This document shows positions 1 through 64,000 of a stretch of DNA of 64,000 nucleotides, one piece after another. This DNA comes from Thermodesulfobacteriota bacterium (GTDB lineage Bacteria > Desulfobacterota > WTBG01 > CAIYCZ01 > CAIRTM01). The DNA is taken from positions 7,787 through 71,786 of the forward strand of contig JANQGV010000012.1 in assembly GCA_028282925.1 (NCBI GenBank). The letters run 5' to 3'. The translations under genes were made by a program, and so were the position numbers. The notes beneath the pieces are model-generated. The model was not told where the DNA came from, made no database searches, and saw only the letters and a program-made list of their open reading frames with translations. The stretch's first letter is position 1; the number at the start of each line of letters is the position of its first letter.

Positions 1-183
1 TAGCATTCCCCGTCGTCATAGCAGTCTACAACGGTCTCGTTGTCAAGCAGGAGAATCTCATCAGCATAGCTGTTTTGAGTTGCTCCAAGACTGAATGTGA
101 CGGAAATAAAAAGTAAAATCAATAGCTTAATGCTACTGGTTGCCCCTGTTGTTTGGAAAAGACGTCTGCCCCTCTTGCCGTGC
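1..183 (-). CDS. Partial N-terminal fragment of a small secreted protein; the gene runs off the window start
   Basis: Reverse-strand ATG at 183-181 gives MHGKRGRRLFQTTGATSSIKLLILLFISVTFSLGATQNSYADE..., with a hydrophobic signal-peptide-like core. The reading frame is open to position 1. It is absent from the ORF track because it is incomplete. Confidence 0.3.
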
Positions 184-555
184 ATGTTTTTTGCCTCCAA
201 TGCTGGTTTGTCAGCACGTAGCTGATGTTCTCTGCCTGTATTCCTGATACAAGCATACCTTATTTCCTAATATAAGTAGTACTTTATCCTATCAAAACGG
301 TCAAGGAAAAATACTTAATTTATTGTGAATTAAGTAAATATTACTATTATTTATTTGATTAATAATAATAAATAATTAGCGTCCGTTTTGTTTTTAAGCT
401 GCTGAATTTGCTTATATTCTGTAGTAAATACCGTCGTTACCGGGGACAAAAATGATAATTTCCGACAATACATAACGAATTATGCCTATGTGACTTTGAG
501 GGAGGGGTACTTTTACACTCAAAGAGAGCCGTTTTACCAATTATCTGCTGATGAA

Positions 556-756
556 TTAGTCTTCGCTGTCAAGCTCCATAAGCTTTGATTCAGCAACGCT
601 GGCTCTCCAGTCGCTCAACAGGACATCAATCTTATGTTCAATGCTTTCATGCTCATTTTGCAGTTCATATATCTGCTGCCTGATGGCACTTGCCTTGTTT
701 TTCAAGGTGTATATTTGTTCCAGCAGATTCTGGGGGTCTTTTTGCGTTTTTTTCAT
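556..756 (-). CDS. Small coiled-coil protein, DUF465 (YdcH)-like
   Basis: 66 aa, highly charged and helical (LLEQIYTLKNKASAIRQQIYELQNEHESIEHKIDVLL). Size and heptad pattern resemble the DUF465 family. No other evidence. Confidence 0.45.
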   Translation of the reverse strand: MKKTQKDPQNLLEQIYTLKNKASAIRQQIYELQNEHESIEHKIDVLLSDWRASVAESKLMELDSED

Positions 757-962
757 TTTTTATACCTATATGGATTTTTTTCATAGAGATGTTTCGGTTT
801 TGTGTGCCACCCTCTCAATAGTTACTGTTGCGTCAATACAACTGAATTGCATAGCATCATTTGGTAGTATAAAAGGGCTGGAAAAGCAAGATAATACTCC
901 GTACCCCACAGTGTTTGATGAGGTTTTTAATGTGGAGCTGTGTAATTGAATCCGCATGTATC

Positions 963-991
963 TTGACTTTTCGGGAATTCTTTTATACAGT
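963..991 (+). promoter_or_regulatory. Putative sigma-70 promoter for the riboswitch-btuFCD operon
   Basis: TTGACT at 963-968, a 17-nt spacer, then TACAGT at 986-991, just upstream of the riboswitch aptamer. Confidence 0.3.
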
Positions 992-999
992 CAAAACAG

Positions 1000-1205
1000 T
1001 TCAGGTGCTCATTTCGAGCATAACAGGGAACTCCGTGTGATTCGGAGACGGGCCCGCCGCTGTAATCGGGGACGAACGCCGCAACCATGTCACTGTTTCG
1101 ATGAATCGAAATGGGAAGACGCGGCCAGTAGAATGATCCGTAAGTCAGAAGACCTACCTGGGCAGAGGACACGACCGCCGTGGCACCGGAGGTTGTCCGC
1201 ATATG
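1000..1205 (+). promoter_or_regulatory. Cobalamin (B12) riboswitch, copy 1
   Basis: Conserved cobalamin-riboswitch elements read directly: AACAGGGAA...GGTGTGATTCGGAGACGGGCCCGCCGCTGTAA, then GTCACTG...GGGAAGACGCGGCC, and the B12 box AAGTCAGAAGACCTACCTGG. It lies directly upstream of a btuF-like gene. Confidence 0.8.
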
Positions 1206-1235
1206 TATATATTAAGATTTTGAGGATAAAAAAGG

Positions 1236-1277
1236 GAAATCCCCAAATCGTCTGCTGCGATTTGGGGATTTTTTTAT
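1236..1277 (+). terminator. Rho-independent terminator, expression platform of riboswitch 1
   Basis: Hairpin ATCCCCAAATCG-tctgctg-CGATTTGGGGAT followed by TTTTTTT, 20 nt before the btuF start codon. Confidence 0.6.
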
Positions 1278-1295
1278 GCAACAAACAGTTGAGCT

Positions 1296-2210
1296 ATGAT
1301 CATGCGAACAGCTTTTTTTGTTATTACTTTGCTGGCCGGTTTGTTTTTGCTGCCGCCCGGACCTTCCACCACTCACGCCGGAACTGTACGAGACCATATG
1401 AACAGGGAGGTCATGGTTCCGGAAAATCCGCAGAGAATAGTAGCGCTGGCTCCAAGTGTTACCGAGATAGTATTTGCACTGGGCCAGGGGCACCGGCTTA
1501 AAGGGGTGACCCTCTTCAGCAATTACCCTCCATCTGCTGAAAAGCTTCCCAGGGTGGGCTCTTACGTCCATCCCGAAATTGAAAGAATTGCGGCGCTGAA
1601 GCCGGACCTGTGTATCGGCATCAGGGACGGTAACCCGGTGCAGATCGTCGGGCAACTGGATACATTACGCATCCCTCTCTATATAGTCAATCCGGTGGAC
1701 CTTGAGACGGTTATGGAATCCATTGTGCTGATCGGCACCATCCTGGATGCCCGTGCGCAGGCACAGAAGCTTGTGCAAAAAATGGCTGTCGGCATTCAGC
1801 AGGTCAAGCAGCGGACTGCAATGAGCGCCCATCGGCCGCGGGTTTTTTTTCAGATCGGTATTGCCCCCATAGTTTCGGCGGGAGCACATACTTTTATTCA
1901 TGAAATCATCAAAGCAGCAGGTGGCAAAAACTGCGCGGCGGGCCCTGCGCCCTATCCGCGTTTTTCGCGCGAAGAAGTTCTGGTTCTGGCCCCGGAGGTT
2001 ATTATTATAACTTCCATGGCCCGGGCATCATCGGAACGCTTCGATGAGGTTAAAAAGGTGTGGAGTTCATGGACGAACATACCGGCGGTGCGCAACAATC
2101 GCATACATGTCGTCGATTCAGATATCTTTGATCGTCCCGGACCCCGCATGGTTGAAGGCTTAATGGTGTTGGCGAGTCTTCTGCATCCGGAGCTATACAC
2201 TCATGACTAG
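1296..2210 (+). CDS. btuF: ABC transporter periplasmic substrate-binding protein, cobalamin/siderophore class (BtuF/FecB-like)
   Basis: Signal peptide present. Class III SBP features include LAPSVTEIVFALG and PDLCIG. Sits under a B12 riboswitch and is followed by a FecCD permease and an ATPase. Confidence 0.85.
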   Translation: MIMRTAFFVITLLAGLFLLPPGPSTTHAGTVRDHMNREVMVPENPQRIVALAPSVTEIVFALGQGHRLKGVTLFSNYPPSAEKLPRVGSYVHPEIERIAALKPDLCIGIRDGNPVQIVGQLDTLRIPLYIVNPVDLETVMESIVLIGTILDARAQAQKLVQKMAVGIQQVKQRTAMSAHRPRVFFQIGIAPIVSAGAHTFIHEIIKAAGGKNCAAGPAPYPRFSREEVLVLAPEVIIITSMARASSERFDEVKKVWSSWTNIPAVRNNRIHVVDSDIFDRPGPRMVEGLMVLASLLHPELYTHD

Positions 2211-3207
2211 TACGCCTGTGCTGAATCGCATTCTGTCCGCCTCGGTAATACTTCTAATCGTATTGCTGGCGGCCGTCTTCCTCGGGATTTCCACGGGACC
2301 CGCGGGCACCGGATTCAAAGAGGTTCTCAATTCCCTCTCAGGCAAGCAGCCGGACGACCAGTTTCTGGAGTCCGTTATATGGCGTTTGCGGTTTCCCCGG
2401 GTGCTGATGGCCGCGCTGGTGGGTGCAGCACTTTCTCTGGGAGGACTGGTGTTTCAGGCAATCCTGCGCAATCCTCTTGCCGAACCGTACATACTGGGCG
2501 TTTCCGGAGGGTCCGCCATCGGTGCCATCATCGGCATTCTGCTGGGGCTTGCGCGCTTTCCCGGCGTTAGCCTGTGTGCGTTTATAGGCAGCATGGGCAC
2601 GCTGCTGCTGGTGCTTTTCATCTCCTCCGGCCGGACAATTCTCAAAAAAGATTCCCTGTTGCTTTCGGGAGTGATAATCAACGCCTTTTGTTCCGCAGTC
2701 ATTATGTTCCTGATCTCTATGGCACAGGATTACCGGCTGCACAGCATCATGTACTGGATGATGGGGGACCTTTCGTCTGCCGACCTTTCACAAATCGGTA
2801 TCCTGGCCTGTATGGTTATTCCCTGTTTTTTATTGATTTTTCTGCTTGCCCACGCCATGAATGCCCTTCTTATGGGAGAGGATATGGCCGGATCTATGGG
2901 GATACACGTACGTGCTGTCATTGCGGGGCTGCTTGTTACAACATCATTTATGGTCAGTGTTACGGTCTGCTACTGCGGCCTGCTGGGCTTTGTGGGGCTC
3001 GTGATGCCCCATATGCTGCGGTTGCTGCTGGGCCCAGACCACAGGGTTTTGGTTCCGGCATGCCTTATAGGCGGTGGAGCCTATATGATCATTTGCGATA
3101 TGCTGGCGCGGGTTCTCCCCCGGCAGGGTGAGATGCCCTGCGGGGTCATCACCGCAATGATAGGTGCCCCGGTTTTCATTTTTCTGCTGCGGAGGGCCAG
3201 ACGGTGA
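2203..3207 (+). CDS. btuC: ABC transporter permease, FecCD family (BtuC-like)
   Basis: 334 aa, about 9-10 predicted TM helices, with the typical FecCD motifs RxPRxL and GGxxYM. Translationally coupled to flanking genes (overlaps by 8 and 4 nt). Confidence 0.9.
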   Translation: MTSTPVLNRILSASVILLIVLLAAVFLGISTGPAGTGFKEVLNSLSGKQPDDQFLESVIWRLRFPRVLMAALVGAALSLGGLVFQAILRNPLAEPYILGVSGGSAIGAIIGILLGLARFPGVSLCAFIGSMGTLLLVLFISSGRTILKKDSLLLSGVIINAFCSAVIMFLISMAQDYRLHSIMYWMMGDLSSADLSQIGILACMVIPCFLLIFLLAHAMNALLMGEDMAGSMGIHVRAVIAGLLVTTSFMVSVTVCYCGLLGFVGLVMPHMLRLLLGPDHRVLVPACLIGGGAYMIICDMLARVLPRQGEMPCGVITAMIGAPVFIFLLRRARR

Positions 3208-4007
3208 ACGCTGCCTTAACCGCTCATACTCTGAGCTATTCATTCAAAAACAACCGTGTCGTGCAGGGAGTTTCATTTACCGTTAGCGCCGGGGCGTTTT
3301 TCGTCGTTATCGGTCCCAACGGATCGGGCAAAACAACCCTTCTGAAAATGCTGTGCGGCATAGCGAAGCCTGAAACGGGCACTGTAGAAATCTTTGGGCG
3401 GAAACTGCGAGAGTATGGACGCGCTGCGCTGGCAAGAGCCGTTGCGCTGGTGCCGCAGATTATGCCGCTCAACTTTCCGTTTACCGTGCAGGAAGCGGTT
3501 TTGTTGGGCCGCACACCCCATCTGGGCCTGATAGGCCTGGAGCGTCATGCGGATCTGGAGATCGCCCGACAGGCGATGGAGTTTACCGACATTGATCATC
3601 TTTCGCAAAGGAAAATAGACCAGCTAAGCGGTGGAGAGCTGCAGCGCGTTTTCATTGCACGCGCTATCTGCCAGCAGCCGCGCATCATACTGCTTGATGA
3701 GCCCACCGCATCGCTGGATCTATCGCACCAGGTGCGCATAATGGATTTAATGGAAAAATTACGAGTCGAGCAGGGAATTACCGTTGTCCTGGTTTCTCAT
3801 GACGTGAATCTGGCTGCCATGTATGCCGATACGTTGCTGCTGCTTGAAAAGGGGCACATAGCGGGCAGCGGATCTCCTGCCGGCGTGCTTTGCCGGGAGG
3901 TCATCGAATCGGTGTACGGATGTCCGGTTGTGATCGACAAAAACCCTCTGGGACAAACACCACGAGTAACGCCGGTTCCGGCCCTATCCAGCAAAATTGG
4001 AGAATGA
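3204..4007 (+). CDS. btuD: ABC transporter ATP-binding protein (BtuD/FepC-like)
   Basis: Walker A GPNGSGKTT, signature LSGGELQRV, Walker B ILLLDEP, H-loop SHD. Confidence 0.9.
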   Translation: MNAALTAHTLSYSFKNNRVVQGVSFTVSAGAFFVVIGPNGSGKTTLLKMLCGIAKPETGTVEIFGRKLREYGRAALARAVALVPQIMPLNFPFTVQEAVLLGRTPHLGLIGLERHADLEIARQAMEFTDIDHLSQRKIDQLSGGELQRVFIARAICQQPRIILLDEPTASLDLSHQVRIMDLMEKLRVEQGITVVLVSHDVNLAAMYADTLLLLEKGHIAGSGSPAGVLCREVIESVYGCPVVIDKNPLGQTPRVTPVPALSSKIGE

Positions 4008-5517
4008 TTCTATGAGATTTTTATTACACCCCATGAACGTCCCGGCAATCATAATCTTGTGTCTGGCCTGTTTGGGCTTTGCCGGGGGGGCGACACATGC
4101 GGAGACACTCTTTGTTGTGACAACCGATTATGAATCGGGGGGGCATTCGGTTCTGGATACCCAAAGCTTTTCGGCAAGCACACACCAGGGCACGATTTTT
4201 CAGGACGCTGTTGTCCGCAGCTTCGGTGACAACGTGTATGTTGTCGAGCGCTGGCACGGTGACAATATCCTTATTTATCATAAAAACAATCTGGAAAAAC
4301 CGGTGCGCCAGTTTTCAGTCGGCAGCGGAACCAATCCCCATGACTTCCTGCTTTTGAGTGAAACCCGGGCCTATGTGACGCTTTACGAGGAGTCGGAGCT
4401 TCTTATCGTAAATCCTCAAACCGGCTTACGGACCGGCTCCATAGACCTTTCGGCCTATGCCGATGCTGACGGTATTCCGGAAATGGATCTCATGATTCGA
4501 TACGGCGATTATGTATTCGTGTCCCTTCAAAGGCTCGATCGAACCAGGATGTTTCAGCCCACGGGGACAAGTGCCGTCGTTGTTATCGATTTGCGCACGG
4601 ACACCATTGTAGACACTGACCCGCGGCAGCCGGGCACCCAGGCTATCGAGCTGACCCGCACGAATCCTGTTGATATGCAGTATGTGGCGGCGACAGGTAA
4701 AATACTGGTCGCTGAAGCCGGCAGCTACTACACTACCGACGACGGCGGGCTGGAGTTTGTGGACCCGGTTGCGCTTACAGGAGAAGGCGTCCTCATGACC
4801 GAAGCCGAGCTGGGTGGGCAAATCGGCGGGGCCTTTGGAGCCTTGACCATGACGGACAGTGACCAGGGGTATGCCATAATCATGACCGAGGACTGGCTTG
4901 AGTCCCGGGTGGTACGCTTTAATATTGAAACCCGCAGCGCCCGCGCGGTGCATGCGCCGAACTCCGGATTTGTGCATTCGGATATTCTGCTGCGTAACGA
5001 TCTACTGTATGTTTGTGATCGAACGCGGTATGCCCCGGGCATACGGATTTTCGACACCCGTAGCGACAATGAGATTACTTCCCAACCGATCGAAACAGGG
5101 CTTCCACCGTTCTGCCTGACAGCCATCGGGGCCGACGACATGCCGACAGGCGTGCCCGGTTCATCCGTACCCGACAATGATACGCAGCCTGAGGAGTCGA
5201 TGCAATTTGTGACGGCCGTTCTTTCGAACTCCGACATGCCTGTATTTACAGACGTTTTTGTTTTTAATGCCGACGGGTCGTTTGTTTTGAAAAAATTTGA
5301 GCAATACGGCAGCGGTGATTTCTATTATATAACACCGACCCTTGTTCATTTTATTTTCAATAACGGCGCCGCCGTTGATATCCAGTATATCCAGGGTACC
5401 GGAATAGTTCTTAACGGCTTGACCGACCGGCTGATTTTCGGTGCGGGCAGCTATATGATAGATTACTCAATTTTCCCGATGCTCTTTGCGGGCCGGGAAG
5501 TTATGGCCCCGCAGTAA
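3997..5517 (+). CDS. Secreted surface protein with a YncE-like beta-propeller N-domain (BtuG-like candidate) and a C-terminal domain paralogous to ORF 7725-8189. True start probably at M4012 (MRFLLHP...)
   Basis: Signal peptide IIILCLACLGFAGGATHA. Residues ~80-150 (NVYVVERWHGDN...FSVGSGTNPHDFLL...LIVNPQTGL) align with the N-terminus of ORF 13105-15219. Its position between btuFCD and a BtuB-like receptor mirrors Bacteroidetes btuG. The C-terminal ~110 aa match ORF 7725-8189. Confidence 0.6.
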   Translation: MENDSMRFLLHPMNVPAIIILCLACLGFAGGATHAETLFVVTTDYESGGHSVLDTQSFSASTHQGTIFQDAVVRSFGDNVYVVERWHGDNILIYHKNNLEKPVRQFSVGSGTNPHDFLLLSETRAYVTLYEESELLIVNPQTGLRTGSIDLSAYADADGIPEMDLMIRYGDYVFVSLQRLDRTRMFQPTGTSAVVVIDLRTDTIVDTDPRQPGTQAIELTRTNPVDMQYVAATGKILVAEAGSYYTTDDGGLEFVDPVALTGEGVLMTEAELGGQIGGAFGALTMTDSDQGYAIIMTEDWLESRVVRFNIETRSARAVHAPNSGFVHSDILLRNDLLYVCDRTRYAPGIRIFDTRSDNEITSQPIETGLPPFCLTAIGADDMPTGVPGSSVPDNDTQPEESMQFVTAVLSNSDMPVFTDVFVFNADGSFVLKKFEQYGSGDFYYITPTLVHFIFNNGAAVDIQYIQGTGIVLNGLTDRLIFGAGSYMIDYSIFPMLFAGREVMAPQ

Positions 5518-5523
5518 AGATAT

Positions 5524-7656
5524 ATGACACACTGTTTCGGAGGTACCATTGCCGTTTTGTTCCATAGAGGGTTTCTGCTGATGCTTGCCGCCTCAAGCAT
5601 AATAACACTATTTCCGCCCCGGATGTATGCGCAGGAACAGTATCGGCTCGGAGAGGTGGTCGTCAGTGCCGAACAGCATGACGGCCCGACTTCCGGATCA
5701 GCCGATGCGACCGGGTTTGCAACGGTGATTCAGGTTGATGAGTTGCCTTCGCAGGTGACCTCTCTGCCGGAGGTCCTGGATCAGGCAGTGGGTGTTACGG
5801 TAAAACAGCACGGGGGGCTGGGCAGTTTCAGCACCATTTCCATCAGGGGTTCGTCTTCTGAACAGGTTGTCATCTATCTTGACGGTATTCTGTTAAACAA
5901 GGCGGTATCGGGTGTTGTCGATCTGGCGGACATTCCTCTCGACAGCCTGGAAAAAATAGAGATATACCGCGGAACCTCTCCGGCACGGTTCGGTGGATCG
6001 GGTATCGGCGGTGTTGTTAATCTCGTTACCCGGTCCGCCAAAAAACCGTTGAGCGTCAGGGCCGGGTACTCATTCGGTTCGTTCGAAACCCACAAAGCCA
6101 ATCTGTATCTTGCCGGTTCAACCGATAGCCTGACCGGCACTCTGATATATAATCGCCTGCAAAGCGATGGTGATTTCGAGTTCAAAGATGACCGGGGAAC
6201 GGCATACAACAGATCCGACGACCGCCGGACCCACCGGCGCAACAATACGCTCACCGCCGACAATCTTATCGCCAAAGGCAGCTATGCGTTCCCCGGCGGA
6301 TTGGTGCTCAGCGCCCATACCGATATCTTCAAAAAGCACCGTGGTGTTCCGGGTATCGGCAGCTACCAGTCCCGGCAGGCGCGGCTGCGGACATTCCGGA
6401 GCCTTTCGCAGGTGAGGATGACAAAAAGAAACGCATTTACCCCGGGACTGGACGTGGAATTGAGCTGCTCCTACAGTTATCAGCGCCAGAAGTTCAGGGA
6501 TCTGAAGGATGAAATCGGCCTGGGACGCCAGAACAACACGGATGACACAAAAAACAGTACCGTCAGGCTGCTGGTATCCTATATGCCGGGGGAGATACAC
6601 TCCTTCACGCTGCTTGGTGAAATTTCCCGTGAAACCTATGAGTCCCGGGACAAGCTGGCAAGCCTTTCCGAGCCGGATTCCGGCAGTACAATCAGCTGGA
6701 TGTACGGCTTTGTCGAAAATGCACGCGATAACAACCGCCGAATAACACGCACCGATGAGCAGAAACGATATAGCTATACGATGAGCCTCGAGGATGAAAT
6801 CTATCTCTTCAACGACAGACTGCTCATATCGCCTTCCGCAAAAATCAATTACTACCAAAACGATTTTAAAGGTGCCGTACCGTTTTCCTCGGTTCCCATA
6901 GCGCCCGAGGCCGATACCGCTGAAACGCATTTGACGCGTAAACTGGGTATGGCTTTTTTCATCACAGATGGACTGAAGCTGAAGGCCAACATCGGCAAGT
7001 ATTATCGAATACCCAATTTTTACGAGCTGTTCGGCGACCGCGGTGCCGTTGTGGGCAATACGGACCTGGAGCCCGAAGACGGCCTTGTCTGGGATGTCGG
7101 CCTTACATTTACCGGAAGGCCGTTTCCTTCGATTATCAAATCCTGCACCCTGGAATACTCATATTTCTATAATGATGTCGATGATCTGATTATTTTTATC
7201 CAGAACTCACAGCGCACATCCATCGCCCAAAACATTTCCAGCGCTCAAGTCAAGGGACATGAGTTTTTCTGGCGCATCCGGTTTTGCCGGCCCATACTGA
7301 TTTCCGGCAACCTTACCATTCAGGACACCCGCGACCGGAGCCGTACTGCCTACTGGCGCAACAACAGGCTGCCGGGCCGCCCGAAATATGAGCTGTTCAA
7401 CCGTGTTGAGGTTTTTTCGGAACATTTCCGACTGTTTCATGAAATTGAATTCATTGATGAGAGCTGGCTTGACCGGGCCAATATAAAAAAGATCGACCGG
7501 CGAACATTTCAAAATGCAGGCATTTCCTGGAGCCCGGTCAAACAGATTGTATTCACATTTGAGGTGAAAAACATCACCGACCGACACAGTGAAGATGTTA
7601 TCGGATACCCCCTGCCGGGGCGAACGTTTTTCGGGACACTGGATGTGTTTTATTAA
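5524..7656 (+). CDS. btuB: TonB-dependent outer-membrane receptor (BtuB-like). True start probably near 5581 (MLAASSIITLF...)
   Basis: Signal peptide, TonB box GEVVVSAE, plug-domain motifs (IRGSSSEQV, IEIYRGTS, SGIGGVVNLVT), and a long beta-barrel with a C-terminal aromatic residue. Confidence 0.85.
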   Translation: MTHCFGGTIAVLFHRGFLLMLAASSIITLFPPRMYAQEQYRLGEVVVSAEQHDGPTSGSADATGFATVIQVDELPSQVTSLPEVLDQAVGVTVKQHGGLGSFSTISIRGSSSEQVVIYLDGILLNKAVSGVVDLADIPLDSLEKIEIYRGTSPARFGGSGIGGVVNLVTRSAKKPLSVRAGYSFGSFETHKANLYLAGSTDSLTGTLIYNRLQSDGDFEFKDDRGTAYNRSDDRRTHRRNNTLTADNLIAKGSYAFPGGLVLSAHTDIFKKHRGVPGIGSYQSRQARLRTFRSLSQVRMTKRNAFTPGLDVELSCSYSYQRQKFRDLKDEIGLGRQNNTDDTKNSTVRLLVSYMPGEIHSFTLLGEISRETYESRDKLASLSEPDSGSTISWMYGFVENARDNNRRITRTDEQKRYSYTMSLEDEIYLFNDRLLISPSAKINYYQNDFKGAVPFSSVPIAPEADTAETHLTRKLGMAFFITDGLKLKANIGKYYRIPNFYELFGDRGAVVGNTDLEPEDGLVWDVGLTFTGRPFPSIIKSCTLEYSYFYNDVDDLIIFIQNSQRTSIAQNISSAQVKGHEFFWRIRFCRPILISGNLTIQDTRDRSRTAYWRNNRLPGRPKYELFNRVEVFSEHFRLFHEIEFIDESWLDRANIKKIDRRTFQNAGISWSPVKQIVFTFEVKNITDRHSEDVIGYPLPGRTFFGTLDVFY

Positions 7657-7724
7657 AATGCATGTTTACTGTTATACAACGTGAACAGTAGCGCCTGCGG
7701 GAAGCTCTGTATATAAGGACAGCC

Positions 7725-8189
7725 ATGAAATATAGTATTTTTTCAGTATGTGTAGCGGTACTTATTATGTGCCCCGGCATGAAGACCGCCCGGGCGGAAT
7801 TGTTTCAGTGCGTGCAGGGAAAAGAGTTCCATATCACGGGTTTTTCAACCGGAGCCATCCCGGTTTTTACCGAAGTGCTCGTTTTTGGCGAAGACGGTAC
7901 GTTTATCATGAAAAAAATGGAGGCCTATGGTGACGGCCGGTACTACGAATTCCGGGCCGGTATTTTTTATTTTATATTTACAAACCGGTCCGGTATAGAC
8001 GTGCAGTACGCCGAAGGCTATGGGCTGTCGCTGCTGTCCGTCGCAGGCCAGGTGATACTCGGTGCGGGAAGTTTCATGATCGATTATACGCTTGAACCGC
8101 TGATATATATCGGGCTGGAGGTGTTTGGCCCGGAGGCCATGGGGACACAAAGCGAAAGAGAGGTGGTGGGCGATGCAGCAAAAAACTGA
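7725..8189 (+). CDS. Small secreted protein of unknown function, paralogous to the C-terminal domain of ORF 3997-5517
   Basis: Signal peptide (SVCVAVLIMCPGMKTARA). VFTEVLVFGEDGTFIMKKMEAYGDGRYYEF...IDVQYAEGYGL...ILGAGSFMIDYTLEP aligns with VFTDVFVFNADGSFVLKKFEQYGSGDFYYI...VDIQYIQGTGI...IFGAGSYMIDYSIFP of the 506-aa protein. Confidence 0.6.
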   Translation: MKYSIFSVCVAVLIMCPGMKTARAELFQCVQGKEFHITGFSTGAIPVFTEVLVFGEDGTFIMKKMEAYGDGRYYEFRAGIFYFIFTNRSGIDVQYAEGYGLSLLSVAGQVILGAGSFMIDYTLEPLIYIGLEVFGPEAMGTQSEREVVGDAAKN

Positions 8190-8865
8190 GACCCGCCGGA
8201 CCGACGATGCTACACCCATACGCATAGCTGTTCTGGCCTGCACAACCATGGCCGTTCAAGGTATAGAAACCTGCCTTGCCGAAAAAGCACCGTTGTGCGT
8301 TGTCGGCGGGTATACCTGGGAAGGTCTTGATGTCGCAGAAACAGAGATTGAGGAGTCCGGGCCAGATATCCTGTATGTGTTCGATGCTCCCGGTGCGTCC
8401 CAATGTATAACGTTTCTTGAGAACATGGCAAAACGCATGCCCGATCTTACATTCATCATACAGCTGCAGGGCCGGATGAAAAATCAGGAAATGGACTACA
8501 TTCAGTGTCCTTGTGTACGAGGTTTTCTCTATCCCGAGGATGATGCCGATCAGTTCGTAAAAGCGGCCGGGGCGGTAATGCGTAACGAGCGCTGGCTGCG
8601 CCGCAGTGTGTATGAACTGTATCTCTCCCATATCAGATCATCGTCCGGCAACAGGTCGTCAGGCACCTCGACCCGGCTTACCCGGCGCGAGCAGCAAATC
8701 GCATTTCAGGCAAGCTTCGGCATCAGCAACCGGGAGATCGCTTCAAAACTGTACATCAGCGAGGCTACGGTCAAGCTCCACTTGAACAAAATTTATCGCA
8801 AGCTGGGCATAAAAAATCGAACGCAGCTTTCCAGGCTTGCGCTGCGTTATGGAGAACAGGACTAG
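8173..8865 (+). CDS. LuxR/NarL-family transcriptional regulator with an atypical receiver-like N-domain. Alternative start at ATG 8173 avoids a 65-nt overlap
   Basis: C-terminal HTH LTRREQQIAFQASFGISNREIASKLYISEATVKLHLNKIYRKLGIKNR. The N-domain has DILYVFDAPG (a possible phospho-acceptor) but lacks the N-terminal acidic pair. Confidence 0.7.
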   Translation: MQQKTETRRTDDATPIRIAVLACTTMAVQGIETCLAEKAPLCVVGGYTWEGLDVAETEIEESGPDILYVFDAPGASQCITFLENMAKRMPDLTFIIQLQGRMKNQEMDYIQCPCVRGFLYPEDDADQFVKAAGAVMRNERWLRRSVYELYLSHIRSSSGNRSSGTSTRLTRREQQIAFQASFGISNREIASKLYISEATVKLHLNKIYRKLGIKNRTQLSRLALRYGEQD

Positions 8866-8958
8866 AAATATCACGTAGCAGTTTTAGCGTTCATTGCATT
8901 CAATGCCGTACGGCAAAAGAAGACATTTTTAAGAACGTTTCCCTTGGAGGGAGTTATT

Positions 8959-9585
8959 ATGCTTGAGCTCATTACAAAAGGGGGGATGCTCATGATCCCC
9001 ATAGCGGCGTGCTCAATAATAGGGCTGGCCATTATTATTGAACGGTCTTTTCGGCTTATGAAAAATAATCATTCCATTGATGCGGTGCTCAGCCCGGTAC
9101 TTGATGAAATAGAACAGGGGAGGGCTAAAGAAGCTTTTAAAAAAATCCAGTCTGTGCCGGGGCCCATCCCACGGGTCATATCTGCCGGCATTCAGGCCTA
9201 TGTCCGCTACCGGCAGGAACAGTATGTTGAGAAAGCACTTGTCCGAACCGGGTCCCGCGAACTGGCGTTGCTGGAGCAGAACCTGCGCGGCCTGAACGTT
9301 ATTGCCAATGTTGCACCTCTGCTGGGATTGCTGGGAACCGTTACCGGCATGATCAAAGCTTTTATGCAAATACAGCTGCAGGGCGGCACCGTCAACGCCG
9401 CGAGCCTGGCCGGGGGAATCTGGGAAGCAATGCTGACAACGGCCGCCGGCCTGTGTGTGGCCATCCCCTGCCTGCTGCTGTATAATTACTACATGGGCCG
9501 GATCAATAGAGTTGAGGCCGCCATGAAAAATGCTGCAATGGACCTGGTTGAAGTTATCCGCGAGAGGAAAGATGATGGAGTTTAA
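8959..9585 (+). CDS. exbB: MotA/TolQ/ExbB proton-channel protein
   Basis: Three TM segments and conserved NVAPLLGLLGTVTGMIKAF...GGIWEAMLTTAAGL. Confidence 0.85.
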   Translation: MLELITKGGMLMIPIAACSIIGLAIIIERSFRLMKNNHSIDAVLSPVLDEIEQGRAKEAFKKIQSVPGPIPRVISAGIQAYVRYRQEQYVEKALVRTGSRELALLEQNLRGLNVIANVAPLLGLLGTVTGMIKAFMQIQLQGGTVNAASLAGGIWEAMLTTAAGLCVAIPCLLLYNYYMGRINRVEAAMKNAAMDLVEVIRERKDDGV

Positions 9586-9994
9586 CCGTCCAAACCGTCC
9601 CACCGGCGATATCAGCCTGACGCCGATTATCGATATGGTGTTTCTTTTGCTGATTTTTTTTCTGCTGACCTCCAGTTTTATGAAGGATCAGGGCATCACC
9701 GTCAACCTGCCGTCATCGGCGTCGCCCCTTGCGCAGAAGCCGGAAAGCGTGACCGTCAGTATCGATCAGGATAAAATAATCTATATCAACAGCAGCCGGA
9801 CAACACTGCCGCGACTGGAAAAGGATCTTCAGGGTGCATACCATACCACGGGGGCAAAAAACGTAATAATCAAAGCGGACACCGCCAATTCAATTCAGCT
9901 GCTGATACGGGTAATGGATGTCGTTAATGCTTCGGGGGCGGAAAGCCTTACCCTGGCAACCAAGATGGAACTATCACCGGCTCAGGACCAATGA
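9572..9994 (+). CDS. exbD: ExbD/TolR biopolymer transport protein
   Basis: LTPIIDMVFLLLIFFLLTSSF N-terminal TM segment and the periplasmic domain fold typical of ExbD. The start is set at MMEFNRP because the ORF-track start overlaps exbB. Confidence 0.85.
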   Translation: MMEFNRPNRPTGDISLTPIIDMVFLLLIFFLLTSSFMKDQGITVNLPSSASPLAQKPESVTVSIDQDKIIYINSSRTTLPRLEKDLQGAYHTTGAKNVIIKADTANSIQLLIRVMDVVNASGAESLTLATKMELSPAQDQ

Positions 9995-10707
9995 TCCCGG
10001 TCAGGCGAAATACCTTTGCCATACCTCTGCTTGTATCAACGGCCCTGCATGCCCTGCTTGCGGCACTCCTGTTTTACACACCTTCAAATGTCGCCGAGCG
10101 GCATTCATCGTCACGCCACATTACATTCAATTTCAAGCAGGTTTTGCAAAAGCAGAAACCGGTACCACAACAGAAATCGCAGGAAAAAGTGGTTTCAAAG
10201 AAGAAACATACGCAAGAACCTTTGAAAAAGCCTGTAATAGAAAAAACGCTTACATCTTCACAGCCAAAGGCGGTTTCCCTGCCTGAGCCACAGCCTGTAG
10301 AGGCGGTCGAACCTGTGCCGAAGGCGAAAAATAATCCGGTAATGAAAAAAAGGGTAGAAAATCCTGCCGCTGAATCCGCATCCGCGCCGGATTCCCGCGC
10401 TCTTGCCGAACAAAAACGCGCTATAGACGAATTCCTCGCACAGATCCTGTGTCGTATCGAACAGGCGAAACGCTATCCCCGTGCAGCCCGTCGGCGGGGC
10501 GTGACAGGAACCGTCACCTGCCGGTTTGTCATTGCCCGTGACGGTACACTGCAGAGTGCAGAGGTGCATTCCGCCGCCAGGCATGCCGCCCTCAACAGGG
10601 CGGCCCTTGCCGCAATTCGCAACGGGGCACCCTATCCAGAATTCCCGTCGTATATAAACGGGGAAACGTTCTCTTCGCTTGTTGATATTGTATTCAAGAT
10701 TAAGTAA
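9991..10707 (+). CDS. tonB: Energy transducer TonB
   Basis: N-terminal TM anchor, Pro/Lys-rich spacer (PVPQQKSQEK...PEPQPVEAVEPVPK) and C-terminal TonB domain (RYPRAARRRGVTGTVTCRFVIARDGTL...NGAPYPEFP). Confidence 0.85.
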   Translation: MIPVRRNTFAIPLLVSTALHALLAALLFYTPSNVAERHSSSRHITFNFKQVLQKQKPVPQQKSQEKVVSKKKHTQEPLKKPVIEKTLTSSQPKAVSLPEPQPVEAVEPVPKAKNNPVMKKRVENPAAESASAPDSRALAEQKRAIDEFLAQILCRIEQAKRYPRAARRRGVTGTVTCRFVIARDGTLQSAEVHSAARHAALNRAALAAIRNGAPYPEFPSYINGETFSSLVDIVFKIK

Positions 10708-10849
10708 CACAGCGCCGCATATAACTTTAGTTGTATGTGAAAAACACACCCTACGTTATATTGACGGCGGGATGCAGGGTGTGAGATACTACAGAAGTAA
10801 TAAAAAGCATATAACCGGGTGCCTTACCGGAAGGATCTTGCGATACTGA

Positions 10850-11045
10850 TCAATATCCCTCGGGTAAGCAAATAGGGAAAACGGTGCAAATCCGTTGCGG
10901 ACCCGCCGCTGTAACCCTGTCCTTTTGTGCGATTTGCAAAAAAGGAACCCTTTGGCCGTAATGCCACTGTTCCGATAGGGCGGAATGGGAAGGTGGTCAA
11001 AGGGGCTGGGAAGCCAGAAGACCTGCCCGGGTAATGAGATCCCAA
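10850..11045 (+). promoter_or_regulatory. Cobalamin riboswitch, copy 2
   Basis: AATAGGGAAAACGGTGCAAATCCGTTGCGGACCCGCCGCTGTAACC, ATGCCACTG...GGGAAGGTGG, and B12 box GAAGCCAGAAGACCTGCCCGG. A close paralogue of copy 3. Confidence 0.8.
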
Positions 11046-11093
11046 TCGGCTTTCGTGGACTAAAGCCTGCCGGGAAACAATCGGGATGAAAAC

Positions 11094-11136
11094 GGAATCC
11101 CTGCGTGAAAAGGCACGCAGGGATTCTTTTATTTTA
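11094..11136 (+). terminator. Rho-independent terminator, expression platform of riboswitch 2
   Basis: AATCCCTGCGTG-aaaagg-CACGCAGGGATT followed by CTTTTATTTT, about 17 nt before ATG 11153. Confidence 0.55.
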
Positions 11137-11152
11137 AGGGGAGTACGGTATT

Positions 11153-12991
11153 ATGAAAAAATGTTTTTTTGTATTGTCGGCAGTACTGATATGCATCCAG
11201 GGGTTGTGTATGCCATCGACAACGTGCGCTGCCGATCCTCCCCTGGAGTATGTACTGCAGGGGACGTGTTATGTTGATACGGATGCAAACGGCACGTTCG
11301 ACGTAACCGAGCAGGGCATAGACAATGCGACCGTAACGCTCACCAGGCTGCTGTTCGGTATTATTCCGGTGGAGTCACAAACTACGCATACGGATCCTGG
11401 TGGAAATTATTCATTTGCGGATCTGGGTTTCGGTTTCTATGCTGTTCACTGCGATCCCCCCCTTAAAACCGAATCCCTGTCGGCAAATCCTGCTATTGCA
11501 TTGCTTTCTTTTTTTCAGCCAAACCGCACCATTGACTTCGGATTCTCCGTGACACCGGCAGCTTATCCCGTGTCGGTTAGCATAAGCGCCGAACCGGGCC
11601 AGATAACCCGTGGTGATTCCACGGTTCTGAGCTGGAACGCGATGTATGCCGAACGGGTCAGCATCGATAACGGTATTGGAGAGGTTGCAATGTCCGGAAG
11701 TCTTACGCTCTCTCCATCGGACAATACAACCTACACCGCAATCGCAGAAAGAAAAGGGGAAACGGCAGGCGCGAGCGTTACGGTTGCTGTGCTGGTGCCG
11801 GCACCTCCGCCCACTTCTTCATCAACATCATCGGTCCCGCCAACAACAACCACCACCACGGTATCGTCCGGTGGTGGAAGCGGTAAGCCGAGTTCATCTA
11901 CAACCTCAATTCTTCCTGATCCGCCTTCTCCGGTGTCCGGTATGATAGCTGCTCCCGGCGATGCCAAGATTGGGCTGGCATGGTCAAACCCTGATGATTC
12001 CAGTTGGGCCGGCACCCTGATCGTACGCAGCCAGGACGATTATCCGTTCTCCCCCGATGAAGGGGATGTGGTTTATGACGGTATCGAATCGGACTGGGTC
12101 GATGAAGATCTGGAAAACAACATTGAATACTATTACACGGCCTTTTCTTATTCCGCAGGCCCCAGTTATGCTGCAGTAGATAATGGCTCGCGGGCAGCGG
12201 CAACCCCGCTGGCGATTACCGATTCCAGCACATCGGACTGGCGCAACCAGCCCGACCCTTTTGCCGACCGCCTTGTCACCTATGAATCGGCGGTGCTTGT
12301 ATACGATGCCGAGGGTGAACCGTATCCCTACGGCAGGGATGCTTTGCCGGATGTTGTCCTGGGGCCGCCTGTCAGCGACCAGGAGAATGGGGGCGGCTTT
12401 CATGTTTTATCCCTTGGGGCGCAAAGCTATTCTGATAACAATACCTGTGATCCATGCGGCGGGTATATTATAGTGCAATTCACCGACAACATCATCGTTA
12501 ATGGGCCGGGAGATGATTTTACCGTCTTTGAAAACCCTTTCATAATTACTGCTGGCCATCAAAATATTGGCGGTGCCTTTATGGAACCGGCGGTCGTATC
12601 GGTAAGCCAGGACGGGGACACCTTTTATCAATTTCCCTGTGATTTTGTGCCTCCTGCAATTGAGGATCCTACACGCGATGATCTTATACTGCACTGCACT
12701 AATCCCGATAATTATCCAACAGGTTTTGCCGGAATACATCCCGTTCATTCCATCGGCCTGGAGCCTGATCCGACAGACCCGGCAGTTTCAGGCGGCGACA
12801 GCTTCGACCTTGACGACCTGGACGGCATATCGCTCAGATGGATTCAATATGTAAAAATTCAGTCGACGGGCGACAACTGGATGCTGGACTCGGACGGTGA
12901 TGTTATACGTCATGATCCAGAGACATACGCATGCGCTGGAACAGAAAATTCCGGCTTTGATCTAGATGCCGTCAGCGCAATACATTACTGA
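11153..12991 (+). CDS. Large secreted multidomain protein (Ig-like domain, Thr/Ser/Pro linker, FN3-like domain) with a conserved C-terminal domain shared with ORF 13105-15219. Riboswitch-controlled candidate corrinoid-binding surface protein
   Basis: Signal peptide MKKCFFVLSAVLICIQGLCM. Low-complexity PPPTSSSTSSVPPTTTTTTVSSGGGSGKPSSSTTS linker. The C-terminal ~250 aa (GGYIIVQFTDNIIVNGPGDDFTVFENPF...GFAGIH...SGFDLDAVSAIHY) align with the second protein. The C-domain may correspond to a DUF4465-like (BtuH-type) fold; I cannot confirm this without a search. Confidence 0.7.
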   Translation: MKKCFFVLSAVLICIQGLCMPSTTCAADPPLEYVLQGTCYVDTDANGTFDVTEQGIDNATVTLTRLLFGIIPVESQTTHTDPGGNYSFADLGFGFYAVHCDPPLKTESLSANPAIALLSFFQPNRTIDFGFSVTPAAYPVSVSISAEPGQITRGDSTVLSWNAMYAERVSIDNGIGEVAMSGSLTLSPSDNTTYTAIAERKGETAGASVTVAVLVPAPPPTSSSTSSVPPTTTTTTVSSGGGSGKPSSSTTSILPDPPSPVSGMIAAPGDAKIGLAWSNPDDSSWAGTLIVRSQDDYPFSPDEGDVVYDGIESDWVDEDLENNIEYYYTAFSYSAGPSYAAVDNGSRAAATPLAITDSSTSDWRNQPDPFADRLVTYESAVLVYDAEGEPYPYGRDALPDVVLGPPVSDQENGGGFHVLSLGAQSYSDNNTCDPCGGYIIVQFTDNIIVNGPGDDFTVFENPFIITAGHQNIGGAFMEPAVVSVSQDGDTFYQFPCDFVPPAIEDPTRDDLILHCTNPDNYPTGFAGIHPVHSIGLEPDPTDPAVSGGDSFDLDDLDGISLRWIQYVKIQSTGDNWMLDSDGDVIRHDPETYACAGTENSGFDLDAVSAIHY

Positions 12992-13104
12992 TGTATTCAT
13001 AACTATAATTATCAACAAACGAAAGGGGGTGATAGTACTGAAAAGAAACAACCGGTTTTTTTTACTTCCAATAACTCATGTACAGATAAAGGAGATACAT
13101 CACT

Positions 13105-15219
13105 ATGAAAAAGGTTTTTAAAGCTATGCTCATCTGTCTGGCCCTGACATCAATTGCTTTCGGCAATGCCGGAGCCTATCCTTTCAGCGTCAGTACCGAC
13201 ATCCGGTCCGGCATCAACCAGGACAACCGGGTCGTCTGCTTCAACGAAAAAGCATATGTAATCGAACGGGCCGGCCAGTACGCTTCCGGCGACGGTACCA
13301 TTACCGTGCTGTCCCTGAACGATCTTGCCGGAACACCGGAAGCAAGCTACAGTGTCGGCACCAGCTCCAACCCCTACGACATTGCCTTTCACGACGCGAA
13401 CAAGGCCTACGTTTCACGTTACAATATGGGTGATGTGGCCATTATCGATCCGACCGACGGAACCCTGCAGGGCACCATTGCGCCGAAAGATTACGGGTGC
13501 GATACCTCCGCCACCCCGTCATATCTGCACGTCGTGCAGAACTGGAACGGGTTTTCACGGGTGGACAGCCGCCTTTTTATCGGTGTGCAGGACGGATGGG
13601 GCAATCCCGGCAAGGTGCTGGTGTTCGACACCGATACCGACGCCCATCTGGCAACCATTTCGCTGACCCTGCAAAACCCCAACGCCGACATGGACTACAA
13701 TGACGGCCAGCTGTATGTCAGTTGCACCGGCGACTGGAGTACGCCCGCAACCGCCGGTGTGGAGGTCATAGATGTCATGACCCAGTCGGGGGGTAGTTAC
13801 ACCTATTCGTCCTACGTGCTCGGCACGGCGGCCGATTTTGAGACAAATGCGGTAACAGTGCATGATATCGAAATCGTCAATAACAGCCTCTGGTTTGTGG
13901 TAGTGGGTAAAAACTGGGGATATGATTATAATATCGTCAAAATCGACCCCTATTCGGCGGCATACATTGAAAGCCTGTATGCGTCATATACTTCCGATTA
14001 TGTAGGCGAGCTGCAGGCGTACATGCCGTCGTACCTTTTTATCAGCCAGTCAGACAAAAAGAGCTCAACCGGCACGCTGTTTCCCGTGTACGATTTTATG
14101 CAGGAAGCCTTTATCGACCCGGTGAGCGCCGGAACCGAAGTAGTCTACTCGCTGACGGCGCACCGTGAGATGGTGCTGGCAACAACCTCAAACTATAGCT
14201 GGCAGAATCCGGCCGGCTATCTCGACAGCATCGAGCTTGCAAACCCGGCCTATACGTCGGCCGCAACAACAGTGGAGAGCCTGGTGCGCGGTCCCATCGA
14301 CATCAGCGATCCCGGCGGAGATCTGGCAAGCTACGGCAGCGAAGCCGACGCCCTGGGCGCATACGACGGCAACGTGGTATCATTGGGCGATGGTGGATCA
14401 ATTGTACTGAGCTTTGGTGCGAACACGGTTCTGGACAACCGGGACGGCCCTGATCTCGGAGTGTATGAAAACGGTTTTTTCCAGAACTGGCCCCTGAACG
14501 CAGGATATACGGGCTATTTTTTCGAGCTGGGTTTTGTGGAAGTATCCAGTGATGGTATTAATTTTGCCCGGTTCCCCACGAAAACGGTCCGCATGACGGC
14601 TGTTGGCGGATTTGATATGCTGCAGCCCCTGGACTACTTCGGCTTTGCCGGAAATTCGCTGGGAAGCGTCAGTTGTAATTACGACCTGGACGCTCTTGCC
14701 AATGATCCGCTGGTGCTGGACGGCACCGTTGATCTGGATCTGGTCCGCTATGTGCGTATTGTGGATGTCATCGGCGACGGCAGCACATCCGACAGCCTGG
14801 GCAGTCCGGTGTATGATCCGTATCCTACCGCCTTTTCAAGCGGCGGGTTCGACCTGGATGCGGTTGAAGCCTTTGTCAAGGAAGATCCGACCCTGATACA
14901 CCTTGCGGAACTGGAAGCCGTTCCGGGCAGCAACAGTGTAACGATTGAATGGAAAACGGAGAGCGAGATCGACAATGCCGGGTTCAATGTCTACCGGGCG
15001 GCTGCAGGAGATGCCGACTTCGTGCAGATCAACAGCACGCTGATTCCCGCCCAGGGCTCTGTCGCAGAGAGTGCGGCATACACTTTCACCGACGAGGACG
15101 CCAGAAACCGCCGGTCCTACCAGTATATGATTGAGGATATCGATCTGAACGGTACGGCAACCATGCACGGCCCCGTGAATGCCATGCCGCTTCTCATCTA
15201 CAGCCTGATACAGAAATAG
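13105..15219 (+). CDS. Large secreted protein: N-terminal YncE-like beta-propeller (paralogous to ORF 3997-5517), a conserved C-domain shared with ORF 11153-12991, and an FN3-like tail
   Basis: Signal peptide MKKVFKAMLICLALTSIAFGNAGA. KAYVIERAGQYASGDGTITVLSLNDLAG...YSVGTSSNPYDIAF aligns with the 506-aa protein. The C-domain (GNVVSLGDGGSIVLSFGAN...GPDLGVYENGFF...FGFAGNSLG...GGFDLDAVEAF) aligns with ORF 11153. RBS AAAGGAG lies 8 nt upstream. Confidence 0.7.
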   Translation: MKKVFKAMLICLALTSIAFGNAGAYPFSVSTDIRSGINQDNRVVCFNEKAYVIERAGQYASGDGTITVLSLNDLAGTPEASYSVGTSSNPYDIAFHDANKAYVSRYNMGDVAIIDPTDGTLQGTIAPKDYGCDTSATPSYLHVVQNWNGFSRVDSRLFIGVQDGWGNPGKVLVFDTDTDAHLATISLTLQNPNADMDYNDGQLYVSCTGDWSTPATAGVEVIDVMTQSGGSYTYSSYVLGTAADFETNAVTVHDIEIVNNSLWFVVVGKNWGYDYNIVKIDPYSAAYIESLYASYTSDYVGELQAYMPSYLFISQSDKKSSTGTLFPVYDFMQEAFIDPVSAGTEVVYSLTAHREMVLATTSNYSWQNPAGYLDSIELANPAYTSAATTVESLVRGPIDISDPGGDLASYGSEADALGAYDGNVVSLGDGGSIVLSFGANTVLDNRDGPDLGVYENGFFQNWPLNAGYTGYFFELGFVEVSSDGINFARFPTKTVRMTAVGGFDMLQPLDYFGFAGNSLGSVSCNYDLDALANDPLVLDGTVDLDLVRYVRIVDVIGDGSTSDSLGSPVYDPYPTAFSSGGFDLDAVEAFVKEDPTLIHLAELEAVPGSNSVTIEWKTESEIDNAGFNVYRAAAGDADFVQINSTLIPAQGSVAESAAYTFTDEDARNRRSYQYMIEDIDLNGTATMHGPVNAMPLLIYSLIQK

Positions 15220-15259
15220 AATACGCGGGTAATGATGCCTGCGTTATTCTTTATGAACA

Positions 15260-15298
15260 GGGCAAACCGAACCACCCCGGGTTTGCCCTGTTTTTTTG
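15260..15298 (+). terminator. Rho-independent terminator after the riboswitch-2 operon
   Basis: GGGCAAACCGAACCACCCCGGGTTTGCCC followed by TGTTTTTTTGCC. Confidence 0.6.
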
Positions 15299-15376
15299 CC
15301 GAGGGTTACTCATTGATATGGCGTTTTTTTTAAGATGAAATGTGCGGGACGGCCGGTACGGCGGTTCGGTGGGTTT

Positions 15377-15880
15377 TTAGAGATGCCGTATCATGCGGAC
15401 ACTATCGGCACCGTCGGCCCATTTGTGGAAGTCCATGCCCGCAGGAACAAAAGTGCAGGAAAGCAACAGCCGGAGCATGGCGGAATTATCGGCAAAGACC
15501 GATGTGTTCACGGCTTTAAAACCCTGTTCAGCAGATGAATCCAGTGTGCGCTCGATGAGCCGGCGGCCGATACCCTGCTGTTTGAATCCAGGGCGAACCC
15601 CGAGGCCGAAGAGCTCAAAACCTTCAATCGGGTCTGTTTTTAAAACCGCGATTCCGAGAATGACACCGTCGTCGGAAAGGGCACAAAAATAGCGTACCTT
15701 CTGGTCTTTATGGTTTTCAAGCCAGAAGCGTACTTCTTCCTGCTCAAAGGGTTTCAGGGTAAAAGTAAGGTATGTAAGATTGTCGGGGTGGTTCCATATA
15801 TCCAGAAACGCCGGTAACAGAAGGTTTCTGTCGTCAATGTTTTCCTGAGGAGTGAGCTCACGAATAGATATGTCTTCCAT
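15377..15880 (-). CDS. GNAT-family N-acetyltransferase
   Basis: 167 aa; acetyl-CoA-binding motif region RPGFKQQGIGRRLIERTL and the GNAT fold signature (VILGIAVL). Confidence 0.75.
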   Translation of the reverse strand: MEDISIRELTPQENIDDRNLLLPAFLDIWNHPDNLTYLTFTLKPFEQEEVRFWLENHKDQKVRYFCALSDDGVILGIAVLKTDPIEGFELFGLGVRPGFKQQGIGRRLIERTLDSSAEQGFKAVNTSVFADNSAMLRLLLSCTFVPAGMDFHKWADGADSVRMIRHL

Positions 15881-16005
15881 TGGTTACCTCCCGAGCAGAA
15901 TCCCGTTGCTTCAAAAGTATGCAGTAACAGTAGCAAATTCCGATTCGCGAGACAATCCTTAAATCAGGCAGCCGGAATTGAAGTCAAATTACCTATAAAG
16001 AACCG

Positions 16006-18420
16006 TTATGATTCCTGCTGTTGCGGCTCGTCTCCGTTTAAGACGGTGCGGGCAATGGTAACCGCCCCTTGAGCGTCAGGGGCATAGTAATCGGATTTGA
16101 TCATATCGGCTGTTTCGGGGTTTAATACAGCGCCGCCCACCATTACAACGCAGGGGAGCTGTTCCTGCCGTAAAGCTGCAATGGTTTCTTCCATGCTTTG
16201 CACCGTTGTGGTCATCAGGGCGCTCAAACCGACCAGCCGTATATTTTCAGAGCGCACTTTCGCAACAATCTCATCCGGCGCTACATCCTTGCCCATATCG
16301 ATCACATCATATCCGTAGTTTTCCAGCAGCACTTTTACAATATTTTTACCAATGTCGTGAATATCTCCTTTAACGGTTGCCAGCAATACCTTCCCACGGC
16401 TGAGTGATTCTCCTCCTTCACGGCTGACCTGCTCTTTGATGACTGCAAATGCCTCTTTTACGGTTTCAGCCGACTGGATCAGCTGGGGCAGGAACAGGTC
16501 CCCCTGCTCATAGCGCTTGCCTACTTCGTCAAGGGCCGGCATCAGCTGTTTTTCAACAATGTCCATGGGTGCCTCGGTACGAAGCAGTTTACGAGTGGCA
16601 GAAGCGGCAGTTTCACGCAAACCGTTGATAACAATCATGCGCAGTCCGTCGACACCGGATGCTCCGGTATCGCCGGAGGAGCCTTTAGCGGAAGACGGAA
16701 CCGGGGCCTTTGTGCCGGCATATGCGTCGATAAAACTGCGGGATTCACGGTCGTGACCGGCCAGGACCCGCCAGGCGGCAATGCTTTCCATCATGCCGGT
16801 TGACAGCGGATTCATGATAGGAGCGTCAATGCCCACCGCAAGAGCCATTGCCAGATAGGTACGGTTAAGAATATCCCGGCGGGGCAGACCGAACGATACA
16901 TTGCTGACTCCCAGGACAGTGCACACGCCGAGACCCTCCTTAACCATCCGAATGGCCTTCAGGGTTTCGGCAACGGCCGCCTGCTGGGCGGACGCGGTCA
17001 GCACCAGGCAGTCTATCAGCACGTTCTCCCGGGGAATGCCGGCATCCTGCGCTGCTGCGACAATCCTTTCGGCAATAGCGAACCGCTCACGGGCTGTTTC
17101 AGGTATTCCGGCCTCATCAAGAGTGAGTCCCAGGATACAGGCCCCGTATTTTTCGGCAATGGGTAAAATAGACTCAAGCGACTGTCGTTCGCCGTTAACG
17201 GAGTTAATCAGAGGTTTGCCGTTATATATCCGTGCGCCGGCTTCGATTACTTCCGGGCTGGTGCTGTCGATCTGCAGGGGCACATCCACAACCGATTGCA
17301 CCTCGCGTATAAGCCGTATCATCATTGCCTGCTCGTCGACCTCGGGCAATCCGCAGTTGATATCAAGGATATGCGCCCCGGCATCACGCTGGCTGATTGC
17401 TTCTCCAAGGATACTGTCAATATTATCGGTGCGCAGGGCCTCTTGAAGCTTTTTCTTTCCGGTCGGGTTTATACGCTCACCGATGATGGTGATATCATCG
17501 CCGATGATATGCGTTCTGGCGGCCGACGTTACAGTCGTTTTCCGCGGTACCCGTGGTACGGGTGGTTTCTGGTCGGCAACAGCCGAGCGGGAAGCCCTGA
17601 TGTACTCAGGGTCGGTCCCGCAGCATCCGCCCAGAATCCTCACGCCCTTTTGCACCATGTGCCGCACGTGGGAGGCAAATTCATCGGGGCGCATGGGAAA
17701 AACGGTTTGGCCGTCCTGCAGGAGCGGCATGCCTGCATTGGGCTGGACGATTACCGGTACATGTGCGGTGGACAGAAACTGCTCGATAATGGGCAGCATC
17801 TCTTTCGGGCCCAGGGAGCAGTTGACCCCCAGCACGTCGGCACCAAGCCCCTCCAGGACGGTAGCGGCCGTTACCGGATCGGTTCCGGTCAGGGTGCGCC
17901 CGTCCTGCTGAAATGACATGGTGCAGACAACCGGCAGGGTGGAATTTTCTTTTGCCGCAAGCACGGCTGCTTTGGCCTCAAGCAGGTCGGTCATGGTTTC
18001 GATAATCACCAGATCCGCACCAGCCGAAGCACCGGCACGTATTTGCCGGGCGAACATGTCATAGGCCTCTTCAAACGACAGGGTTCCGAGGGGCTGCAAC
18101 AGCTGTCCGATAGGCCCGATATCAAGGGCCACGAGCGCGCCTTCGACCCGGCGGGCTATTGCCACGGCCTGTTCTATGCTCTGCTCAACGGTAAGTCCTG
18201 AGCCCTTCAGCTTATACTCATTGGAGCTGAAAGAGTTGGTGGTAAGAATATCAGCCCCGGCATCTGCATACTGGCGGTAAATGTCGGCTACTATGTCGGG
18301 GCTCTCGAAATTGACCAGCTCGGGAAAATCTCCCACCTTGAGGTTCGCCCGCTGCAGCATGGTACCCATTGCTCCGTCAAAAAAGAGCAGGTTGCCGGAC
18401 GAGATCAGTTCACGAAACAC
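16006..18420 (-). CDS. metH: Cobalamin-dependent methionine synthase core (homocysteine S-methyltransferase, pterin-binding and B12-binding domains; no C-terminal reactivation domain). Likely GTG start at 18420
   Basis: N-terminal Hcy-binding domain LLFFDGAMGTMLQ...GGCCGT, pterin-binding domain INCGLPEVDE, and B12-binding DxHxxG motif VKGDIHDIGKNIVKVLLENYGYDVIDMG. The ORF-track start at 18519 would overlap the upstream gene by 110 nt. Confidence 0.85.
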   Translation of the reverse strand: MFRELISSGNLLFFDGAMGTMLQRANLKVGDFPELVNFESPDIVADIYRQYADAGADILTTNSFSSNEYKLKGSGLTVEQSIEQAVAIARRVEGALVALDIGPIGQLLQPLGTLSFEEAYDMFARQIRAGASAGADLVIIETMTDLLEAKAAVLAAKENSTLPVVCTMSFQQDGRTLTGTDPVTAATVLEGLGADVLGVNCSLGPKEMLPIIEQFLSTAHVPVIVQPNAGMPLLQDGQTVFPMRPDEFASHVRHMVQKGVRILGGCCGTDPEYIRASRSAVADQKPPVPRVPRKTTVTSAARTHIIGDDITIIGERINPTGKKKLQEALRTDNIDSILGEAISQRDAGAHILDINCGLPEVDEQAMMIRLIREVQSVVDVPLQIDSTSPEVIEAGARIYNGKPLINSVNGERQSLESILPIAEKYGACILGLTLDEAGIPETARERFAIAERIVAAAQDAGIPRENVLIDCLVLTASAQQAAVAETLKAIRMVKEGLGVCTVLGVSNVSFGLPRRDILNRTYLAMALAVGIDAPIMNPLSTGMMESIAAWRVLAGHDRESRSFIDAYAGTKAPVPSSAKGSSGDTGASGVDGLRMIVINGLRETAASATRKLLRTEAPMDIVEKQLMPALDEVGKRYEQGDLFLPQLIQSAETVKEAFAVIKEQVSREGGESLSRGKVLLATVKGDIHDIGKNIVKVLLENYGYDVIDMGKDVAPDEIVAKVRSENIRLVGLSALMTTTVQSMEETIAALRQEQLPCVVMVGGAVLNPETADMIKSDYYAPDAQGAVTIARTVLNGDEPQQQES

Positions 18421-19084
18421 AGTGTTCTCCTTTCTTTCTATAGAGACATCGCCGGGCTTTTTTACACCCTTCACACCCTGTGCGTGCTTCCGGTGCAAGT
18501 CCGGTGAGTATCCCGACAATTGCGGTTACTGATTTACGAGGCACAAGCAAACACGTATCAGTTGTTGAAACGCCTATGCGGCGGTGGATATCAAGCAATT
18601 GTGCAATATTCGGTTGAATCTGAAGAGGCAGGTCGCCATATCCCGGGCTGAAGCGATGTGTGATATGCAGTCTCTTCTTTTCGGCATATTTTTGCAGTTC
18701 TTCTTCAACACGATCACATACATACTCCACTGCAACCGTCGCGCAGGCGTCCAGCACTATGGTGTCGGCCATGCTTTTTTTGCTTATGCGCGTAAGTAAC
18801 GCGTCAACCCCGGCGCCGATGGTTGCCGCCATAAGCGCGCACTGCACTGCCGAACCCAGATGACCCTTTATGTCCTCTCCCGGCAGCATCAGCACGCCTT
18901 CGCCTATGCGGCAGCCTTCTTCGTTTGCTGTTACATCGAACAGGCCGTAGGTATACCGGGGTGTTGCCGACGCAATCAGCATTTCCGACATGTGTTCAAT
19001 TTGCCGGGTCAGCCGTTCGTCTACAGCCTGCTCACGCCTTCCGAGATACCGGAGCACTTCTGCAAAATCTATGTGAAGTTTCAC
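18410..19084 (-). CDS. Standalone methionine synthase activation (AdoMet-binding reactivation) domain protein
   Basis: 224 aa with RFSPGYGDLPLQ, comparable to the RxxPGYP region of the MetH activation domain. Located immediately upstream of, and overlapping, the truncated metH. Confidence 0.6.
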   Translation of the reverse strand: MKLHIDFAEVLRYLGRREQAVDERLTRQIEHMSEMLIASATPRYTYGLFDVTANEEGCRIGEGVLMLPGEDIKGHLGSAVQCALMAATIGAGVDALLTRISKKSMADTIVLDACATVAVEYVCDRVEEELQKYAEKKRLHITHRFSPGYGDLPLQIQPNIAQLLDIHRRIGVSTTDTCLLVPRKSVTAIVGILTGLAPEARTGCEGCKKARRCLYRKKGEHCVS

Positions 19085-19165
19085 GGCTGGTAAAAATAAA
19101 TAATGGTTATAAAATGATCTTCACGGGAGGCGCGTCCTCTAAAGGAGGCTGTTCCTGTAACGTTT

Positions 19166-19900
19166 TTAGCACTCATGTTTCATTGTTTGTTTTGCCGGCA
19201 TTCTGCCGCACGTAAACTTTTCGCCTTCCGGGCAAAAGCCCAGATTGAGGCATTTGGGGCCGGCACCCTCAAACACGGCCGGTAAACGCTGTCTGCACTG
19301 CTCCAGCATCTTATCGGCCACGTTTCGGATTTCCCACTGGGCCCGGCTGCAGCAGCGCTCCCCGAAAAAATGAATCAACTCCCGGCAGTTCATGGTCACC
19401 ACAATGCTGGAGGCCGCAGCCTGGGGCAGCACATAGCGGGCGTCCTGGTTTGCGCGTTCTCCTTTGATCCCTTTATCCGCAAAGGCCTGGGTGAGTCGGT
19501 CATAGCTATCTTGAATGCGATCCATGGTTTCGATATACATCGCCCGCATGTCGGCATCGGTGTCAATGGACGGCGGAACAATATATTCAAAAGGTGAAGC
19601 CTTGACATACCGCTGGCTCTGCTGAGAGTAGGAAGCAAGCCTGTGGCGCACCAGTTGGTGCGTCAGCGCCCGGGAAACACCACCTATGGCAAAGGTGCAT
19701 TTCACATGCTCAAGCGGGCTTTCATGACCTGCTGCGGCCACCTGGCGTACAAAATCGGCCTGCTTTTGGGGGTCCTTCGAAGACTCGACGGCTATATCTC
19801 CGGCAAAACCGGCCGAATAACATTGCCTGCAAGCGGCGTAAATCAACGCCAGAGCATTATCGGTAAAGTCCAGTACTTCGACACGCAGCTTTGATTCCAT
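19166..19900 (-). CDS. thyX: FAD-dependent thymidylate synthase ThyX
   Basis: ThyX signature RHRxxxxxxxSxRY is present as VRHRLASYSQQSQRY. 244 aa. Confidence 0.85.
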   Translation of the reverse strand: MESKLRVEVLDFTDNALALIYAACRQCYSAGFAGDIAVESSKDPQKQADFVRQVAAAGHESPLEHVKCTFAIGGVSRALTHQLVRHRLASYSQQSQRYVKASPFEYIVPPSIDTDADMRAMYIETMDRIQDSYDRLTQAFADKGIKGERANQDARYVLPQAAASSIVVTMNCRELIHFFGERCCSRAQWEIRNVADKMLEQCRQRLPAVFEGAGPKCLNLGFCPEGEKFTCGRMPAKQTMKHEC

Positions 19901-19920
19901 CTCTCCATCCCCACTTTTTT

Positions 19921-20643
19921 CTATATAACGGCTTTATAAATTTTCATTTTTTCTTTCAACTGCGGAACATGTACACCGGGTATGGTTTTAAAGCTATAGG
20001 AGTCCTTCAGGTGTTTCCTGAGGGCCTCGCTTACGCCTATTCCACGGTCTACCTTTTGGGCAAAGGCATTCATGATCAAAAAGGCCTGATTGACGGCATC
20101 TCCGTAGATATCCTTGGAAGCATAATCGGGATGCCCGATTAGTCCGAAATAGATTTCACCGGCATGCAGGCAGATGACCAGTTCCTTGTCTGAATTGATC
20201 CGGCAAATATCTGCGGCTGCAGTCAGGGCCCGGTCGGCATGATTTGCGCCCGAAAAGAAACATAAAAACCCATCGCCGGTATACTTTACGGGAATTCCGC
20301 CATGCTGAACCACCATTTCGGTCATATGATGAAAGACGATGTTGGTCCAGCGGGCAAGCTCTTTGGCCGACAGATATTTGCCTCTTTCGGCAAAGCGATT
20401 CAGGCTCGAGCTGAAGACCGTTGCCTCGAAAACATCACGTTTCTCCTCATGCATGCCCAGCAGGCTGTCCACAGAAACATCAAAGAGGGCGGCAATCTGT
20501 TTCAGCATGAAGATATCGGGAAAATTCTGGTCTTTTTCCCATTTAGAAACGGCCTGGGGGCTGACCCGCAGGCTGTTTGCGAGGTCTATCTGCTTAAGCC
20601 CGAACTTTATGCGTAATTTTTTGAGTCGATCTCCGATTTTCAT
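19921..20643 (-). CDS. XRE-family HTH regulator fused to a class III nucleotidyl-cyclase-like domain
   Basis: N-terminal HTH LKKLRIKFGLKQIDLANSLRVSPQAVSKWEKDQNFP. C-terminal region ATVFSSSLNRFAE...KYTGDGFLCFFSG...GEIYFGLIG resembles the adenylate/guanylate cyclase catalytic core. Confidence 0.6.
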   Translation of the reverse strand: MKIGDRLKKLRIKFGLKQIDLANSLRVSPQAVSKWEKDQNFPDIFMLKQIAALFDVSVDSLLGMHEEKRDVFEATVFSSSLNRFAERGKYLSAKELARWTNIVFHHMTEMVVQHGGIPVKYTGDGFLCFFSGANHADRALTAAADICRINSDKELVICLHAGEIYFGLIGHPDYASKDIYGDAVNQAFLIMNAFAQKVDRGIGVSEALRKHLKDSYSFKTIPGVHVPQLKEKMKIYKAVI

Positions 20644-20907
20644 ACCCCTATGTTACCAATGGAAGGGTAGAAAAGTCAACGACGCGTTGCTTGAAAAATA
20701 TCAACCGGCAGTTGAAATTTTCAGCTAAAAAAATTCAGTTCTTTTTTGTAAAATATATCACCGTATGCGATTGAAAGATGGTTCCGGCGCCTGTTGCTTT
20801 CAAATTGACACGTACGAAGTTTTTACCTATACTTATTTTTCCAAAATCACGGTTTTAATTTATTGTTTTGTTACTGATTTTGCAACTTTATTATAATTCC
20901 GTCGATT

Positions 20908-21327
20908 ATGATTGAATACTCAATTGATGTTTCAAAGCGCCTGATTCAAACAAGATGGTCCGGTCGAATTACTTTTGATGAAACAGGGCAGCTGTTTCGG
21001 GGCCTGTATGCCGATCCTGATTTTAATGCGGGTTTTAATTTCTGTGTATTTGTGGAAGCGGATACCAGTTCCCGTGATTTGTTCCTTAAATCCGACGATC
21101 TCCAAAAAATGCTCAAAGAGTTTTGTGAACTGATTAAGGGGGTAAAATGCGCTATTGTTGTAAGCGATCAGATGTCGCAATTAAAGGGCGCCCTTCTTCT
21201 GGATAAAGATTTGCCGGTTCATTTCTCTTTCTTTCGGGATGGTGCAAGCGCACTGGGCTGGATAGAGAATGCCGACCGTAGCGACCCGATAAACCAGGGC
21301 AGAATGCTTCGCACCGTTGATTGTTGA
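20908..21327 (+). CDS. Hypothetical protein, 139 aa
   Basis: Open frame with an AT-rich promoter-like upstream region. No recognisable motif. Confidence 0.4.
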   Translation: MIEYSIDVSKRLIQTRWSGRITFDETGQLFRGLYADPDFNAGFNFCVFVEADTSSRDLFLKSDDLQKMLKEFCELIKGVKCAIVVSDQMSQLKGALLLDKDLPVHFSFFRDGASALGWIENADRSDPINQGRMLRTVDC

Positions 21328-22624
21328 TTGTGTGCAAAACCCCGCGCTCCGCAGGGGGGTAAAAGGAAACTTCCGGAGGGGCATTGTGGAAAAGAAAATA
21401 CTTTTTGAGGATTTTTTTGACGCCGTTGGTGACGGTATATTTGTTGCCGATCCGCAGGGGCACTTGACAGCCGTAAATAAAAAGTTCGCCGACATGCTGG
21501 GGTATGGACCGAAAGAACTGCTCTGCAAACATGCCAGTGATATATCCGTGCAGCCTATTCCAGGTTTTTATGTCGACAGTGTCGTGTCGACGGTCCGGAG
21601 CACTGAATCCGGAGAACCGGCCGGAACCCATGAAATCCACTATAAAAGAAAAGACGGTTCCCTCTTTTTTGCCGAGGTGACTAGTACCTTTTTGCGTGAC
21701 GCCGATCAAAATATCACGGAATCCATCGGCATCGTACGGGACATAACGGAACATAAAAAACTGGAAGCGATGCTGCGGGAGCGTGAAGAGTTTTTGCGCA
21801 AAATTATTTATGCCGATCCTAACCTTATATTTGTCAAGCACCGTTCCGGGAAATATGTTGCCGTCAGCTCGAGCCTGGCCCGGATTTTCGGTACTACCGT
21901 TGATGATGTAATCGGGAAAACCGACCTTGATTTTGCCGAAAGGAGAAAAATGTCGGTCCGGGAGGCCCGGCAGATCAGGGAGGATGACCTGGAGGTTATC
22001 ACTACCGGCAAACCGAAGCATATACCTGATGAATCAATCACCCAGCCGGACGGCACGGTCATTTGGTACCAGACCACGAAAGTTCCGCTGTCCCGGAACA
22101 ATGAGCAGGATTATGTGCTGGGGGTGGCGGTTGATATTACCGAGCGCAAGCGGTCGGCCGACCTGCTGAAACAAAGAGAACGGGAACTGGAGGTAACAAA
22201 TGAAAACCTGGCGGAGGTTAATGCTGCTCTGAAAGTGTTACTCAAACAAAAAGATGATGACAGAATCGAGCTTGAAGAGAAGATGCTGTCAAATATAAAA
22301 ACACTGGTTGCCCCTTATCTTGAAAAATTACAGCAGCTTTGTCCTGATGTCAGAAGGCGAAACATCATTACGATAGTCGAAAAAAATCTGAAAGAGATTA
22401 TTTCCCCCTTTTCCAGGAAACTGTCCTCTCATTTTATAAATTTGACCTCGGCGGAAATCAAGGTGGCGGATCTTATAAAAAATGGCTGCCATAACAAAGA
22501 GATAGCGGGACATTTGAATATTGCCTCCGGCACGGTTGAGGCCCACCGCAAAAATATCCGCAAAAAACTCGGCCTGCAAAATACCAAAACCAACCTCAGA
22601 TCCTACCTGAAATCTATCCAATAA
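21317..22624 (+). CDS. PAS-domain sensor, LuxR-family transcriptional regulator
   Basis: Two PAS-like segments (FEDFFDAVGDGIFVADPQGHLTAVNKKFADMLGY; RKIIYADPNLIFVKHRSGKYVAVSSSLARIFG), a coiled coil, and a C-terminal LuxR HTH LTSAEIKVADLIKNGCHNKEIAGHLNIASGTVEAHRKNIRKKLGL. Confidence 0.8.
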   Translation: MIVDCVQNPALRRGVKGNFRRGIVEKKILFEDFFDAVGDGIFVADPQGHLTAVNKKFADMLGYGPKELLCKHASDISVQPIPGFYVDSVVSTVRSTESGEPAGTHEIHYKRKDGSLFFAEVTSTFLRDADQNITESIGIVRDITEHKKLEAMLREREEFLRKIIYADPNLIFVKHRSGKYVAVSSSLARIFGTTVDDVIGKTDLDFAERRKMSVREARQIREDDLEVITTGKPKHIPDESITQPDGTVIWYQTTKVPLSRNNEQDYVLGVAVDITERKRSADLLKQRERELEVTNENLAEVNAALKVLLKQKDDDRIELEEKMLSNIKTLVAPYLEKLQQLCPDVRRRNIITIVEKNLKEIISPFSRKLSSHFINLTSAEIKVADLIKNGCHNKEIAGHLNIASGTVEAHRKNIRKKLGLQNTKTNLRSYLKSIQ

Positions 22625-22824
22625 TGGAGATTAATCGTACCCAATAAATGCCCAATAATGCCCTCTTGACGCTACCTGTGATTTTTGCTCAAATCGGAAC
22701 ATGGTTGCATGAGAGTGGTGCCGCTTCACGGACACAGGCATAACAGTTGCGTAAAGGTACAAAGCCACGAAAACTGAACAATTATTGGTGTTTATCCATG
22801 TAAAAAGTGAAATGGAGGAAGGTG

Positions 22825-23721
22825 ATGAGAGTATTTATGAAAAAAACGGCGGCGGTGGCGGTGGTCGGTATGCTTATTGTTATGGGTCTTTTTTCCGCAG
22901 GGGCCCGGGCAGAAACAACCAAGATCTTGGCGCTTACCGGGGACGACCTGACCTCTGCCGACGCTGAGGAACTTATACTGACTTTTGCGGTAGCAGACAA
23001 GGTCGCCATAACCCGGACCGCTGATGCGAATTTTGTTGTGATGGCCGTGGTTGAATACAATGAAGAGTCCGGATGTGAACCAAGCCTCGTTATGACTAGT
23101 GCGGACGGCGTGCTGACTGCGACCTTTGCTGCGAGAGACAACTGTTCATCCGAAATTGATATTTCGCAGCAATGGGAAATTACCCTAGGTGATTGTGAGC
23201 CGGATACCGATATAACCATCAGGGGGGACGTGCTTGAGGGTGAAATCGACCTGGGCGGGCTTCCGTTGCGAAACCTGCTGATATCAACACCGCAGTCCGA
23301 GCTTGATGTGGATTTCAGTAGTCCCACCAAACGTTCCGTGGCGAGCATCGATATCCATACCACCGGGTGCCGGAAACTTACCATGTCGAATATAGGCAAC
23401 ACCGATTTTGAAACATTCGAATTGTTTGCCGGCGGTATGAATGTTGATCTGGATTTCCGCGGTGCTTACGGGAGTAATCGTCACGGCGTTAAAATCGAGG
23501 GGGCCGCCAACCGGTTCAACATAATCGTCCCTGCAGATGCAAGTCAAACAGTGCAGTCACTGATTACGATATCGAGTGTTTCCGTCGGACCTCTTTTGCA
23601 ATGGAACAAAAGAAAACGGGTGAATAACGCGTTTATCTATTCATCCAGCTATGAGTATGAGAACACTATTACTATCGATTTGGCGACGGTTTATTCGAGC
23701 ACAAGAATTTTCCGCAAATAA
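22825..23721 (+). CDS. Secreted hypothetical protein (possible beta-helix / putative adhesin-like fold)
   Basis: RBS GGAGGAAGG, then MRVFMKKTAAVAVVGMLIVMGLFSAGARA signal peptide, and a repetitive beta-rich body. No catalytic motif. Confidence 0.55.
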   Translation: MRVFMKKTAAVAVVGMLIVMGLFSAGARAETTKILALTGDDLTSADAEELILTFAVADKVAITRTADANFVVMAVVEYNEESGCEPSLVMTSADGVLTATFAARDNCSSEIDISQQWEITLGDCEPDTDITIRGDVLEGEIDLGGLPLRNLLISTPQSELDVDFSSPTKRSVASIDIHTTGCRKLTMSNIGNTDFETFELFAGGMNVDLDFRGAYGSNRHGVKIEGAANRFNIIVPADASQTVQSLITISSVSVGPLLQWNKRKRVNNAFIYSSSYEYENTITIDLATVYSSTRIFRK

Positions 23722-24414
23722 TTCCCATGCAGGGCAAACGCATGGGGGTAAGATTTTTGACTGATTTTCTTGTAAAAAAAGGAAAGAGACTGACTACGAG
23801 GATGCCGATAACAGAGGTTGTTGTAGTTGTTGCTTTCCTGCTTGTCCCAGCTATGGGAGTGAGCCGTTGAAATGTATTGCGACTACTATTTATGCCTGGA
23901 AACCACTGGCGCTGATGAACTGTTGTATATTGGGTTATCGTTACAACAGTACGTCTGATGATTTCGGCATGTAAACCGCACTTGTGCTTTTGCTTTGGAT
24001 GCCGACATCCCGGATGTTTTCGTTTGCAATCGCCGGGAGCGCTTCTTATGGTATGTTTACCAGGGACCGGCGACGGTGTGAATGCGAAAAGCGTGAATGT
24101 GACGCCGCCGGGGATGTCGTCCGCCATGCCGCGTGGCGATAACGTTTATGATCCACAAGGCTCATTGCTTTCTCTCCAAGGGTTCATTAAAAACACCTAT
24201 CTTAAAACGGCAGTTTCAGCTCATCAAAGTGGTGATCTCTATAGTATGCCGATTTAAAATAATTTTTATCAGCTTACTTATCGGCCCTTATTTGAAAGTA
24301 CGATAAAAAGGTGGACGCACATCCGGTATGACAGGTTGTGTTGTTGCCCAATTGATTTTGGGCCGGTAGCAGGAGTGGGTATGGATAGAGTCTGATCCTG
24401 ATGAATAATACGGA

Positions 24415-26454
24415 CTAAAATTTACAGGAGCACTTCACCCAATACGCGCGTTCGGGACCGGCGTCGGCATTGTGCTGTTCGTATTCCTCGTCGGTCAGGT
24501 TGGTCACGACCGCCTTGATGTTAAGGCGGTCAAACAGATCGAGTTGCACCGTCAGATCGGCAATGGTGAAAGCGTCCATTTCGAGAAGATTTTTTGTCAT
24601 GCGGTCCTGATAGAACATGCTGTCGGTGAAGCGCACGTCAAGTGCCGTGGTAAGAACGGCCCGGGGTGCAATGCGATGCACCGTTTGTACTCCGGCATTT
24701 ACGCGGTGCAGCGGTGTATCTCCCAGGCGGCCCTGCTCCTTATCAACTGCGTGGGTATAGGTGTAGTTTGCATAGCCCTTGAGCCAGCTGACGGGTGATA
24801 CTTCCAGGCCGACCTCAAACCCGTCGGTTTCAATTTTGTTGACGTTTTCATACCGCATAACCCCGTTTGTTATGACCGCTGTTATCAGGTCCTCGGCGTC
24901 GGTGTAAAATGCAGTCAGCTTGAATGAGGCATTTTTGTGAATTTTAACTGAAATGCCGAGATCATAGGACCAGATCACTTCGGGGTCGAGGTCCGGGTTC
25001 GACATGAAGGGTACACCGGGTATCATCTGCCAGGTCGGCTGGTGCAGTTCGGTCAGAGTGGGTGCACGAAAGGCACGACCTATGGACCCGCGTATCTGTA
25101 TGCGATCGTTAAGCCGGTACAGTATTCCCATCTTGGGAGAAAAGGAACTTTCCGATTCCGAGTTTGCATCAAAACGGCCACCGAGAGTGACGGTCAAACG
25201 CTCAAATAATTCAATCTCATGCTGCAGGTACAGGGCCTGGGTTGTCATGTCCTCATCCATGGTCCTGTCGATAACACGGCCGTCGCTACCGCGGTTTTTC
25301 CAGTAGGCCTCTTTGAAGTTCAGATCAATCCCGGCCGTCAAAAAGCTCGTGCATGACAGGGGCGTGGCCGCCTTGAGCTGCAGGCCGGTGTCGCGGCCCC
25401 AGTAATCCTGGTCTCCGTACTCATATGAATAACGCGAACCGAAAAACCCCTGATGTTCAACCATGTTTTCATCATCCGTTTCCGTACGGTCATAATTGGT
25501 GTAGAGGCGGGTTTCGAGTTCCAGTTCGTCAAACAGCAGTGTTTGTGCGGTCAGATTCAGGTAGTACAGCGTACGGTTCATGTTTCTGTCGCGTTCACGG
25601 GGAAGGTGGGTTGTCCTGCCCATGCCGGTGTCGCTTTCGGTATAGCCGCCGCTGAGCATCAGGGTCGTACGGTCGGACACCTGGTAATCGAGGCGGCCTG
25701 CAAAACGCCGGTCACGGAAAACTGCGTTAACTGTGTCGGTCTCCCTGGTGGTAAAGCCGCCGGAAAAAGGATTGTAAGAATACTTAACACGCCTGTCGGT
25801 GCGATAATGATTGCGTATGGAGCGGTATCCGGCGTTTATGCTGCCTGAAAGGCGATCTTTTTTAGCTTCCAGTCGAATGCCGGCTTCCCGGAACCCATCG
25901 CTTCCGGCGCTTATATAGGGCATCTCGCTGCGCCCCTCCATGGTACGCTTTTTGGTGATGATATTAATAACACCTCCCATGGCATTACTGCCGTAGAGGG
26001 CCGAAAACGCACCTTTGACGACTTCAATCCGTTCAATTGTTTCCGGTTGAATAATGCCCGGGATAACAAACCCCGTCAGGGCTGAATTGATCGGCATGCC
26101 GTCAACCATATACAGGACCCGGTTTGCACCGCTCACCCCCCGTATCGAGGTGCTCATGGGAAAGGTAACGGTCATGTCCGACGAGCGGGTCATCTCAACG
26201 CCGCTGAATCTACGGAGCATATCATCAATGTTGCTTGTCGGGGCGGCCTTGATATCTTGCGCGCTGAGTATTTCAACGTCGGCGGTGACCTCATCAAGAG
26301 ATTTTTCACCCCGGGTTGCGGTAACCACTACCTCATCAAATCGATATGCGGTGCTTCCGGTGCCAGGAGTAGACTGTGCTGTAGCGGTCATAGGGGAAAT
26401 GATCTGTAGCAGTACAATAGCGTTGAGTAGGGCGAGGGTGGTTTTCTTCATCAT
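24415..26454 (-). CDS. TonB-dependent outer-membrane receptor (second BtuB-like), riboswitch-controlled. True start MMKKTT at 26454
   Basis: Signal peptide MMKKTTLALLNAIVLLQIISPMTATAQ, TonB box DEVVVTATR, plug motifs (IRGVSGANRVLYMVDGMPIN, GGVINIITK), C-terminal F. RBS AAGGAG and a terminator hairpin lie just upstream of 26454, so the 26541 start in the ORF track is an in-frame read-through. Confidence 0.85.
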   Translation of the reverse strand: MMKKTTLALLNAIVLLQIISPMTATAQSTPGTGSTAYRFDEVVVTATRGEKSLDEVTADVEILSAQDIKAAPTSNIDDMLRRFSGVEMTRSSDMTVTFPMSTSIRGVSGANRVLYMVDGMPINSALTGFVIPGIIQPETIERIEVVKGAFSALYGSNAMGGVINIITKKRTMEGRSEMPYISAGSDGFREAGIRLEAKKDRLSGSINAGYRSIRNHYRTDRRVKYSYNPFSGGFTTRETDTVNAVFRDRRFAGRLDYQVSDRTTLMLSGGYTESDTGMGRTTHLPRERDRNMNRTLYYLNLTAQTLLFDELELETRLYTNYDRTETDDENMVEHQGFFGSRYSYEYGDQDYWGRDTGLQLKAATPLSCTSFLTAGIDLNFKEAYWKNRGSDGRVIDRTMDEDMTTQALYLQHEIELFERLTVTLGGRFDANSESESSFSPKMGILYRLNDRIQIRGSIGRAFRAPTLTELHQPTWQMIPGVPFMSNPDLDPEVIWSYDLGISVKIHKNASFKLTAFYTDAEDLITAVITNGVMRYENVNKIETDGFEVGLEVSPVSWLKGYANYTYTHAVDKEQGRLGDTPLHRVNAGVQTVHRIAPRAVLTTALDVRFTDSMFYQDRMTKNLLEMDAFTIADLTVQLDLFDRLNIKAVVTNLTDEEYEQHNADAGPERAYWVKCSCKF

Positions 26455-26486
26455 GTGTACAAGCTCCTTATCTTCTGGTGATGCAA

Positions 26487-26525
26487 TAAAAAATCCCCGG
26501 GACGACATGCAGTCGTCCCGGGGAT
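26487..26525 (-). terminator. Rho-independent terminator, expression platform of riboswitch 3 (hairpin flanked by A-run and T-run)
   Basis: ATCCCCGGGACGAC-atgc-AGTCGTCCCGGGGAT with a T-run downstream on the minus strand, between the aptamer and the receptor start codon. Confidence 0.55.
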
Positions 26526-26589
26526 TCCGTTTTTTATCCACGGTCTGGTATTACATGTCCCTGTTTCCCGAGGGCATGTAACGCTTTTT

Positions 26590-26780
26590 ATCCATACAGG
26601 CAGGTCTTCTGGCTTCCCTGCCCTCTGGCCGCCTTCCCATTCCGACACATCGGAACAGTGGCATGCCAGGCCAAAGGGTTCCCTTTTCTACATCAATAGA
26701 CAAGGGTTGGGTTACAGCGGCGGGTCCGCGACGGTTTTGCACCGGCTTCCCTATTAAGCCACACTGTGGCGCCTGTATTT
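26590..26780 (-). promoter_or_regulatory. Cobalamin riboswitch, copy 3 (minus strand)
   Basis: The reverse complement reads AATAGGGAAGCCGGTGCAAAACCGTCGCGGACCCGCCGCTGTAACC ... ATGCCACTGTTCCGATG ... GGGAAGGCGGCC ... GGAAGCCAGAAGACCTGCCTG. Near-identical in core to copy 2. Confidence 0.8.
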
Positions 26781-26851
26781 AATTGTATGTGCCGGGAGCG
26801 CGTGCTCTCCGGTGTAAACACAGCCGTTTATAAAAGGCTATGTGTTTTTTT

Positions 26852-28774
26852 TTAATCCTGCAGCCGATCACGTACGGCGCTTTCTATAGATGTCGCTTCT
26901 ATGTGCGACAGTTTGACATATTCAGCCTGGGAGGCTTCGGCCAGCTTTTTTGCCAGGCCCAGGGAAAGAAAATCATCCTCGGCATCAAGGACAACAAGCC
27001 GAATGCCGGCAAGGGTGAGCTGCCTGGCAAAATCCACGGCCTCGTCAAACGGAGTCGTTTCTGTCCGTGCATAGGGCACATTGGCCTTCCCGTCGCTGAG
27101 GAGCGCAATCATTATTTCAACGTCCGGGTCGCGCTGCCGGATTTGATGAGCCAGTTCCAGCCCACCTGCAAGGCCGTGAGCAAGCGGTGTTCTTCCGCCG
27201 GTGGGCAGTTCTTTGAGGTGTTCATGGGCCAGGTCGACATTGTCGGTCGGCTGAAGCAGCACCTCATGCCGGTCGTCGCGAAAAGCGAGCAATGCCACGC
27301 GGTTGCGCTTGACGTAGGCGTCCTGAAGCAGGGCAAGGGCCGCCCCTTTGGCGGCTGCCATCCGTTCAGATGCGGCCATGCTGCCGCTGGCGTCAACTGC
27401 AAGAATAACCGTGGTTCCCGCGGACTGGGTACGCTGTTTTGCTCTGATGTGGTCGGGCCGTATATGGACGACATCATTGGACGCACAGTCCATCTGGTCC
27501 GGAGCTGCGGCCCGCAGGGTGGCATCAAGGGCGATGTCGCTGCTGGAAACAGGCCCATGGGGCTCTACGGCGCGTGCTGCGCGGCCACGTCGTCCCGGTG
27601 CCGTGGTTTTTGTGCGTTTACCGCTTGATGATGCATGCTTTGGGCGTGCCTCAGTTGCAGAAAGGGTGACATCAGGCGTTTGCCCGATCTCAAATGTTCG
27701 GTCCGGGGGTGCTTCCTGCTGCAGATCGTCGGGAGCGTTTTCGGACTGCTGCTCTTGATTTTTTTCAGGCTGCTGCAGCGCGTCGTCGATTTTGTCCGGG
27801 TCGAGGCGGCTCTCTTCAAACGGCCGCCTCCGCATACGATGTGAAATCGACATCAAGGCAGCCTTTTTGATGTCATCCTCGGATACCTGTTCTCTGCCGT
27901 CAAAGGCGGCCAGGGTCAGGGCGGCACGTGTCATTACAATATCGGCCCGGTGCGAACGCACATCCAGCTCAATGCAGATTCGGGCAGCAAGCTGTATAAG
28001 TTCTTCGCTGATGGTCACCCGGGGGAGCAGCGTGCAGGCGGCACGTATATCCCGGGCGAGGTTTTGCTGCTGCTGTTGAAAACGGTCGGCAAACGCAGCA
28101 GGATCGTTTTCCCAGGCTATGCGGTTCCTGACAATCTCGGTGCGCTCGCCGATATCCATAAGAGCCCCGGCGTCAACACACAGCGAAAACCGGTCAAGGA
28201 GCTGTGGCCGCAGGTCGCCTTCTTCAGGATTCATGGTGCCGATCAGCAGGAAGCGGGCAGGGTGGGTAAAACTCAACCCCTCGCGCTCAACTGTGTTAAC
28301 CCCCATGGCCGCCGCATCAAGCAGCAGGTCCACGATATGATCGTCAAGCAGGTTCACCTCATCGATATACAGGATGCCCCGGTGTGCCGCGGCAAGCACG
28401 CCGGGTTCAAAACGGCGTTTACCGTGTTTCAGAGCATACTCTACATCGAGGGTTCCGGCCACCCGGTCCTCGGTGGCATTGGCCGGTAGCGTTATCACCG
28501 GCATAGGGCGCATTGCCGGGCGGATTTCACCGGTCGCCGAGCAATGAGGACATTCGGGCATGGGGCTGTCCGGGCTGCAGTTGAACGGGCAGCCTTCTGC
28601 TGTCTCAATTTCCGGGAGCAACTCGGCCAGCGCACGGGCCAGAGTGGATTTTGCGGTACCCTTTTCGCCCCGGATCAACACCCCGCCGATAGCGGGATTG
28701 ATTGCATTTAGAATCAGGGCCTCTTTCATCTGCGGTTGCCCTGTAATGGCGGTAAAAGGATACTGAGTCGTCAT
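26852..28774 (-). CDS. Class I chelatase ATPase/vWA subunit: Mg-chelatase ChlI-like AAA+ domain fused to a ChlD-like vWA domain
   Basis: Walker A GEKGTAKST, AAA+ box GILYIDEVNLL, Ser/Pro/acidic linker, C-terminal vWA with the MIDAS motif in ILAVDASGSM. Overlaps cobN by 4 nt. Confidence 0.85.
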   Translation of the reverse strand: MTTQYPFTAITGQPQMKEALILNAINPAIGGVLIRGEKGTAKSTLARALAELLPEIETAEGCPFNCSPDSPMPECPHCSATGEIRPAMRPMPVITLPANATEDRVAGTLDVEYALKHGKRRFEPGVLAAAHRGILYIDEVNLLDDHIVDLLLDAAAMGVNTVEREGLSFTHPARFLLIGTMNPEEGDLRPQLLDRFSLCVDAGALMDIGERTEIVRNRIAWENDPAAFADRFQQQQQNLARDIRAACTLLPRVTISEELIQLAARICIELDVRSHRADIVMTRAALTLAAFDGREQVSEDDIKKAALMSISHRMRRRPFEESRLDPDKIDDALQQPEKNQEQQSENAPDDLQQEAPPDRTFEIGQTPDVTLSATEARPKHASSSGKRTKTTAPGRRGRAARAVEPHGPVSSSDIALDATLRAAAPDQMDCASNDVVHIRPDHIRAKQRTQSAGTTVILAVDASGSMAASERMAAAKGAALALLQDAYVKRNRVALLAFRDDRHEVLLQPTDNVDLAHEHLKELPTGGRTPLAHGLAGGLELAHQIRQRDPDVEIMIALLSDGKANVPYARTETTPFDEAVDFARQLTLAGIRLVVLDAEDDFLSLGLAKKLAEASQAEYVKLSHIEATSIESAVRDRLQD

Positions 28775-31700
28775 GGATGTAATCCCTCCAGGTCGGTTTC
28801 CAGACCCATGTAGATTTCTTTCAGCCGTTCAATTGTTTCTTCATCGGGCTTCCAGTAGCCGCGGCTGTTTGCTTCCCAGAGGCGTTTGACGATTTCCAGC
28901 ATAGCATAGGGGTTGTTGCCCTTGATGCGCTCGCGCATGGCATCGTCAAAAACAAGGCGGCGGTTTACCTGGTCGAAGTTTTCCTGGCTGACCGCGCCGG
29001 TCGTAGCTGCAAGCCCGATCAGGTTTTCCATTCGTTTGGCAATTTCCTGGCCGCCATGATGGCTGTGAGAAAGCATGCCGTCAAGCCACGCCGGGTTGGT
29101 CAGCCGGGTATGTACGCCCCGGCTGATGGAATCTTTTACGTCTTCGGTGCGCACCCGGCCCTCATGGGTGTCGGAAATAACCATCATTGCTTTTTTGCCT
29201 GAGGCCTGTTCCACGCTGCACGCAAGACCTCCGAAAAATTCGTAATAATGGTCAAGGTCGGTCACTTCGTAGTCCCGGGAAGCTCGGACCTGACTGACGA
29301 CCTCCACCCGGCTGAGGTTGTCGGTTAGAAGGCCGACCATCTCCTTGCCGTAGTGGTTCGGCGTATAGGCATGCTTAAGGCTCTCGATATAGGCCCCGAC
29401 AAGATCGGTCTCTTCCTGCCAGGTGCGTTTTTTAACAATTTGCTCAACCCCGGTGCCGTACTCCGATGCGGCCGGACCAAAAAGCCGTGCAAGGGCAAAC
29501 TCCCGGGCTTCCGGTTCCGACATACCGCGCTCCCGCAGGCCGTTAAAGAGTAATCGTGCATTGGCTCGTACGCTGTTCATGTCATCGGGCTCGTCGGCAA
29601 AACCGGCCAGCTCAAAAGCCTTTTGTAAAAGCGAAAGGGTGCCCGGAAACATGTCGCGGAAGAAACCGCACATCTGGATTGTTACGTCAATCCGCGGGCG
29701 GCCCAGCTCTTCAAGGGGAATCAGCTCAAGCCGGGGCTCCCACTGTCCGTCGATGCTTTTTACGCGCACGCCCAGGCAGGTCAAAATTTGCCCGATGGTT
29801 TCTCCCTGTGTTTGGGAGGTTTCCAGCCCCCAGAGAATAAGGGCAGTGGTGCCGGGGTATCTCCCATGGTCTTCCCGGTAGCGGGCAAGGGTGTTTTCCG
29901 CAATAGCCGCACCGCTCTCAAGGGCCGAAGGGGAAGGTACATTCCGGGGGTCAAACTGTACAAGGTTGCGGCCCGAAGGCAGTATTTCAGGGCTGCGAAA
30001 AAGGTCTCCGCTGAGCCCGGGAGGAATATACCGGCCACTGAGGCAGCGCAGAACAGCATCGAGCTCGCCGTTATATGCCAGGGCCTTGGCGATTGCATCA
30101 CCACGGCGGATGTAGTCTTTGAAGTAATCACAGTCGGCAGAGTCGCTCTTGTCAAGCGGCAGACCGTGGATGATGTGGTCGGCTATCCACTGCCGCACCA
30201 TGGCATTCAGCCGTTCCCATTGCGTGGTATGACGATGCGGCTCGCTGCTGAGGATTTTCCAGTCGAAGCCCCGGTGATGTGCCAGAAGCTCAGGGAGTGC
30301 CGGGGCGCCGTTGGTGCTGTGACGGAAAATCTCCGTCAGGTAGCCGACGATTTCCTCCTCGCCGTACCCGCTCCCCAGGGTGTGCAGGCGCGATGGAATG
30401 AGCGCAGTATCAAGCTCGTGCAGGCGCTGGTGCACCGCGTCCAGACCGGACCATTCCCAGCCAAGGTCCATGGTCCGGGACTGAATATCCTCGAGGATAA
30501 CCGGGCAGCGGCCCGGGCTGAGGTTTTCGGCTTCGGCATGCTCGTCAAGCAGTTGGCGGAGGGTCAGCAGGTCGTCATACAGGGCGCCTTTTACAAACGG
30601 GGGCGGCAGGTGCCCTATCAAAACAGCATGGGAGCGCCTCTTGGCTATCATGGCCTCGGATGGGTTGCCGGTGTAATACAGGTACAGATGCGGTAGATCG
30701 TTGATCAGGGCATCCGGAAAGCAGTCTCTGGATGCGGCCTTTTCTTTGCCGGGTAGAAATTCAAGGGTCCCGTGGGTGCCGACATGCACCACCGCGTCGG
30801 CACGAAACTCACGTTCGATCCAGCGATAGAATACGGCATACTGATGGTGGGGCGGCACGGACTTGTCGTGGTATGCATTGTTGCCTGAATCCATGGTTTC
30901 ACGGGCAGGCTGCAGGCCGATAAAAACATTGCCGTTTACGATTCCCGGCAGAACAACTGCTTCGCCGCTGTTCATAACGGTACCTGGAAACGGCCCCCAT
31001 GACTGTTCGATGCGGTCGAGTACGGTCAGGTCCGCAGTCAGCTTCCGGTATGCGTTTTTATCAACGGTGATATGGTTGTCCCTGTTTCGGTTGTTCCAGG
31101 TCGTCGAATTGTTCGTGCCTCCGCCGACAAAGACATCTCTGAGCTCTTCAGCGCTCATGGGAGACGCGGTGTAACCTGCATCTGCAAGCTTTTCAAGTAG
31201 AGCGGAGATGGAGGCAAAGGTATCGAGAAACGATGCGCTGCCCACGGTTGCCTCGCCGGAGGGGTAGTTATAGAAGACAACGGCAAGCCTCTTGTCGCTG
31301 TTGGGCCGGTTTCGGAGGACGGCCCAGTTTTGCGAACGGTGTGCCAGCCTTTCAATGCGGTCGTCAATGGGCGCAAGCTCGGGGGTCTGGTCCTGGGGGG
31401 TGCCCACCGCGCCGAGGGGATACATCTCGACGGCACCGTCGAGCTCGGGCAGGAAAATCGAGATCAGAAATTCGCCGACGTCGGCCCCCTTGTTGTCTTG
31501 CAGCCATTGGGTGCAGGTGCGTTTGGTGAGAAAAAAGGGGTGGAGCACCGGCACGTTCAGGTCGCGCAGAAACCGCTCGCCCTGAACGGCATCACCGCCC
31601 ATGGGGCCCTGTGCCAGCCTGAACGATTCGGGATTGACCAGCACGTCGATAAGGGGCTTGCCGTCGGGCATCAGGAGCTTATACAATTTACTGAAATCGC

Positions 31701-32520
31701 GGCCCACCGTGCTGTCCATGGCTATGGGAATAACGTTAAACCCCGGGGAGAGCCGCTCCATAACACGGCTGATAACCGGGTGGGTGTCCAGGGGGTAGGT
31801 GCGCGAACGAAAAAAAAGGCCCAGGCCGGGTTTGGTTTCCTCAGGCGGGAAACTTTCGTGGTAGTGACTGATGCTTTTGAAAATTCTGCCGCTTGCCGGA
31901 TCCATTATTGAGCAGTCATCTATCACGGCAGGCGGCTTCGGTTTGGGGAAATCCTTGTAACCGAAATATTCGCGCCCGATGAGGTACAGCATGTTTTCAA
32001 TATTGATCCGGGTGCCGTACAGCCAGTATTTGCTGATCCAGAGGAAATTGCGCATGTCCCGCAGGGGACCGACCGGAATCGCCCGCCCGACTTTTTCCAT
32101 CCACTCGACCATTTTCATCATGCGGGCAGGATCACGAGGAGCTTTTTTTTCGGAATCGTCTTTTTTGTCCACGTCCATGCGGCGCATCATATTGAGAGAA
32201 AAGCCGCCCAGCCTGGTGAGGGAACGCACGGCGACCGAGGTTGCGTTGACCACCACAACGTGACCCTTGAAGTCCGCAATACCTTCTGCCAGGGCGTTGC
32301 CGAATGCATCGGGAACGCCCATGGTATCCAGCAATACAAGATCGCTCTGGTAGAGGCTCTGGAAAATGGCCGGCCAGGTTTCCTCGCTGAGAAAATCGCT
32401 GCCCACATAGTGGGTGCTCACCTCGCAACGGCCCGCCCAGGGTCCATCGGCCCATGTGCGGCAGCTTTTTTCGATTTCAATAATGGAGGATGCGCCGACG
32501 GCGATTATACAGAGTTTCAT
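28771..32520 (-). CDS. cobN: CobN/Mg-chelatase H-family large chelatase subunit (cobaltochelatase CobN-like)
   Basis: 1249 aa, a size typical of the family, with CobN/ChlH-wide conservation (NPSEAMIAKRR, HGTLEFLPGK). Riboswitch 4 and a terminator lie upstream. Confidence 0.85.
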   Translation of the reverse strand: MKLCIIAVGASSIIEIEKSCRTWADGPWAGRCEVSTHYVGSDFLSEETWPAIFQSLYQSDLVLLDTMGVPDAFGNALAEGIADFKGHVVVVNATSVAVRSLTRLGGFSLNMMRRMDVDKKDDSEKKAPRDPARMMKMVEWMEKVGRAIPVGPLRDMRNFLWISKYWLYGTRINIENMLYLIGREYFGYKDFPKPKPPAVIDDCSIMDPASGRIFKSISHYHESFPPEETKPGLGLFFRSRTYPLDTHPVISRVMERLSPGFNVIPIAMDSTVGRDFSKLYKLLMPDGKPLIDVLVNPESFRLAQGPMGGDAVQGERFLRDLNVPVLHPFFLTKRTCTQWLQDNKGADVGEFLISIFLPELDGAVEMYPLGAVGTPQDQTPELAPIDDRIERLAHRSQNWAVLRNRPNSDKRLAVVFYNYPSGEATVGSASFLDTFASISALLEKLADAGYTASPMSAEELRDVFVGGGTNNSTTWNNRNRDNHITVDKNAYRKLTADLTVLDRIEQSWGPFPGTVMNSGEAVVLPGIVNGNVFIGLQPARETMDSGNNAYHDKSVPPHHQYAVFYRWIEREFRADAVVHVGTHGTLEFLPGKEKAASRDCFPDALINDLPHLYLYYTGNPSEAMIAKRRSHAVLIGHLPPPFVKGALYDDLLTLRQLLDEHAEAENLSPGRCPVILEDIQSRTMDLGWEWSGLDAVHQRLHELDTALIPSRLHTLGSGYGEEEIVGYLTEIFRHSTNGAPALPELLAHHRGFDWKILSSEPHRHTTQWERLNAMVRQWIADHIIHGLPLDKSDSADCDYFKDYIRRGDAIAKALAYNGELDAVLRCLSGRYIPPGLSGDLFRSPEILPSGRNLVQFDPRNVPSPSALESGAAIAENTLARYREDHGRYPGTTALILWGLETSQTQGETIGQILTCLGVRVKSIDGQWEPRLELIPLEELGRPRIDVTIQMCGFFRDMFPGTLSLLQKAFELAGFADEPDDMNSVRANARLLFNGLRERGMSEPEAREFALARLFGPAASEYGTGVEQIVKKRTWQEETDLVGAYIESLKHAYTPNHYGKEMVGLLTDNLSRVEVVSQVRASRDYEVTDLDHYYEFFGGLACSVEQASGKKAMMVISDTHEGRVRTEDVKDSISRGVHTRLTNPAWLDGMLSHSHHGGQEIAKRMENLIGLAATTGAVSQENFDQVNRRLVFDDAMRERIKGNNPYAMLEIVKRLWEANSRGYWKPDEETIERLKEIYMGLETDLEGLHP

Positions 32521-32583
32521 ATTGCTATTATGGTGCGTGTGTTTTTCAATAACTCAATGTATGTCGGAGAATGCAGCAAAAAA

Positions 32584-32625
32584 AATCCCCAAATCGAGTG
32601 CGATTTGGGGATATCCCTTTTTTTA
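32584..32625 (-). terminator. Rho-independent terminator, expression platform of riboswitch 4. The stem is identical to the riboswitch-1 terminator stem
   Basis: ATCCCCAAATCG-agtg-CGATTTGGGGAT flanked by A/T runs. The same 12-nt arms occur at 1243-1275. Confidence 0.55.
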
Positions 32626-32689
32626 TCCTCAAAACTGTGTATTTATTCCGGAATACCACTTTGCCATGTCGGTACGCCGATAAACTATT

Positions 32690-32835
32690 CAAGCAGGTCT
32701 TCTGACTTTCGGATCATCCTAGTTACCGCGCCTTCCCATTCCGGTGAGCCGGAACAGTGGCTTCGCTACGGTTTTCGTCCCCGATTACAGCGGCGGGCCC
32801 GTACCCGAATTTCACGGGATTCCCTTTAACGCTTT
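32690..32835 (-). promoter_or_regulatory. Cobalamin riboswitch, copy 4 (minus strand), paralogue of copy 1
   Basis: The reverse complement contains ACGGGCCCGCCGCTGTAATCGGGGACGAA (29 nt identical to copy 1), GCCACTG...GGGAAGGCGCGG, and B12 box AAGTCAGAAGACCTGC. Confidence 0.8.
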
Positions 32836-32961
32836 TCAGCGCGCTTGAATACCTATTTTAATCACTTTAGCAAAATGGGGGGAAAAGTCAAGATGTATGG
32901 ATTTTTGCCAAAAAACATGCGTGCTGAAGAACAGCAGTGTGCGATTAAAAAGAATTTCCGG

Positions 32962-34425
32962 TCATTTAACTTCGTCCGGCGCAGCGCCATCGTCGGAACT
33001 GAAAAGTGTCCAGCCGCCGCCAAGGGCTTTGTAGATTTTGACCATATACCCGGAGGTGTCGCCGCGGCTGACGGCAAGGCTTTCTTCCAGCGACAGGAGT
33101 GAGCGCTGCGCATCAAGCACGTTATTGAAATCGGTCAACCCGTTACTGTATTTGTCGCGGGCAATATCAACGGCTTCTCGGGCGGCTTTGACCGCGCTGT
33201 GCAGGTGCTGGATTCTCCTGCTCTCCTGCACAAAGCCCGACAGCGCATCCCGGACTTCGGCAACCGCACTGAGCACCGTTTTTTCATACAGTGCCAGATA
33301 CTGATCTTTAACGGAGGTCTGGGCGCGCACCCGGTTTACAAGCTCTCCCGCACGAAAAACCGGCCAGATAACCCCGGGCACAATAGAGCCTGATCCGGCC
33401 CCGGCGGTAAAGAGCTCGTCGGAGCTTATTGCCTGTGTTCCGAAAAAACCGGAAAGGGAAAATTTGGGGTACAGCATGGCAACCGCTTCGCCTATGCGGG
33501 CGGATTCTGCTGCAAGTCTGCGCTCCGCCCTGCGGATATCCGGCCTGCGCCTGAGAGCGTCGGCGCTAATGCCTTCGATATCGCCTTCGGGCGGTACGGG
33601 TATCGGACGCGTTGTGCTGAAACACTCATGCAGGGTGCCTGGCCGGCGGCCGAGCAAAACCGCCAGGGCATTAAGGGCCTTTTCAAGCCCGGCATTCAGA
33701 AGTGGAATGGTTGACCGGGTCGATTCCATATTGTAGCGGGCCTGGGAAACATCAAGTGCATCCGTCAGCCCGGCGTTGTAGCGCGAGGAGAGTATTTCAA
33801 GGGTTTCCTGCTGGGCTTTCAGGTTTTTGCGGGCAACCTGCAGCCTGCGCTGGAAGGTGCGAATTTCTAAATAGTTCAGGGCAACTTCCGCAGCAAGACT
33901 AAGCCATACATCATGCAGATCGGCGATTTCCGATTCCAGCTGAGCTTCCGAGGCCTCAACCGCCCGGCGTGTGCCGCCGAAAATGTCGATCTCCCAGGAG
34001 GCGTCCAGGCCTGCCCGGTACATATGGGTATACCCGGTGCCCCCGGCGTCTTTGTTGGTTTTGGTCCGGGTGAAATCGGCTGCAGCGTCGACTTGCGGGA
34101 AAAAGTCTGAGCGGCTGATACCGAGTTCGGCCCGGGCCGCCTGTACTTTTGCAATGGCCGCCTTGATATCGGGTGAGCCCTCAAGGGCCTGGGTGATAAA
34201 CTCCACCAGCATGTCATCATTGAAACCGTTCCACCAGGTTGCGAGCATGCGCGCATTATCTGTAGTGTTGTCGGCAACGTCCAGCCCCTGAACCCGGAAG
34301 TTAGGCTCAAAAAGTTCGGGACTACGGTAATTGGGCCCCACGCTTATGCAGCCGTTTAAGAGCATACAGCAGCATACCATGGACAACAATGCAGACAGGT
34401 GTACAGAATACCATTTATGATTCAT
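32962..34425 (-). CDS. RND efflux outer-membrane factor lipoprotein (NodT/OprM family)
   Basis: Lipoprotein signal peptide ...LLNGC, then two TolC-like repeats with characteristic coiled-coil segments. Confidence 0.85.
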
Positions 34426-37400
34426 CAGACTTACTCCCTGATACGGTTTCCCGGCGGCCTTTCAGTTTTTCACGTACGGTCTGAAAAACAACGTACAGCC
34501 CCGGTACCATAACAATTCCAAAAAGTGTTGCGGCAAGCATTCCTGAAAAAACGGTCGTGCCGATGGCCCTGCGGCTTGCCGCGCCGGCCCCTACGGAAAA
34601 AACCATGGGCATCATGCCGAAGATAAAGGTGAAGGCCGTCATGAGCACGGCCCGAAAGCGCTCATAGGAACCGTTTTTGGCGGCATCCAGGATGGAGCAC
34701 CCCTTTTCGCGCTGGTTTTTGCAAAACTCGACTATCAAAATGGCGTTCTTGCCCGCAAGCCCCACCATAAGAATGAGACCCAGCTGGGCATAAATGCTCA
34801 GCGGGAGACCGGTAATCATCAGCCCGATAAGCGACCCCAGCATGGCCACTGAAATCGACAGCATAACCGGCAAAGGAATGGTCCAGCTTTCGTACTGGGC
34901 CACGAGAAAAAGATAGCCGAATATGAGTGCCAGCAGCACAAGAATCGTTACCTGGCCCGAGGCTTTCCGCTCCTGGTAGCTGGCTCCGGCCCATTCGATG
35001 GCATAGCCGTCGGGAAGCTTTTCGTGGGAAATGTTTTCAGCCAGCTGCATGGCCATGCCGGTGCTGGCAAAGGGTGAGGCCAGGGCGTTGATGGAAGCGC
35101 TTGAAAACTGGTTGAAGCGCTCGATAATACGCGGGGCCACCATGCTTCTGGTTGTTACGATGCTTGAGAGGGGCACCATGTTGCCGTTTCTGTTTTTTAC
35201 ATACAGGCTGCCGATGTCGTCGGCATCTTTGCGATGCTTCCAGTCGGCCTGTACATACACCCGGTTTACCTGGCTGCCGAGGTTGATATCATTAACGTAA
35301 CGGGATCCAAGATTGTCCTGCAGGCATCTGAAAATATCAATGACCCGTACGTTCATTGCTTCGGCCTTGGCCCGGTCGATGTCCAGAAATAGGTGCGGCG
35401 TGCGGGCGGAATAGGTGCTGAAAGCCATAGCGATTTCCGGCGACTGGTTCAAGTGCCCCAGAAAGCCGCCCAGTACGGACTCGAGCTTTTGGGGGTCGGA
35501 ATCTGCGGTGGCCTGAAGACGAATATCCATGCCGCCTATCATGCCGAGTCCCATAATGGCCGGGGGCGAAAACAGGTTGATCATGGCTCCGGGAATGGCA
35601 GCCATGTCTCCGGTCAGTTTTCCGATGATATCATTAATATGCATCCCCGGGTCCGTGCGCAGGTCCCAGTCGTCGAGGCCGGATATGATGAGGCCCATAT
35701 TTTCGCCGCTTCCGAAGAAACTCCAGCCGCAGACGGAAATAACGAAATCTACTCCGGGAGTATCGAGAAATTTTTGAGAAACCTGCTCCATGACCGCTGC
35801 GGTTCTGTCCAGGGTAGCGCCTTCGGGCAATTGCACGCTGCCGAAAATGGCCCCCTGGTCTTCATCCGGGATAAAAGCGGTGGGGGTTGTGGAAAAAAGA
35901 AACCATGCCGCTGCAACAGTTACCAGCAGGAAGAACACCACCAGAAAGCCCCGGCGTGCCAGCCGCTGGGACGCCGATACATAGGTGCCCCGGGCCCTGC
36001 TCAGCAGGCCGTTGAACCAGGCCAGCGGGCCCCGCGAAACCGGTTTCGGTATGCGCAGTATGGAGGCGCACAGGGCCGGAGACAGGGTCAGGGCGGTGAT
36101 GGTTGAAAACAGAACCGCAGAGGAAATGCTGACCGCAAACTGCTGGTAAATTTTACCGGTCATGCCCGGTACAAAGGCAATGGGTACAAAAATGGCCAGC
36201 AGCACCAGCGTGGTGGCGATTACCGGACCGGTAACCTGCTCCATGGCCTTAATGGTGGCATTGTAGCGGTCGAGCCCCTCGCGCTCCATCAAAAACAGCA
36301 CGCGTTCCACCACGACGATGGCATCGTCCACCACAAGCCCCACGGCAAGCACCAGGGCAAACAGCGTCAGGATATTGATGCTGTAGCCGAATGTCATCAG
36401 GACCGTAAAGGTTGCGCAGAGGGAGACCGGAATGGTCACTGCCGGAACAAGGGTTGCGCGCAAATCCTGCAGAAAGGTAAAACAGACCAGCACAACCAGC
36501 AGCAGGGTCAGGCTGATGGTGAATACGATTTCCTTAATGGTCGACCGCACAAAATCGGTGGAATCGAAAGAAAGAAAACACTCGAAGTCTTCGGGGAAGT
36601 TTTTCTCAAGGCGCTTTATTTCGGCCTGAATCGCGGCAATCGTTTCAAGAGCGTTTGATCCGGCAGTCTGGTTCAGCCCGACCGCAACGCTGGGATCGCC
36701 ATTGTACAGGTCGTAGGTAGAGTAGTATTCAAGGCCCATTTCCACATCGGCCACGTCGCACAGGCGCACCTGGGAGCCGCGGCCGGCTGAGCGCACAATA
36801 ATGTTTTTAAAATCTTCGGGGTCGTTCAGGCGTCCCTTGGTTTGCAGGGTATACAGGACTTTGCGGTCAGGCGGCCCCGGAGCGGCCCCCACCGAGCCGA
36901 TGGAAGCCTGCACGTTCTGGGCTTCAATGGCGCTGATTACCTCGGTTACGCTCAGACCCATGGCGCTCAGGCGGTCGGAATCGAGCCAGACCCGCATGCT
37001 GTATTTGGACGAGAAAACATTGGCCTTGCCCACACCGGGTATACGTGTAATGGCACTCTTGATGTAATCGTGGGTGTAGTTGCTCAGGAATTTACGGCTG
37101 TGTGTGCCGCCCGGGGAGCGTATCATTAAAAGCCCCAGGAAGTCGGAGAACTCAATTGAAACGGTAACGCCCTGCCGGGTCACATCGGACGGCAGCCGAG
37201 GGGTGGCAAGCTGCACACGGTTTTGCACCTTCACCAAGGCAATGTCCGGATCGGTGCCCACGGCAAAGGGGATCGTCAGGGTGTAGGTGCCGTTGTTTTC
37301 ACATTTCGACATCATATAGAGCATGTTCTCAACGCCGTTGATTTCATCTTCAAGGGGGGCCGCAACGGTTGTGGCCAGCACTTCGGCGCTGGCACCCGGG

Positions 37401-37549
37401 TAGTTGGCGGTGACAACGATCTGAGGCGGAGCAAGCTTGGGATACATCTCGACCGGCAGCGCGAAAATCGACAAAATTCCGGCCAGGGTCAGCACAATAG
37501 AGACGACCATTGCGAGGCGCGGACGATTAATGAAGACAAGCGAAATCAT
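34415..37549 (-). CDS. RND efflux permease (AcrB/HAE1 family)
   Basis: 1044 aa, 12-TM architecture with two large periplasmic loops. Overlaps neighbouring genes by 4-11 nt. Confidence 0.9.
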
Positions 37550-38742
37550 TGTTGTTTCCCTTCAGATACAGCGGCGGCAGCGTCGATTGCATTGACGGTT
37601 ATGCCGGGCATGGCTTTCTGCACACCTTCCGTAATAATTGTTTCCCCCGCAGCAAGGCCGGATGTTACAATCACGTTTCCATTGAGTACGGTCCCAAGCG
37701 TGATTTTTCGCTGCTGGACTTTTGATTCCTTATCAACCACAAAAACATAATCGCCATTGGCGTCTGAAATAACTGCGGCCTGGGGCACGCTTAACGCCCG
37801 GGGACGGTCCTGATTGCCCAGGAGCAGCTTGACGTAGGAGCCCGGTATCAGAAGGCCCTCCGGGTTGTCGAAACGCAGCCAGACGGATATGGTGCCGGTC
37901 TCGGGGTCCATTTCGTTGTCGACAAAATCACGGCGGCCCGCCGCCTTGAACTCGTCGCCGCCGGGCAGCAGAACCCGGGCGCTGATTCGCGGCATGGTGC
38001 CGTTATGCATTTTTTCAAGCAGCTTAAGGTAAAGACGGTCGGCGGGTGAGAAGTTGACCCGCACGGGGTCCACTTGCACGATACGTGCAAGGCGCTGCGT
38101 ACCGGAGTTGACATAGTTGCCCGCTTTAACTTCCGCCGGGCCTATGCGCCCGCTGATCGGGGCCGTTATGCGGGTGTAACCCAGATCAATGCGTGCCAGC
38201 TCTAAGCTGGCGCGGGCCATTTCAACCGCGGCCTTTGAGCTTTGCACGTCGCTTACCGCGGTATCAAGATCCGCCTGAGAGATGCTGCGGGCCTCGGCCG
38301 ATTCGAGGCGTTTAAGATATTTTTCGGCGCGCACAAGCCGGGCCTCGGCCTGGGCAAGTTCGGCGGCCCGCAGGTCAACCGTTGCCCGGTATTCCCGGGG
38401 ATCTATCGTGAACAGAACCTGCCCCTTTTCTACCAGGCTGCCCTCGTCGAAATGCACATCGGCAAGATACCCTTCGATCCTGGGGTGCAGGTCAACCTCC
38501 TGGATGGGTTCCACGTAGGCGATATACTCTTTTTCCTTGTCGATAAAATCTTCTTGCACCTTCTGCACGTTCACGGCAGGCGGTCCGCCCATTCCCATCA
38601 TGCCCGGAGGCATACCGCCCATGCCGGGTCCCATCATGCGGAGAGCCACAAACCAGCCCGCGGCAAACGCCCCTGCTATGATCGCAATGATAATAACCTG
38701 AGAAGAAAATTTCTTCCTGGGATTGTTTTTATGAATACTCAT
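37546..38742 (-). CDS. RND efflux periplasmic adaptor (membrane fusion protein). Start refined to M at 38742
   Basis: N-terminal TM segment, coiled-coil hairpin ([25 protein letters not shown]), then lipoyl and beta-barrel domains. The ORF-track start would overlap the TetR gene. Confidence 0.85.
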
Positions 38743-38777
38743 GGTGGCACCTTTTATCGCGTAATATGTTTTTTGGT

Positions 38778-39329
38778 TTAAACGGCCTTTTCTGCGAAGC
38801 CGTTTAGAAAAGTATCTACAAGCATTTGGGCGGCTGCATTGACGGCCACGTCGCCGTCGTGGACACACTCGCCCATACCCCAGACCGTCAAATCCAGATT
38901 CTTTGCCGCCCAGTGAATATTGATATCATTTTTAATGACGCCTTCCTGTTGAAGACGTTTGATCAGCCTTTGCAGGAGCTGCAGGGCGTTGTTGATGACG
39001 GATTGATTAACCGGGTCCTGCTGAATAAAGGGTTCATACAGGAGAAAATTGAACTGCACGTTTTGCCGGACCATAATCCCGGTGATTTTTTTCAGCATTT
39101 CAATGGCCGGAATGTCCTCATCCAGAACAGGCGTCAACTGGGTGCGTATTTGGTTGTCGAATTCGAGGACTATTTTTTGAAACAGTTTTTCACGCGAAGG
39201 AAAATAGCGAAAAAGGGTTGTGCGGCTTATGCCCGCATGATGCGCTATGTCTTCCAGCAACGCCCCCGGATTTCTGGACAAATAGGCAATGGCCGCCTTG
39301 GTGATTTGATCCTCTTTTGAAGAAGGCAT
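38778..39329 (-). CDS. TetR/AcrR-family transcriptional repressor
   Basis: N-terminal HTH IAHHAGISRTTLFRYFPSREKLF, 183 aa. Located upstream of the RND operon. Confidence 0.85.
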   Translation of the reverse strand: MPSSKEDQITKAAIAYLSRNPGALLEDIAHHAGISRTTLFRYFPSREKLFQKIVLEFDNQIRTQLTPVLDEDIPAIEMLKKITGIMVRQNVQFNFLLYEPFIQQDPVNQSVINNALQLLQRLIKRLQQEGVIKNDINIHWAAKNLDLTVWGMGECVHDGDVAVNAAAQMLVDTFLNGFAEKAV

Positions 39330-39625
39330 TTCAATGCTCCTTTTGAAACATTAAAATCAACTATGAAACATCAAAGTACCATATGGACTATTTAGTGTCA
39401 ATATTATTTACACCTTTTTTGTTCGACAGGAAGGTATCGAATAGAACGGATATTTTACTGTTTTTTGAGATGTGGGCAGGGAAGAGGGGTATTTAGCATG
39501 TTTTGTTTGCCTCCTTGCGCAAAGCGTCAAGGAGGCAAAAGGAAACTGTCCACTGTCGTGGACCCGGGCCTTTCGGCCTCCGGCTGAAGTCCCGATCCGG
39601 GCTCTCTGAGCCCGTTTTTTTGCTT

Positions 39626-40324
39626 TCAAGGGCTTGTAATGTTCAGCTTGTACCCGACTCCGTATACAGTGGCTATTGCCTCCTGCCCCGGCAAAAGGGC
39701 GCCGATTTTTTTTCGCAAATTCTTTATGTGTGAATCTACGGTACGGTCGTAGCCTTCGTAGTCGTACCCCTGGACCCGCTGTACAAGTTCATCCCGAGAA
39801 AAAACCTTGGAGGGGGCAGACATGAATACCTGCAGCAGTTTGAATTCGCTGGGGGTAAGGGTCATTTGCGTGTCGTTTACCGTGACCTGCCGGCTGTCCG
39901 TATCAAGCACAATGGGGCCCTGAACCAGTTTTTGTTCCAGCGGTTCAGGGCGGGTTCTGCGCAAAACAGCTTTTACCCGTGCAACCACTTCCCGTGGGCT
40001 GGACGGCTTGCAGATATAATCGTCGGCGCCCATCTCAAGGCCCAAAAGGCGGTCGAGTTCCTCGACCTTGGCGGTCAGCATAATAATGGGAAGATGTGAA
40101 AATTTCCGTATCTCACGGCAAATCGACATACCGTCCAGGCCCGGCAGCATGAGATCGAGCAGGACGAGGTCGGGTGGCGACTTTTTTACGGCAGGGAGCA
40201 CCATGTCGCCGCGGCTGACAATGGTGGTGCCAAAGCCGTCCTGTTGCAGGTAGTCCTGAATGAGGTCGGCGATTTTCTGTTCGTCTTCTACGATAAGGAT
40301 GTGGTTTTGTGTCATGGTAGTCAT
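39626..40324 (-). CDS. OmpR/PhoB-family response regulator (BaeR/CpxR-like)
   Basis: Receiver domain (ILIVEDE...DLVLLDLMLPGLDG...LTAK) with a winged-helix C-terminus (ATVYGVGYKL). Confidence 0.9.
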   Translation of the reverse strand: MTTMTQNHILIVEDEQKIADLIQDYLQQDGFGTTIVSRGDMVLPAVKKSPPDLVLLDLMLPGLDGMSICREIRKFSHLPIIMLTAKVEELDRLLGLEMGADDYICKPSSPREVVARVKAVLRRTRPEPLEQKLVQGPIVLDTDSRQVTVNDTQMTLTPSEFKLLQVFMSAPSKVFSRDELVQRVQGYDYEGYDRTVDSHIKNLRKKIGALLPGQEAIATVYGVGYKLNITSP

Positions 40325-40344
40325 TCCCTTATAGTAATGTGCGT

Positions 40345-41934
40345 TCAGTTGAAAACACATTTTTTTGTATTGCAGGGCAATACAATTTCCATATGCAGTC
40401 CGCCTAAAGAGCTGTTGCCCGCCCGGATGGTGCCGCCGTGGGCTTCTATGATTGATTTGCAGATAGCAAGCCCCAGCCCGCTGCCGCCATGCGTACGGCT
40501 GCGAGAGGTGTCTACCCGGTACAGCCTCTCAAAAAGCTTCTCAAGAGACGCAGCCGGCACACCGGGTTTTGAATCCTCAAAGTGAAGGATGAGCCGGGAT
40601 TGTGTTACAGTGCCCCCGATTTTTATGGTGCCCGGCTGCTCGGTATAGCGCAGTGTATTTTCAAGCAGATTCGTAAATACCTGCACAATCCGGCTACGAT
40701 CGCCGGTTATTGTTTGGGGCGCGTTCTCGCCAAGTTCATCAATCAATACAATATTTGCAGCGTCGAAGCGGGCTCTGAATGTATTCATGACATCGCGCAG
40801 TACTGGAATAGGGGCCAAAGGCGCCAGGCTGTAGTGCATGGCCCCGGATTCAGCCATCGACAGATCATGCAGGTCGCGGACAATTTTGCCCAGGTGCTTG
40901 ACTTCTGCATGCAAAGAAGCAAGGGAGTCGGGTGTAATCTGCCTGACCCCATCCTGAAGGGCCTCGATTTCGCCCTGCAGCACCGCCAGCGGTGTCCTCA
41001 ACTCGTGGGCAATGTCGGATATCCACTGGTGCTGCATCTGTTCATAACCGTCAAGGGTGTGTGCCATCCGATTAAAATGCCCGGCGAGCTGCCCCAGCTC
41101 ATCATTTGATTGCACCGCGATGCGCGTTTCAAATTTGCGCGATGCAATTGCCCGGGTGCCGGCGGTCAACTTCTTGATAGGGGCCAGCAGGTGGCGCGCA
41201 AATAAAAAAGACACTCCTGCCGCCAGCACCAGCATGAGGACCCCGGTAATGTAGAAGGTCCGGGACTGTTGCTGAAGAAAGGCTACATCAAGGGGCTGAG
41301 ACAGGCGGTCTTCTTTTCTCAACCCCAGCCAGCCAACGGTTTGACCGTCGACTACGATTTCTTTCAGTGTATGGCCAAGTGGAGACGGGGCAGGCCCCAC
41401 AACTCTTTTTTTATCGGTGTCAAACAGGGTCAGGCGGTGCTCGATAGCCAGGGGCCGGGGTTTTCCCGCCCGGGGCCTCTGGTGATCACGGGCCGGACGC
41501 GGCCGATCCCGGGAAAAGTCCTCGCGGAGCGGTGGCGGGCGGCGTCCCCGGCCGTTTCTAAACCGTTCATCTTCGGATGGCCGCGGCGGAGGAGGGGGTC
41601 GCCAGTTTCGGTCCTGCAACGGTTCTGCTGCAGACGGTGATGAAAGCGGCCGGGGTGGTCGGGGTTTTTCCGATCCGGGCCGGAGCGGCCGCAGGATATA
41701 CTGCCATTGATTCCGGCTGTTGCGCAGGGACTCCCACCCCGGATTTTCCTGATATTCTTCGCTTAAGATTTCGGCAAGCACGTTGAGCCGGTACTCTTCC
41801 ATGGTGTGGACATATCTGGTGAAATTAAGCCTGGCGCTGTACAGCATAATCACCACCATCAATACGACAATGGTGAGCGAGGTCAGCAGAAAGGCCAGGA
41901 AAAATTTCAGGGGAAGTCTTAATTGTAACGCCAT
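40345..41934 (-). CDS. Sensor histidine kinase (BaeS/CpxA-like) with a Pro/Arg-rich low-complexity periplasmic segment
   Basis: Two TM segments, HAMP, H-box SDIAHELRTPL, and N/G boxes (NLLENTLRYT, GGSGLGLAICKSI). Unusual PRPPRPLSS...RPPPPPRPSEDERFRNGRGRRPPPLRED...RPRAGKPRPL stretch. Confidence 0.85.
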   Translation of the reverse strand: MALQLRLPLKFFLAFLLTSLTIVVLMVVIMLYSARLNFTRYVHTMEEYRLNVLAEILSEEYQENPGWESLRNSRNQWQYILRPLRPGSEKPRPPRPLSSPSAAEPLQDRNWRPPPPPRPSEDERFRNGRGRRPPPLREDFSRDRPRPARDHQRPRAGKPRPLAIEHRLTLFDTDKKRVVGPAPSPLGHTLKEIVVDGQTVGWLGLRKEDRLSQPLDVAFLQQQSRTFYITGVLMLVLAAGVSFLFARHLLAPIKKLTAGTRAIASRKFETRIAVQSNDELGQLAGHFNRMAHTLDGYEQMQHQWISDIAHELRTPLAVLQGEIEALQDGVRQITPDSLASLHAEVKHLGKIVRDLHDLSMAESGAMHYSLAPLAPIPVLRDVMNTFRARFDAANIVLIDELGENAPQTITGDRSRIVQVFTNLLENTLRYTEQPGTIKIGGTVTQSRLILHFEDSKPGVPAASLEKLFERLYRVDTSRSRTHGGSGLGLAICKSIIEAHGGTIRAGNSSLGGLHMEIVLPCNTKKCVFN

Positions 41935-42111
41935 GGGTACATGATCCGTCAGGTGTTTTTGTTTGAGACTATAGCATATAAACGAGTTTCTGTATATTTC
42001 TCCACATTCTTAACAGATTGTCTCCACATTTTCTCCTCATTTGGATGGTACATACTCAAGTAACGCAGCCGGTGTAATGCAAATCGGTAAAATCGAACCT
42101 TTTTAAGGAGA

Positions 42112-42636
42112 ATGCTCATGGAAAAACAAAACAGGAAAAAGGTAATGGTACTGACAGTTGCGCTGTTTTTTACCCTGGGGCTCGGTGCGGCCACGGCACA
42201 GCCCGGTCCCAAAAATCCCTTCGGACAGGGCGGGAACGGTAATTCCGACACGAGGCCCGTCGCCGGGCACAACCGCCCGGATCCCTTCATCGGATGTGTG
42301 ATGCAGCTTGAATTGTCTTCCGACACGACCGGTGCGATAGAAACTCTGCTTGAGGAGAGCCGAACAGCCAGGGAGGAGCACCGCGATGTCATGCAAGAGG
42401 CACGGGATGCATACGTTGCCGCACTGACGTCGGAGGTAATGGATGAGGACGCGCTCATTGCAGCCCAGGAGACCCTGACGGAATTAAGACAGGAACATGG
42501 TGAAAACCGATTCGCTCTTGAACAGGCTATAGTCGAACTGCTCAGCTCAGATGAGAAAGCCGACCTTTCTGATTGTCTGTCCAACCGTACGCCGCAGGGC
42601 GAACCATCTGAGGACAGCCAGACGGAAGCTGAATAA
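42112..42636 (+). CDS. Periplasmic helical protein, Spy/CpxP-like (LTxxQ-type) candidate
   Basis: Signal peptide MVLTVALFFTLGLGAATA, an all-helical, acidic, charged body with LT..(x)Q-like segments (ALTSEVMDEDALIAAQETLTELRQEHG). Divergent from the HK-RR operon, as spy/cpxP are from their two-component regulators. Confidence 0.45.
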   Translation: MLMEKQNRKKVMVLTVALFFTLGLGAATAQPGPKNPFGQGGNGNSDTRPVAGHNRPDPFIGCVMQLELSSDTTGAIETLLEESRTAREEHRDVMQEARDAYVAALTSEVMDEDALIAAQETLTELRQEHGENRFALEQAIVELLSSDEKADLSDCLSNRTPQGEPSEDSQTEAE

Positions 42637-42660
42637 AATACCTGCCTGTGTCTTGTGTTA

Positions 42661-42700
42661 TAAAAGCCGATTGTTCTGCAGATGAGCAATCGGCTTTTTG
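42661..42700 (+). terminator. Rho-independent terminator after ORF 42112-42636
   Basis: AAAAGCCGATTG-ttctgcagatgag-CAATCGGCTTTTTG. Confidence 0.6.
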
Positions 42701-42958
42701 TAATGACACACCGAAATCACTATCTGTTTTGACAATAATGCAGATAATGACAAATGAGTGATGTGCAAGGGATAACAAGTGGTTATTTTGATGCTGCTAT
42801 GGGCCGGTCGATAATCCAAGGCAGTTCAAAAAGCATCACAGCTTTAACATGATTCCTCCATATTTTTACCATATTCTTCTGCTATCCTGAAGACAAATAC
42901 AGAAACGGAGCATCAAAGTGATGTCCGGAAATTAAAAAAACAGACAGGAGAATCGGCC

Positions 42959-43420
42959 ATGAAAAAAAGATTGAAGAGCATTTTAGTGATGGTTGTTGTT
43001 GCAGGGATGGTGCTGCCCGCAGCAGCTTTTGAAGGCGATTACGGCAAACGAGGGGGGCAGGATTACAGACCACGCCGGCAGCAACGGTCCGGACCGCCGC
43101 GAAACGCAGGTATGCTCATGGGTGCATTTTTACATGATGCCATGGTTGCCGAGGTGCTTGCAGAGCTAACGGGCAAGCCTGTTGCGACATTCAAGGAAGT
43201 TACCGGTCGTGGCTGTGTGCAGGACATAATGGCAAACTCAGGAATCAATCCGGAACAGTTTCGCAGCGCCATGGACAAAAAAACACTCAGCCTTGTTGAA
43301 AAGCTTCGGCAAAGTGGTATTGTAAGTGTAGAACAAGCAGCGGAAATTACTGCACAACTGAATAAGCCACGAAAAAACAGGAAACAGCACAGGGAATTCA
43401 GAAATCCGCCTGTACAGTGA
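42959..43420 (+). CDS. Small secreted hypothetical protein
   Basis: Signal peptide MKKRLKSILVMVVVAGMVLPAAA; basic/charged tail. No motif recognised. Confidence 0.5.
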   Translation: MKKRLKSILVMVVVAGMVLPAAAFEGDYGKRGGQDYRPRRQQRSGPPRNAGMLMGAFLHDAMVAEVLAELTGKPVATFKEVTGRGCVQDIMANSGINPEQFRSAMDKKTLSLVEKLRQSGIVSVEQAAEITAQLNKPRKNRKQHREFRNPPVQ

Positions 43421-43458
43421 AATACAGCGAATGACGAATAAGGAGAAAGGTAAATAAC

Positions 43459-45498
43459 ATGAAATCCTTATATGTATCAGTATCGAAATGTGAAAAAAAT
43501 GGTGACTTCTGCCTGTTCATGTTCATTGCCGTATTCATCGCTGTTTGCTGTAGTGCGGCAGCTCCGGCGTATGGGGCCTACACCCAAGAAACCTGTATCG
43601 ACAACACGGCCGATGAGCCGGCCTGCAAGGACTGCTGTGACTGCCTGGACATCGACGGCGATGCACGCGCCGTGTGCCGGGATGCGTGTGCCGGACATGA
43701 TTTCAGCGCAAATACCGATATTATTACAGTGGATGCTCCTTCAACGCTGGGTCCCGACGGCGATTACAGCGTTTGTATCTCTGGTGCTGAAAGTGAAGCC
43801 GTCTGTAAGGACTGTTGCGACGATTCCGTGGACCTCGAATGCGGTGACCGCCGCTATTGTCGCGATGCCTGTAAGGAAGCCTATGGTGATGATGTCGGCG
43901 GCAGCCATGATCCGCCTGAGGACCCTAACGGCGGCGGCAATGATGACGGCTTCACTATAGAAGACAGCCTGTCGGATGAGGGGCAGGAAAAAACCATTGC
44001 CTTTGACGGGCTGGCGTTCCTGACCGGAGATCTGTGCATGGACACGTTTTTTCCGCCGGGAAAGGTCTCCGATTTTTTCGGCTTCCAGTATCTGCGCGAC
44101 AACGATTCCGACGGCATGGGCCACAATACCGATTTTGCCTACAAAATCGGCCTCAGCATCCTGGACATCCTCACTGGCGAGCAGGTGGATGAGCTGGTGG
44201 AACTGGCAAAAAGCCAGGTTTCTTTGATCGATGAGTACGGATATGGTCGCTTTGTTTTGATCAAAGCTTTCCGGCGCCTGCTGGAAGGCGAATTGCCTGC
44301 CGGGGCAACGGGGCTGGACAAAGAAGCGGTGATGGAGTATTCAGCCGAGCTGTACGGCATTGATGCCGACATCAGCTTTCAGCGGGCTAAAATTATCGGC
44401 GGTATTATCGCCGAGCTTGATTCCGGCCAGAAAGACGCCATAAACAGCTTGGCAGCGACCGGCTTTTTGTCGTGGCCGGACCCTCCCGAAGTGGTGGACC
44501 CCAAAATCCTCACACCGGGCGAACACGTGACCCTCATTACCTTCGCCGATCAGCTTCATAGCTGGTATGTGGGCTCGGTGGCGGCGGACACCTATTTCTG
44601 TCCGGAGCGGCACGGCACGTACTTCGGCTCTTTTTACCTGAAGGACATCCCGGCCATGATGGCCGAAGAAGCCGTGTCCATCAATGAAAACATGACAGCC
44701 GAGATGGGGGAAGATTTTTTAAATCTGCTGACCACGGAGCAGGCCGCGCTGGTAACGGACCTTGTTGATATCCAGAAAACGACCCTGAACGGAATCGTGG
44801 CTACGCGGCAGGAGATTTCGGAACTGCTGCGGAAATTCATGGACGGCACATCTGTTGATGAGGATGAGGTGTCGGTGCTGGTGGAAGAGTACGGGGCGCT
44901 GGATGGTGAAATAGTATACAACTATGCCGTACATTTTTCCAAAGTCGGGAACTCACTTTCAAGTGACCAGGAGACGGCCCTGACGGCACTCAGAACCTCG
45001 TATAACGACTATGAGTGCACCGGCGCATATCTGTATTCGGAAAATGTGACAATGCCTGATATCCCGGATACCGATTTCCTGTTCGGCACCGCAGGCTCTA
45101 CGGACGATACCGGTGACAACAATACGGACTGTCCCGCTGAAGCAGCGCTTGGCAAGGGTAGCGTCGGGCTCAATGTGTTGCGGGCTTTCAGGGACCGTGA
45201 GCTCAACCAAACGGTTGCCGGGAAAATATACGTACGGTTGTACTATCATTTTGCCGATGAGGTCAGCAGTATTATTTCCGCAGATGCCGACCTGCGACTG
45301 GAATGTGAAAACGTGCTCAGGGCGGTAGTGCCGTTAACCCAGGCAGCCCTGACAGGCAATACCATCCAAATCGACCCGGATCTTTCCAAACGAATTGTCA
45401 GCCTGCTTGAAAGGATGAGTGACGGTGCCAGCTTCGGCTTGAAATCAGCACTATTCAAAGCAAAGCATGATATTCGCAAAGGAAAGCTTCCCTTCTGA
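43459..45498 (+). CDS. Secreted protein with a duplicated Cys-rich N-terminal module (CKDCCD...C..C....CRDAC) and a large C-terminal domain of unknown function
   Basis: Hydrophobic leader MFIAVFIAVCCSAAAPAYG. Two tandem ~60-aa repeats: EPACKDCCDCLDIDGDARAVCRDACAGHDF and EAVCKDCCDDSVDLECGDRRYCRDACKEAYG. Confidence 0.6.
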   Translation: MKSLYVSVSKCEKNGDFCLFMFIAVFIAVCCSAAAPAYGAYTQETCIDNTADEPACKDCCDCLDIDGDARAVCRDACAGHDFSANTDIITVDAPSTLGPDGDYSVCISGAESEAVCKDCCDDSVDLECGDRRYCRDACKEAYGDDVGGSHDPPEDPNGGGNDDGFTIEDSLSDEGQEKTIAFDGLAFLTGDLCMDTFFPPGKVSDFFGFQYLRDNDSDGMGHNTDFAYKIGLSILDILTGEQVDELVELAKSQVSLIDEYGYGRFVLIKAFRRLLEGELPAGATGLDKEAVMEYSAELYGIDADISFQRAKIIGGIIAELDSGQKDAINSLAATGFLSWPDPPEVVDPKILTPGEHVTLITFADQLHSWYVGSVAADTYFCPERHGTYFGSFYLKDIPAMMAEEAVSINENMTAEMGEDFLNLLTTEQAALVTDLVDIQKTTLNGIVATRQEISELLRKFMDGTSVDEDEVSVLVEEYGALDGEIVYNYAVHFSKVGNSLSSDQETALTALRTSYNDYECTGAYLYSENVTMPDIPDTDFLFGTAGSTDDTGDNNTDCPAEAALGKGSVGLNVLRAFRDRELNQTVAGKIYVRLYYHFADEVSSIISADADLRLECENVLRAVVPLTQAALTGNTIQIDPDLSKRIVSLLERMSDGASFGLKSALFKAKHDIRKGKLPF

Positions 45499-45680
45499 AA
45501 ATATAGTGTCTTTTAAAATGCCTTACGCTGAGGAATGAGACTAAGAGGGAAGGATTACTGGTAGGATGTATACAGTGAACGAAAAGGGACAGGTCAGGTA
45601 TTGACTGTTATGGTACGCCTGATAACGTGACATATATAGTGTGGATGATCTGAATTGTGTATTGTGGTGTATCTTAGCAA

Positions 45681-48026
45681 CTAGTCGCACAACGGTCTAA
45701 GAACCGGTTTGTCCTTTTGCAGGTCGATTTTCTCATCCCTGTGCCAGATTGTCAGGCCGTCGCCATCCTTCAGAAGGTAGGTAATACCATCGTGAGAAAA
45801 GTCAATTGCAAGCACCATGCCGCGGATGGTCAGGTTAAACTTGACACGCCTGGTGAGCTCATGCATCTTTGGGTGAAATGAAAAGGTTCCATCGTGATCG
45901 CGCATACCGCAATACCCGTATACCAGGGTCATCCATGTGCCTCCCATACAGGCAATGTGGGCACCATCTTTGACATTTCCGCCTATATCAGAAAGGTCCA
46001 TAAGAAGAGCATAGCGGGAATAGGTGATAGCCTTGTCCATATAGCCGATTTCGGCGGCCAGTATAGACTGAATGCAGGCCGAAAGCGATGAATCACCGGT
46101 AGTCAGCGGGTCGTAATAATCAAAATTACGCCGCTTCTGTTCCTGAGAGAATTCTTTCCCGAACAAGAACATAGCCAGCACAATGTCTGCCTGCTTGATA
46201 ACCTGGTGGCGGTAAATCACCAGCGGGTGATAATACAGCAGCAATGGGAACTTTTCCGGTGGAGTATTTTTAAGGTTCCATTTTTTTTTCTCGAGAAAAC
46301 TGTCATCCTGGGGATGAATGCCCAGCTCTTCATTGTAGGGTATATGCATCTTTTCAGCAGCCCGTTTCCATTCTTCGACTTCCCGCAGATCAAGCCTGGT
46401 TTTATGTACCAGGGCGGCATACTTTTCTGAACAGTGCTCGCGCATGTGTTCCACTGTACGGAAGGCATAGGTGAGGTTAAAGCAGGCCATCATGTTTGTG
46501 TACGTATTATTATTAACAATGGCATTATATTCGTCGGGCCCGGTTACACCGTGAATGTGAAACTGATTATCATCTCCATCGGAAAAGTGGCCCAGGTCAT
46601 GCCAGAGGCGTGCTGTTTCAACGAGCATCTCAGCGCCGATATCGTACAGGAAATCATTGTCGCCGGTCACATCAACATACTTTTTAAGAGCATACATAAT
46701 ATCTGCATTAATATGATATTGGGCGGTACCGGCGGCAAAATACGCCGATGCCTCTTCCCCGTTGATGGTCCTCCAGGGAAACAGGGCACCCTTCTGATTC
46801 ACTTCCCGCGCGCGCCGGCGTGCTTTGTCAAGCATGCTGAACCGAAACTTTAACAAGTTTTTTGCAATGCGCGGTTCGTTATAAATGAGAAACGGCAGCA
46901 GGTAGATTTCCGTGTCCCAGAAATAATGCCCCTCATACGCCTGGCCGGTAAGCCCCTTGGCGCCGACCCCTGTCCCTTCCGCCCTGCCGGCGGCCTGGAT
47001 TATCGTAAAAATATTGTAATGCAGGCATTGATTTACACGCGAATCGTTGGCAACAACATCAACTCCATGGCGGTCCCAGAACCCGGCCATATACCTCTTT
47101 TGACTGTCGAGCAGGCTGTCGAGCCCCATATCAAGCGCCCGGTCAAGGGTGCGGTCGGCACGCCCGCACAGTTCCTCCGGCGGAGCGCTTCGTGAATTGT
47201 GATAGGTAATATACTTGATAATTTTTATGGGAACACCCTGGTGAGCGTATGCGGTAAATACGCTTTTGCCTCCGCCCTCCGACAGCTCACTTTCATGGGA
47301 ACAGGGACATTCGGTTTCAATAATGTGGTCAACGCCGACCGCAAGGGTCATGCCGCTTCTTTTGGTTGCGTACCCCAGAACCATTCGCAGGTCATCAACA
47401 GCCGTTTCTTTGGTGAGCAGAACTTTATCGTCAAACCGTCGAGCCTTGCGCGGGTCACCGTCATTTGATGTATCGTTTGCGGATTCAACAATTTTAGATG
47501 AAATAACAACCGGCGCTTCCGCGTTTAATATCGTTACTTCATAATAAATTGCTGCAAGGTGACGGTGCTCAAAAGATACCAGGCGGCGAGACTTTATGGC
47601 CACCTGCTTGCCTGATGCCGTTTCCCAGATTATAGAACGGTCAAGCGTACCGGCACGCATATCGAGAACCCGTTCATACTTCGGCATTGTGGCGGTTGGA
47701 ATGTAAAACGGTTCATCATCAACATACAGGTTGATGATCTTCGTTTCGGGAACGTTCAGCATCGTCTGGCCGGTCTTGGCAAAACCGTACGCCTCCTCAC
47801 CATATACTATCGGCCATGATTCATGAAATCCGTTTATGAATGTACCGCTTTGAAAAGCAGGCCTGCCTTCATCAAAATTACCGCGCATTCCCAAGTAGCC
47901 GTTTGCAACCGTGAACATGGTTTCATTCTGGGCCAGGAACTCGGGGTGAAAGGATTTTTCTGTGAGTTTCCAGTCATCTATCGGGTATATGTGTTCCGGT
48001 GGAAGTTCTGCTTTGCGTTTAATCAT
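45681..48026 (-). CDS. Glycoside hydrolase family 65 disaccharide phosphorylase (trehalose/kojibiose/maltose phosphorylase type)
   Basis: 781 aa. N-terminal MFTVANGYLGMRGNFDEG and a catalytic-domain region rich in conserved aromatics, typical of GH65. Beta-phosphoglucomutase lies immediately downstream. Confidence 0.85.
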   Translation of the reverse strand: MIKRKAELPPEHIYPIDDWKLTEKSFHPEFLAQNETMFTVANGYLGMRGNFDEGRPAFQSGTFINGFHESWPIVYGEEAYGFAKTGQTMLNVPETKIINLYVDDEPFYIPTATMPKYERVLDMRAGTLDRSIIWETASGKQVAIKSRRLVSFEHRHLAAIYYEVTILNAEAPVVISSKIVESANDTSNDGDPRKARRFDDKVLLTKETAVDDLRMVLGYATKRSGMTLAVGVDHIIETECPCSHESELSEGGGKSVFTAYAHQGVPIKIIKYITYHNSRSAPPEELCGRADRTLDRALDMGLDSLLDSQKRYMAGFWDRHGVDVVANDSRVNQCLHYNIFTIIQAAGRAEGTGVGAKGLTGQAYEGHYFWDTEIYLLPFLIYNEPRIAKNLLKFRFSMLDKARRRAREVNQKGALFPWRTINGEEASAYFAAGTAQYHINADIMYALKKYVDVTGDNDFLYDIGAEMLVETARLWHDLGHFSDGDDNQFHIHGVTGPDEYNAIVNNNTYTNMMACFNLTYAFRTVEHMREHCSEKYAALVHKTRLDLREVEEWKRAAEKMHIPYNEELGIHPQDDSFLEKKKWNLKNTPPEKFPLLLYYHPLVIYRHQVIKQADIVLAMFLFGKEFSQEQKRRNFDYYDPLTTGDSSLSACIQSILAAEIGYMDKAITYSRYALLMDLSDIGGNVKDGAHIACMGGTWMTLVYGYCGMRDHDGTFSFHPKMHELTRRVKFNLTIRGMVLAIDFSHDGITYLLKDGDGLTIWHRDEKIDLQKDKPVLRPLCD

Positions 48027-48053
48027 ACGGGTAGTCCTTATATGAGGGTGCCG

Positions 48054-48830
48054 TTATTTGTTTTCTGCCGACAGCAATTCTTCCAGATCGTCAACGGTGA
48101 TGTCGGCCCCGTTTTGGAGCAGCGCGTCACGGTCGCCGGAGCGGTTTACCCCGACAACGAGCCCGAAATTACCGTTTCTGCCTGCCTGAACACCTGAAAT
48201 TGCATCCTCCACCACAACCGCCTGATCCGGAGAAGCACCAAGTATTTCCGCGGCCTTCAGATAGGTATCGGGTGCCGGTTTTCCGGAAAGATTCAAGTGT
48301 CGTGCGACATTTTCGTCCATGATTGTATCAAACAGCTCTTTAATCCCTGCCGCTTCAAGTACGGCCACACAGCTTTTGCTTGACGAAACAACAGCCATTT
48401 TCACTCCGCGTTCTTTGAGATGCCGGACAAGCCTCATCGAGCCGGGATAGGCTTCAACACCGTCGCGTTGAATCACAACATCCACCAGTTCCTTCTTGCG
48501 GTTGCCCAGGCCGCACACTGTTTCCCAATCCGACGGTCCGTCAGGAGAACCCTCAGGAAGCTGAATGCCCCGCGATTTCAGAAAGCTGCGCACACCATCA
48601 TAACGCGGTTTGCCGTCAACATATTCTTTGTAATCATCTTTAATATCAAACTCCGTAACAGGCACACCGGTTTTTTTTGACCGGCGGTGCAAATACTCAT
48701 CAAACATTTCTTTCCAGCAGGCAGCATGGATTTTTGCCGTCGGTGTCAGGACACCGTCAAGATCAAACAATATTGCATGATATTCCTGCAGGTTTGCCGG
48801 CGGCGGGGGTGTGGTATGAGATGAGCCCAT
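48054..48830 (-). CDS. pgmB: Beta-phosphoglucomutase (HAD superfamily)
   Basis: HAD motif I ILFDLDGVLT, motif II SSS, and motif III/IV (K...VEDAISGVQAG). Paired with the GH65 gene. Confidence 0.8.
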   Translation of the reverse strand: MGSSHTTPPPPANLQEYHAILFDLDGVLTPTAKIHAACWKEMFDEYLHRRSKKTGVPVTEFDIKDDYKEYVDGKPRYDGVRSFLKSRGIQLPEGSPDGPSDWETVCGLGNRKKELVDVVIQRDGVEAYPGSMRLVRHLKERGVKMAVVSSSKSCVAVLEAAGIKELFDTIMDENVARHLNLSGKPAPDTYLKAAEILGASPDQAVVVEDAISGVQAGRNGNFGLVVGVNRSGDRDALLQNGADITVDDLEELLSAENK

Positions 48831-49217
48831 AGTAATCCTCCCTTTGGTGTATGATTATAAGCTATAAAAAAACATAGCAGAGATTGTTTTTATTGACAAA
48901 TTTTTATTATGATTCACGGGAGTATAACCCGTCTCCCCGTCTCTCTTCAGCGTAGTTTTTTCGGAGTTGCAGGTTAAGATCATAGGTTCATCTCCCTCTG
49001 TTTTCCGGCCATTTTAATTGTAAAAGCAAACGCAAGAAAGGGCAGCTGGAATTACCATCTTTTTTTTAATGGTCCATGGCTCACCAGTGCGGACTACCTT
49101 CGGCTACTTTGAGAAAAACCGCAATAAATGACAATTAACTTGTCATATTGACAACCTAATTGTCGTATGTTATATATATAAAAAGACAAAGTAATCTATA
49201 CGTAAAAGGAGATTCAG

Positions 49218-49712
49218 ATGAATACAAAAACAGTAGCGAACGAACGCTTCGCCGATTCACCTGGAGTTACTATCAAGCCGCCGCACATATTTTTCATATG
49301 CCTTGTTGCAGGGGGTGTAATGGAAATCGTGTTCCCCTGCCAATTTCCATTCTTACCAATTTCTTTGCGAATTATCCTGGGTGTATTTCTTAGCTGTAGC
49401 GGATTTGCATTTATGACGTGGGCCCATGAAAAATTCAAGAAGATCGAAACCAACGTATCAACCAACCTTCCGGCAACAACTGTAGTCATGCAGGGTGCCT
49501 ATCGCGTATGCCGCAATCCCATGTACGTTGGGGGTTCCATATTTTTTATCGGTTTAGGTGTTGCTTTCGGCAGTATCTGGCTGCTTGGTGCCTATATACC
49601 ACTTGGTTTGTACGTGGCATTATATGTCGTTCCCCGGGAAGAAGCATACATGACCAGGGCGTTCGGCGTTGACTATACAACCTATTGTAATCAGGTAAGA
49701 CGCTGGATTTAA
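49218..49712 (+). CDS. Membrane methyltransferase of the ICMT/PEMT (isoprenylcysteine carboxyl methyltransferase-like) family
   Basis: 4-5 TM segments and the C-terminal motif region GAYRVCRNPMYVGG...EE. Confidence 0.7.
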   Translation: MNTKTVANERFADSPGVTIKPPHIFFICLVAGGVMEIVFPCQFPFLPISLRIILGVFLSCSGFAFMTWAHEKFKKIETNVSTNLPATTVVMQGAYRVCRNPMYVGGSIFFIGLGVAFGSIWLLGAYIPLGLYVALYVVPREEAYMTRAFGVDYTTYCNQVRRWI

Positions 49713-49714
49713 CG

Positions 49715-50188
49715 ATGGCAAAAAAAAACACACTTACGGCTGGAGAGGCGCTACATACCCTGTTTCAGGAGGTTTTCAAATTGCAGGCCTCCTTGTCCGA
49801 CATAATAGACAGGGTCCATGAACATGTCGGGCTAACCACATCGAATTTGAGAATAATGGGAGTGCTGATAGAAAAAGGAGCAGCTTCAGTTCCGGACATT
49901 GCTGCACATTTGGGAGTTTCGCGTCAATTTGTTCAAACCGTTTGCAATGATCTATCGTCCCAGGGATTATTGGAATTCTTTGAAAATCCACGTCATAAAC
50001 GATCAAAGTTGGCAGATTTGACGACGGAAGGACGAGATGCATTTTTTACTGCAAGAAAAAAGGAAAATCAGCTCATTGAAAGGGCCTTACCTCACATTGC
50101 GTCTGATCAGGCGCATGCAGCATCTCAGTTGCTTCACCACATCAATGAAGAACTGAAAAAACGATCCGGGCCAGTGGCACTGCAGTGA
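49715..50188 (+). CDS. MarR-family transcriptional regulator
   Basis: 157 aa, winged HTH (LRIMGVLIEKGAASVPDIAAHLGVSRQFVQTVCNDLSSQGLLE). Confidence 0.75.
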   Translation: MAKKNTLTAGEALHTLFQEVFKLQASLSDIIDRVHEHVGLTTSNLRIMGVLIEKGAASVPDIAAHLGVSRQFVQTVCNDLSSQGLLEFFENPRHKRSKLADLTTEGRDAFFTARKKENQLIERALPHIASDQAHAASQLLHHINEELKKRSGPVALQ

Positions 50189-50260
50189 ATTGTATGGGAA
50201 GAAATATTTTGACAACGCTGACTTAAACACTGATACAGAGTATGGTGTCCGGTCCAGGGG

Positions 50261-52354
50261 TCAAAAAAGTATTCCCTTTATGCGCTGTATTTGATGTACT
50301 GTGCGCCAATGTTTTTGCAGACAGGAAGGCTTTTCGGCCATTTTAGCCATCACTCTGTTTCTGATCCTGTTCTGCAGTCCAGCCTTGATGCTTTTACCGA
50401 ACTTCTCCCCGGAAGGATTTTTAATGATTGTACTCAAGGGTAGATAGTCGGTCATGTTTTGAAACGTGCCAAGTTTATGTTGCTTTTCGAGGTCATCGCC
50501 AACCTGATCAAGGTCCAGATCATGTAACCGTTTGCGAGTCAAAAGTCCTTCTAAGGAAAGTCCATGATATGCATAGTATTCATCAAGCATTCCCGGTTTC
50601 TTGATATCAATCCCTTCCGCCCATGAATCAGGTTCAGGCCTTTTGGTGAAAGTATCCGGCTCTTTTTCCATTCCTCTCAGAATATTAATAGTGCGTTCAA
50701 TCTGATATCCTCGCTCTGCCGCTATCAAGAGGTCCTTGCCGTCGACATCAAATCCTGTCGCAGCCCTTACGGCTTCAGCAATATGTTCAGGAAGCCAGTT
50801 GCCATGGGACAGTAAGGTTTGTGAGAGATAAAAACAGGTGCCTATATTGTCATTGATAAGTTTATAGTTTTCATGCCACCAAACGGCCCTGCCCTTTGCT
50901 GTGTGAGAGGAGGTGTCAAACGTTTGAGGCGTGGCTCCGAAAAGCTCTTGAGCAATGATTTTATCATTTGATTGTGCCAGCAGGTGGGGTATGGCCTTCA
51001 AAAAATCGCCGCCCCTGGTGGAAACGGTAAAGGCTAACACATAGGGAGGGGCCGAATTACCAGGCCAGTGCATACCTTTCATGTGAAGTGCATAGCGGGA
51101 AGCATTGCCCCCGATTTTTTCAGCAGCCGACCTGGTGCCTTCTGCCAATATATTGCCTATGCCCTGGCGGCGGGCGACCTTTTCAGCCACTGTTTCCATC
51201 GCCTTCACAGTGCCCCAATTGAGTTCAAGTTCTTCCATGGTCTTCTTATCAAGACTCCCCTGTTTGCCGGCATCTATGGCCATACCGACGGTTCCTGCAA
51301 ATTCCTTGATGTCGATACCCAGAAGGTTTAGTTTATTGACCAGGTGAAGAATTGAGGGGACATCTCGAATGCCCAGGGTAAGGCCTAAGGACATGATATA
51401 GGCAACTTCATAGCCATATCCTTTTTCACCTTTGAATTGTCCTTCTTTGATGGACCAATGCTTGCCGCATTTTAACGGGCAACGGTAACATCCGTGATCC
51501 TTTGATTCCGTTGCTTCATAATAGGCGCCGATATCAAGGGAGGTGATATCCTCATAGGCGACTTTACAACGGCCGTTATTTGCGTAGATCAATCCTTGTG
51601 CGACCACTGGGTTGATAAACATTGCTGTGCCGTATTTTCTGAATAATTTTGGAAAGGCAAGGTCCTGGGTCCATTGTTTCACGCTATCAGATACTTCTTT
51701 CAGCAAGATCGGGTCTTTTATCATTATTTTATTACTACCGAGTACCACGACGGCCTTTAGCTTTTTGGAACCCATTACCGCCCCCATGCCTGTCTGAGAA
51801 AAGCTGTTGGCGTTATTGTTAGACATGATACATGCATATCTGACCAGATTTTCACCTGCCGGACCAATTGTGGCGACAGCAGCGTTTGGATATTGTGCTT
51901 TTAGTATCTTTTGTGTTGTCAGGGTATCTTTCCCCCACAAATTGCCGGCATCTTCAATGGTACAAACACCATCAGGCCCCAAGAGCAGATAACAGGGTTT
52001 ATCTGAAGCGCCCTTGATCATTATGTGATCATAGCCTGAGCGTTTGACCATAACTCCCAAAAAACCCCCGCCATTGGAGTCTCCAAAAATTCCAGTTAGT
52101 GGGCTTAGTGCGGTAAAGGTAGATCGAGAAGCGGTGGGGAAGGGGGTTCCGACAAGTGGGCCTGTCCCAAAAATGAGAGGGTTTCCCGGATCTAAGGCCT
52201 GCACAGACGGTGTAAGATTCTGGTACAGCAACCATGCATTATGCCCGGCTCCACCGGTAAATTTCAGCAACTCATTTTCTGGAAGTTCAAAGATTTTAGA
52301 TTTTCGTTGGCTCAAATCAATCTCCAGCATTTTCCCTCTATATCCAAATGCCAT
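50261..52354 (-). CDS. aor: Aldehyde:ferredoxin oxidoreductase (tungstopterin AOR family)
   Basis: N-terminal MAFGYRGKMLEIDLS...GGAGHNAWLLY typical of AOR; 697 aa; [4Fe-4S] Cys ligands (CYRCPLKC). RBS present. Confidence 0.85.
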   Translation of the reverse strand: MAFGYRGKMLEIDLSQRKSKIFELPENELLKFTGGAGHNAWLLYQNLTPSVQALDPGNPLIFGTGPLVGTPFPTASRSTFTALSPLTGIFGDSNGGGFLGVMVKRSGYDHIMIKGASDKPCYLLLGPDGVCTIEDAGNLWGKDTLTTQKILKAQYPNAAVATIGPAGENLVRYACIMSNNNANSFSQTGMGAVMGSKKLKAVVVLGSNKIMIKDPILLKEVSDSVKQWTQDLAFPKLFRKYGTAMFINPVVAQGLIYANNGRCKVAYEDITSLDIGAYYEATESKDHGCYRCPLKCGKHWSIKEGQFKGEKGYGYEVAYIMSLGLTLGIRDVPSILHLVNKLNLLGIDIKEFAGTVGMAIDAGKQGSLDKKTMEELELNWGTVKAMETVAEKVARRQGIGNILAEGTRSAAEKIGGNASRYALHMKGMHWPGNSAPPYVLAFTVSTRGGDFLKAIPHLLAQSNDKIIAQELFGATPQTFDTSSHTAKGRAVWWHENYKLINDNIGTCFYLSQTLLSHGNWLPEHIAEAVRAATGFDVDGKDLLIAAERGYQIERTINILRGMEKEPDTFTKRPEPDSWAEGIDIKKPGMLDEYYAYHGLSLEGLLTRKRLHDLDLDQVGDDLEKQHKLGTFQNMTDYLPLSTIIKNPSGEKFGKSIKAGLQNRIRNRVMAKMAEKPSCLQKHWRTVHQIQRIKGILF

Positions 52355-52423
52355 GATTTTGCTCCCTTTTTATTTTTTTTGCGGCCGATAAAACCAGGCT
52401 TTGTCGTTCATAGTTTGGATTAG

Positions 52424-52438
52424 GCAACCGACGTGCCA
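52424..52438 (-). promoter_or_regulatory. Sigma-54 (-24/-12) promoter driving aor
   Basis: The minus strand reads TGGCACGTCGGTTGC, which is TGGCAC-N5-TTGC. It lies ~70 nt upstream of the aor start, and a divergent sigma-54 activator gene is adjacent. Confidence 0.65.
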
Positions 52439-52613
52439 AAGCGCTTGATAAAAAATTGTCATTTAATATCAATTATTTATGGTCCGCCAAAAGAATTATA
52501 TGAAAAAGAGCAAATATTATGTGCCATAAAAAACAGTTCTGACTGTATAATATGATAGATATGCATTGCAAGTGCCAAATATGACAAAATTAACGTGCGT
52601 TTAGGAGGAAAGA

Positions 52614-54167
52614 ATGTTGGTAGATGAAAAAGTTTTTTTCCGAGAGGCCACCCTTAGAATTTCCAGCAGCCTGGAGATTGAAAAAGCGTTATGGCAATGC
52701 TTACTCTATATTCAACATTTTGTTCCTGCAGAAGAAGCCTATATGCACTACTATGACCCCGTCTCAGGCGCCTCAATCATATTTGTTGGGGCTGACAGCC
52801 AACAGGGTAAGCTCCTAAATCTCAGCGCTCCCTGGCCCAATGAGTTCCGTGCTCAGGCAGAGCGTGGCCAATTCCCCAAAGCCTTTATTGCAAACAGGGC
52901 TGATGAGCACCCTATGGCTCAGCCAATACTCAAGGCCTTGAAAAAAGGAAAATCATCAATAATGACGGTTCGCCTGACCCTTGAGGATGATTGGGTGGGT
53001 GGTGTGTCCTTTTGGGCAGGCAATCGGGAAAAATTTAATGCGGAACAGTTGGAACTTCTCTCTCTTCTAAGGCAGCCGTTGGCTATTGCCCTCTCAAACA
53101 GCCGCAGGTATCGAGAGCTTCTGGAACTTAAGAATTTGCTGGCAGACGACAACCGCTACCTTCAGAACGAACTTCGTCAAATAAGCGGCGGTGAAATTAT
53201 CGGTGCGGACTTTGGGTTAAGGAGGGTCATGGACCTGGTGCGCCAGGTTGCCCCGCTTGATAGTCCGGTGATTCTTCTGGGAGAGACAGGAACAGGCAAA
53301 GAGCTTTTTGCCAATGCAATTCATAACCTTTCCACCAGGAGTGCAGGTCCTTTTATCAAAGTCAATTGCGGAGCGATTCCGGATAGCCTCATGGACAGCG
53401 AGCTTTTCGGCCATGAAAAAGGTGCCTTTACCGGAGCCATTTCCCAAAAGCGCGGACGCTTTGAAAGAGCAGATGGTGGCACTATCTTTCTTGATGAAAT
53501 CGGAGAATTGTCCCCTGAAGCACAAGTCAGGCTATTGAGAGTGTTACAGGAAAAAGAAATTGAACGTGTGGGCGGTAACAAACCCTTACAGTTGGATATC
53601 AGGGTCATTGCTGCGACACATCGAAACCTTCAGACTATGCTTGAAAAGGGTGAGTTTCGGGAAGACCTTTTTTTCCGGCTACAGGTTTTTCCCATCGCCA
53701 TTCCACCGCTTAGAGAGAGGGTTGACGATATCCCAAACCTGGTGCAACATTTTATGCAAAAGAAAGCGCGTGAAATGAAATTGACGGCAATCCCTACTTT
53801 GGCACCTGCTGCAATAAATCTTTTAATGACCTATTTGTGGCCGGGCAATGTCCGAGAGCTTGAAAACGCGGTGGAACGGGCTTTAATCCTCAGCCGGGGA
53901 AATCCCCTTAGCTTTTCTGAGTTTCAGTCGTTTACAGATAAGTTCCACGATAGCAACAGGTTGCAACCCCTTGAAGCAAAGGAACCTTTGAATCTGGATT
54001 GTGTAATTGCACATCATATTCAAAGGGTTCTCAAAATGACCGGAGGGAGAGTAGAGGGCAAGGGTGGAACGGCGGAGCTGCTGGGGATAAAGGCCAGTAC
54101 TCTTAGGAATCGCATGCGAAAGCTGTCTATACCCTTTGGAAGGAAAGCTGATAGATCGAATACATAA
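52614..54167 (+). CDS. Sigma-54-dependent transcriptional activator (GAF-like sensor + AAA+ sigma-54 interaction domain + Fis-type HTH)
   Basis: Walker A GETGTGKELFA, GAFTGA motif (EKGAFTGA), Walker B IFLDEIGEL, and a C-terminal HTH. RBS AGGAGGAAAGA. Possible extended -10 promoter TGTATAAT at 52546-52553. Confidence 0.9.
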   Translation: MLVDEKVFFREATLRISSSLEIEKALWQCLLYIQHFVPAEEAYMHYYDPVSGASIIFVGADSQQGKLLNLSAPWPNEFRAQAERGQFPKAFIANRADEHPMAQPILKALKKGKSSIMTVRLTLEDDWVGGVSFWAGNREKFNAEQLELLSLLRQPLAIALSNSRRYRELLELKNLLADDNRYLQNELRQISGGEIIGADFGLRRVMDLVRQVAPLDSPVILLGETGTGKELFANAIHNLSTRSAGPFIKVNCGAIPDSLMDSELFGHEKGAFTGAISQKRGRFERADGGTIFLDEIGELSPEAQVRLLRVLQEKEIERVGGNKPLQLDIRVIAATHRNLQTMLEKGEFREDLFFRLQVFPIAIPPLRERVDDIPNLVQHFMQKKAREMKLTAIPTLAPAAINLLMTYLWPGNVRELENAVERALILSRGNPLSFSEFQSFTDKFHDSNRLQPLEAKEPLNLDCVIAHHIQRVLKMTGGRVEGKGGTAELLGIKASTLRNRMRKLSIPFGRKADRSNT

Positions 54168-54250
54168 GATCTCTTAAAATGATAAGATTCGTGGAGAAAG
54201 CGGTGGCGTTTTTTTGAAGGGCGGATTTTTAATTTATTTAATTATGAAAT

Positions 54251-54280
54251 AATGGTAGAGGCGGGGGGAGGCAAACACCC
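54251..54280. repeat. Degenerate copy of a tRNA/tmRNA 3'-end-like attachment-site repeat (direct repeat copy 1)
   Basis: AATGGTAGAGGCGGGGGGAGGCAAAC compared with AATGGTGGAGGCGGGGGGAGTCGAAC at 58132: about 24 of 27 positions identical, same orientation, 3.85 kb apart. Confidence 0.5.
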
Positions 54281-54533
54281 GTCCGAGAGTCCACCAGGGT
54301 AACATCTACATGCTTATCCCTGATTTGACGTTTCGCCTTTAAGTGTCTGCCAGTAGCAGGACCCTATTACAGACTATCGGGAAAAATGCGACAGATTGAT
54401 CCTCTTTTCTCTTCTTCCGTATGCCGACGGACTTATTGACATACACGCCAACCTCGGTTAAAATTTAATAACCGCAAGCAGCAGCGTATCATGTGTCAAT
54501 CTGTACGGCCACGACGGCCTCGAAAGTAAGAAC

Positions 54534-55202
54534 ATGGGTGTATCCAACTCTTCCGCTTCAAAAAAGAAATTTATTCACTTTTTGGCGATCCTTTTCACCG
54601 GAGGGGTAATCGGCTTGTTTGTCTGTGGCCGGTTTATGGACTTGTCGCCGGAAGCCTTCCATGCCTTCATTGGGTCTCTTGGGCTTCTCGGTCCGGTAAT
54701 CTATATCAGTCTCTTCATTATCCGGCCGTTTTTCCTTATCTCGTCAATCGCCCTCTTTATTGCCGGCGGCCTGGCATTCGGGCCGGTGTTGGGGCCTTCA
54801 TTTGCCGCTTTTGGTGCGGCTATCGGCGGTTCAATTGGTTTTTTCTTCGCCAGATTCATGGGGCATGAGTATATCTATGGTAAACTGAAAACCAAAAAGC
54901 ATTTCATCGAAAATCAAAACTTCTCTTTTTCAATTGTCCTGTTATTAAGCCTGCTGCCTCTTATGCCGGTAACCCTCATCAATATCGGGGCCGGGCTATC
55001 GGATATGAAGTACAGGCCCTATATTCTTGCCCATATGCTGGGCGTTACGCCACGGGCTTTCGCGTACGGCTTTTTCGGCAGCACGCTTTTTGCAACCGGA
55101 ACCCTGAAATTTAAAATCGCGCTGATCCTTATCCTGATTATGGTTCTCGTAACAGGGTACTATACGCGAAAATCAAAAAAACAAAGCCGGGAATCTGCTT
55201 GA
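54534..55202 (+). CDS. DedA/TVP38/TMEM64-family membrane protein
   Basis: 222 aa, 5-6 TM segments, with a glycine-rich re-entrant motif region (LFIAGGLAFGPVLG). Confidence 0.7.
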   Translation: MGVSNSSASKKKFIHFLAILFTGGVIGLFVCGRFMDLSPEAFHAFIGSLGLLGPVIYISLFIIRPFFLISSIALFIAGGLAFGPVLGPSFAAFGAAIGGSIGFFFARFMGHEYIYGKLKTKKHFIENQNFSFSIVLLLSLLPLMPVTLINIGAGLSDMKYRPYILAHMLGVTPRAFAYGFFGSTLFATGTLKFKIALILILIMVLVTGYYTRKSKKQSRESA

Positions 55203-55314
55203 ATGTGCGCCGGTTTCCGGGAGAGTTGAGAACCGTGCGTGACTGTTCACGCCTCGTACAGTCCTCCTGTATGTTATCCGGCTTCCCAATGACACCTTTG
55301 GCACTTCAACCATC

Positions 55315-56022
55315 ATGCATGCTCAATCCACAAAACAGTTGACAAAAGACGGTACAAAAACGCTGATTGCCCCGTTCCGGTGGACGGCTGCGATGGCGCT
55401 CTGTTTCTTTCTGGCTGCGGGTCGGCTGGATGTTCCCAGGGCCTGGCTGTTTTTCGGCATCTATCTTACCGGCGCAATTGCGGGCGCAGCGATCATGCGG
55501 CGCTATGCCCCGGATCTGGCAAACCGGCGGGCCTCGATCAAGGAGGGAACCAAGACCTGGGACAAGGTGTTTTTGGCTGTATACTTCCTGATCTCATTGT
55601 TTGTCGCCCCGATAGTTGCCGGTCTGGATGTGGGCAGATACCAGTGGTCGTATCTGGGGCCGTCATTCGCAATCATCGGTTTCGTCCTCTATGCCGCTTC
55701 GTTTGTGCTGGCATACTGGGCAATGGTGGTAAATGAACATTTTGAAGCAACCGTTCGAATTCAAACAGACCGGGGCCATAAGGTCATTACCACAGGGCCG
55801 TATCGATTTGTGAGGCATCCGGGCTACCTGGGTATGATCATCGGCGGGTTCGGGGTCTCGTTTCTTCTCGGCTCAGCCTACTCGCTCATTCCCGTTGCCG
55901 GAGCAACACTTGCCGTGGTGGTCCGGACGTATCTTGAAGACCGGCTGCTGTGCAACGAGCTGGAGGGATATGCCGACTATGCCCGGACAACCCGGTACCG
56001 GCTGATAATCGGTGTCTGGTGA
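55315..56022 (+). CDS. Membrane methyltransferase of the ICMT/PEMT family (distant paralogue of ORF 49218-49712)
   Basis: Multiple TM segments and the C-terminal motif GPYRFVRHPGYLGMIIGGFG...EDRLL...E. Confidence 0.7.
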   Translation: MHAQSTKQLTKDGTKTLIAPFRWTAAMALCFFLAAGRLDVPRAWLFFGIYLTGAIAGAAIMRRYAPDLANRRASIKEGTKTWDKVFLAVYFLISLFVAPIVAGLDVGRYQWSYLGPSFAIIGFVLYAASFVLAYWAMVVNEHFEATVRIQTDRGHKVITTGPYRFVRHPGYLGMIIGGFGVSFLLGSAYSLIPVAGATLAVVVRTYLEDRLLCNELEGYADYARTTRYRLIIGVW

Positions 56023-56170
56023 AAAAGAGTGTCAGGCCTTTTTGCCGTGACCGGCGGTGGGCAGGCGGTTTGAAACGTATTGAATCAGATTCGTATTTGT
56101 GTGGATACGTATCCCTCAAACTCAATTCCTGAGTCCTTTGATATATCTTTGCCGGACACAATTTTTCTCT

Positions 56171-57829
56171 TTACCGGTTGCACCCATATCCTTTGATAAT
56201 TTCTCCCCATTTTGCATCCACCTGTGCCAGGGCGTCAGGCGCCCCCTGTTCAAGCAGCGTGCGGTTCAGCTCCGGATACACATCCGGGCCGCCCTCTTCG
56301 GGCCATTGCCGGGTGGCGTCGATAACGATCTTGCTGGTCTTGCCGCGCACCTTCGAGCTTGGGTCCAGAGGTAAGCCCCGCGCCTCCTTGATAATGTGAC
56401 TGGCGGTGCCGGGCAGCCAGCGCGTGATAAGGGAATTATCCACCTGGGCCGAGTCCAGGATATCGATATCCTCGTCCACAACGATCACCACCTTGAAGAT
56501 CGGTACCATAGAGGCCAGCTTTTTGCCGGCTTCGAGGCCCTGGCCCGCGGCCGTTTTTTTTATCCGGACATATGTTAGGCCGGGAGCGTGGACCGGGGAA
56601 TGCAGCTCGATCAGCTGAGGAATGAACCGCTTAAATGCAGTGTTGAAAATCACTGCGGTGGGGCCTGTGACGAATCCCCGGGTCGCACCGGTAAACACAT
56701 TCAGGAGCCAGGGGTCTTGGCGGTGGGTCACCGTCGTGACGTTCATGAAAAAGTTCTCTTTCTTCTGCGGTCCCAGATAACCGCACATCTCGCCAAAAGG
56801 TCCCTCGGGAAGTCCGGGCTGGTCCAGCGGGATTTCACCCTTAATGACGAGCTCCGCGTGAGCAGGAACCAGAATATCGCTGGTTTCACAGCGCACGACT
56901 TCCAGCGCCTTGCCCCGCAGCCCGCCTGCTATGGCCAGCTCGTCGATGGGTCCCTTGCGCCTGCGATTGGCAACCTTTGAGCCGCTGACCACCCATACAT
57001 AGGGATCCTGGCCCAGCACAAGCGCGACTTTGGCGCTTTTTTCGCCCCGCTTTTTGGCCGCCATCAGATGTTTCCAGCCGGTCTGGTTCGGTTCGGGATT
57101 GATGCCGATGATACGGGGCCCCCGGAGCTGGCATCGATAGGTGCCGAAATTCATTCCCATCTTCGGGTCAGAGGTAAAAACCGAGGCCGAGTTGATGTAG
57201 CGCCCTCCATCGGAAGGGTTGCTCTGTATAAAGGCAAAGCGGGTGACATCGACCTCATTCCCCCGCAGCACGACCTGTTTACACAGGGCCTGTTCCTTTT
57301 GAACTTCAATAGGCTTGATCGGCGGATACTCGCCTTTCTTCAACCGCCCCTGAAGGTGAGCCATTGCTTTGCGATAGGTCCCGCGGGGGTCACCGGGAAT
57401 CGGCTCCACTCCGAAGAGGATAGCTTCGGTATCCAGGTGCCCCTGGTGATTAGCAACCAGCGGCCCCCGGACCCACTGTCCGTTGATTTTAACCTGTTCG
57501 GCCAAAATTGCCGGTGCTTCTTCATGGCCGTATTCATCAATAAGCCGGTACATCAGGGCGCTCATTTCATAGGCATCCTGATCCAGTTTTTCAAAGCGCA
57601 GCAAAAGGCCGCGTTCCTCAAGGGCCCTGACATAGTCACGAAAGGTGTCGAACGGCGCCGACAAGGTGGCCGTTCGCGATGTTGTGCCTGCACCTGATGC
57701 AGGGGAGGGGGATCGGGTCCCTAATACGCAGCCGGCGGTGACAGCGGCTACGCCGACAGCGCCGGTGGTCAGAAAGTTACGTCGGGATATGCTGCAACTG
57801 CTTTTTACGGAGTGCGTTTTTTCAGCCAT
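56171..57829 (-). CDS. UbiD-family (prFMN-dependent) decarboxylase with a twin-arginine (Tat) signal peptide. True start MAEKTH at 57829, with a GGAGG RBS
   Basis: Tat motif SRRNFLTTGAVGVAAVTAG. UbiD core with EGPFGEMCGYLG (compare the canonical EGPFGExTGYY) and ELAIAGGLRGKALEVV. Confidence 0.8.
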   Translation of the reverse strand: MAEKTHSVKSSCSISRRNFLTTGAVGVAAVTAGCVLGTRSPSPASGAGTTSRTATLSAPFDTFRDYVRALEERGLLLRFEKLDQDAYEMSALMYRLIDEYGHEEAPAILAEQVKINGQWVRGPLVANHQGHLDTEAILFGVEPIPGDPRGTYRKAMAHLQGRLKKGEYPPIKPIEVQKEQALCKQVVLRGNEVDVTRFAFIQSNPSDGGRYINSASVFTSDPKMGMNFGTYRCQLRGPRIIGINPEPNQTGWKHLMAAKKRGEKSAKVALVLGQDPYVWVVSGSKVANRRRKGPIDELAIAGGLRGKALEVVRCETSDILVPAHAELVIKGEIPLDQPGLPEGPFGEMCGYLGPQKKENFFMNVTTVTHRQDPWLLNVFTGATRGFVTGPTAVIFNTAFKRFIPQLIELHSPVHAPGLTYVRIKKTAAGQGLEAGKKLASMVPIFKVVIVVDEDIDILDSAQVDNSLITRWLPGTASHIIKEARGLPLDPSSKVRGKTSKIVIDATRQWPEEGGPDVYPELNRTLLEQGAPDALAQVDAKWGEIIKGYGCNR

Positions 57830-58074
57830 GGATAACCTCCATTGGGTGGAAAAAGAAAAGATTGTTAAATTAATCAATGTATAGTGAGATGTCTTTTTGA
57901 TGATTAATTTTAAGTGGAAAATATAGATAAAACACATTGATGTGTCAATAGAAGTGAACCTGCCCTTTGCAAGAACTAAAATCCGAATGATTTTTGCCTA
58001 ACAATATACTGGGACGAATAAGGGACATAATTATTTTCAGGAAGGATGGTTTTCTATTAAACATGGCGGTGGTG

Positions 58075-58138
58075 CACCATTCGACTCACGTTGTTCACTC
58101 AGGGTTTACCATGAGCGAGCGTAGCGAGTCGAATGGTG
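58075..58138. repeat. Long imperfect hairpin (13-bp arms, ~38-nt loop) abutting the att-like repeat
   Basis: CACCATTCGACTC at 58075-58087 is the reverse complement of GAGTCGAATGGTG at 58126-58138. The GAGTCGAA core recurs a third time at 58151. Confidence 0.45.
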
Positions 58139-58158
58139 GAGGCGGGGGGAGTCGAACA
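58136..58158 (-). repeat. Fragment of the 3' terminus of a tRNA/tmRNA (T-loop, T-stem 3' half, acceptor 3' half, ACCA), probably an attachment-site scar at the island boundary
   Basis: The reverse complement reads TTCGACT-CCCCC-CGCCTCC-A-CCA: a T-loop fitting TTCRANY, five Cs, a 7-nt acceptor half, discriminator A, then CCA. It has no matching 5' half (no GGGGG before the T-loop), so it is a 3' fragment and not a gene. The AT-rich DNA begins at 58161. Confidence 0.55.
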
Positions 58159-58324
58159 TGGCATCTATATATTTGTAATATAATAATTATATATAGAATT
58201 TAGTTTTCATGTACCCCCAGTTAAAGTTAATGCCCCCTGGAAATGTAAAGAGTATCCTAGTAGCAAGTATACACTCTGGGTCGCATGGAATTAAAGCTTT
58301 CCGTGGAGCGATCGCTACCAGGGG

Positions 58325-59398
58325 CTATAATATTTCGTACTTCCAATAATCTTTAATCGGGATTCCGTAATCGTTGGCATTTTTTAAGTCATAGGTAACT
58401 TCAAAAGTGCAACACATGCATTTTATCTGCCAGCTGTATTTATATGCCCGCTCATATCTACCATCAGGGGTCTCTCCTTCCACCTCAATATTATCATAAA
58501 CGACCAAGGCCGTTACTCCGCACACAGGACATTTATCTATTTGTTCAAAATGATTTTTTTGGGCTTGTGCTGCAGCTTCTGACTGTTTGATTATCTCGTT
58601 ATTTAAGAACTTTCCATGCATTTTTTCATCTGTAATTGGATTTTCGTATGCTGCTCTACCTAGTGCTTTTGCATAAGCGAATTTACCGACATCATAATCA
58701 TTTTTTTCATTATATAGAAAATCCAAAGGATCAAAATTTATATTCAACGGTTTGTATTTCCATAATATGTTTCGCCCCCTATATCTATCTAGTGCAATAA
58801 CTTTTCTCAAAAAGGGTAAAAAATATTTGCAGATGAATTTGTCTAATGAATCATATCTCAGAATAAAGGATCCTCTATGCCAAATTCTGTTTCTTAGGGT
58901 ATTTAACTTTTCCAACATATTTTTTTTATCAATGATGAATTGATATGATAAATGATTTTCAATTTCTTCATTTTTTATAAGATCAGCTAACCTTTTTAAT
59001 GACTCCGAAAATTCGATTGATCTGATGCCTGATTCTTCTTCGGGTCTTAACTGTTCCCCGGTGAGAAGTTTTTTTAAGACTATTGTTTGTGTTGAGGCAG
59101 TGTCTGCCAACAATGGATGTACGGTCCTGAGAATATCTTTTATTATAAGTTCTGTAAAATGATGAAGGTGTAATATGGTTTCAGCTGCATATTCAAAATA
59201 CTCAAAATGTGTGTTGAAGTCCTTTTTTTCGTTATCTTCATCATTCATGAAAACACTTAGGCTATACTTCATTGCTTTATACGTAGAAAAGTAGGCATGA
59301 AGTCCAAGCCTAAGCGAATAAAATGCAAACCCAGCGATGTTTTTTTCTCTTTTGTCTAATAGTATACCGTCTTTACAAATTCTGGAAAGTTCTAACAT
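58325..59398 (-). CDS. Hypothetical protein with a HEPN-like Rx4H motif and a C-terminal Cys4 zinc-ribbon; candidate Abi/defence RNase
   Basis: LRNRIWHRG contains the R-N-x3-H motif typical of the HEPN family. C-terminal CPVCG...(26 aa)...CMCC. AT-rich codon usage like the rest of the island. Confidence 0.5.
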   Translation of the reverse strand: MLELSRICKDGILLDKREKNIAGFAFYSLRLGLHAYFSTYKAMKYSLSVFMNDEDNEKKDFNTHFEYFEYAAETILHLHHFTELIIKDILRTVHPLLADTASTQTIVLKKLLTGEQLRPEEESGIRSIEFSESLKRLADLIKNEEIENHLSYQFIIDKKNMLEKLNTLRNRIWHRGSFILRYDSLDKFICKYFLPFLRKVIALDRYRGRNILWKYKPLNINFDPLDFLYNEKNDYDVGKFAYAKALGRAAYENPITDEKMHGKFLNNEIIKQSEAAAQAQKNHFEQIDKCPVCGVTALVVYDNIEVEGETPDGRYERAYKYSWQIKCMCCTFEVTYDLKNANDYGIPIKDYWKYEIL

Positions 59399-59603
59399 TT
59401 TTTTTGATCCCTATAAGCTATTTAATTTGTCCGTATCTCAATCTAGGTGTCGCACTCATCGGACTCTTCACCGTTGATACACCCTTCATGAGATGCGTAT
59501 GATGTATTGAGAACACCGTCTTCATGGTACATCTCTGCTTTCCTTTCTCTAATCATGAGGCGTGTTCCGAATCGTGACAGTGGGTTAATGTTAGGTTTTA
59601 GCT

Positions 59604-62531
59604 TCAGCCCTTAAGTAATTCTCGAAATTCAAGATAACCACGACTGCCCAGATAATGAATAAAATCCTCAGCCGCTGAAGCTGCTGGTGATCGTAGAACC
59701 TTTATCAAGATAGACTTTGCATGGTCACGCCAGCCATATACGCCCCAGCCTTCCCGATCACCTCTAGCCATCAGTTCAAGGCAGGTAACAGTCTCGGTTG
59801 GCATTGAAGGAGCAAGTTCTTCTAGCTTTTCCAACACTTCGTCTTCCGGCTCAATCTTCCCGGCGATCCTTATTGCTTCAATCAATTGTGCCAGTGCCCA
59901 GCAATCATCATAAACACCTGAAGCAAACCACCATCCGAATTCTCGCATTTCATATTTATACTTGTCATGTTCCGCACTCTCTTTGGCAGCTGCAAGTCTC
60001 TCTTCCCAAAATAGTTTTAAACGATCTAGGATTTCAGGCAATACTGTTTGCTTATAATCATACAAGCTTCGACCTACGTATTCTACAGCATCTCCCCGTA
60101 GTTCAGGGTCTGCCTTTTCCCAAAATTGATCAAATATAACCCTAGTTTCTTCACCGCTAAGTTTGCCTCGCCAATAAAGTGTCATTACATGCTCAGCGAG
60201 ATGCCTGTCCGCATCATATATGCTGTGACCGCTACCCTGTATATCAATCTGCTTAACAGCATACTTGTACTGGTCTGTAAGTAATTCAAAGACATTATCA
60301 TACACGGAACAGTAAACAACGTAAGTATTCCATGCTGCATAAAAATATTTTTCAGAAAGGTTATCCAATGGAAAGATGTTGAATATCTGCTCAGCAGACC
60401 AACTAGAATCAAGCAGAACCAGCCAGGGGAACCATTGACCATAGACGGCCCTGATTGCAATGGAGGGATCTTTTGATACATCAAGATGGCGCTCAAGCAT
60501 TGTTCGCACTTCTTGCATTTCATCAAAGCCACGGCTGATAAGCTCTGGTGAATCAGATTGCTTATCAAAATATCGTCGGAGCCAAAGAGCATAACGCACA
60601 ACAGCATGCATTGCTTCACCGCGGGTCGTGTTGATAGAAAGGGTAACCGGATCCAAGTTTTCATCACCATACTGTTCTTCATCCTCCGGTGCCGGATCAG
60701 GGTCGTCTGTCAGCGACTCAAGTATTTGCCATACGATTTCACGATCTTCTATAGCAAAGCCTCCAACCTCTTCATCGAACCCAGCTGACAAAAGTCCTGC
60801 AATGGCCTTCCGAGTCCAGCCCCAGTCAGGGTCCATATCAAAATCCTTGTCTGGCCTGCCAGGTATCTCGTGTGGCTGATCCATTATCCAGCGGCAAAGA
60901 TCAATTACAGATTTCCATTGAAAATATTTACCTAATTTTAAAGCCGATTGAAGACCGGATAACAATGACCGCACATATGTTGGATCAAGTTCTTTAAAAG
61001 AATGGGCGTTTTTTGCATATGTTTCTGGGTTTTGAGTTGCAATCGCGGAAAGTTCTCTGCCCAAACCTTCAGGAGAAGATTTAAAAGGACCCTCAGGCGG
61101 TGCCCATGTTCTGAGGAATTCGACAAGTTCTTCAATCGACATTTTTTTTAAATTTTCAGCGTTTACAGGGCTTGTCGGCCCTACCCAACTGCATGTGATT
61201 CTTCCCTCAGGTTTTGGTTCTCCATATTCTGATACCAATTTATCATAATACGTTTTCCAGCCTTCAGGCAGACTCTCTTTAATCCAATTGAGCCGAAAAA
61301 GTTGCCAGGTCTTTGTATATCGTGCGTTGTCATCATCGGTAACCTTTTCGCCGGTTCTCCGTTCTCTACTTTGTTTATATGAAGCCACTTCCGGTCCTTG
61401 TTCAATCCAACTCAATATTTTTTGTTTCTGCGCAATAGTTAAATTATCAAAATGTTCTCTGATTAACAGCGAATATTCATGTTCTAAGCATCGGTCATTG
61501 AACAGTTCCATAGATGTAAGATAGTTTGCAGCTGTCTCCGGAACAACATTAGAGTACAATCGTAGTATGTGGAGGGATATGCGTTTGAAAATTTTCCATG
61601 GATAGCGTTCAAGTGTTTGAATTAGTACAGGAACTTTGGATGTATCCTGCTGTGCAATCTGCTCAGCCCCAGCACGTACTGCTTTAACCAAGGCATGGTT
61701 GATTCTGCGGCCACGGTTCTGTTCATTCTCCTCAACAGACGGGCGCCATATATAGGAATAATCTTCAAAACCGTTATCCTTTGTATTTCTGCCTGACAAG
61801 TCAATGTAGGATTGCAGCAGATCACAGAACAGCTCTAACGCTTCAAAATCACCTGCTCGAACAAGCTCGGGCATAATCTTTTCTAGAATTTTATTATATT
61901 GGTAATTATCAAACCTGGCTTTTGGCTCATAAGGATAACTATGTTTTTGTTCTTTCTCTGAATCGTTTTTTGAATGTGAATCCGGCAGGATTTCAAACAT
62001 CACCCGGGCCAAGTCCAAAGCAGACGCTGTTTGTCCACCCTTTGCCAAGTTTACTATAAAGTGAGCAAGTTTTTCTGTAAGTGACATTTGATATTTTGTG
62101 CCCGCCCAAGTTTTAGCTTTATCCAGTAATCTGACAGAAATTTCAGGCGGCATCTTAATGGCCACATCCGCAAGGTCTTCATACACCCGGACATTATTCG
62201 TATCCGGTATCTGCAAAACAATTGCAAGAACCTTTTCCGGTTCGATTGCAGCCATCCGAGCCAGATAGCGTGATTCTGGCCAAGGGGGTAGGCTGATTGT
62301 TCCTTTAACTTCATCAATCTCAGCTTTTGGTGGTTTTGTAAAAAAACCCTCTGTTTTAAGGGGGTCTATCCACTCAGGAGCATCAAGTCGATCAAAAAAG
62401 TACTTGCAAACACCTTCATCTTCTATAAGTTTTTTTATTCTCTCTAAGCTATCTGCAATTGGATGTTGTATGAGCAATCTATCTATTTCGCTTATTCTGT
62501 TAAAAAATTTATCTTGGCTCAATTCACCCAC
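59604..62531 (-). CDS. Large (975 aa) all-helical protein, translationally coupled downstream of the SIR2 gene; candidate sensor/partner subunit (DSR2 C-terminal-domain analogue?)
   Basis: No Walker A/B or other catalytic motif. Trp-rich and predicted alpha-helical throughout. Its start codon lies 7 nt after the SIR2 stop. Confidence 0.6.
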   Translation of the reverse strand: MGELSQDKFFNRISEIDRLLIQHPIADSLERIKKLIEDEGVCKYFFDRLDAPEWIDPLKTEGFFTKPPKAEIDEVKGTISLPPWPESRYLARMAAIEPEKVLAIVLQIPDTNNVRVYEDLADVAIKMPPEISVRLLDKAKTWAGTKYQMSLTEKLAHFIVNLAKGGQTASALDLARVMFEILPDSHSKNDSEKEQKHSYPYEPKARFDNYQYNKILEKIMPELVRAGDFEALELFCDLLQSYIDLSGRNTKDNGFEDYSYIWRPSVEENEQNRGRRINHALVKAVRAGAEQIAQQDTSKVPVLIQTLERYPWKIFKRISLHILRLYSNVVPETAANYLTSMELFNDRCLEHEYSLLIREHFDNLTIAQKQKILSWIEQGPEVASYKQSRERRTGEKVTDDDNARYTKTWQLFRLNWIKESLPEGWKTYYDKLVSEYGEPKPEGRITCSWVGPTSPVNAENLKKMSIEELVEFLRTWAPPEGPFKSSPEGLGRELSAIATQNPETYAKNAHSFKELDPTYVRSLLSGLQSALKLGKYFQWKSVIDLCRWIMDQPHEIPGRPDKDFDMDPDWGWTRKAIAGLLSAGFDEEVGGFAIEDREIVWQILESLTDDPDPAPEDEEQYGDENLDPVTLSINTTRGEAMHAVVRYALWLRRYFDKQSDSPELISRGFDEMQEVRTMLERHLDVSKDPSIAIRAVYGQWFPWLVLLDSSWSAEQIFNIFPLDNLSEKYFYAAWNTYVVYCSVYDNVFELLTDQYKYAVKQIDIQGSGHSIYDADRHLAEHVMTLYWRGKLSGEETRVIFDQFWEKADPELRGDAVEYVGRSLYDYKQTVLPEILDRLKLFWEERLAAAKESAEHDKYKYEMREFGWWFASGVYDDCWALAQLIEAIRIAGKIEPEDEVLEKLEELAPSMPTETVTCLELMARGDREGWGVYGWRDHAKSILIKVLRSPAASAAEDFIHYLGSRGYLEFRELLKG

Positions 62532-62537
62532 CTCCCT

Positions 62538-63434
62538 TTATATGTCAAAGCCACTTTTAAAAGGTGCTGGCCTTTTTTTCATATCACTATGTTCAACACA
62601 TCCGCGTAGTATTTCTTCAAGCCCCCTAAAATCATCACCTTTTGGATCAAATATGATTGGTTCAATTTCCAAAGCGCTAAAAAGGGCTATCATTTCATCA
62701 TATTCTTCTTTTTGTTCCCCAGTCTTTTGATTTAATGCCGGCCACAAAATGTGTTTAGTAAATATTTTCGATATGCTTGTTTTTGGTTTGATCTCCAATT
62801 GAATTGTATTCGCATATGTGATTAACTCACTAAGATATCTTTCTGTTGGATTAAACCCAATGAATAACACTTTTTCATAAACAAAAAGGTTCAGTAAAAA
62901 CCCTGGCAATAAGCTTTCTTTGCCATACGCACCTTTAAAAGCCCTTTGACCAAAAATCAATTTGTGGTGTTCGTAATTATTCTTTTCAGAGTCATAGCAT
63001 CCATGAATATAATACAAAGCCTGTTCCAACCCTTTCGACATAGATATATCTGGATAAGCATATCTTGCATTGATATCTTCATGCCTGAAGTGATTCTCAA
63101 CCCAAGGATCAAAATTTGTTGTGATAAAAGCTTTAAAAGGGAGTCGTGGTATATAATTTAAAGCTGGTCTGGAAGTTGCAATGTCTTTTGGGAAGAATTC
63201 TTGAAATGTTTTTTCATATTCTGATGGATTAGCATCAAAACATGCATCAATAACCTGTGGTAGGTTCTCAGAGTCAAAATCAACCCTACAACGGTCTGCA
63301 ATTTTCTTAACGCTTTCTTTCCATAGCTCCCCCGGAGGAATAGATAATCCTGCACCAAAAAAGACAATACAGTCCCCACCTAAAACAACTTTTTTTATTT
63401 TGTCAATCGCATCTGTTTCTGCAGTGCGTTTCAT
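62538..63434 (-). CDS. SIR2-family (defence-type SIR2_2-like) NADase-domain protein
   Basis: Rossmann motif VFFGAGLSIPPGELW, ITTNFDPW (compare TTNYD of ThsA/DSR2 SIR2 domains), catalytic-His context YYIHGCYD, and VLFIGFNP (compare FIGYS). 298 aa. Confidence 0.75.
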   Translation of the reverse strand: MKRTAETDAIDKIKKVVLGGDCIVFFGAGLSIPPGELWKESVKKIADRCRVDFDSENLPQVIDACFDANPSEYEKTFQEFFPKDIATSRPALNYIPRLPFKAFITTNFDPWVENHFRHEDINARYAYPDISMSKGLEQALYYIHGCYDSEKNNYEHHKLIFGQRAFKGAYGKESLLPGFLLNLFVYEKVLFIGFNPTERYLSELITYANTIQLEIKPKTSISKIFTKHILWPALNQKTGEQKEEYDEMIALFSALEIEPIIFDPKGDDFRGLEEILRGCVEHSDMKKRPAPFKSGFDI

Positions 63435-63607
63435 TGCACTTCACCTCGGGGAAATTTCATCAGAGACGGACAGTCGTTGGACTACAAAATTGATTCATTT
63501 CAGGTTTATGTGTTTGCTTATTTCCCGCAACAAAATAGTTATCAAATTAATACATATGATGCTTTTTATTTTTCTGAGCGAAAAAAATAAGGATGTCCTT
63601 ATGTATT

Positions 63608-64000
63608 TCAAGAGCTCGATCCGGGGTGCGCGAATGTTGTTTCGCGAGTTATTTTGTTTTCTTTTTCCAGATGAACCAAAACCCAAGGTAATATTTTGTT
63701 CAAAGCCTTTTCATTAGGGTAAGCAGTAATTAGAGAATTTTCAATTTCAGTTTTTCCTGCTTCTGAATTTTCAATCAATAGCTCTGAGGTTTCGGGCGGG
63801 ATGTATTCATAAATATTAAATTTTTGCTTAATAAAAAACAGATTTTCATTGATTACGGGAATTGCTCTTTGCTGCTGTTCGGCGTTTAATGCGTTTAAAA
63901 GTGTTTCTGTCAGATATACTCCATGTGGTAACCCGACCATGGCATCATGTGCATATTGGATCCCCCTGCCACCACATAGACTTACGCTTGTATGTTGTGA
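63608..64000 (-). CDS. Hypothetical protein, 5' end beyond the window (the frame stays open through 64000)
   Basis: Minus-strand reading frame with no stop between 63940 and 64000 (…STTYKRKSMWWQGIQYAHDAMVGLPHGVYL…). Upstream of, and in the same orientation as, the SIR2 operon. Confidence 0.4.
   Translation of the reverse strand, partial: SQHTSVSLCGGRGIQYAHDAMVGLPHGVYLTETLLNALNAEQQQRAIPVINENLFFIKQKFNIYEYIPPETSELLIENSEAGKTEIENSLITAYPNEKALNKILPWVLVHLEKENKITRETTFAHPGSSS

What the first reader, a model, noticed from the sequence alone, without database searches (positions are those of the whole stretch)
58161..64000. Abrupt compositional island beginning at a tRNA/tmRNA 3'-end fragment
GC content falls from ~55-60% to ~35-40% exactly at 58161. 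Immediately outside the boundary sits a 23-nt fragment on the minus strand whose reverse complement is TTCGACTCCCCCCGCCTCCACCA. That is a T-loop, T-stem 3' half, acceptor 3' half, discriminator and CCA, but with no 5' partner, which is the signature of the displaced att copy left when an element integrates into the 3' end of a tRNA or tmRNA gene. The orientation predicts that the intact tRNA/tmRNA, and probably an integrase, lie beyond 64000.
Basis: seen in the sequence. Interest (0 to 1): 0.65.

Follow-up and report, generated by a model that had tools for sequence, protein, structure and literature searches.

The report
Decayed genomic island at tmRNA gene
The AT-rich stretch is the window-side end of a ~10 kb foreign island that integrated into the 3' end of the tmRNA gene (ssrA) of a Desulfobacterota-like bacterium; it carries an anti-phage sirtuin system, has lost its integrase, and is an ordinary, well-understood kind of feature.

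Summary
TTCGACTCCCCCCGCCTCCACCA lies at 58134-58156 (-). It is the terminal 23 nt of tmRNA: 96 of 120 genome hits end an ARAGORN-called tmRNA, none a tRNA. It has no 5' partner. DNA beyond it is a compositional outlier (40.8% GC against 52%; tetranucleotide r 0.42-0.48 against 0.83-0.94). The drop, however, starts at 57830, not 58161.

A Logan contig identical to the window extends it by 4.1 kb. It ends in a second, directly repeated copy of the tmRNA 3' end plus 24 nt of flank, 9,976 bp away. The island is therefore about 10 kb.

- **Cargo:** a two-gene Dsr1-like SIR2 defence system and unknown genes; no phage genes.
- **Integrase:** only a 46-codon C-terminal remnant of a tyrosine integrase, convergent with ssrA, as the intact gene is in a related MAG.
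- **Older events:** a second short integrase-end remnant sits inside the island. A third integrase-end remnant (58022-58048) and a degenerate 134-nt tmRNA fragment (54253-54386) lie on the other side of the fragment.

This points to a decayed tandem array of ssrA-integrating elements. The intact ssrA could not be seen, because every retrievable contig stops at the repeat. This is a new member of a known kind; interest is low to moderate.

The parts
58134..58156 (-). Fragment B: the displaced 23-nt 3' end of tmRNA (T-loop, 3' T-stem half, 3' acceptor half, discriminator, CCA). It is the attR core of the island.
   Evidence: Exact match, none expected by chance. It is identical to the 3' end of 96 ARAGORN-called tmRNA genes and no tRNA. 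It is preceded by GATGCCATG instead of GGGGG. A direct repeat lies 9,976 bp away at the start of L001.
58060..58133 (-). Leader or hairpin module that starts at the first base after CCA (TTCGACTCGCTACGCTCGCTCATGG...GAGTCGAATGGTG). It is a deletion derivative of the leader that precedes the GIY-YIG gene at copy A.
   Evidence: 31-nt inverted repeat 58075-58105 / 58108-58138. RNA fold -38.6 kcal/mol, z -5.8, with a 15-bp stem that uses the tmRNA CACCA. Collinear with module A: 41/43 identical, then 32/36. The same flank follows tmRNA genes or fragments in 39 JGI contigs.
58022..58048 (+). Remnant of the 3' end of a tyrosine integrase gene (..GHNYFQEG), convergent with the tmRNA fragment. It is what is left of the integrase of the older neighbouring element.
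   Evidence: 26/27 nt identical to the end of the 46-codon integrase remnant next to copy A. A third copy is at L001 2466-2501.
58157..64000 (.). The part of the island that lies in the window. With the Logan extension it runs to 68109, about 9.95 kb in all.
   Evidence: GC 40.8% against 51.9%. Tetranucleotide r 0.42-0.48 against 0.83-0.94. L001 is 100% identical over 61254-64000. The source NCBI contig carries the L001-encoded 265-aa, YdjM and 141-aa proteins.
58325..59398 (-). 357-aa cargo protein of unknown function, 33% GC.
   Evidence: No Pfam or NCBIfam family. Weak PADLOC PDC-S64 hit, E 0.0013.
59604..62531 (-). Partner protein of about 972 aa, homologous to the non-SIR2 part of Dsr1. 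The likely start is TTG at 62522, behind an AGGGAGG ribosome-binding site.
   Evidence: PADLOC Dsr1 PDLC04166, E 4e-57, model positions 295-1119 of 1227. NCBIfam Dsr1 scores 57 bits, far below the 1400-bit cut-off. Junction sequence. 2,603 representative homologs at E<=1e-30, mostly stand-alone proteins of about 950-990 aa.
62538..63434 (-). 298-aa SIR2-family effector protein, the first gene of the two-gene Dsr1-like pair.
   Evidence: Pfam SIR2_2, E 8e-12. PADLOC ThsA, LmuA and Dsr1 SIR2 regions.
63608..64000 (-). 3' part of a 265-aa gene of unknown function. The whole gene spans 63608-64405 in extended coordinates.
   Evidence: L001 gene 3724-4521. Only phrog_23933, of unknown function, E 2e-7.
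54253..54386 (-). Remnant C: a degenerate fragment of about 134 nt from the tmRNA 3' end (..GGACGGGTGTTTGCCTCCCCCCGCCTCTACCA). It is probably the original host 3' end, displaced by an earlier integration.
   Evidence: 3-mismatch hit to the 23-mer. Rfam tmRNA model positions 141-374, E 0.007. BLAST identity 73.7% over 137 nt to the L156 tmRNA 3' part and 75.9% over 112 nt to the near-identical L132 tmRNA; the 134-nt extent comes from the local alignment to L156.
54534..57829 (.). Segment between remnant C and fragment B. It holds a VTT/DedA-like gene (54534-55202 +), an ICMT-like methyltransferase (55315-56022 +) and a Tat-signal UbiD-family decarboxylase (56171-57829 -). It may be cargo of an older, compositionally ameliorated element.
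   Evidence: Pfam. The UbiD gene alone (56171-57902) is 86% identical in nucleotides to a Deltaproteobacteria MAG, with no shared flanks and no tmRNA there. The segment is flanked by tmRNA fragments and an integrase-end remnant. Its composition is host-like, r 0.85-0.88.

Best explanation

Inferred mechanism: a tyrosine integrase recombined the element's attP with ssrA, crossing over at the T-loop. attP carried a copy of the tmRNA 3' end. The element's copy now completes the gene (attL, beyond the window at about 68110-68131). The former 3' end was pushed to the far side of the island as the 23-nt fragment at 58134-58156 (attR).

This happened more than once, with related elements. The fragment is followed by the leader and integrase-end module of an earlier element, and a much older, degenerate tmRNA fragment lies at 54253-54386.

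Since then all integrase genes have been deleted down to their last 8-46 codons, so the array is probably fixed in the chromosome. The island's recognisable cargo is a two-gene Dsr1-like SIR2 anti-phage system.

Shown here: the fragment, the direct repeat, the composition, the integrase remnants and the cargo homologies. Inferred: the order of events, the crossover point, and that copy A belongs to an intact ssrA.
For: 1. The 23-mer is the tmRNA 3' end and lacks a 5' partner.
2. A direct repeat of at least 19 nt of the tmRNA end plus 24 nt of flank (41/43 identical) lies 9,976 bp away in the predicted direction. Two Logan assemblies break at exactly the first unique 31-mer there.
3. The NCBI source contig carries the L001-encoded proteins, so the window does continue as L001.
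4. The interval is a strong compositional outlier.
5. Next to copy A, and convergent with it, lies VSFEVIGKMFGHSDIRTTQKYAQVTIDAMRKARERAKRGQNYFQEG*. It matches Pfam Phage_integrase positions 147-169 of 172 (E 0.003). It is 58% identical to the C-terminus of an intact 406-aa integrase that sits 75 nt downstream of, and convergent with, an intact tmRNA gene in a Thermodesulfobacteriota MAG.
6. That MAG also has a displaced 23-nt fragment with the same boundary on another contig. Three to five of 120 genome hits are such fragments.
7. The modules at copies A and B are collinear: tmRNA end, leader, then integrase 3' end at 26/27 identity.
8. There is a degenerate older fragment.
9. No phage structural genes were found. 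The cargo is defence-like.
10. The signature is the one used by Islander. Tandem ssrA islands bounded by 20-bp repeats with T-loop insertion are documented in Dehalococcoides (PMC4383910, PMC3146451).
Against: - The intact ssrA was not seen. Copy A is visible only from ACTCCCC to CCA, so it could be another displaced fragment with more islands beyond it.
- No intact integrase lies between the repeats.
- No island-free relative with the same flanks was found, so there is no insertion polymorphism.
- The identity between the two copies runs 24 nt past the CCA into a leader that also follows tmRNA genes in genomes with no nearby integrase. The flank therefore need not be element DNA.
- The segment 54276-58133 has host-like composition, so calling it an older island rests only on its flanking remnants and on the isolated homology of the UbiD gene.
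Confidence: 0.75

Rival explanations
1. The repeat was not made by an integrase. A small GIY-YIG cassette with a structured leader inserts, or copies itself by homing-like gene conversion, at the base after the tmRNA CCA. It carried or duplicated the tmRNA 3' end, so the two copies mark cassette events rather than island ends.
For: Both copies are followed by the same leader from the first base after CCA. The same leader, often with the GIY-YIG gene, follows tmRNA genes or fragments in 39 JGI contigs of several lineages. Some of these have housekeeping genes and no integrase downstream. Six of 104 unselected tmRNA genes have such a gene just downstream.
Against: A cassette inserting after the CCA does not explain why copy B starts exactly at the T-loop with unrelated DNA upstream. 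It also does not explain the integrase remnants beside both copies, or the 10 kb of foreign-composition DNA between them. A homolog of the GIY-YIG gene with a similar leader sits in a context without tmRNA. Copy B has no GIY-YIG gene.
Confidence: 0.1
2. The junction is a metagenome assembly chimera. The tmRNA 3' end plus conserved leader (about 50 nt) is shared by several organisms in the sample, and it joined a GC-rich host contig to an AT-rich contig from another genome.
For: The source is a MAG-type contig. The repeat breaks k=31 assemblies. The leader is conserved across lineages.
Against: Even in that case the fragment, with island DNA upstream of its T-loop, remains a displaced att copy in whichever genome holds the island. 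The integrase-end motif occurs on both sides of the junction at 26/27 identity. Host-side and island-side contigs both occur in runs SRR20820739 and SRR20820740. The two copies differ at 2 positions, which a long-k assembler can resolve.
Confidence: 0.05
3. The island is a prophage or an active integrative element that still carries its integrase, further along the contig.
For: Copy A might be a fragment, with a further element carrying an intact integrase between it and ssrA. One Logan contig (L180) ends in the integrase remnant with a variant reading YAHV, which hints at a related copy in the sample.
Against: There are no phage structural or replication families in the 10 kb, and no integrase ORF between the repeats.
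Confidence: 0.07
4. The 23-mer is a chance or convergent tRNA-like motif, for example part of a repeat family.
For: The leader contains T-loop-like TTCGACTC motifs.
Against: There were 0 matches in 100 shuffles. It is exactly the tmRNA 3' end of more than 96 genomes, and it is directly repeated at the other end of the outlier region.
Confidence: 0.01

Closest known systems
tRNA/tmRNA-gene genomic islands as defined by Islander (Hudson, Lau & Williams 2015, PMC4383910; Williams 2002 and 2003, cited there)
   Same: A 3' fragment of the target gene, in the same orientation, marks the far end of a foreign segment. The near end carries a regenerated 3' end. The crossover is in the T-loop/T-stem ('J') region. 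The tmRNA gene is the most enriched target. The integrase is of the tyrosine recombinase family and lies next to attL.
   Different: No intact integrase is present (only 46-, about 10- and 8-codon remnants), so it would fail Islander's integrase filter. The identity block runs 24 nt past the CCA. The intact tDNA was not seen here.
Dehalococcoides ssrA-specific genomic islands (McMurdie et al. 2011, PMC3146451)
   Same: Tandem islands lie downstream of ssrA, bounded by short direct repeats of the ssrA 3' end. Insertion is in the T-loop. GC is low. Some members lack integration genes and are thought to be fixed.
   Different: Those elements use a serine recombinase (DsiB, CcrB-like) that overlaps attL. 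Here the remnants belong to a tyrosine recombinase. The cargo here is defence genes, not reductive dehalogenases.
ssrA plus convergent integrase locus of an uncultured Thermodesulfobacteriota MAG (CAZUMW01; loci L108 and L096)
   Same: The tmRNA has the same 23-nt 3' end. A 406-aa tyrosine integrase lies 75 nt downstream and convergent, with a C-terminus 58% identical to the remnant. A displaced fragment starts at the same T-loop base.
   Different: The integrase there is intact. There is no GIY-YIG leader after the CCA. The cargo was not compared.
Dsr1 (defence-associated sirtuin 1; PADLOC and NCBIfam NF041818)
   Same: A SIR2 NADase-type domain plus a large partner region, matched by the PADLOC Dsr1 model over positions 123-207 and 295-1119.
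   Different: It is encoded as two genes: 298 aa, then TAA, a ribosome-binding site and TTG, then about 972 aa. It scores far below the NCBIfam equivalog cut-off (57 against 1400 bits). The closest homologs of the partner are stand-alone proteins of about 960 aa or carry other N-terminal domains such as HTH.

Membership tests
tDNA-integrated genomic island (Islander criteria) | A 3' fragment of the tDNA, in the same orientation as the gene and downstream of it | tested here: met
   Fragment at 58134-58156 (-). A second copy at 68110-68128 (-) lies upstream in the tmRNA sense.
tDNA-integrated genomic island (Islander criteria) | An intact, regenerated tRNA/tmRNA gene at the other end | tested here: inconclusive
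   Only the last 19 nt are visible. The Logan contigs stop at the repeat, and the NCBI contig was not retrievable. ARAGORN finds no gene in the window or in L001.
tDNA-integrated genomic island (Islander criteria) | A tyrosine integrase gene inside the island | tested here: not met
   Only a 46-codon C-terminal remnant (Pfam Phage_integrase positions 147-169 of 172, E 0.003) and a shorter one lie within the island. There is no integrase ORF.
tDNA-integrated genomic island (Islander criteria) | Crossover at a canonical sublocation (anticodon loop, T-loop, or T/acceptor junction) | tested here: met
   Identity starts at the first base of the T-loop, TTCGACT. L096 and other fragments have the same boundary.
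Horizontally acquired island (general) | Composition deviates from the host, and presence or absence varies among relatives | tested here: inconclusive
   The composition criterion is met. Polymorphism could not be tested, because no syntenic relative was found.
Prophage | Phage structural, packaging or replication genes | tested here: not met
   PHROGs gives only unknown-function, hydrolase or endonuclease hits.
Dehalococcoides-type ssrA-GI | A serine recombinase (DsiB) integration module at attL | tested here: not met
   The remnant is of the tyrosine-recombinase type.
Dsr1 defence system | A single polypeptide of about 1,200 aa with an N-terminal SIR2 domain, reaching the NCBIfam equivalog score | tested here: not met
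   There are two ORFs separated by TAA plus a ribosome-binding site. NF041818 scores 57 and 20 bits against a cut-off of 1400. The PADLOC Dsr1 HMM does match (E 4e-57).
Dsr1 defence system | Anti-phage activity through NAD+ depletion | not testable with these tools
   This needs an experiment.

The most novel reading that the evidence does not exclude
The small GIY-YIG gene with its structured leader, which begins at the very first base after the tmRNA CCA at both repeat copies and in dozens of unrelated metagenome contigs, is a self-propagating (homing-like) cassette. It targets tmRNA 3' ends, including displaced att fragments. Its hairpin, which pairs with the tmRNA CACCA, affects tmRNA 3' processing or marks the target.
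Probability: 0.15. Interest if true: 0.5.

Novelty: new member of a known kind. Interest (0 to 1): 0.25.

Why it matters
The finding matters mainly as a clean worked example. A 23-nt tDNA fragment read by eye correctly located the edge of a genomic island, and even predicted where its other end lies.

For the organism, a Desulfobacterota-like MAG, it shows that ssrA is a recurrent landing site. The site has accumulated and then immobilised foreign DNA, including a two-gene SIR2 (Dsr1-like) defence system. Integrase-based island finders would miss this array, because every integrase has decayed.

It does not open a new question by itself. The tmRNA-adjacent GIY-YIG cassette seen in passing may deserve a separate look.

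Tried and rejected
1. I tried to fetch the sequence beyond 64000.
   - The exact-protein look-up for SIR2 gave only a 6.9-kb Logan contig.
   - The sigma-54 activator is on a 95,212-nt NCBI contig, but only Logan contigs were returned.
   - The exact UbiD product is not on record.
The source genome was not among the 120 loci.
3. The metagenome scan with CCA plus flank found 39 contigs, none of them the source.
4. I looked for island-free relatives through homologs of UbiD (86% identical) and of the sigma-54 activator (66-74% identical). There was no conserved synteny and no tmRNA nearby.
5. I first read the SIR2/partner pair as a Dsr1 gene broken by an in-frame stop. I rejected this after seeing the AGGGAGG ribosome-binding site and TTG start, and that most homologs are stand-alone proteins of about 960 aa.
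6. I first read the flank after the CCA as unique host DNA or a terminator. I rejected this because the same leader follows many tmRNA genes.
7. Williams 2002 and 2003 are not held in the library. No paper links GIY-YIG cassettes to tmRNA genes in bacteria.
Full report
**Observation**

The minus strand at 58156-58134 reads TTCGACTCCCCCCGCCTCCACCA. With up to three mismatches the pattern occurs twice in the window and never in 100 dinucleotide-preserving shuffles. In 96 of them the 23-mer is the 3' end of an ARAGORN-called tmRNA, and in none the end of a tRNA. In 98 of 104 loci it is preceded by the T-stem half GGGGG.

In the window it is preceded by ...ATATAGATGCCATG. ARAGORN finds no tRNA or tmRNA gene anywhere in the 64 kb, and Rfam finds only four cobalamin riboswitches at gathering score. 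The source is tmRNA, not tRNA.

**Composition**

From 58157 onward the DNA is 40.8% GC, against 51.9% for 1-52613. No 10-kb window in 1-54000 falls below 47.8%. Tetranucleotide usage correlates with the rest of the window at only 0.42-0.48, against 0.83-0.94 elsewhere.

The step is not exactly at 58161. The 304-nt intergenic region upstream of the UbiD gene (57830-58133) is already 36.8% GC. The 55-60% quoted for the left side holds only for 55.3-57.8 kb.

**The other end of the island**

The SIR2 protein at 62538-63434 is encoded, with exactly the same sequence, on Logan contig L001 (run SRR20820740, 6,875 bp). This contig is 100% identical to window 61254-64000 and runs 4,128 bp further. I use 'extended coordinates' for the window plus this extension; L001 position x corresponds to 68129-x.

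The window's own source is an NCBI contig of 95,212 nt. It also carries the 265-aa, YdjM and 141-aa proteins that L001 encodes beyond the window, so the extension is legitimate at least to 67339.

L001 begins ACTCCCCCCGCCTCCACCATTCGACTCGCTGTGCTCGCTCATGG. This is the tmRNA 3' end plus the 24 nt that follow it in the window copy, 41 of 43 identical. Its first 31-mer ends at the first base that differs from the window copy. That is where a k=31 assembly must break at a repeat. A contig from a second run stops at the same base.

I could not see beyond it. Whether copy A is the end of an intact ssrA therefore remains an inference.

**What lies between the repeats**

The genes, in order from fragment B to copy A, are as follows.

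| Extended coordinates | Strand | Product |
|---|---|---|
| 58325-59398 | - | 357-aa protein, unknown |
| 59604-62531 | - | ~972-aa partner protein |
| 62538-63434 | - | 298-aa SIR2 protein |
| 63608-64405 | - | 265-aa protein, unknown |
| 64424-65453 | - | three small ORFs; two are 81% identical paralogs |
| 65797-66525 | + | YdjM-family membrane hydrolase |
| 66914-67339 | + | 141-aa membrane protein |
| 67622-67921 | - | 99-aa GIY-YIG protein |

Nothing resembles phage structural or replication genes, and there is no integrase ORF.

The SIR2 protein and its partner together cover the PADLOC Dsr1 model, at positions 123-207 and 295-1119 of 1227 (E 4e-57). They fall far below the NCBIfam equivalog cut-off. 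The two ORFs are in the same frame, separated by TAA. At first I took this for a nonsense mutation. However, the stop is followed by AGGGAGG and, 8 nt later, a TTG start. In addition, most of the closest 150 of 2,603 strong homologs of the partner are stand-alone proteins of about 940-990 aa, and the longer ones examined carry unrelated N-terminal domains. It is therefore most likely a genuine two-gene Dsr1-like system.

**Integrase remnants**

At 67380-67517, on the plus strand and so convergent with the tmRNA, an open frame reads VSFEVIGKMFGHSDIRTTQKYAQVTIDAMRKARERAKRGQNYFQEG*, with stops upstream. Two results identify it.

- It matches the last 23 positions of Pfam Phage_integrase, which include the catalytic-tyrosine region (E 0.003, below gathering score because the stretch is so short).
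- It is 58% identical to the C-terminus of an intact 406-aa tyrosine integrase in locus L108.

In L108 the integrase gene ends 75 nt downstream of, and convergent with, an intact tmRNA gene that has the same 23-nt end. L108 belongs to an uncultured Thermodesulfobacteriota MAG. Another contig of the same MAG (L096) carries a displaced fragment that starts at the same T-loop base.

The last codons and the 3' flank of the remnant recur twice:

- at L001 2421-2501, 91-92% identical over 83 nt, reading ..EGQNYFQEG*;
- in the window at 58022-58048, 26 of 27 nt identical, reading GHNYFQEG.

**A tandem, decayed array**

Read in the tmRNA sense, copies A and B head collinear modules.

| Module part | Copy A against copy B |
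|---|---|
| tmRNA 3' end plus first leader segment | 41/43 identical |
| second leader segment | 32/36 identical |
| integrase 3' end | 26/27 identical |

Copy B lacks about 96 nt of leader, the GIY-YIG ORF and the integrase 3' UTR. So the DNA on the 'host' side of the fragment is itself the left end of an earlier, related element.

A further 3.9 kb away, at 54253-54386, lies the second hit...GGACGGGTGTTTGCCTCCCCCCGCCTCTACCA. Over about 134 nt it aligns to the 3' part of tmRNAs with tag ADDYNYALAA (local alignment to L156). BLAST identity is 73.7% over 137 nt to the L156 tmRNA and 75.9% over 112 nt to the near-identical L132 tmRNA. It matches Rfam tmRNA model positions 141-374 (E 0.007), and it has mutations in the T-arm and the acceptor.

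The simplest history has four steps.

1. A first element integrated and displaced the original 3' end, which is now remnant C.
2. A related element later integrated into the regenerated gene. It displaced the 23 nt supplied by the first element (fragment B) and left that element's leader and integrase directly behind the fragment.
3. The internal integrase-end copy at 65.6 kb suggests a third event or a rearrangement.
4. Deletions then removed the integrases.

The segment between C and B holds a VTT/DedA-like gene, an ICMT-like methyltransferase and a Tat-signal UbiD-family decarboxylase. Its composition is host-like. However, the UbiD gene alone (56171-57902) is 86% identical in nucleotides to a gene in a Deltaproteobacteria MAG, where none of the flanks match and no tmRNA is near. 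Its status as old cargo is plausible, not shown.

**The flank after the CCA**

The 24-50 nt after the CCA are not private to this genome. A metagenome scan for CGCCTCCACCA+TTCGACTCGCT found 39 contigs. Twenty-three carry tmRNA genes called by ARAGORN, with several different tag peptides, and others carry displaced fragments. In all of them the CCA is followed by TTCGACTCGCTnnGCTCGCTCATGG..., then GAGTCGAATGGTG and GTCGAAGGGC motifs, and often a GIY-YIG gene of about 95 aa.

In the window, the leader forms a 15-bp stem that includes the tmRNA CACCA (-38.6 kcal/mol, z -5.8). Some of the metagenome loci have smpB, gap or panBC and no integrase downstream. Six of 104 unselected tmRNA genes have a GIY-YIG gene just downstream. 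A 53%-identical homolog with a similar leader sits in a site without tmRNA.

So the cassette may be independent of the islands. This weakens the argument that identity past the CCA proves relatedness of two elements, and it is the basis of the first rival explanation. It cannot, however, explain three things: the T-loop boundary of fragment B, the integrase remnants, or the foreign 10 kb.

**Comparison with known systems**

This is the signature on which Islander is built: a tDNA, its displaced fragment, and the island between them. The tmRNA gene is the most enriched target, crossovers occur in the T-loop/T-stem region, and tandem arrays are recognised (PMC4383910).

The closest described analogue of the array is the set of tandem ssrA islands of Dehalococcoides. 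Those are bounded by 20-bp repeats, with insertion in the T-loop, and some members lack integration genes and are considered fixed (PMC3146451). They use a serine recombinase, whereas the remnants here are of the tyrosine type.

By Islander's own criteria this island fails the integrase test, and the intact-tDNA test is open here.

**Verdict**

It is a new member of a well-known kind. Interest is low to moderate.

Noticed in passing
window 58060-58133; L001 20-507; loci L122-L160: A small GIY-YIG gene (about 95 aa) has a structured leader (TTCGACTCGCTnnGCTCGCTCATGG ... GAGTCGAATGGTG ... GTCGAAGGGC). The leader starts at the first base after the CCA of tmRNA genes or displaced tmRNA fragments in 39 metagenome contigs of several lineages. 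Some of these have no integrase nearby. Six of 104 unselected tmRNA genes have such a gene just downstream. I found no paper describing this.
   Followed up: partly
window 54253-54386 (-): A degenerate fragment of about 134 nt from the tmRNA 3' end, with a mutated T-arm and CTCTACCA at its end, lies between the sigma-54 activator gene and a VTT/DedA-like gene.
   Followed up: yes
window 56171-57902: A UbiD-family decarboxylase carries a twin-arginine (Tat) signal peptide. The gene and 73 nt upstream are 86% identical in nucleotides to a Deltaproteobacteria MAG (GCA_013139225.1). Homology stops sharply at the gene's ends, and the flanks there are different, including an IS91-type Zn-finger ORF.
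   Followed up: partly
window 59604-63434: The SIR2 gene and its ~972-aa partner are in the same frame, separated by TAA, then AGGGAGG, then 8 nt, then TTG. The partner belongs to a large family (2,603 representatives at E<=1e-30). Most members are stand-alone proteins of about 960 aa; some carry HTH or unknown N-terminal domains instead of SIR2.
   Followed up: partly
window 986-1175, 10800-11044, 26582-26791, 32675-32863: Four cobalamin riboswitches within 64 kb, scoring 85-109 bits.
   Followed up: no
window ~48000-55000: This is a second, milder compositional anomaly: 44-47% GC, with tetranucleotide r down to 0.67. It covers the HAD, PEMT, MarR, aldehyde:ferredoxin oxidoreductase and sigma-54 activator genes next to the old tmRNA remnant.
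   Followed up: no
L001 2729-2920 and 3450-3641 (extended 65209-65400 and 64488-64679): A 192-nt direct repeat, 81% identical, encodes two paralogous small proteins (..KIAKLQAxVKGxEDWKPLGQLLKELNP..). They match no known family.
   Followed up: no
L108 5404-7055 and L096 2226-2248 (Thermodesulfobacteriota MAG CAZUMW01): An intact example of the same arrangement. One contig has a tmRNA gene followed 75 nt later by a convergent 406-aa tyrosine integrase with an N-terminal zinc-finger-like motif. Another contig of the same MAG has a displaced 23-nt fragment with the same T-loop boundary.
   Followed up: partly
window 58164-58197: A perfect 9-bp inverted repeat, TCTATATAT/ATATATAGA with 16 nt between the arms, lies 8 nt inside the island end. 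It could be a recombinase or accessory-protein site, or merely AT-rich DNA.
   Followed up: no
L180 end (extended ~67450): The Logan contig from run SRR20820739 ends inside the integrase remnant with a G-to-C variant that changes YAQV to the canonical YAHV. This hints at a related, perhaps intact, integrase copy in that sample.
   Followed up: no

What the first reader, a model, noticed from the sequence alone, without database searches (positions are those of the whole stretch)
58325..59398. HEPN-motif plus zinc-ribbon protein in the same island
The 357-aa AT-rich ORF contains LRNRIWHRG, an R-N-x3-H motif typical of the HEPN family. Its helical body is followed by a C-terminal CxxC...CxCC zinc ribbon. 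HEPN RNases are common abortive-infection effectors. It could be an independent Abi-like toxin or a third component of the SIR2 system, since it has the same orientation and lies 205 nt downstream.
Basis: partly seen in the sequence, partly recalled or inferred. Interest (0 to 1): 0.5.

Follow-up and report, generated by a model that had tools for sequence, protein, structure and literature searches.

The report
Stand-alone HEPN RNase with zinc ribbon
This gene encodes a member of a rare, unnamed family of single-gene proteins that join a predicted HEPN RNA-cutting domain to a zinc-ribbon tail; it most likely acts alone as an anti-phage suicide RNase and is not part of the neighbouring SIR2 system.

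Summary
Window 58325-59398 (-) is an intact 357-aa ORF with 33% GC. It carries R169-N-R-I-W-H174 and a Cys4 zinc ribbon (C290/C293/C327/C330).

It belongs to a rare family (495 clusters at 50% identity among 1.84 billion proteins). Members are about 360 aa and found in many phyla. All named members seen are called 'hypothetical', and none has a significant Pfam, NCBIfam or PDB sequence match.

The HEPN assignment rests on four results:
- Invariant ExxxK in helix 2 and RNxxxH at the end of helix 3.
- A high-confidence AlphaFold model (pLDDT 91.9).
- Weak profile links to PADLOC PDC-S64 and DUF3644.

The gene is a solo module. In 46 loci no neighbour or small ORF is conserved, and none holds a SIR2/Dsr1 relative. 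The split SIR2 + 975-aa Dsr1-like pair recurs elsewhere without it. Homologues sit in defence islands and in a P2-like prophage.

The closest known systems are the validated HEPN + zinc-finger defences HEC-08/DS-38 and RAZR (PD-T7-4). It is not a member of either.

Verdict: a new variant of a known kind. Function is inferred and untested. Interest is moderate.

The parts
58325..59398 (-). Complete ORF of 357 aa: the HEPN + zinc-ribbon protein (end coordinate includes the stop codon)
   Evidence: ORF list. 154 homologues at E<=0.001 in 5.8 billion proteins. 495 cluster representatives in 1.84 billion.
58796..59326 (-). Predicted HEPN domain, residues 25-201: helix 1 (25-51), helix 2 (65-93), helical insert (94-158), helix 3 (159-175), helix 4 (182-201)
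59138..59152 (-). E83-L-I-I-K87: the Ex3[KR] motif in helix 2, preceded by invariant H77 and H80
   Evidence: E83, K87, H77 and H80 are invariant in A1. Ex3[KR] in helix 2 is the second HEPN hallmark (PMC3710099).
58877..58894 (-). R169-N-R-I-W-H174: the Rx4H catalytic motif at the C-terminal end of helix 3
   Evidence: Invariant R169, N170, H174. Kept in 233 of 234 full-length members. Position at the end of helix 159-175, as described for HEPN.
58550..58795 (-). Middle helical region, residues 202-283. It includes the most conserved stretch outside the catalytic helices, K244-E-L-G-R-A-A-Y-x-N-P254, and a variable linker helix (252-283).
   Evidence: Alignment and conservation profile. No match to any family or structure; role unknown.
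58394..58549 (-). C-terminal Cys4 zinc ribbon, residues 284-335. Knuckle 1 is C290/C293 (58520-58531) and knuckle 2 is C327/C330 (58409-58420). A variable, acidic beta-hairpin (299-322) lies between them.
   Evidence: The four Cys are invariant. Strands 284-289, 296-307, 317-327 and 333-335. Sub-threshold Lar_restr_allev matches in 23 of 40 members. Local Foldseek match to a phage 'restriction alleviation protein', prob 0.69. Inter-knuckle entropy 2.40 bits, 22% D/E against 7% K/R.
59399..59603 (-). 205-nt spacer between the 975-aa Dsr1-like gene and this gene; presumed to hold the gene's own promoter and ribosome-binding site
   Evidence: No promoter or terminator consensus above shuffle expectation. 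In other loci the upstream gap has a median near 220 nt beside unrelated genes. The presumed promoter is an inference only.

Best explanation
The gene encodes a self-contained, single-protein immune effector of mobile defence islands. Its N-terminal HEPN domain is a metal-independent RNase. The active site is formed by R169/N170/H174 at the end of helix 3, helped by E83/K87 (and perhaps H77/H80) in helix 2. By analogy with other HEPN enzymes, the site would be completed by dimerisation. A conserved helical middle region and a C-terminal Lar-like Cys4 zinc ribbon would keep the enzyme latent and couple its activation to a phage-derived cue. RNA cleavage would then arrest translation and abort the infection. 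The gene is independent of the adjacent split Dsr1-like SIR2 system and merely shares a low-GC island with it. Shown here: the ORF, family conservation, the predicted HEPN-like fold and motifs, the zinc-ribbon signature, the solo gene organisation, and the defence-island and prophage contexts. Inferred: RNase activity, dimerisation, latency, the phage trigger, the sensor role of the zinc ribbon, and the abortive outcome.
Confidence: 0.6

Rival explanations
1. It is the third component of the adjacent SIR2 / Dsr1-like system, for example a second effector or a sensor co-transcribed with it.
For: Same strand, 205 nt downstream of the 975-aa gene, within the same low-GC island. No clear terminator or promoter in the spacer.
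Against: tblastn finds homologues of this gene in 46 fetched loci, and none of them holds a relative of the SIR2 or 975-aa protein within up to 10 kb. The 975-aa relatives in L043-L047 (5 contigs, 3 distinct loci), with a SIR2 gene in L043-L045, have no homologue of this gene nearby. The SIR2 + 975-aa pair together covers Dsr1 model positions 123-207 and 295-1119 of 1227, so it already forms a complete known single-protein system split in two.
Confidence: 0.03
2. It is the toxin of a toxin-antitoxin or addiction module that stabilises the mobile element. Its antitoxin would be an unrecognised small RNA, a very small peptide, or its own C-terminal half.
For: HEPN toxins of MNT-HEPN modules are the best structural matches (5yep_B, 7ae2_A, 8xdj_A). 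The gene sits on islands, a prophage and a few plasmids.
Against: There is no MNT or other conserved neighbour. No conserved ORF of 25-95 aa lies within 450 bp on either side outside closely related genomes. No Rfam family was found in the window's island. The protein is about 2.5 times the size of the matched HEPN toxin chains (130-150 aa), with conserved extra domains. An intramolecular 'antitoxin' would in practice be the same as the latent-effector model.
Confidence: 0.12
3. It is a non-defence RNA-processing or regulatory protein, or a HEPN-fold protein that binds nucleic acid or nucleotide through the zinc ribbon without cleaving RNA.
For: Some HEPN families are non-catalytic or have housekeeping roles (PMC3710099). 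One close homologue lies beside efflux genes rather than defence genes.
Against: The complete catalytic signature (Ex3K plus RNxxxH) is invariant, unlike in non-catalytic HEPN families. The family is very rare and patchy: 495 clusters in 1.84 billion proteins and 2 of 5426 E. coli genomes. It lies in low-GC or mobile DNA, which does not fit a housekeeping role.
Confidence: 0.15
4. It is a counter-defence (restriction-alleviation-like) protein carried by mobile elements, as hinted by the Lar-like zinc ribbon.
For: Sub-threshold Lar_restr_allev matches in 23 of 40 members. A local Foldseek match to a phage 'restriction alleviation protein'. One homologue lies in a P2-like prophage.
Against: The Lar similarity is confined to about 50 residues of a generic zinc ribbon and is below every threshold. 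There was no hit in 50,697 phage records. Most copies are chromosomal and outside recognisable prophages. The conserved part of the protein is the RNase signature.
Confidence: 0.05

Closest known systems
HEC-08 (Payne et al. 2024 preprint, 10.1101/2024.01.29.577857) = DS-38 / 'HEP2', WP_001313577.1 (DefensePredictor, PMC13092281)
   Same: A single protein of almost the same size (366 aa against 357 aa). The domain order is the same: an N-terminal HEPN domain with RNRxxH and Ex3K, then C-terminal zinc-ribbon module(s). Both have the same best structural match, SO_3166 / 5YEP. Both hit PADLOC PDC-S64. hhalign aligns the catalytic helices and a shared S-[IV]-x-[FY]-x-E motif. HEC-08 protects against phage, and its H128A mutant does not.
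   Different: There is no significant direct sequence similarity: BLASTP E 3.3, hhalign probability 5-16%, and the HEC-08 model is hit by 1 of 40 members at E 0.008. HEC-08 has eight invariant CxxC pairs (about four zinc ribbons) and lacks the KELGRAAY helical region. This family has one Cys4 ribbon. The HEC-08 homologues listed are all Enterobacterales. HEC-08 was found embedded in Hma systems, and its homologues are labelled 'hsdR'. This family spans many phyla and has no fixed neighbour.
RAZR = PD-T7-4 (Zhang et al., Nature 2026, PMC13017515)
   Same: A single-gene abortive-infection system that pairs a Cys4 zinc ribbon with a divergent HEPN RNase. It is not toxic until a phage protein activates it. 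The zinc-finger domain binds the trigger and sets specificity, and the HEPN domain cleaves RNA. It is the best mechanistic template.
   Different: The domain order is reversed (zinc finger N-terminal, HEPN C-terminal). RAZR is about 25 kDa, against 357 aa here. Its HEPN domain is DUF4145 with an Rx7H spacing (R146/H154), whereas this family has Rx4H. DUF4145 does not appear in the Pfam scan of the family. PD-T7-4 is hit by 4 of 40 members, at E >= 0.018. Ring-templated 24-mer assembly is not testable here.
PADLOC PDC-S64 (phage defence candidate; model PDLC05059)
   Same: It is the only library model that the family hits repeatedly: 22 of 40 members, best E 2.9e-6. For the window protein E is 0.0013, with residues 67-174 matching model positions 32-114 of 339. 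That stretch runs from helix 2 to the RNxxxH motif. The model length is similar.
   Different: The matches are weak and cover only the HEPN core, so this looks like a sister family rather than the same one. No paper in the library mentions PDC-S64. It is a candidate with no reported test.
MNT-HEPN toxin-antitoxin toxins (e.g. SO_3166, PDB 5YEP; 7AE2)
   Different: Those toxins are 130-150 aa and are paired with an MNT antitoxin; that pairing is my own knowledge. Here there is no MNT neighbour, and there are about 155 extra C-terminal residues and a 65-residue insert.

Membership tests
HEPN superfamily (Anantharaman et al. 2013, PMC3710099) | Conserved Rx4-6H motif with a polar residue (N/D/H) directly after the R | tested here: met
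   R169-N170-R-I-W-H174. R, N and H are invariant in 40 sequences. The motif is present in 233 of 234 full-length members. Definition.
HEPN superfamily (Anantharaman et al. 2013, PMC3710099) | Four-helix up-down core, with the motif at the end of helix 3 or the start of the helix 3-4 loop, and a frequent insert between helices 2 and 3 | tested here: met
HEPN superfamily (Anantharaman et al. 2013, PMC3710099) | Second conserved acidic residue in helix 2, typically as Ex3[KR] | tested here: met
   E83-x3-K87, both invariant, inside helix 65-93.
HEPN superfamily (Anantharaman et al. 2013, PMC3710099) | Significant profile match to a recognised HEPN family | tested here: inconclusive
   There is no Pfam or NCBIfam hit above threshold. 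HEPN_Swt1 matches 2 of 40 members at E 0.17. PADLOC gives PDC-S64 in 22 of 40 (2.9e-6), DUF3644 in 4 of 40 (0.01) and Csm6 in 3 of 40 (7.8e-4). hhalign against the DS-38/DUF3644 family gives E 0.0017, probability 16%.
HEPN superfamily (Anantharaman et al. 2013, PMC3710099) | Metal-independent RNase activity that depends on the R and H; composite active site at a dimer interface | not testable with these tools
   This needs biochemistry or a multimer model. Only a monomer model without accessible coordinates was available.
HEC-08 / DS-38 | Match to the HEC-08 model (PDLC04162), N-terminal DUF3644 | tested here: not met
   DS-38 scores 4.6e-173 on HEC-08 and 2.8e-71 on DUF3644. The window protein hits neither at E <= 1. 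Across the family, 1 of 40 members hit HEC-08 (0.0083) and 4 of 40 hit DUF3644 (>= 0.01).
HEC-08 / DS-38 | Several C-terminal zinc-finger modules (eight invariant CxxC pairs) | tested here: not met
   A4 shows 16 invariant Cys in CxxC pairs. This family has four invariant Cys forming one ribbon.
RAZR / PD-T7-4 | N-terminal Cys4 zinc-finger domain followed by a C-terminal DUF4145 HEPN domain; about 25 kDa | tested here: not met
   The order here is HEPN then zinc ribbon, and the protein is 357 aa. DUF4145 does not appear in the Pfam scan of 40 members. PD-T7-4 is hit by 4 of 40 members at E >= 0.018. Definition.
RAZR / PD-T7-4 | Activation by assembly around phage ring proteins | not testable with these tools
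   This requires experiments.
Dsr1 (defence-associated sirtuin) system, as a component | Conserved co-occurrence with the SIR2 and Dsr1 C-terminal genes | tested here: not met
   0 of 46 homologue loci hold a SIR2 or 975-aa relative, and 0 of 5 contigs (3 distinct loci) with the Dsr1-like 975-aa gene hold this gene.
MNT-HEPN type II toxin-antitoxin | Adjacent minimal nucleotidyltransferase antitoxin gene | tested here: not met
   No conserved neighbour was found, and no nucleotidyltransferase family is among the recurrent Pfam hits of 137 neighbours.
Zinc ribbon (Cys4, two knuckles on beta-hairpins) | Two CxxC pairs, each at a beta-hairpin turn | tested here: met
   C290/C293 lie between strands 284-289 and 296-307. 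C327/C330 lie between strands 317-327 and 333-335. All four Cys are invariant. Metal binding itself was not tested.

The most novel reading that the evidence does not exclude
The family is a previously unrecognised, phylum-spanning single-protein immune sensor-effector. Its conserved KELGRAAY helical region and Lar-like zinc ribbon, with a variable acidic hairpin, would recognise a phage protein or nucleic acid directly. That recognition would switch on the HEPN RNase by a route different from both RAZR (ring templating) and HEC-08/DS-38 (multi-zinc-finger tail). It would be a third, independent solution to pairing a zinc ribbon with a HEPN domain for immunity.
Probability: 0.3. Interest if true: 0.6.

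Novelty: new variant of a known kind. Interest (0 to 1): 0.4.

Why it matters
If the prediction holds, this roughly 360-aa protein would add a compact, single-gene, RNA-targeting defence found in many phyla. These include Desulfobacterales, Planctomycetes, Gammaproteobacteria, Bacillota, Cyanobacteria, Myxococcota (Cystobacter, Polyangiaceae), Chloroflexota (Viridilinea) and Fibrobacter. Pfam, NCBIfam and PADLOC do not recognise it. It would also give a third example of the HEPN + zinc-ribbon pairing next to RAZR and HEC-08/DS-38, which allows comparison of how a small zinc module gates a dangerous RNase. For this window, it settles that the island carries two separate systems, a split Dsr1-like SIR2 pair and this solo gene, and not one three-gene system.

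Tried and rejected
- **Library scans of the protein and of 40 family members (Pfam, NCBIfam, PHROGs).** Only sub-threshold zinc-ribbon (Lar) and noise hits came back.
- **Sequence search of the PDB.** The single protein, the full-length profile and a HEPN-core-only profile found no HEPN chain.
- **Foldseek against PDB and BFVD.** Nothing significant. HEPN toxins appear only at E 4-5 with target-normalised TM 0.5.
- **The afdb50 library.** It was not available.
- **hhalign of the family against one RiboL-PSP HEPN protein from L049.** Uninformative.
- **Metagenome scan with the 975-aa neighbour.** No confirmed relative. It was replaced by a homologue search plus contig look-ups.
- **Promoter and terminator scan of 57800-64000.** Counts equal shuffle expectation, so the transcription unit could not be decided.
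- **tRNA, tmRNA and Rfam scans of the island.** Nothing found.
- **Search for a conserved small ORF as an antitoxin.** None outside closely related, syntenic genome pairs.
- **Npun_R5629.** The 'Zinc Ribbon (Npun_R5629)' HEPN fusion listed in PMC3710099 Table 1 might belong to this family. I could not retrieve that sequence, so this stays an untested lead.
- **Rejected: 'third component of the SIR2 system'**.
- **Rejected: membership of HEC-08/DS-38 or RAZR**.

Full report
**1. The observation**

Window 58325-59398 (- strand) is an intact ORF of 357 aa starting at an ATG. Its GC content is 33.4%. The surrounding stretch 58158-64000 has 39.1% GC and the rest of the window 51.8%, so the gene lies in a low-GC island. 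The peptide LRNRIWHRG is present, with R169-N170-x3-H174 encoded at 58877-58894. So are C290-P-V-C293 and C327-M-C-C330. The upstream same-strand ORF (975 aa, 59604-62531) ends 205 nt before this gene.

**2. A real, conserved, unnamed family**

A search of 5.8 billion proteins found 154 homologues at E <= 0.001. Almost all are 340-400 aa, cover about 98-100% of the query, and are 34-57% identical to it. They have no precomputed Pfam domain, and every source name is 'hypothetical protein'. Named sources include Vibrio, Yersinia, Citrobacter, Salmonella, Aeromonas, Pseudomonas, Bacillus, Priestia, Neobacillus and Lysinibacillus.

An exhaustive profile search of 1.84 billion cluster representatives found only 495 at E <= 0.001, and 303 at E <= 1e-30. 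These again have a uniform length, and only a few of the 150 listed carry N-terminal extensions of up to about 160 residues. The family is therefore rare, sharply delimited and essentially of fixed architecture.

A genome scan returned 37 loci. They come from Desulfobacterales, Planctomycetes, Gammaproteobacteria, Bacillota, Chloroflexota (Viridilinea), Ignavibacteriae, Nostocales, Myxococcota (Cystobacter, Polyangiaceae), Fibrobacter and Spirochaetales. Only 2 of 5426 complete E. coli genomes carry a copy. There are three plasmid hits and no hit in 50,697 phage records.

**3. Conserved residues**

In a 40-sequence alignment (A1) the invariant residues fall into three groups:
- H77, H80, F81, E83, L84 and K87.
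- N166, R169, N170, H174 and G176.
- C290, P291, C293, G294, C327 and C330.

A further very conserved stretch, K244-E-L-G-R-A-A-Y-x-N-P254, has no known counterpart.

**4. Fold**

AlphaFold2 with A1 as the alignment gave mean pLDDT 91.9 and pTM 0.90. The secondary structure is:
- Helices 25-51 and 65-93.
- A helical insert at 94-158.
- Helix 159-175, a short loop, then helix 182-201.
- Further helices up to residue 278.
- Four strands (284-289, 296-307, 317-327, 333-335), with the Cys pairs at the two hairpin turns.

The published definition of the HEPN domain (PMC3710099, read) lists four features:
- An Rx4-6H motif with a polar residue after the R.
- That motif placed at the end of helix 3, or at the start of the loop to helix 4.
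- A conserved acidic residue in helix 2, usually as Ex3[KR].
- A frequent insert between helices 2 and 3.

All four are met: R169-N170...H174 at the end of helix 159-175, E83-x3-K87 in helix 65-93, and the insert at 94-158.

**5. Profile links**

No Pfam or NCBIfam model is matched above threshold. In PADLOC the window protein weakly hits the candidate model PDC-S64 (E 0.0013), with residues 67-174 matching model positions 32-114 of 339. Across the family, 22 of 40 members hit PDC-S64 (best 2.9e-6), 4 hit DUF3644, 4 hit PD-T7-4, 3 hit Csm6 and 1 hits HEC-08, all weakly.

The C-terminal ribbon gives sub-threshold Lar_restr_allev matches in 23 of 40 members. It also gives a local Foldseek match to a phage 'restriction alleviation protein' (probability 0.69 over 48 columns). 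I read this as a Lar-like zinc ribbon fold.

**6. Is it part of the SIR2 system?**

The neighbours are a SIR2_2 protein (298 aa, 62538-63434) and the 975-aa protein. They match PADLOC Dsr1 model PDLC04166 at positions 123-207 and 295-1119 of 1227 respectively. Together they form a Dsr1 split into two genes.

I called ORFs in the 37 genome loci plus the window and clustered all neighbours. The target family is present in all 38 loci, but no other cluster occurs in more than 4, and those are shared only by closely related genomes. Scanning 137 flanking proteins showed no Pfam or PADLOC family in more than 2 of them. No ORF of 25-95 aa within 450 bp is conserved outside closely related, syntenic genome pairs.

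A direct tblastn test gives complete mutual exclusion. Homologues of this gene occur in 46 fetched loci, and none of those holds a SIR2 or 975-aa relative. Relatives of the 975-aa protein occur in L043-L047 (5 contigs, 3 distinct loci), with a SIR2 gene directly upstream in L043-L045, and none of these holds this gene.

The 'third component' reading is therefore rejected. The gene is a solo module that shares an island with a two-gene Dsr1-like system.

**7. Genomic company**

Flanking genes in other genomes include:
- Citrobacter: Eco57I-type and Dam methyltransferases, ScoMcrA/HNH enzymes and SymE.
- Pseudomonas: a Cap4-nuclease gene, with MvaT genes.
- The 37 genome loci: type I RM subunits, Cas10c, pAgo, DrmD, SngA, PDC-M37A and PDC-S17.
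- Yersinia: a mobilisable island (MobA, TraD, AlpA) with an HD/HD_assoc protein.
- Salmonella and E. coli: an integrase/AlpA/H-NS island.
- Aeromonas veronii: a P2-like prophage. The gene lies between the portal gene and the gpA replication gene, beside GmrSD_N and HEPN_RiboL-PSP genes. From my own knowledge, not checked in the library, this part of P2-like phages is a known cargo site for anti-phage genes.

The closest homologue (57% identity, Desulfobacterales) sits next to an RND efflux operon, with no defence gene within the 8 kb upstream that the short contigs hold. Defence-island residence is therefore frequent but not universal. I did not compute a formal enrichment statistic.

**8. What it most likely does**

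Two experimentally validated systems pair a HEPN RNase with zinc-ribbon modules in one polypeptide.

[quoted passage not shown] Its best structural match is SO_3166 / 5YEP, and the H128A mutant loses defence. HEC-08 is the same protein family as DefensePredictor's DS-38. I took the DS-38 sequence (WP_001313577.1, 366 aa) from that paper's supplement, and it scores 4.6e-173 on the HEC-08 model and 4e-8 on PDC-S64.

*RAZR (PD-T7-4).* It has an N-terminal Cys4 zinc finger and a C-terminal DUF4145 HEPN domain. It is non-toxic until phage ring proteins template its assembly. Its zinc-finger domain determines specificity, and the enzyme cleaves RNA nonspecifically to inhibit translation (abstract).

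Profile-profile alignment of this family with a 34-sequence DS-38 alignment pairs E83/K87 with E56/K60, SIEFSE with SVTYxET, and RNRIWH with RNRVVH. The statistics are weak (E 0.0017-0.008, probability 5-16%).

My best explanation follows from these templates. The protein is a latent single-protein HEPN RNase. Its C-terminal half, made of the conserved helical region and the zinc ribbon, gates activity and senses infection, and activation leads to abortive infection. One observation fits a recognition surface: the beta-hairpin between the two zinc knuckles is among the most variable segments (entropy 2.40 bits) and is acidic (22% D/E against 7% K/R). The ribbon as a whole, however, is not more variable than the rest of the protein. 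RNase activity, dimerisation, latency, the trigger and the outcome are all inferences.

**9. Membership and novelty**

The protein meets the testable defining features of the HEPN superfamily: both motifs, their placement, and the predicted fold. It lacks a significant profile match to any named HEPN family.

It is not a member of HEC-08/DS-38. It has no significant model hit, one zinc ribbon in place of four, and a different middle region. It is not a member of RAZR either: the domain order is reversed, the HEPN domain is not DUF4145, and the motif spacing differs. It is not an MNT-HEPN toxin, because it has no MNT partner.

It is best described as a sister family of PDC-S64 and DUF3644-type HEPN proteins with its own architecture. 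I found no paper on PDC-S64 and none that describes this family. I rate it a new variant of a known kind. Interest is moderate (0.4): a specialist would not be surprised by another HEPN + zinc-ribbon defence gene, but the family is unannotated, found in many phyla and compact, and it offers a third architecture for comparison.

**10. Dead ends**

- afdb50 was unavailable.
- Exact look-ups gave no source organism.
- The first metagenome scan with the 975-aa protein found nothing.
- The promoter and terminator scan was no better than shuffles.
- There is no tRNA, tmRNA or Rfam match in the island.
- A single-sequence hhalign to a RiboL-PSP HEPN protein was uninformative.
- The HEPN-zinc-ribbon fusion Npun_R5629 named in PMC3710099 could not be retrieved for comparison.

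Noticed in passing
window 58134-58157 (-) and 54251-54277 (-): GTTCGACTCCCCCCGCCTCCACCA looks like the T-arm, acceptor and CCA 3' end of a tRNA-Ala- or tmRNA-type gene (acceptor CGCCTCC, with the U that would pair G3:U70). It lies just beyond the end of the HEPN gene, where GC content rises from 39% to 52%. A degenerate 27-nt direct copy (89% identical) lies 3.9 kb further on. No intact tRNA or tmRNA is in the window. These are probably att-site remnants of island integration, with the intact target gene beyond 64000.
   Followed up: partly
window 59604-63434 (-): SIR2_2 protein (298 aa, 62538-63434) plus a 975-aa protein (59604-62531) together match one PADLOC Dsr1 model, at positions 123-207 and 295-1119 of 1227. 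This is a Dsr1 split into two genes. The same pair, abutting or overlapping, recurs in metagenome contigs L043 and L044/L045. The 975-aa family has more than 430 relatives. Some are about 1130-1150 aa long, and one (L046) has a different small upstream gene in place of SIR2, which suggests exchangeable effector modules.
   Followed up: partly
window 63608-63940 (-): A 110-aa ORF at the upstream edge of the island has no match in Pfam, NCBIfam or PADLOC. It has no tblastn match in any fetched locus.
   Followed up: partly
L049:7001-10469 (Aeromonas veronii contig): A homologue of the target lies in a P2-like prophage between the portal gene and the gpA replication gene. It is next to a GmrSD_N gene and a HEPN_RiboL-PSP gene, so two different HEPN-bearing cargo modules sit side by side in one prophage slot.
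   Followed up: no
proteins P0373-P0491 (DS-38 / HEC-08 homologues): The validated 366-aa HEPN + zinc-finger defence protein DS-38 is the same family as PADLOC HEC-08 (E 4.6e-173). Many of its homologues are labelled 'hsdR' in NCBI records, although they are not type I restriction subunits. This looks like an annotation error spread from their position near hsd loci.
   Followed up: partly
window 58637-58669 (-), residues 244-254: K-A-L-G-R-A-A-Y-E-N-P (family consensus KELGRAAYxNP) is the most conserved 15-residue window of the family (mean majority frequency 0.84). It exceeds the catalytic helices, and it matches no known motif or family.
   Followed up: no
L044:9473-10267: Downstream of a split Dsr1-like pair in a metagenome contig lies a 264-aa gene with a faint hit to the Pfam SACS family (PF25794). 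It is not related to the target family by tblastn.
   Followed up: no

What the first reader, a model, noticed from the sequence alone, without database searches (positions are those of the whole stretch)
59604..63434. SIR2-domain protein translationally coupled to a 975-aa helical protein: a candidate split DSR2-like anti-phage system
The 298-aa protein carries the full motif set of defence-type SIR2 NADases (GAGxS Rossmann loop, TTNFD, catalytic His, FIGF). Its stop codon lies 7 nt from the start of a 975-aa protein that has no enzymatic motif and is entirely helical and Trp-rich. Single-chain DSR2 defence proteins are built as an N-terminal SIR2 domain plus a ~700-aa helical target-recognition domain, which would recognise a phage structural protein and trigger NAD+ depletion. 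A collinear two-gene version (SIR2 first, helical sensor second) is an architecture I have not seen described. The pair sits in an AT-rich island next to an att scar, which is the usual home of defence systems.
Basis: partly seen in the sequence, partly recalled or inferred. Interest (0 to 1): 0.8.

Follow-up and report, generated by a model that had tools for sequence, protein, structure and literature searches.

The report
Two-gene SIR2 plus Dsr1-type phage sensor
Two coupled genes encode a NAD-destroying SIR2 enzyme and a large helical receptor of the kind that Dsr1 and Avs7 defence proteins use to detect phage capsid protein, so this is a real split version of a known anti-phage system and not a new kind.

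Summary
A 298-aa SIR2 gene (62538-63434, minus) is followed by a 972/975-aa all-helical gene (59604-62522/62531). The two ORFs are in the same frame, separated by one TAA, but this is not a broken gene. A GGAGG ribosome site follows the stop. All about 165 listed SIR2 relatives are stand-alone. Eight other SIR2-sensor loci have the same layout, six of them with ATGA stop/start overlaps in different frames.

The "DSR2-like" label is wrong in detail. The large protein matches Dsr1 models (PADLOC E=4e-57), not Dsr2. It aligns to the C-terminal sensor of a fused Bacillus SIR2 protein, with the split at the domain boundary, and to the sensor of a haloarchaeal STAND ATPase. This is the Avs7/Dsr1 sensor that a 2026 Nature paper showed binds phage major capsid protein. 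That paper's methods mention "split proteins".

The sensor subfamily is modular. Most members carry a predicted-nuclease domain X (pP_pnuc_1-like), fused or encoded upstream. The SIR2 pairing is a polyphyletic minority.

Likely mechanism (inferred): the sensor binds a phage structural protein and activates the SIR2 NADase, which depletes NAD+.

Verdict: new variant of a known kind, moderate interest.

The parts
62538..63434 (-). SIR2 effector gene (298 aa, consisting of the SIR2 domain and a short C-terminal tail). Catalytic Asn107 and His144; conserved C-terminal tail RPAPFKSGFDI.
   Evidence: Pfam SIR2_2 E=8e-12. PADLOC ThsA-SIR2 1.8e-12 and Dsr1 1.5e-7. Family profile against PDB: ThsA, KomC. 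Invariant G27, T105, N107, H144, G145. AF2 pLDDT 84.6, pTM 0.84. Foldseek: ThsA TM 0.71, KomC, DSR2 SIR2 domain TM 0.65-0.69.
63442..63447 (-). Shine-Dalgarno-like GAGGTG, 7 nt upstream of the SIR2 ATG.
   Evidence: Read directly from the sequence.
62523..62537 (-). 15-nt intercistronic junction: TAA stop (62540-62538), then AGGGAGGTGGGTGAA containing a GGAGG Shine-Dalgarno, 8 nt before the TTG start. This is the translational coupling / re-initiation site.
   Evidence: Sequence. Six of eight homologous loci have ATGA stop/start overlaps at the equivalent place; the other two have a 1-nt spacer (L090) and a gap of about 35 nt (L070).
59604..62522 (-). Sensor gene (972 aa from TTG 62522; the mechanical ORF starts at GTG 62531). 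All-alpha solenoid of the Avs7/Dsr1 sensor family.
   Evidence: PADLOC Dsr1 PDLC04166 E=4.2e-57 over residues 14-868. NCBIfam Dsr1 57 bits, local. hhalign to the fused Bacillus SIR2 protein: probability 98.4%, E=6e-15, sensor residue 4 aligned to residue 325. BLASTP to a haloarchaeal STAND ATPase: E=2e-34. AF2 pLDDT 85.9, all helices. 5559 representative clusters at E<=1e-3.
58134..58157 (-). 24-nt motif resembling a tRNA 3' end (T-arm, acceptor, CCA) at the left edge of the low-GC island. Possible att remnant; context, not part of the system.
   Evidence: Sequence. A second copy lies at 54253-54276 with 3 mismatches, 0 expected by chance. No tRNA found by ARAGORN or Rfam.
58158..64000 (.). 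Low-GC island (GC 0.36-0.43) that carries the pair. It is cut by the window end.
   Evidence: Composition profile.

Best explanation
This is a genuine two-gene anti-phage module: a split form of the Dsr1 type of defence sirtuin.

Gene 1 encodes a free-standing SIR2 NADase of the ThsA/DSR/KomC class. Gene 2 is translationally coupled to it and encodes a 972-aa alpha-solenoid receptor of the Avs7/Dsr1 sensor family.

Proposed mechanism. The first steps are shown and the later ones are inferred.
(a) Shown: the two genes are co-transcribed and coupled.
(b) Shown: the partnership is conserved across many phyla.
(c) Shown: the split lies exactly at the SIR2/sensor domain boundary of fused relatives.
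(d) Inferred: the two proteins form a non-covalent complex that keeps SIR2 inactive.
(e) Inferred from EcDsr1 and SeAvs7 (PMC13581612): the solenoid envelops a conserved phage structural protein, most likely the HK97-fold major capsid protein.
(f) Inferred from DSR1, DSR2 and ThsA: binding switches on or releases SIR2, which hydrolyses NAD+ and aborts or stalls phage replication.

The sensor is a portable module. In most relatives it is wired to a different effector, domain X, a pP_pnuc_1-like or HEPN-like predicted nuclease, which is either fused to the sensor or encoded upstream.
For: Real split, not a mutation.
- All 46 sequence hits and all 120 listed profile hits of the SIR2 protein are stand-alone proteins of 196-361 aa.
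- None of the 150 best sensor representatives shows a fused SIR2; the eight longest N-terminal extensions that were scanned are HTH, pP_pnuc_1-like or unassigned.
- Eight other loci have a SIR2 gene directly upstream of a sensor: L001, L002, L010, L028, L070, L090, L091, L092. Six of them have ATGA overlaps, so the two genes are in different frames.
- In the window a GGAGG lies 8 nt before the TTG start.

Sensor homology.
- PADLOC Dsr1 E=4e-57, collinear with the SIR2 hit on the same profile: positions 123-207, then 295-1119.
- hhalign to a 1324-aa fused Bacillus SIR2 protein gives probability 98.4%, with sensor residue 4 aligned to residue 325, just after its SIR2_2 domain at 127-288.
- BLASTP to the sensor region of a haloarchaeal STAND (AAA_16) protein gives E=2e-34.

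SIR2 competence.
- Asn107 and His144 are invariant.
- The model matches the ThsA, KomC and DSR2 NADase domains.

Defence context.
- The pair lies in a low-GC island.
- Homologous loci sit in or next to type I R-M operons, and near PIN/MazE, AIPR and DUF1156 genes.

Partnership over time.
- SIR2 and sensor identities co-vary modestly across 9 pairs: Mantel r=0.30, permutation p=0.006.

Function of the family.
- Dsr1 depletes NAD+ (bioRxiv 10.1101/2021.12.14.472415).
- The Avs7/Dsr1 sensor recognises the major capsid protein (PMC13581612).
Against: - Nothing functional was tested here. There is no direct evidence that the two proteins bind each other, and a multimer prediction was not possible with the tools.
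- The sensor is only 21-25% identical to the fused SIR2 and STAND relatives. It scores far below the NCBIfam Dsr1 equivalog cut-off (57 against 1400 bits), so the trigger may differ from the major capsid protein.
- By PADLOC E-values the SIR2 protein is at least as close to ThsA-type SIR2 (1.8e-12) as to Dsr1 SIR2 (1.5e-7). The pair may therefore have arisen by recruitment of a free SIR2 to the sensor and not by fission of a Dsr1.
- Foldseek gives only generic HEAT/ARM solenoid matches for the sensor (TM 0.2-0.3). The Avs7 structures (9YIX, 9N00, 9N01) were apparently not in the libraries.
- In this one locus the two ORFs are in the same frame, which is what a nonsense mutation would also produce.
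Confidence: 0.72

Rival explanations
1. A single-chain Dsr1-like gene that was recently broken by a nonsense mutation, i.e. a pseudogene, or a sequencing error. The two ORFs would not be a designed two-gene system.
For: The two ORFs are in the same frame and are separated by one TAA plus a few codons. Fused SIR2-sensor proteins exist elsewhere.
Against: - A GGAGG follows the stop directly, at ideal spacing from a TTG start that puts the N-terminus in register with the homologues.
- Every listed relative of the SIR2 protein is stand-alone.
- Eight other loci carry the same split, six of them with ATGA overlaps in a different frame.
- No SIR2-fused protein was found among the 150 best sensor representatives.
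- Both proteins keep all invariant family residues.
Confidence: 0.03
2. One reading: a split DSR2, whose helical protein recognises a phage tail tube protein as B. subtilis DSR2 does.
For: The SIR2 model superposes on the DSR2 SIR2 domain (TM 0.65-0.69). The overall logic, SIR2 plus a large alpha-solenoid, is the same.
Against: - Neither protein hits a Dsr2 model in PADLOC at E<=0.1, while the Dsr1 models are hit strongly.
- DSR2 is absent from the top 50 Foldseek matches of the sensor.
- Sequence homology links the sensor to the Dsr1/Avs7 sensor.
- The SIR2 fold matches ThsA at least as well as DSR2.
Confidence: 0.07
3. A toxin-antitoxin-like pair. The large protein would be mainly a constitutive inhibitor or chaperone of a toxic SIR2 NADase. 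Activation would come from loss or degradation of the large protein, for example on host shut-off, and not from direct recognition of a phage protein.
For: The gene order and tight coupling would keep the two proteins in balance. The effector is encoded in trans. The SIR2 partner evolves faster than the sensor (mean identity 33% against 46%) and has been exchanged.
Against: - The large protein is homologous over about 800 residues to sensors that were shown experimentally to bind the major capsid protein directly (PMC13581612).
- The same sensor also occurs covalently fused to its effectors, namely domain X, SIR2 or a STAND-linked effector. A degradation-release mechanism cannot apply in those cases.
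Confidence: 0.13
4. Not a defence system: a housekeeping sirtuin (protein deacylase) with a helical scaffold partner.
For: SIR2 folds also include deacetylases. No function was tested.
Against: - The SIR2_2 / ThsA-class domain is the NADase class.
- The pair lies in a low-GC island.
- Relatives are embedded in type I R-M and other defence neighbourhoods, and are spread patchily across Bacteria, CPR and Archaea. This pattern points to horizontal transfer.
Confidence: 0.03

Closest known systems
Dsr1 (defence-associated sirtuin 1; Gao et al. 2020; Garb et al. 2022; sensor characterised in PMC13581612)
   Same: The same two modules occur in the same N-to-C order: a SIR2 NADase followed by an alpha-solenoid sensor of about 950 aa from the Avs7/Dsr1 family. 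The sensor hits Dsr1 HMMs. The split point coincides with the SIR2/sensor boundary of a fused relative.
   Different: There are two polypeptides instead of one. The sensor belongs to a distant subfamily: 21-25% identity to fused forms, and 57 bits against the 1400-bit NCBIfam Dsr1 cut-off. The SIR2 is not clearly of Dsr1 lineage. Close relatives of this sensor use a predicted nuclease instead of SIR2.
Avs7 (antiviral STAND family 7, SeAvs7; PMC13581612)
   Same: The sensor domain is homologous. BLASTP to the sensor region of a haloarchaeal AAA_16 STAND protein gives E=2e-34. The expected mode of recognition is envelopment of a phage protein by a bilobed TPR-like solenoid.
   Different: There is no STAND NTPase, so ATP-driven tetramerisation cannot be the activation switch. 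The effector is a trans-encoded SIR2 and not an N-terminal fused nuclease. Dependence on EF-Tu is unknown.
DSR2 (B. subtilis defence-associated sirtuin 2)
   Same: A SIR2 NADase controlled by a large alpha-solenoid that binds a phage structural protein. The SIR2 folds are similar (TM 0.65-0.69).
   Different: There is no sequence match to Dsr2 models and the sensor is not DSR2-like by Foldseek. DSR2 is a single chain that senses the tail tube protein.
Short pAgo systems (SPARSA: SIR2-APAZ plus pAgo) and SIR2-HerA
   Same: These are two-gene systems in which a SIR2 NADase is controlled by a separately encoded recognition or assembly partner. As in pAgo-associated systems, the sensor here alternates between a SIR2 effector and a pP_pnuc_1-like predicted nuclease.
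   Different: The partner is a protein-sensing solenoid, not a guide-directed Argonaute or a HerA ATPase. No APAZ, PIWI or HerA domain is present.

Membership tests
Dsr1 (single-chain defence sirtuin 1) | SIR2 NADase domain with catalytic Asn and His | tested here: met
   SIR2_2 E=8e-12. N107 and H144 invariant. The fold matches the ThsA, KomC and DSR2 NADases.
Dsr1 (single-chain defence sirtuin 1) | C-terminal Dsr1/Avs7-type alpha-solenoid sensor | tested here: met
   PADLOC Dsr1 PDLC04166 E=4e-57. hhalign to the fused SIR2-sensor protein: probability 98.4%. STAND-sensor BLASTP E=2e-34.
Dsr1 (single-chain defence sirtuin 1) | SIR2 and sensor on one polypeptide | tested here: not met
   A TAA stop, a Shine-Dalgarno site and a new start lie between the two ORFs. 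The split is conserved in 8 other loci.
Dsr1 (single-chain defence sirtuin 1) | Scores above the NCBIfam NF041818 equivalog cut-off (1400 bits) | tested here: not met
   57.1 bits for the sensor and 20.5 bits for SIR2.
Dsr1 (single-chain defence sirtuin 1) | Phage protection with NAD+ depletion; trigger is the major capsid protein | not testable with these tools
   Known for EcDsr1 and Bacillus DSR1 from the literature only.
DSR2 | Sequence match to Dsr2 profiles, or a DSR2-type MID/CTD | tested here: not met
   No Dsr2 model is hit at E<=0.1 by either protein. DSR2 is not among the top 50 Foldseek hits of the sensor model.
Avs7 (STAND) | STAND NTPase (NB-ARC/AAA_16-type) domain between effector and sensor | tested here: not met
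   Neither protein has a P-loop or AAA hit. The sensor starts at residue 1 of its own gene.
Avs7 (STAND) | Avs7-type sensor domain | tested here: met
   Homology to the sensor region of a haloarchaeal AAA_16 protein, query 22-820 aligned to 435-1198, E=2e-34. That protein also hits the Dsr1 model in the same region. I did not verify that this STAND protein is Avs7 proper.
Thoeris ThsA | SIR2 fused to a SLOG/STALD ligand-binding domain, with a ThsB TIR gene adjacent | tested here: not met
   The protein is 298 aa and consists of the SIR2 domain alone; ThsA profile matches stop at about position 194. The four ORFs scanned in the visible island (58158-64000) gave no TIR hit.
SIR2-HerA / SPARSA (SIR2-APAZ plus pAgo) | Partner is a HerA ATPase or a short pAgo | tested here: not met
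   The partner has no Pfam, NCBIfam or PADLOC hit other than Dsr1.

The most novel reading that the evidence does not exclude
The Avs7/Dsr1-type solenoid in this subfamily is a free-standing, portable receptor. It controls unlinked effectors non-covalently and exchanges them readily: SIR2 or a pP_pnuc_1/HEPN-like nuclease, each either fused or in trans. Even sensors about 50% identical use different effectors. In the split SIR2 form, activation would work by ligand-induced release or re-assembly of free SIR2 into an active oligomer, as in ThsA and KomC filaments. This would be mechanistically distinct from the in-cis activation of single-chain Dsr1 and from the ATP-driven oligomerisation of Avs7.
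Probability: 0.25. Interest if true: 0.6.

Novelty: new variant of a known kind. Interest (0 to 1): 0.4.

Why it matters
This sensor is now known to detect a core phage protein. The locus shows that it also works, presumably, as a separate polypeptide with a trans-encoded SIR2.

A two-protein version is experimentally convenient. Sensor-effector binding, stoichiometry and the activation step can be dissected without cutting a 1,300-aa chain. Effector swapping between SIR2 and the predicted nuclease can be tested directly.

For annotation, pipelines that expect a single-chain Dsr1 are likely to miss or mislabel these pairs. Both proteins are currently 'hypothetical' or 'SIR2 family protein' in public records. 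Hundreds of such pairs exist across bacterial and archaeal phyla.

It does not overturn anything. The modules, their order and the likely mechanism are those of a known system.

Tried and rejected
- The search for related loci with the single sensor sequence found no relative. Repeating it with alignment A1 worked.
- The look-up of encoding contigs for the window's own sensor (P0001) returned 'not on record'. The island beyond position 64000 and the source organism therefore remain unknown.
- PDB sequence searches with the sensor, both as a single sequence and as a profile, gave nothing meaningful.
- Foldseek against the PDB gave only generic importin/CAND1-type solenoids.
- The afdb50 library was unavailable.
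X was identified only through weak but recurrent Pfam PF18165 hits.
- A multimer prediction was not possible. The combined length of 1270 aa exceeds the limit and concatenated sequences are not accepted.
- The supplementary tables of the Avs7/Dsr1 paper are not held. I could not check whether this protein or its clade is listed there as 'split'.
- The 357-aa downstream neighbour was tested as a possible domain-X relative because of its RNRIWH motif and rejected (hhalign probability 0.1%). It has no Pfam, NCBIfam or PDB hit.
- The promoter and terminator scans were no better than shuffled sequence.
- Selenocysteine or stop-codon recoding was considered for the in-frame stop and dropped. The stop is TAA, not TGA.


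Full report
**1. The observation**

The ORF listing confirms a 298-aa ORF at 62538..63434 (-) and a 975-aa ORF at 59604..62531 (-).

The small protein is a SIR2_2 domain (Pfam E=8e-12). In a 31-member alignment G27, T105, N107, H144 and G145 are invariant.

The large protein has no Pfam hit. It is predicted to be all-helical with mean pLDDT 85.9. Trp makes up 3.0% of it, and many Trp positions are invariant.

GC falls to 0.36-0.43 from 58 kb to the window end.

Two details needed correction.

- The junction reads GAC ATA TAA AGG GAG GTG GGT GAA TTG AGC. The likely start is the TTG at 62522, 8 nt after a GGAGG. This gives 972 aa, the length of the identical protein on record from NCBI, P0001. 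It also puts the N-terminus MSQDKFF in register with the homologues.
- The two ORFs are in the same frame, since 903 nt = 3x301. This raised the possibility of a nonsense-mutated single gene.

**2. It is a real, conserved two-gene operon**

- All 46 sequence relatives of the SIR2 protein are stand-alone proteins of 196-322 aa. All 120 best profile hits, out of 205 at E<=1e-5, are stand-alone proteins of 231-361 aa.
- The sensor has more than 430 word-indexed relatives. In an exhaustive search it matches 5559 representative clusters at E<=1e-3, and 2605 at E<=1e-30.
- None of the 150 best representatives shows a fused SIR2. The eight longest N-terminal extensions scanned against Pfam are HTH, pP_pnuc_1-like or unassigned.
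- Eight other loci have a SIR2_2 gene immediately upstream of a sensor: L001, L002, L010, L028, L070, L090, L091 and L092. L090-L092 were reached from SIR2 proteins only 24-27% identical to this one.
- Six of these eight loci have an ATGA stop/start overlap, so the two genes are in different frames there. The other two have a 1-nt spacer and a gap of about 35 nt.
- No third gene is conserved downstream.

The same-frame arrangement in the window is therefore coincidental, and the pseudogene rival is rejected.

**3. What the large protein is**

- PADLOC assigns it to a Dsr1 model (PDLC04166, E=4.2e-57, protein residues 14-868 on profile positions 295-1119 of 1227). The SIR2 protein hits positions 123-207 of the same profile, so the pair is collinear with a single-chain Dsr1.
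- NCBIfam Dsr1 (NF041818) is hit locally at 57 bits, far below its 1400-bit equivalog cut-off.
- No Dsr2 model is hit.
- tblastn against plasmids finds fused 'SIR2 family protein' genes of the Bacillus cereus group and haloarchaeal 'AAA/ATP-binding' proteins.
- In the 1324-aa Bacillus protein, SIR2_2 occupies residues 127-288. hhalign (probability 98.4%, E=6e-15) aligns sensor residue 4 to residue 325. The motif YFFDRL..PEWI.PL..KGFF corresponds to YLFENVDDERWFDYLKEKGFF. The split therefore lies exactly at the domain boundary.
- In the 1363-aa Halapricum protein, an AAA_16/AAA_22 STAND-type NTPase is followed by a region that aligns to sensor residues 22-820 (E=2e-34). This region also hits the Dsr1 model.

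This matches the finding of PMC13581612 (Nature 2026; preprint PMC12803255) that Avs7 STANDs and Dsr1 share one TPR-like, bilobed sensor. [quoted passage not shown] Split forms were therefore seen but not described in the text I could read.

Foldseek of my sensor model gives only generic HEAT/ARM solenoids (TM 0.2-0.3). The Avs7 entries appear to post-date the library.

**4. The SIR2 partner**

The AF2 model (pLDDT 84.6, pTM 0.84) consists of the SIR2 fold with a C-terminal helix and tail. Its best PDB matches are defence NADases:

- ThsA, TM 0.71
- KomC
- the DSR2 SIR2 domain, TM 0.65-0.69

The family profile also finds ThsA and KomC by sequence.

One SIR2 subclade, formed by the window, L001, L010 and L070, has a conserved C-terminal RP(A/P)PF(K/T)xGFD tail just before the stop. 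This tail is a candidate docking element; that is an inference.

**5. The wider picture: a modular sensor**

The scan of species-representative genomes found 239 stretches that encode a relative. They come from Proteobacteria, Bacillota, Cyanobacteria, Acidobacteriota, Planctomycetota, Chloroflexota, CPR phyla and Archaea.

I took a census of 75 non-redundant loci: 71 of the 80 fetched in that scan, plus four from earlier look-ups.

- 5 have the SIR2 gene upstream.
- About 28 have a stand-alone sensor with an upstream ORF of roughly 220-380 aa (mostly about 245 aa).
- About 40 have N-terminal extensions of 120-670 aa.

The upstream ORFs and nearly all of the extensions form one homology cluster, which I call domain X. 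Its invariant residues are Arg and Glu in an AHxLRE motif, plus a His. Ten of 38 members hit Pfam PF18165, pP_pnuc_1 'predicted pPIWI-associating nuclease', with best E=8e-5.

A Streptomyces sp. NBC_00212 plasmid protein has the architecture X plus sensor. X is therefore probably the 'HEPN-like RNase' that the Nature paper describes in a sister strain; this is an inference.

Extra N-terminal modules also occur: HTH, AAA_35, DUF4062 and a thioredoxin-like DUF255.

In a crude NJ tree the SIR2-linked sensors are polyphyletic among the X-linked ones, and fused and split X forms interleave. The two closest relatives of the window's sensor (51% and 50% identity) are paired with X, not SIR2.

Across nine SIR2-sensor pairs the two proteins co-diverge only modestly (Mantel r=0.30, p=0.006). 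The SIR2s fall into two subclades that are about 21-32% identical to each other.

Many loci lie directly after hsdS or within type I R-M operons.

**6. Mechanism**

Shown:
- coupled expression of the two genes
- a conserved partnership
- intact catalytic residues in SIR2
- homology of the partner to a sensor that was shown experimentally to bind a phage protein

Inferred:
- The two proteins form a complex.
- The solenoid binds a phage structural protein, with the major capsid protein as the best guess.
- Binding activates or releases the SIR2 NADase, and NAD+ depletion stops the phage. This is as reported for DSR1, DSR2, ThsA and SIR2-HerA (bioRxiv 10.1101/2021.12.14.472415).

The trigger is uncertain at 21-25% identity to the characterised clades.

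**7. Comparison and verdict**

The system works like Dsr1. It fails two membership criteria for Dsr1: a single polypeptide, and the equivalog score. It is not DSR2-like by any sequence test. It lacks the STAND NTPase of Avs7, the SLOG domain of ThsA, and any HerA or pAgo partner.

It is best described as a split, trans-effector variant of the Dsr1/Avs7-sensor systems: widespread, unnamed and uncharacterised, but already glimpsed in the literature.

- Novelty: new variant of a known kind.
- Interest: 0.4.

Noticed in passing
L005:4917-5450, L017:5280-6014, L095:3289-4029, L097:1895-2400 and many others (alignment A3): Domain X is an all-alpha domain of about 165-250 aa with invariant Arg and Glu (AHxLRE motif) and His (AH..G motif). 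It is the predominant partner of this sensor subfamily, either fused N-terminally or encoded as a separate upstream gene. It gives weak but recurrent hits to Pfam PF18165 (pP_pnuc_1, predicted pPIWI-associating nuclease). It is probably the 'HEPN-like RNase' effector mentioned in PMC13581612.
   Followed up: partly
window 58134-58157 (-) and 54253-54276 (-): Two copies (0 and 3 mismatches) of a 24-nt motif resembling a tRNA 3' end, GTTCGACTCCCCCCGCCTCCACCA. The shared core is about 30 nt, and 0 copies are expected by chance. One copy sits exactly at the GC break of the island. There is no intact tRNA in the window. The copies could be att repeats from successive integrations at a tRNA beyond position 64000, or a repeated intergenic element.
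   Followed up: partly
window 58075-58138: A strong imperfect hairpin with 31-nt arms directly adjoins the 58-kb copy of the motif. It folds at -37.5 kcal/mol, z=-5.7 against shuffles. Rfam gives only a meaningless miRNA hit.
   Followed up: partly
window 58325-59398 (-): A 357-aa ORF lies 205 nt downstream of the sensor on the same strand. It has a C-terminal Cys cluster (CPVCG...CMCC) and an RNRIWH motif. It has no Pfam, NCBIfam or PDB hit, a weak PADLOC PDC-S64 hit (E=0.0013), and is not related to domain X. It is not conserved next to other SIR2-sensor pairs. It may be another defence gene of the island.
   Followed up: partly
L001, L002, L005-L009, L092: Sensor genes, with SIR2 or with domain X, are repeatedly inserted directly after hsdS or inside type I restriction-modification operons, often with overlapping stop and start. 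This suggests co-transcription with the R-M genes.
   Followed up: no
L073:3934-5988, L075, L087; L044:4123-5997; L043:4860-5993; L035:815-1846: Unusual N-terminal additions occur on the same sensor family: a thioredoxin-like DUF255 domain (Actinomycetota), an AAA_35 ATPase (Nostoc), DUF4062 on the upstream X gene, and Cro/C1-type HTH domains.
   Followed up: no
window 63608-63940 (-): A 110-aa ORF upstream of the SIR2 gene has no hit in any library. The window ends at 64000, so the rest of the island, including any integrase or tRNA, is not visible.
   Followed up: no
window 1-1000: The first kilobase of the window is also low in GC (0.38), against about 0.52 for the flanking sequence.
   Followed up: no
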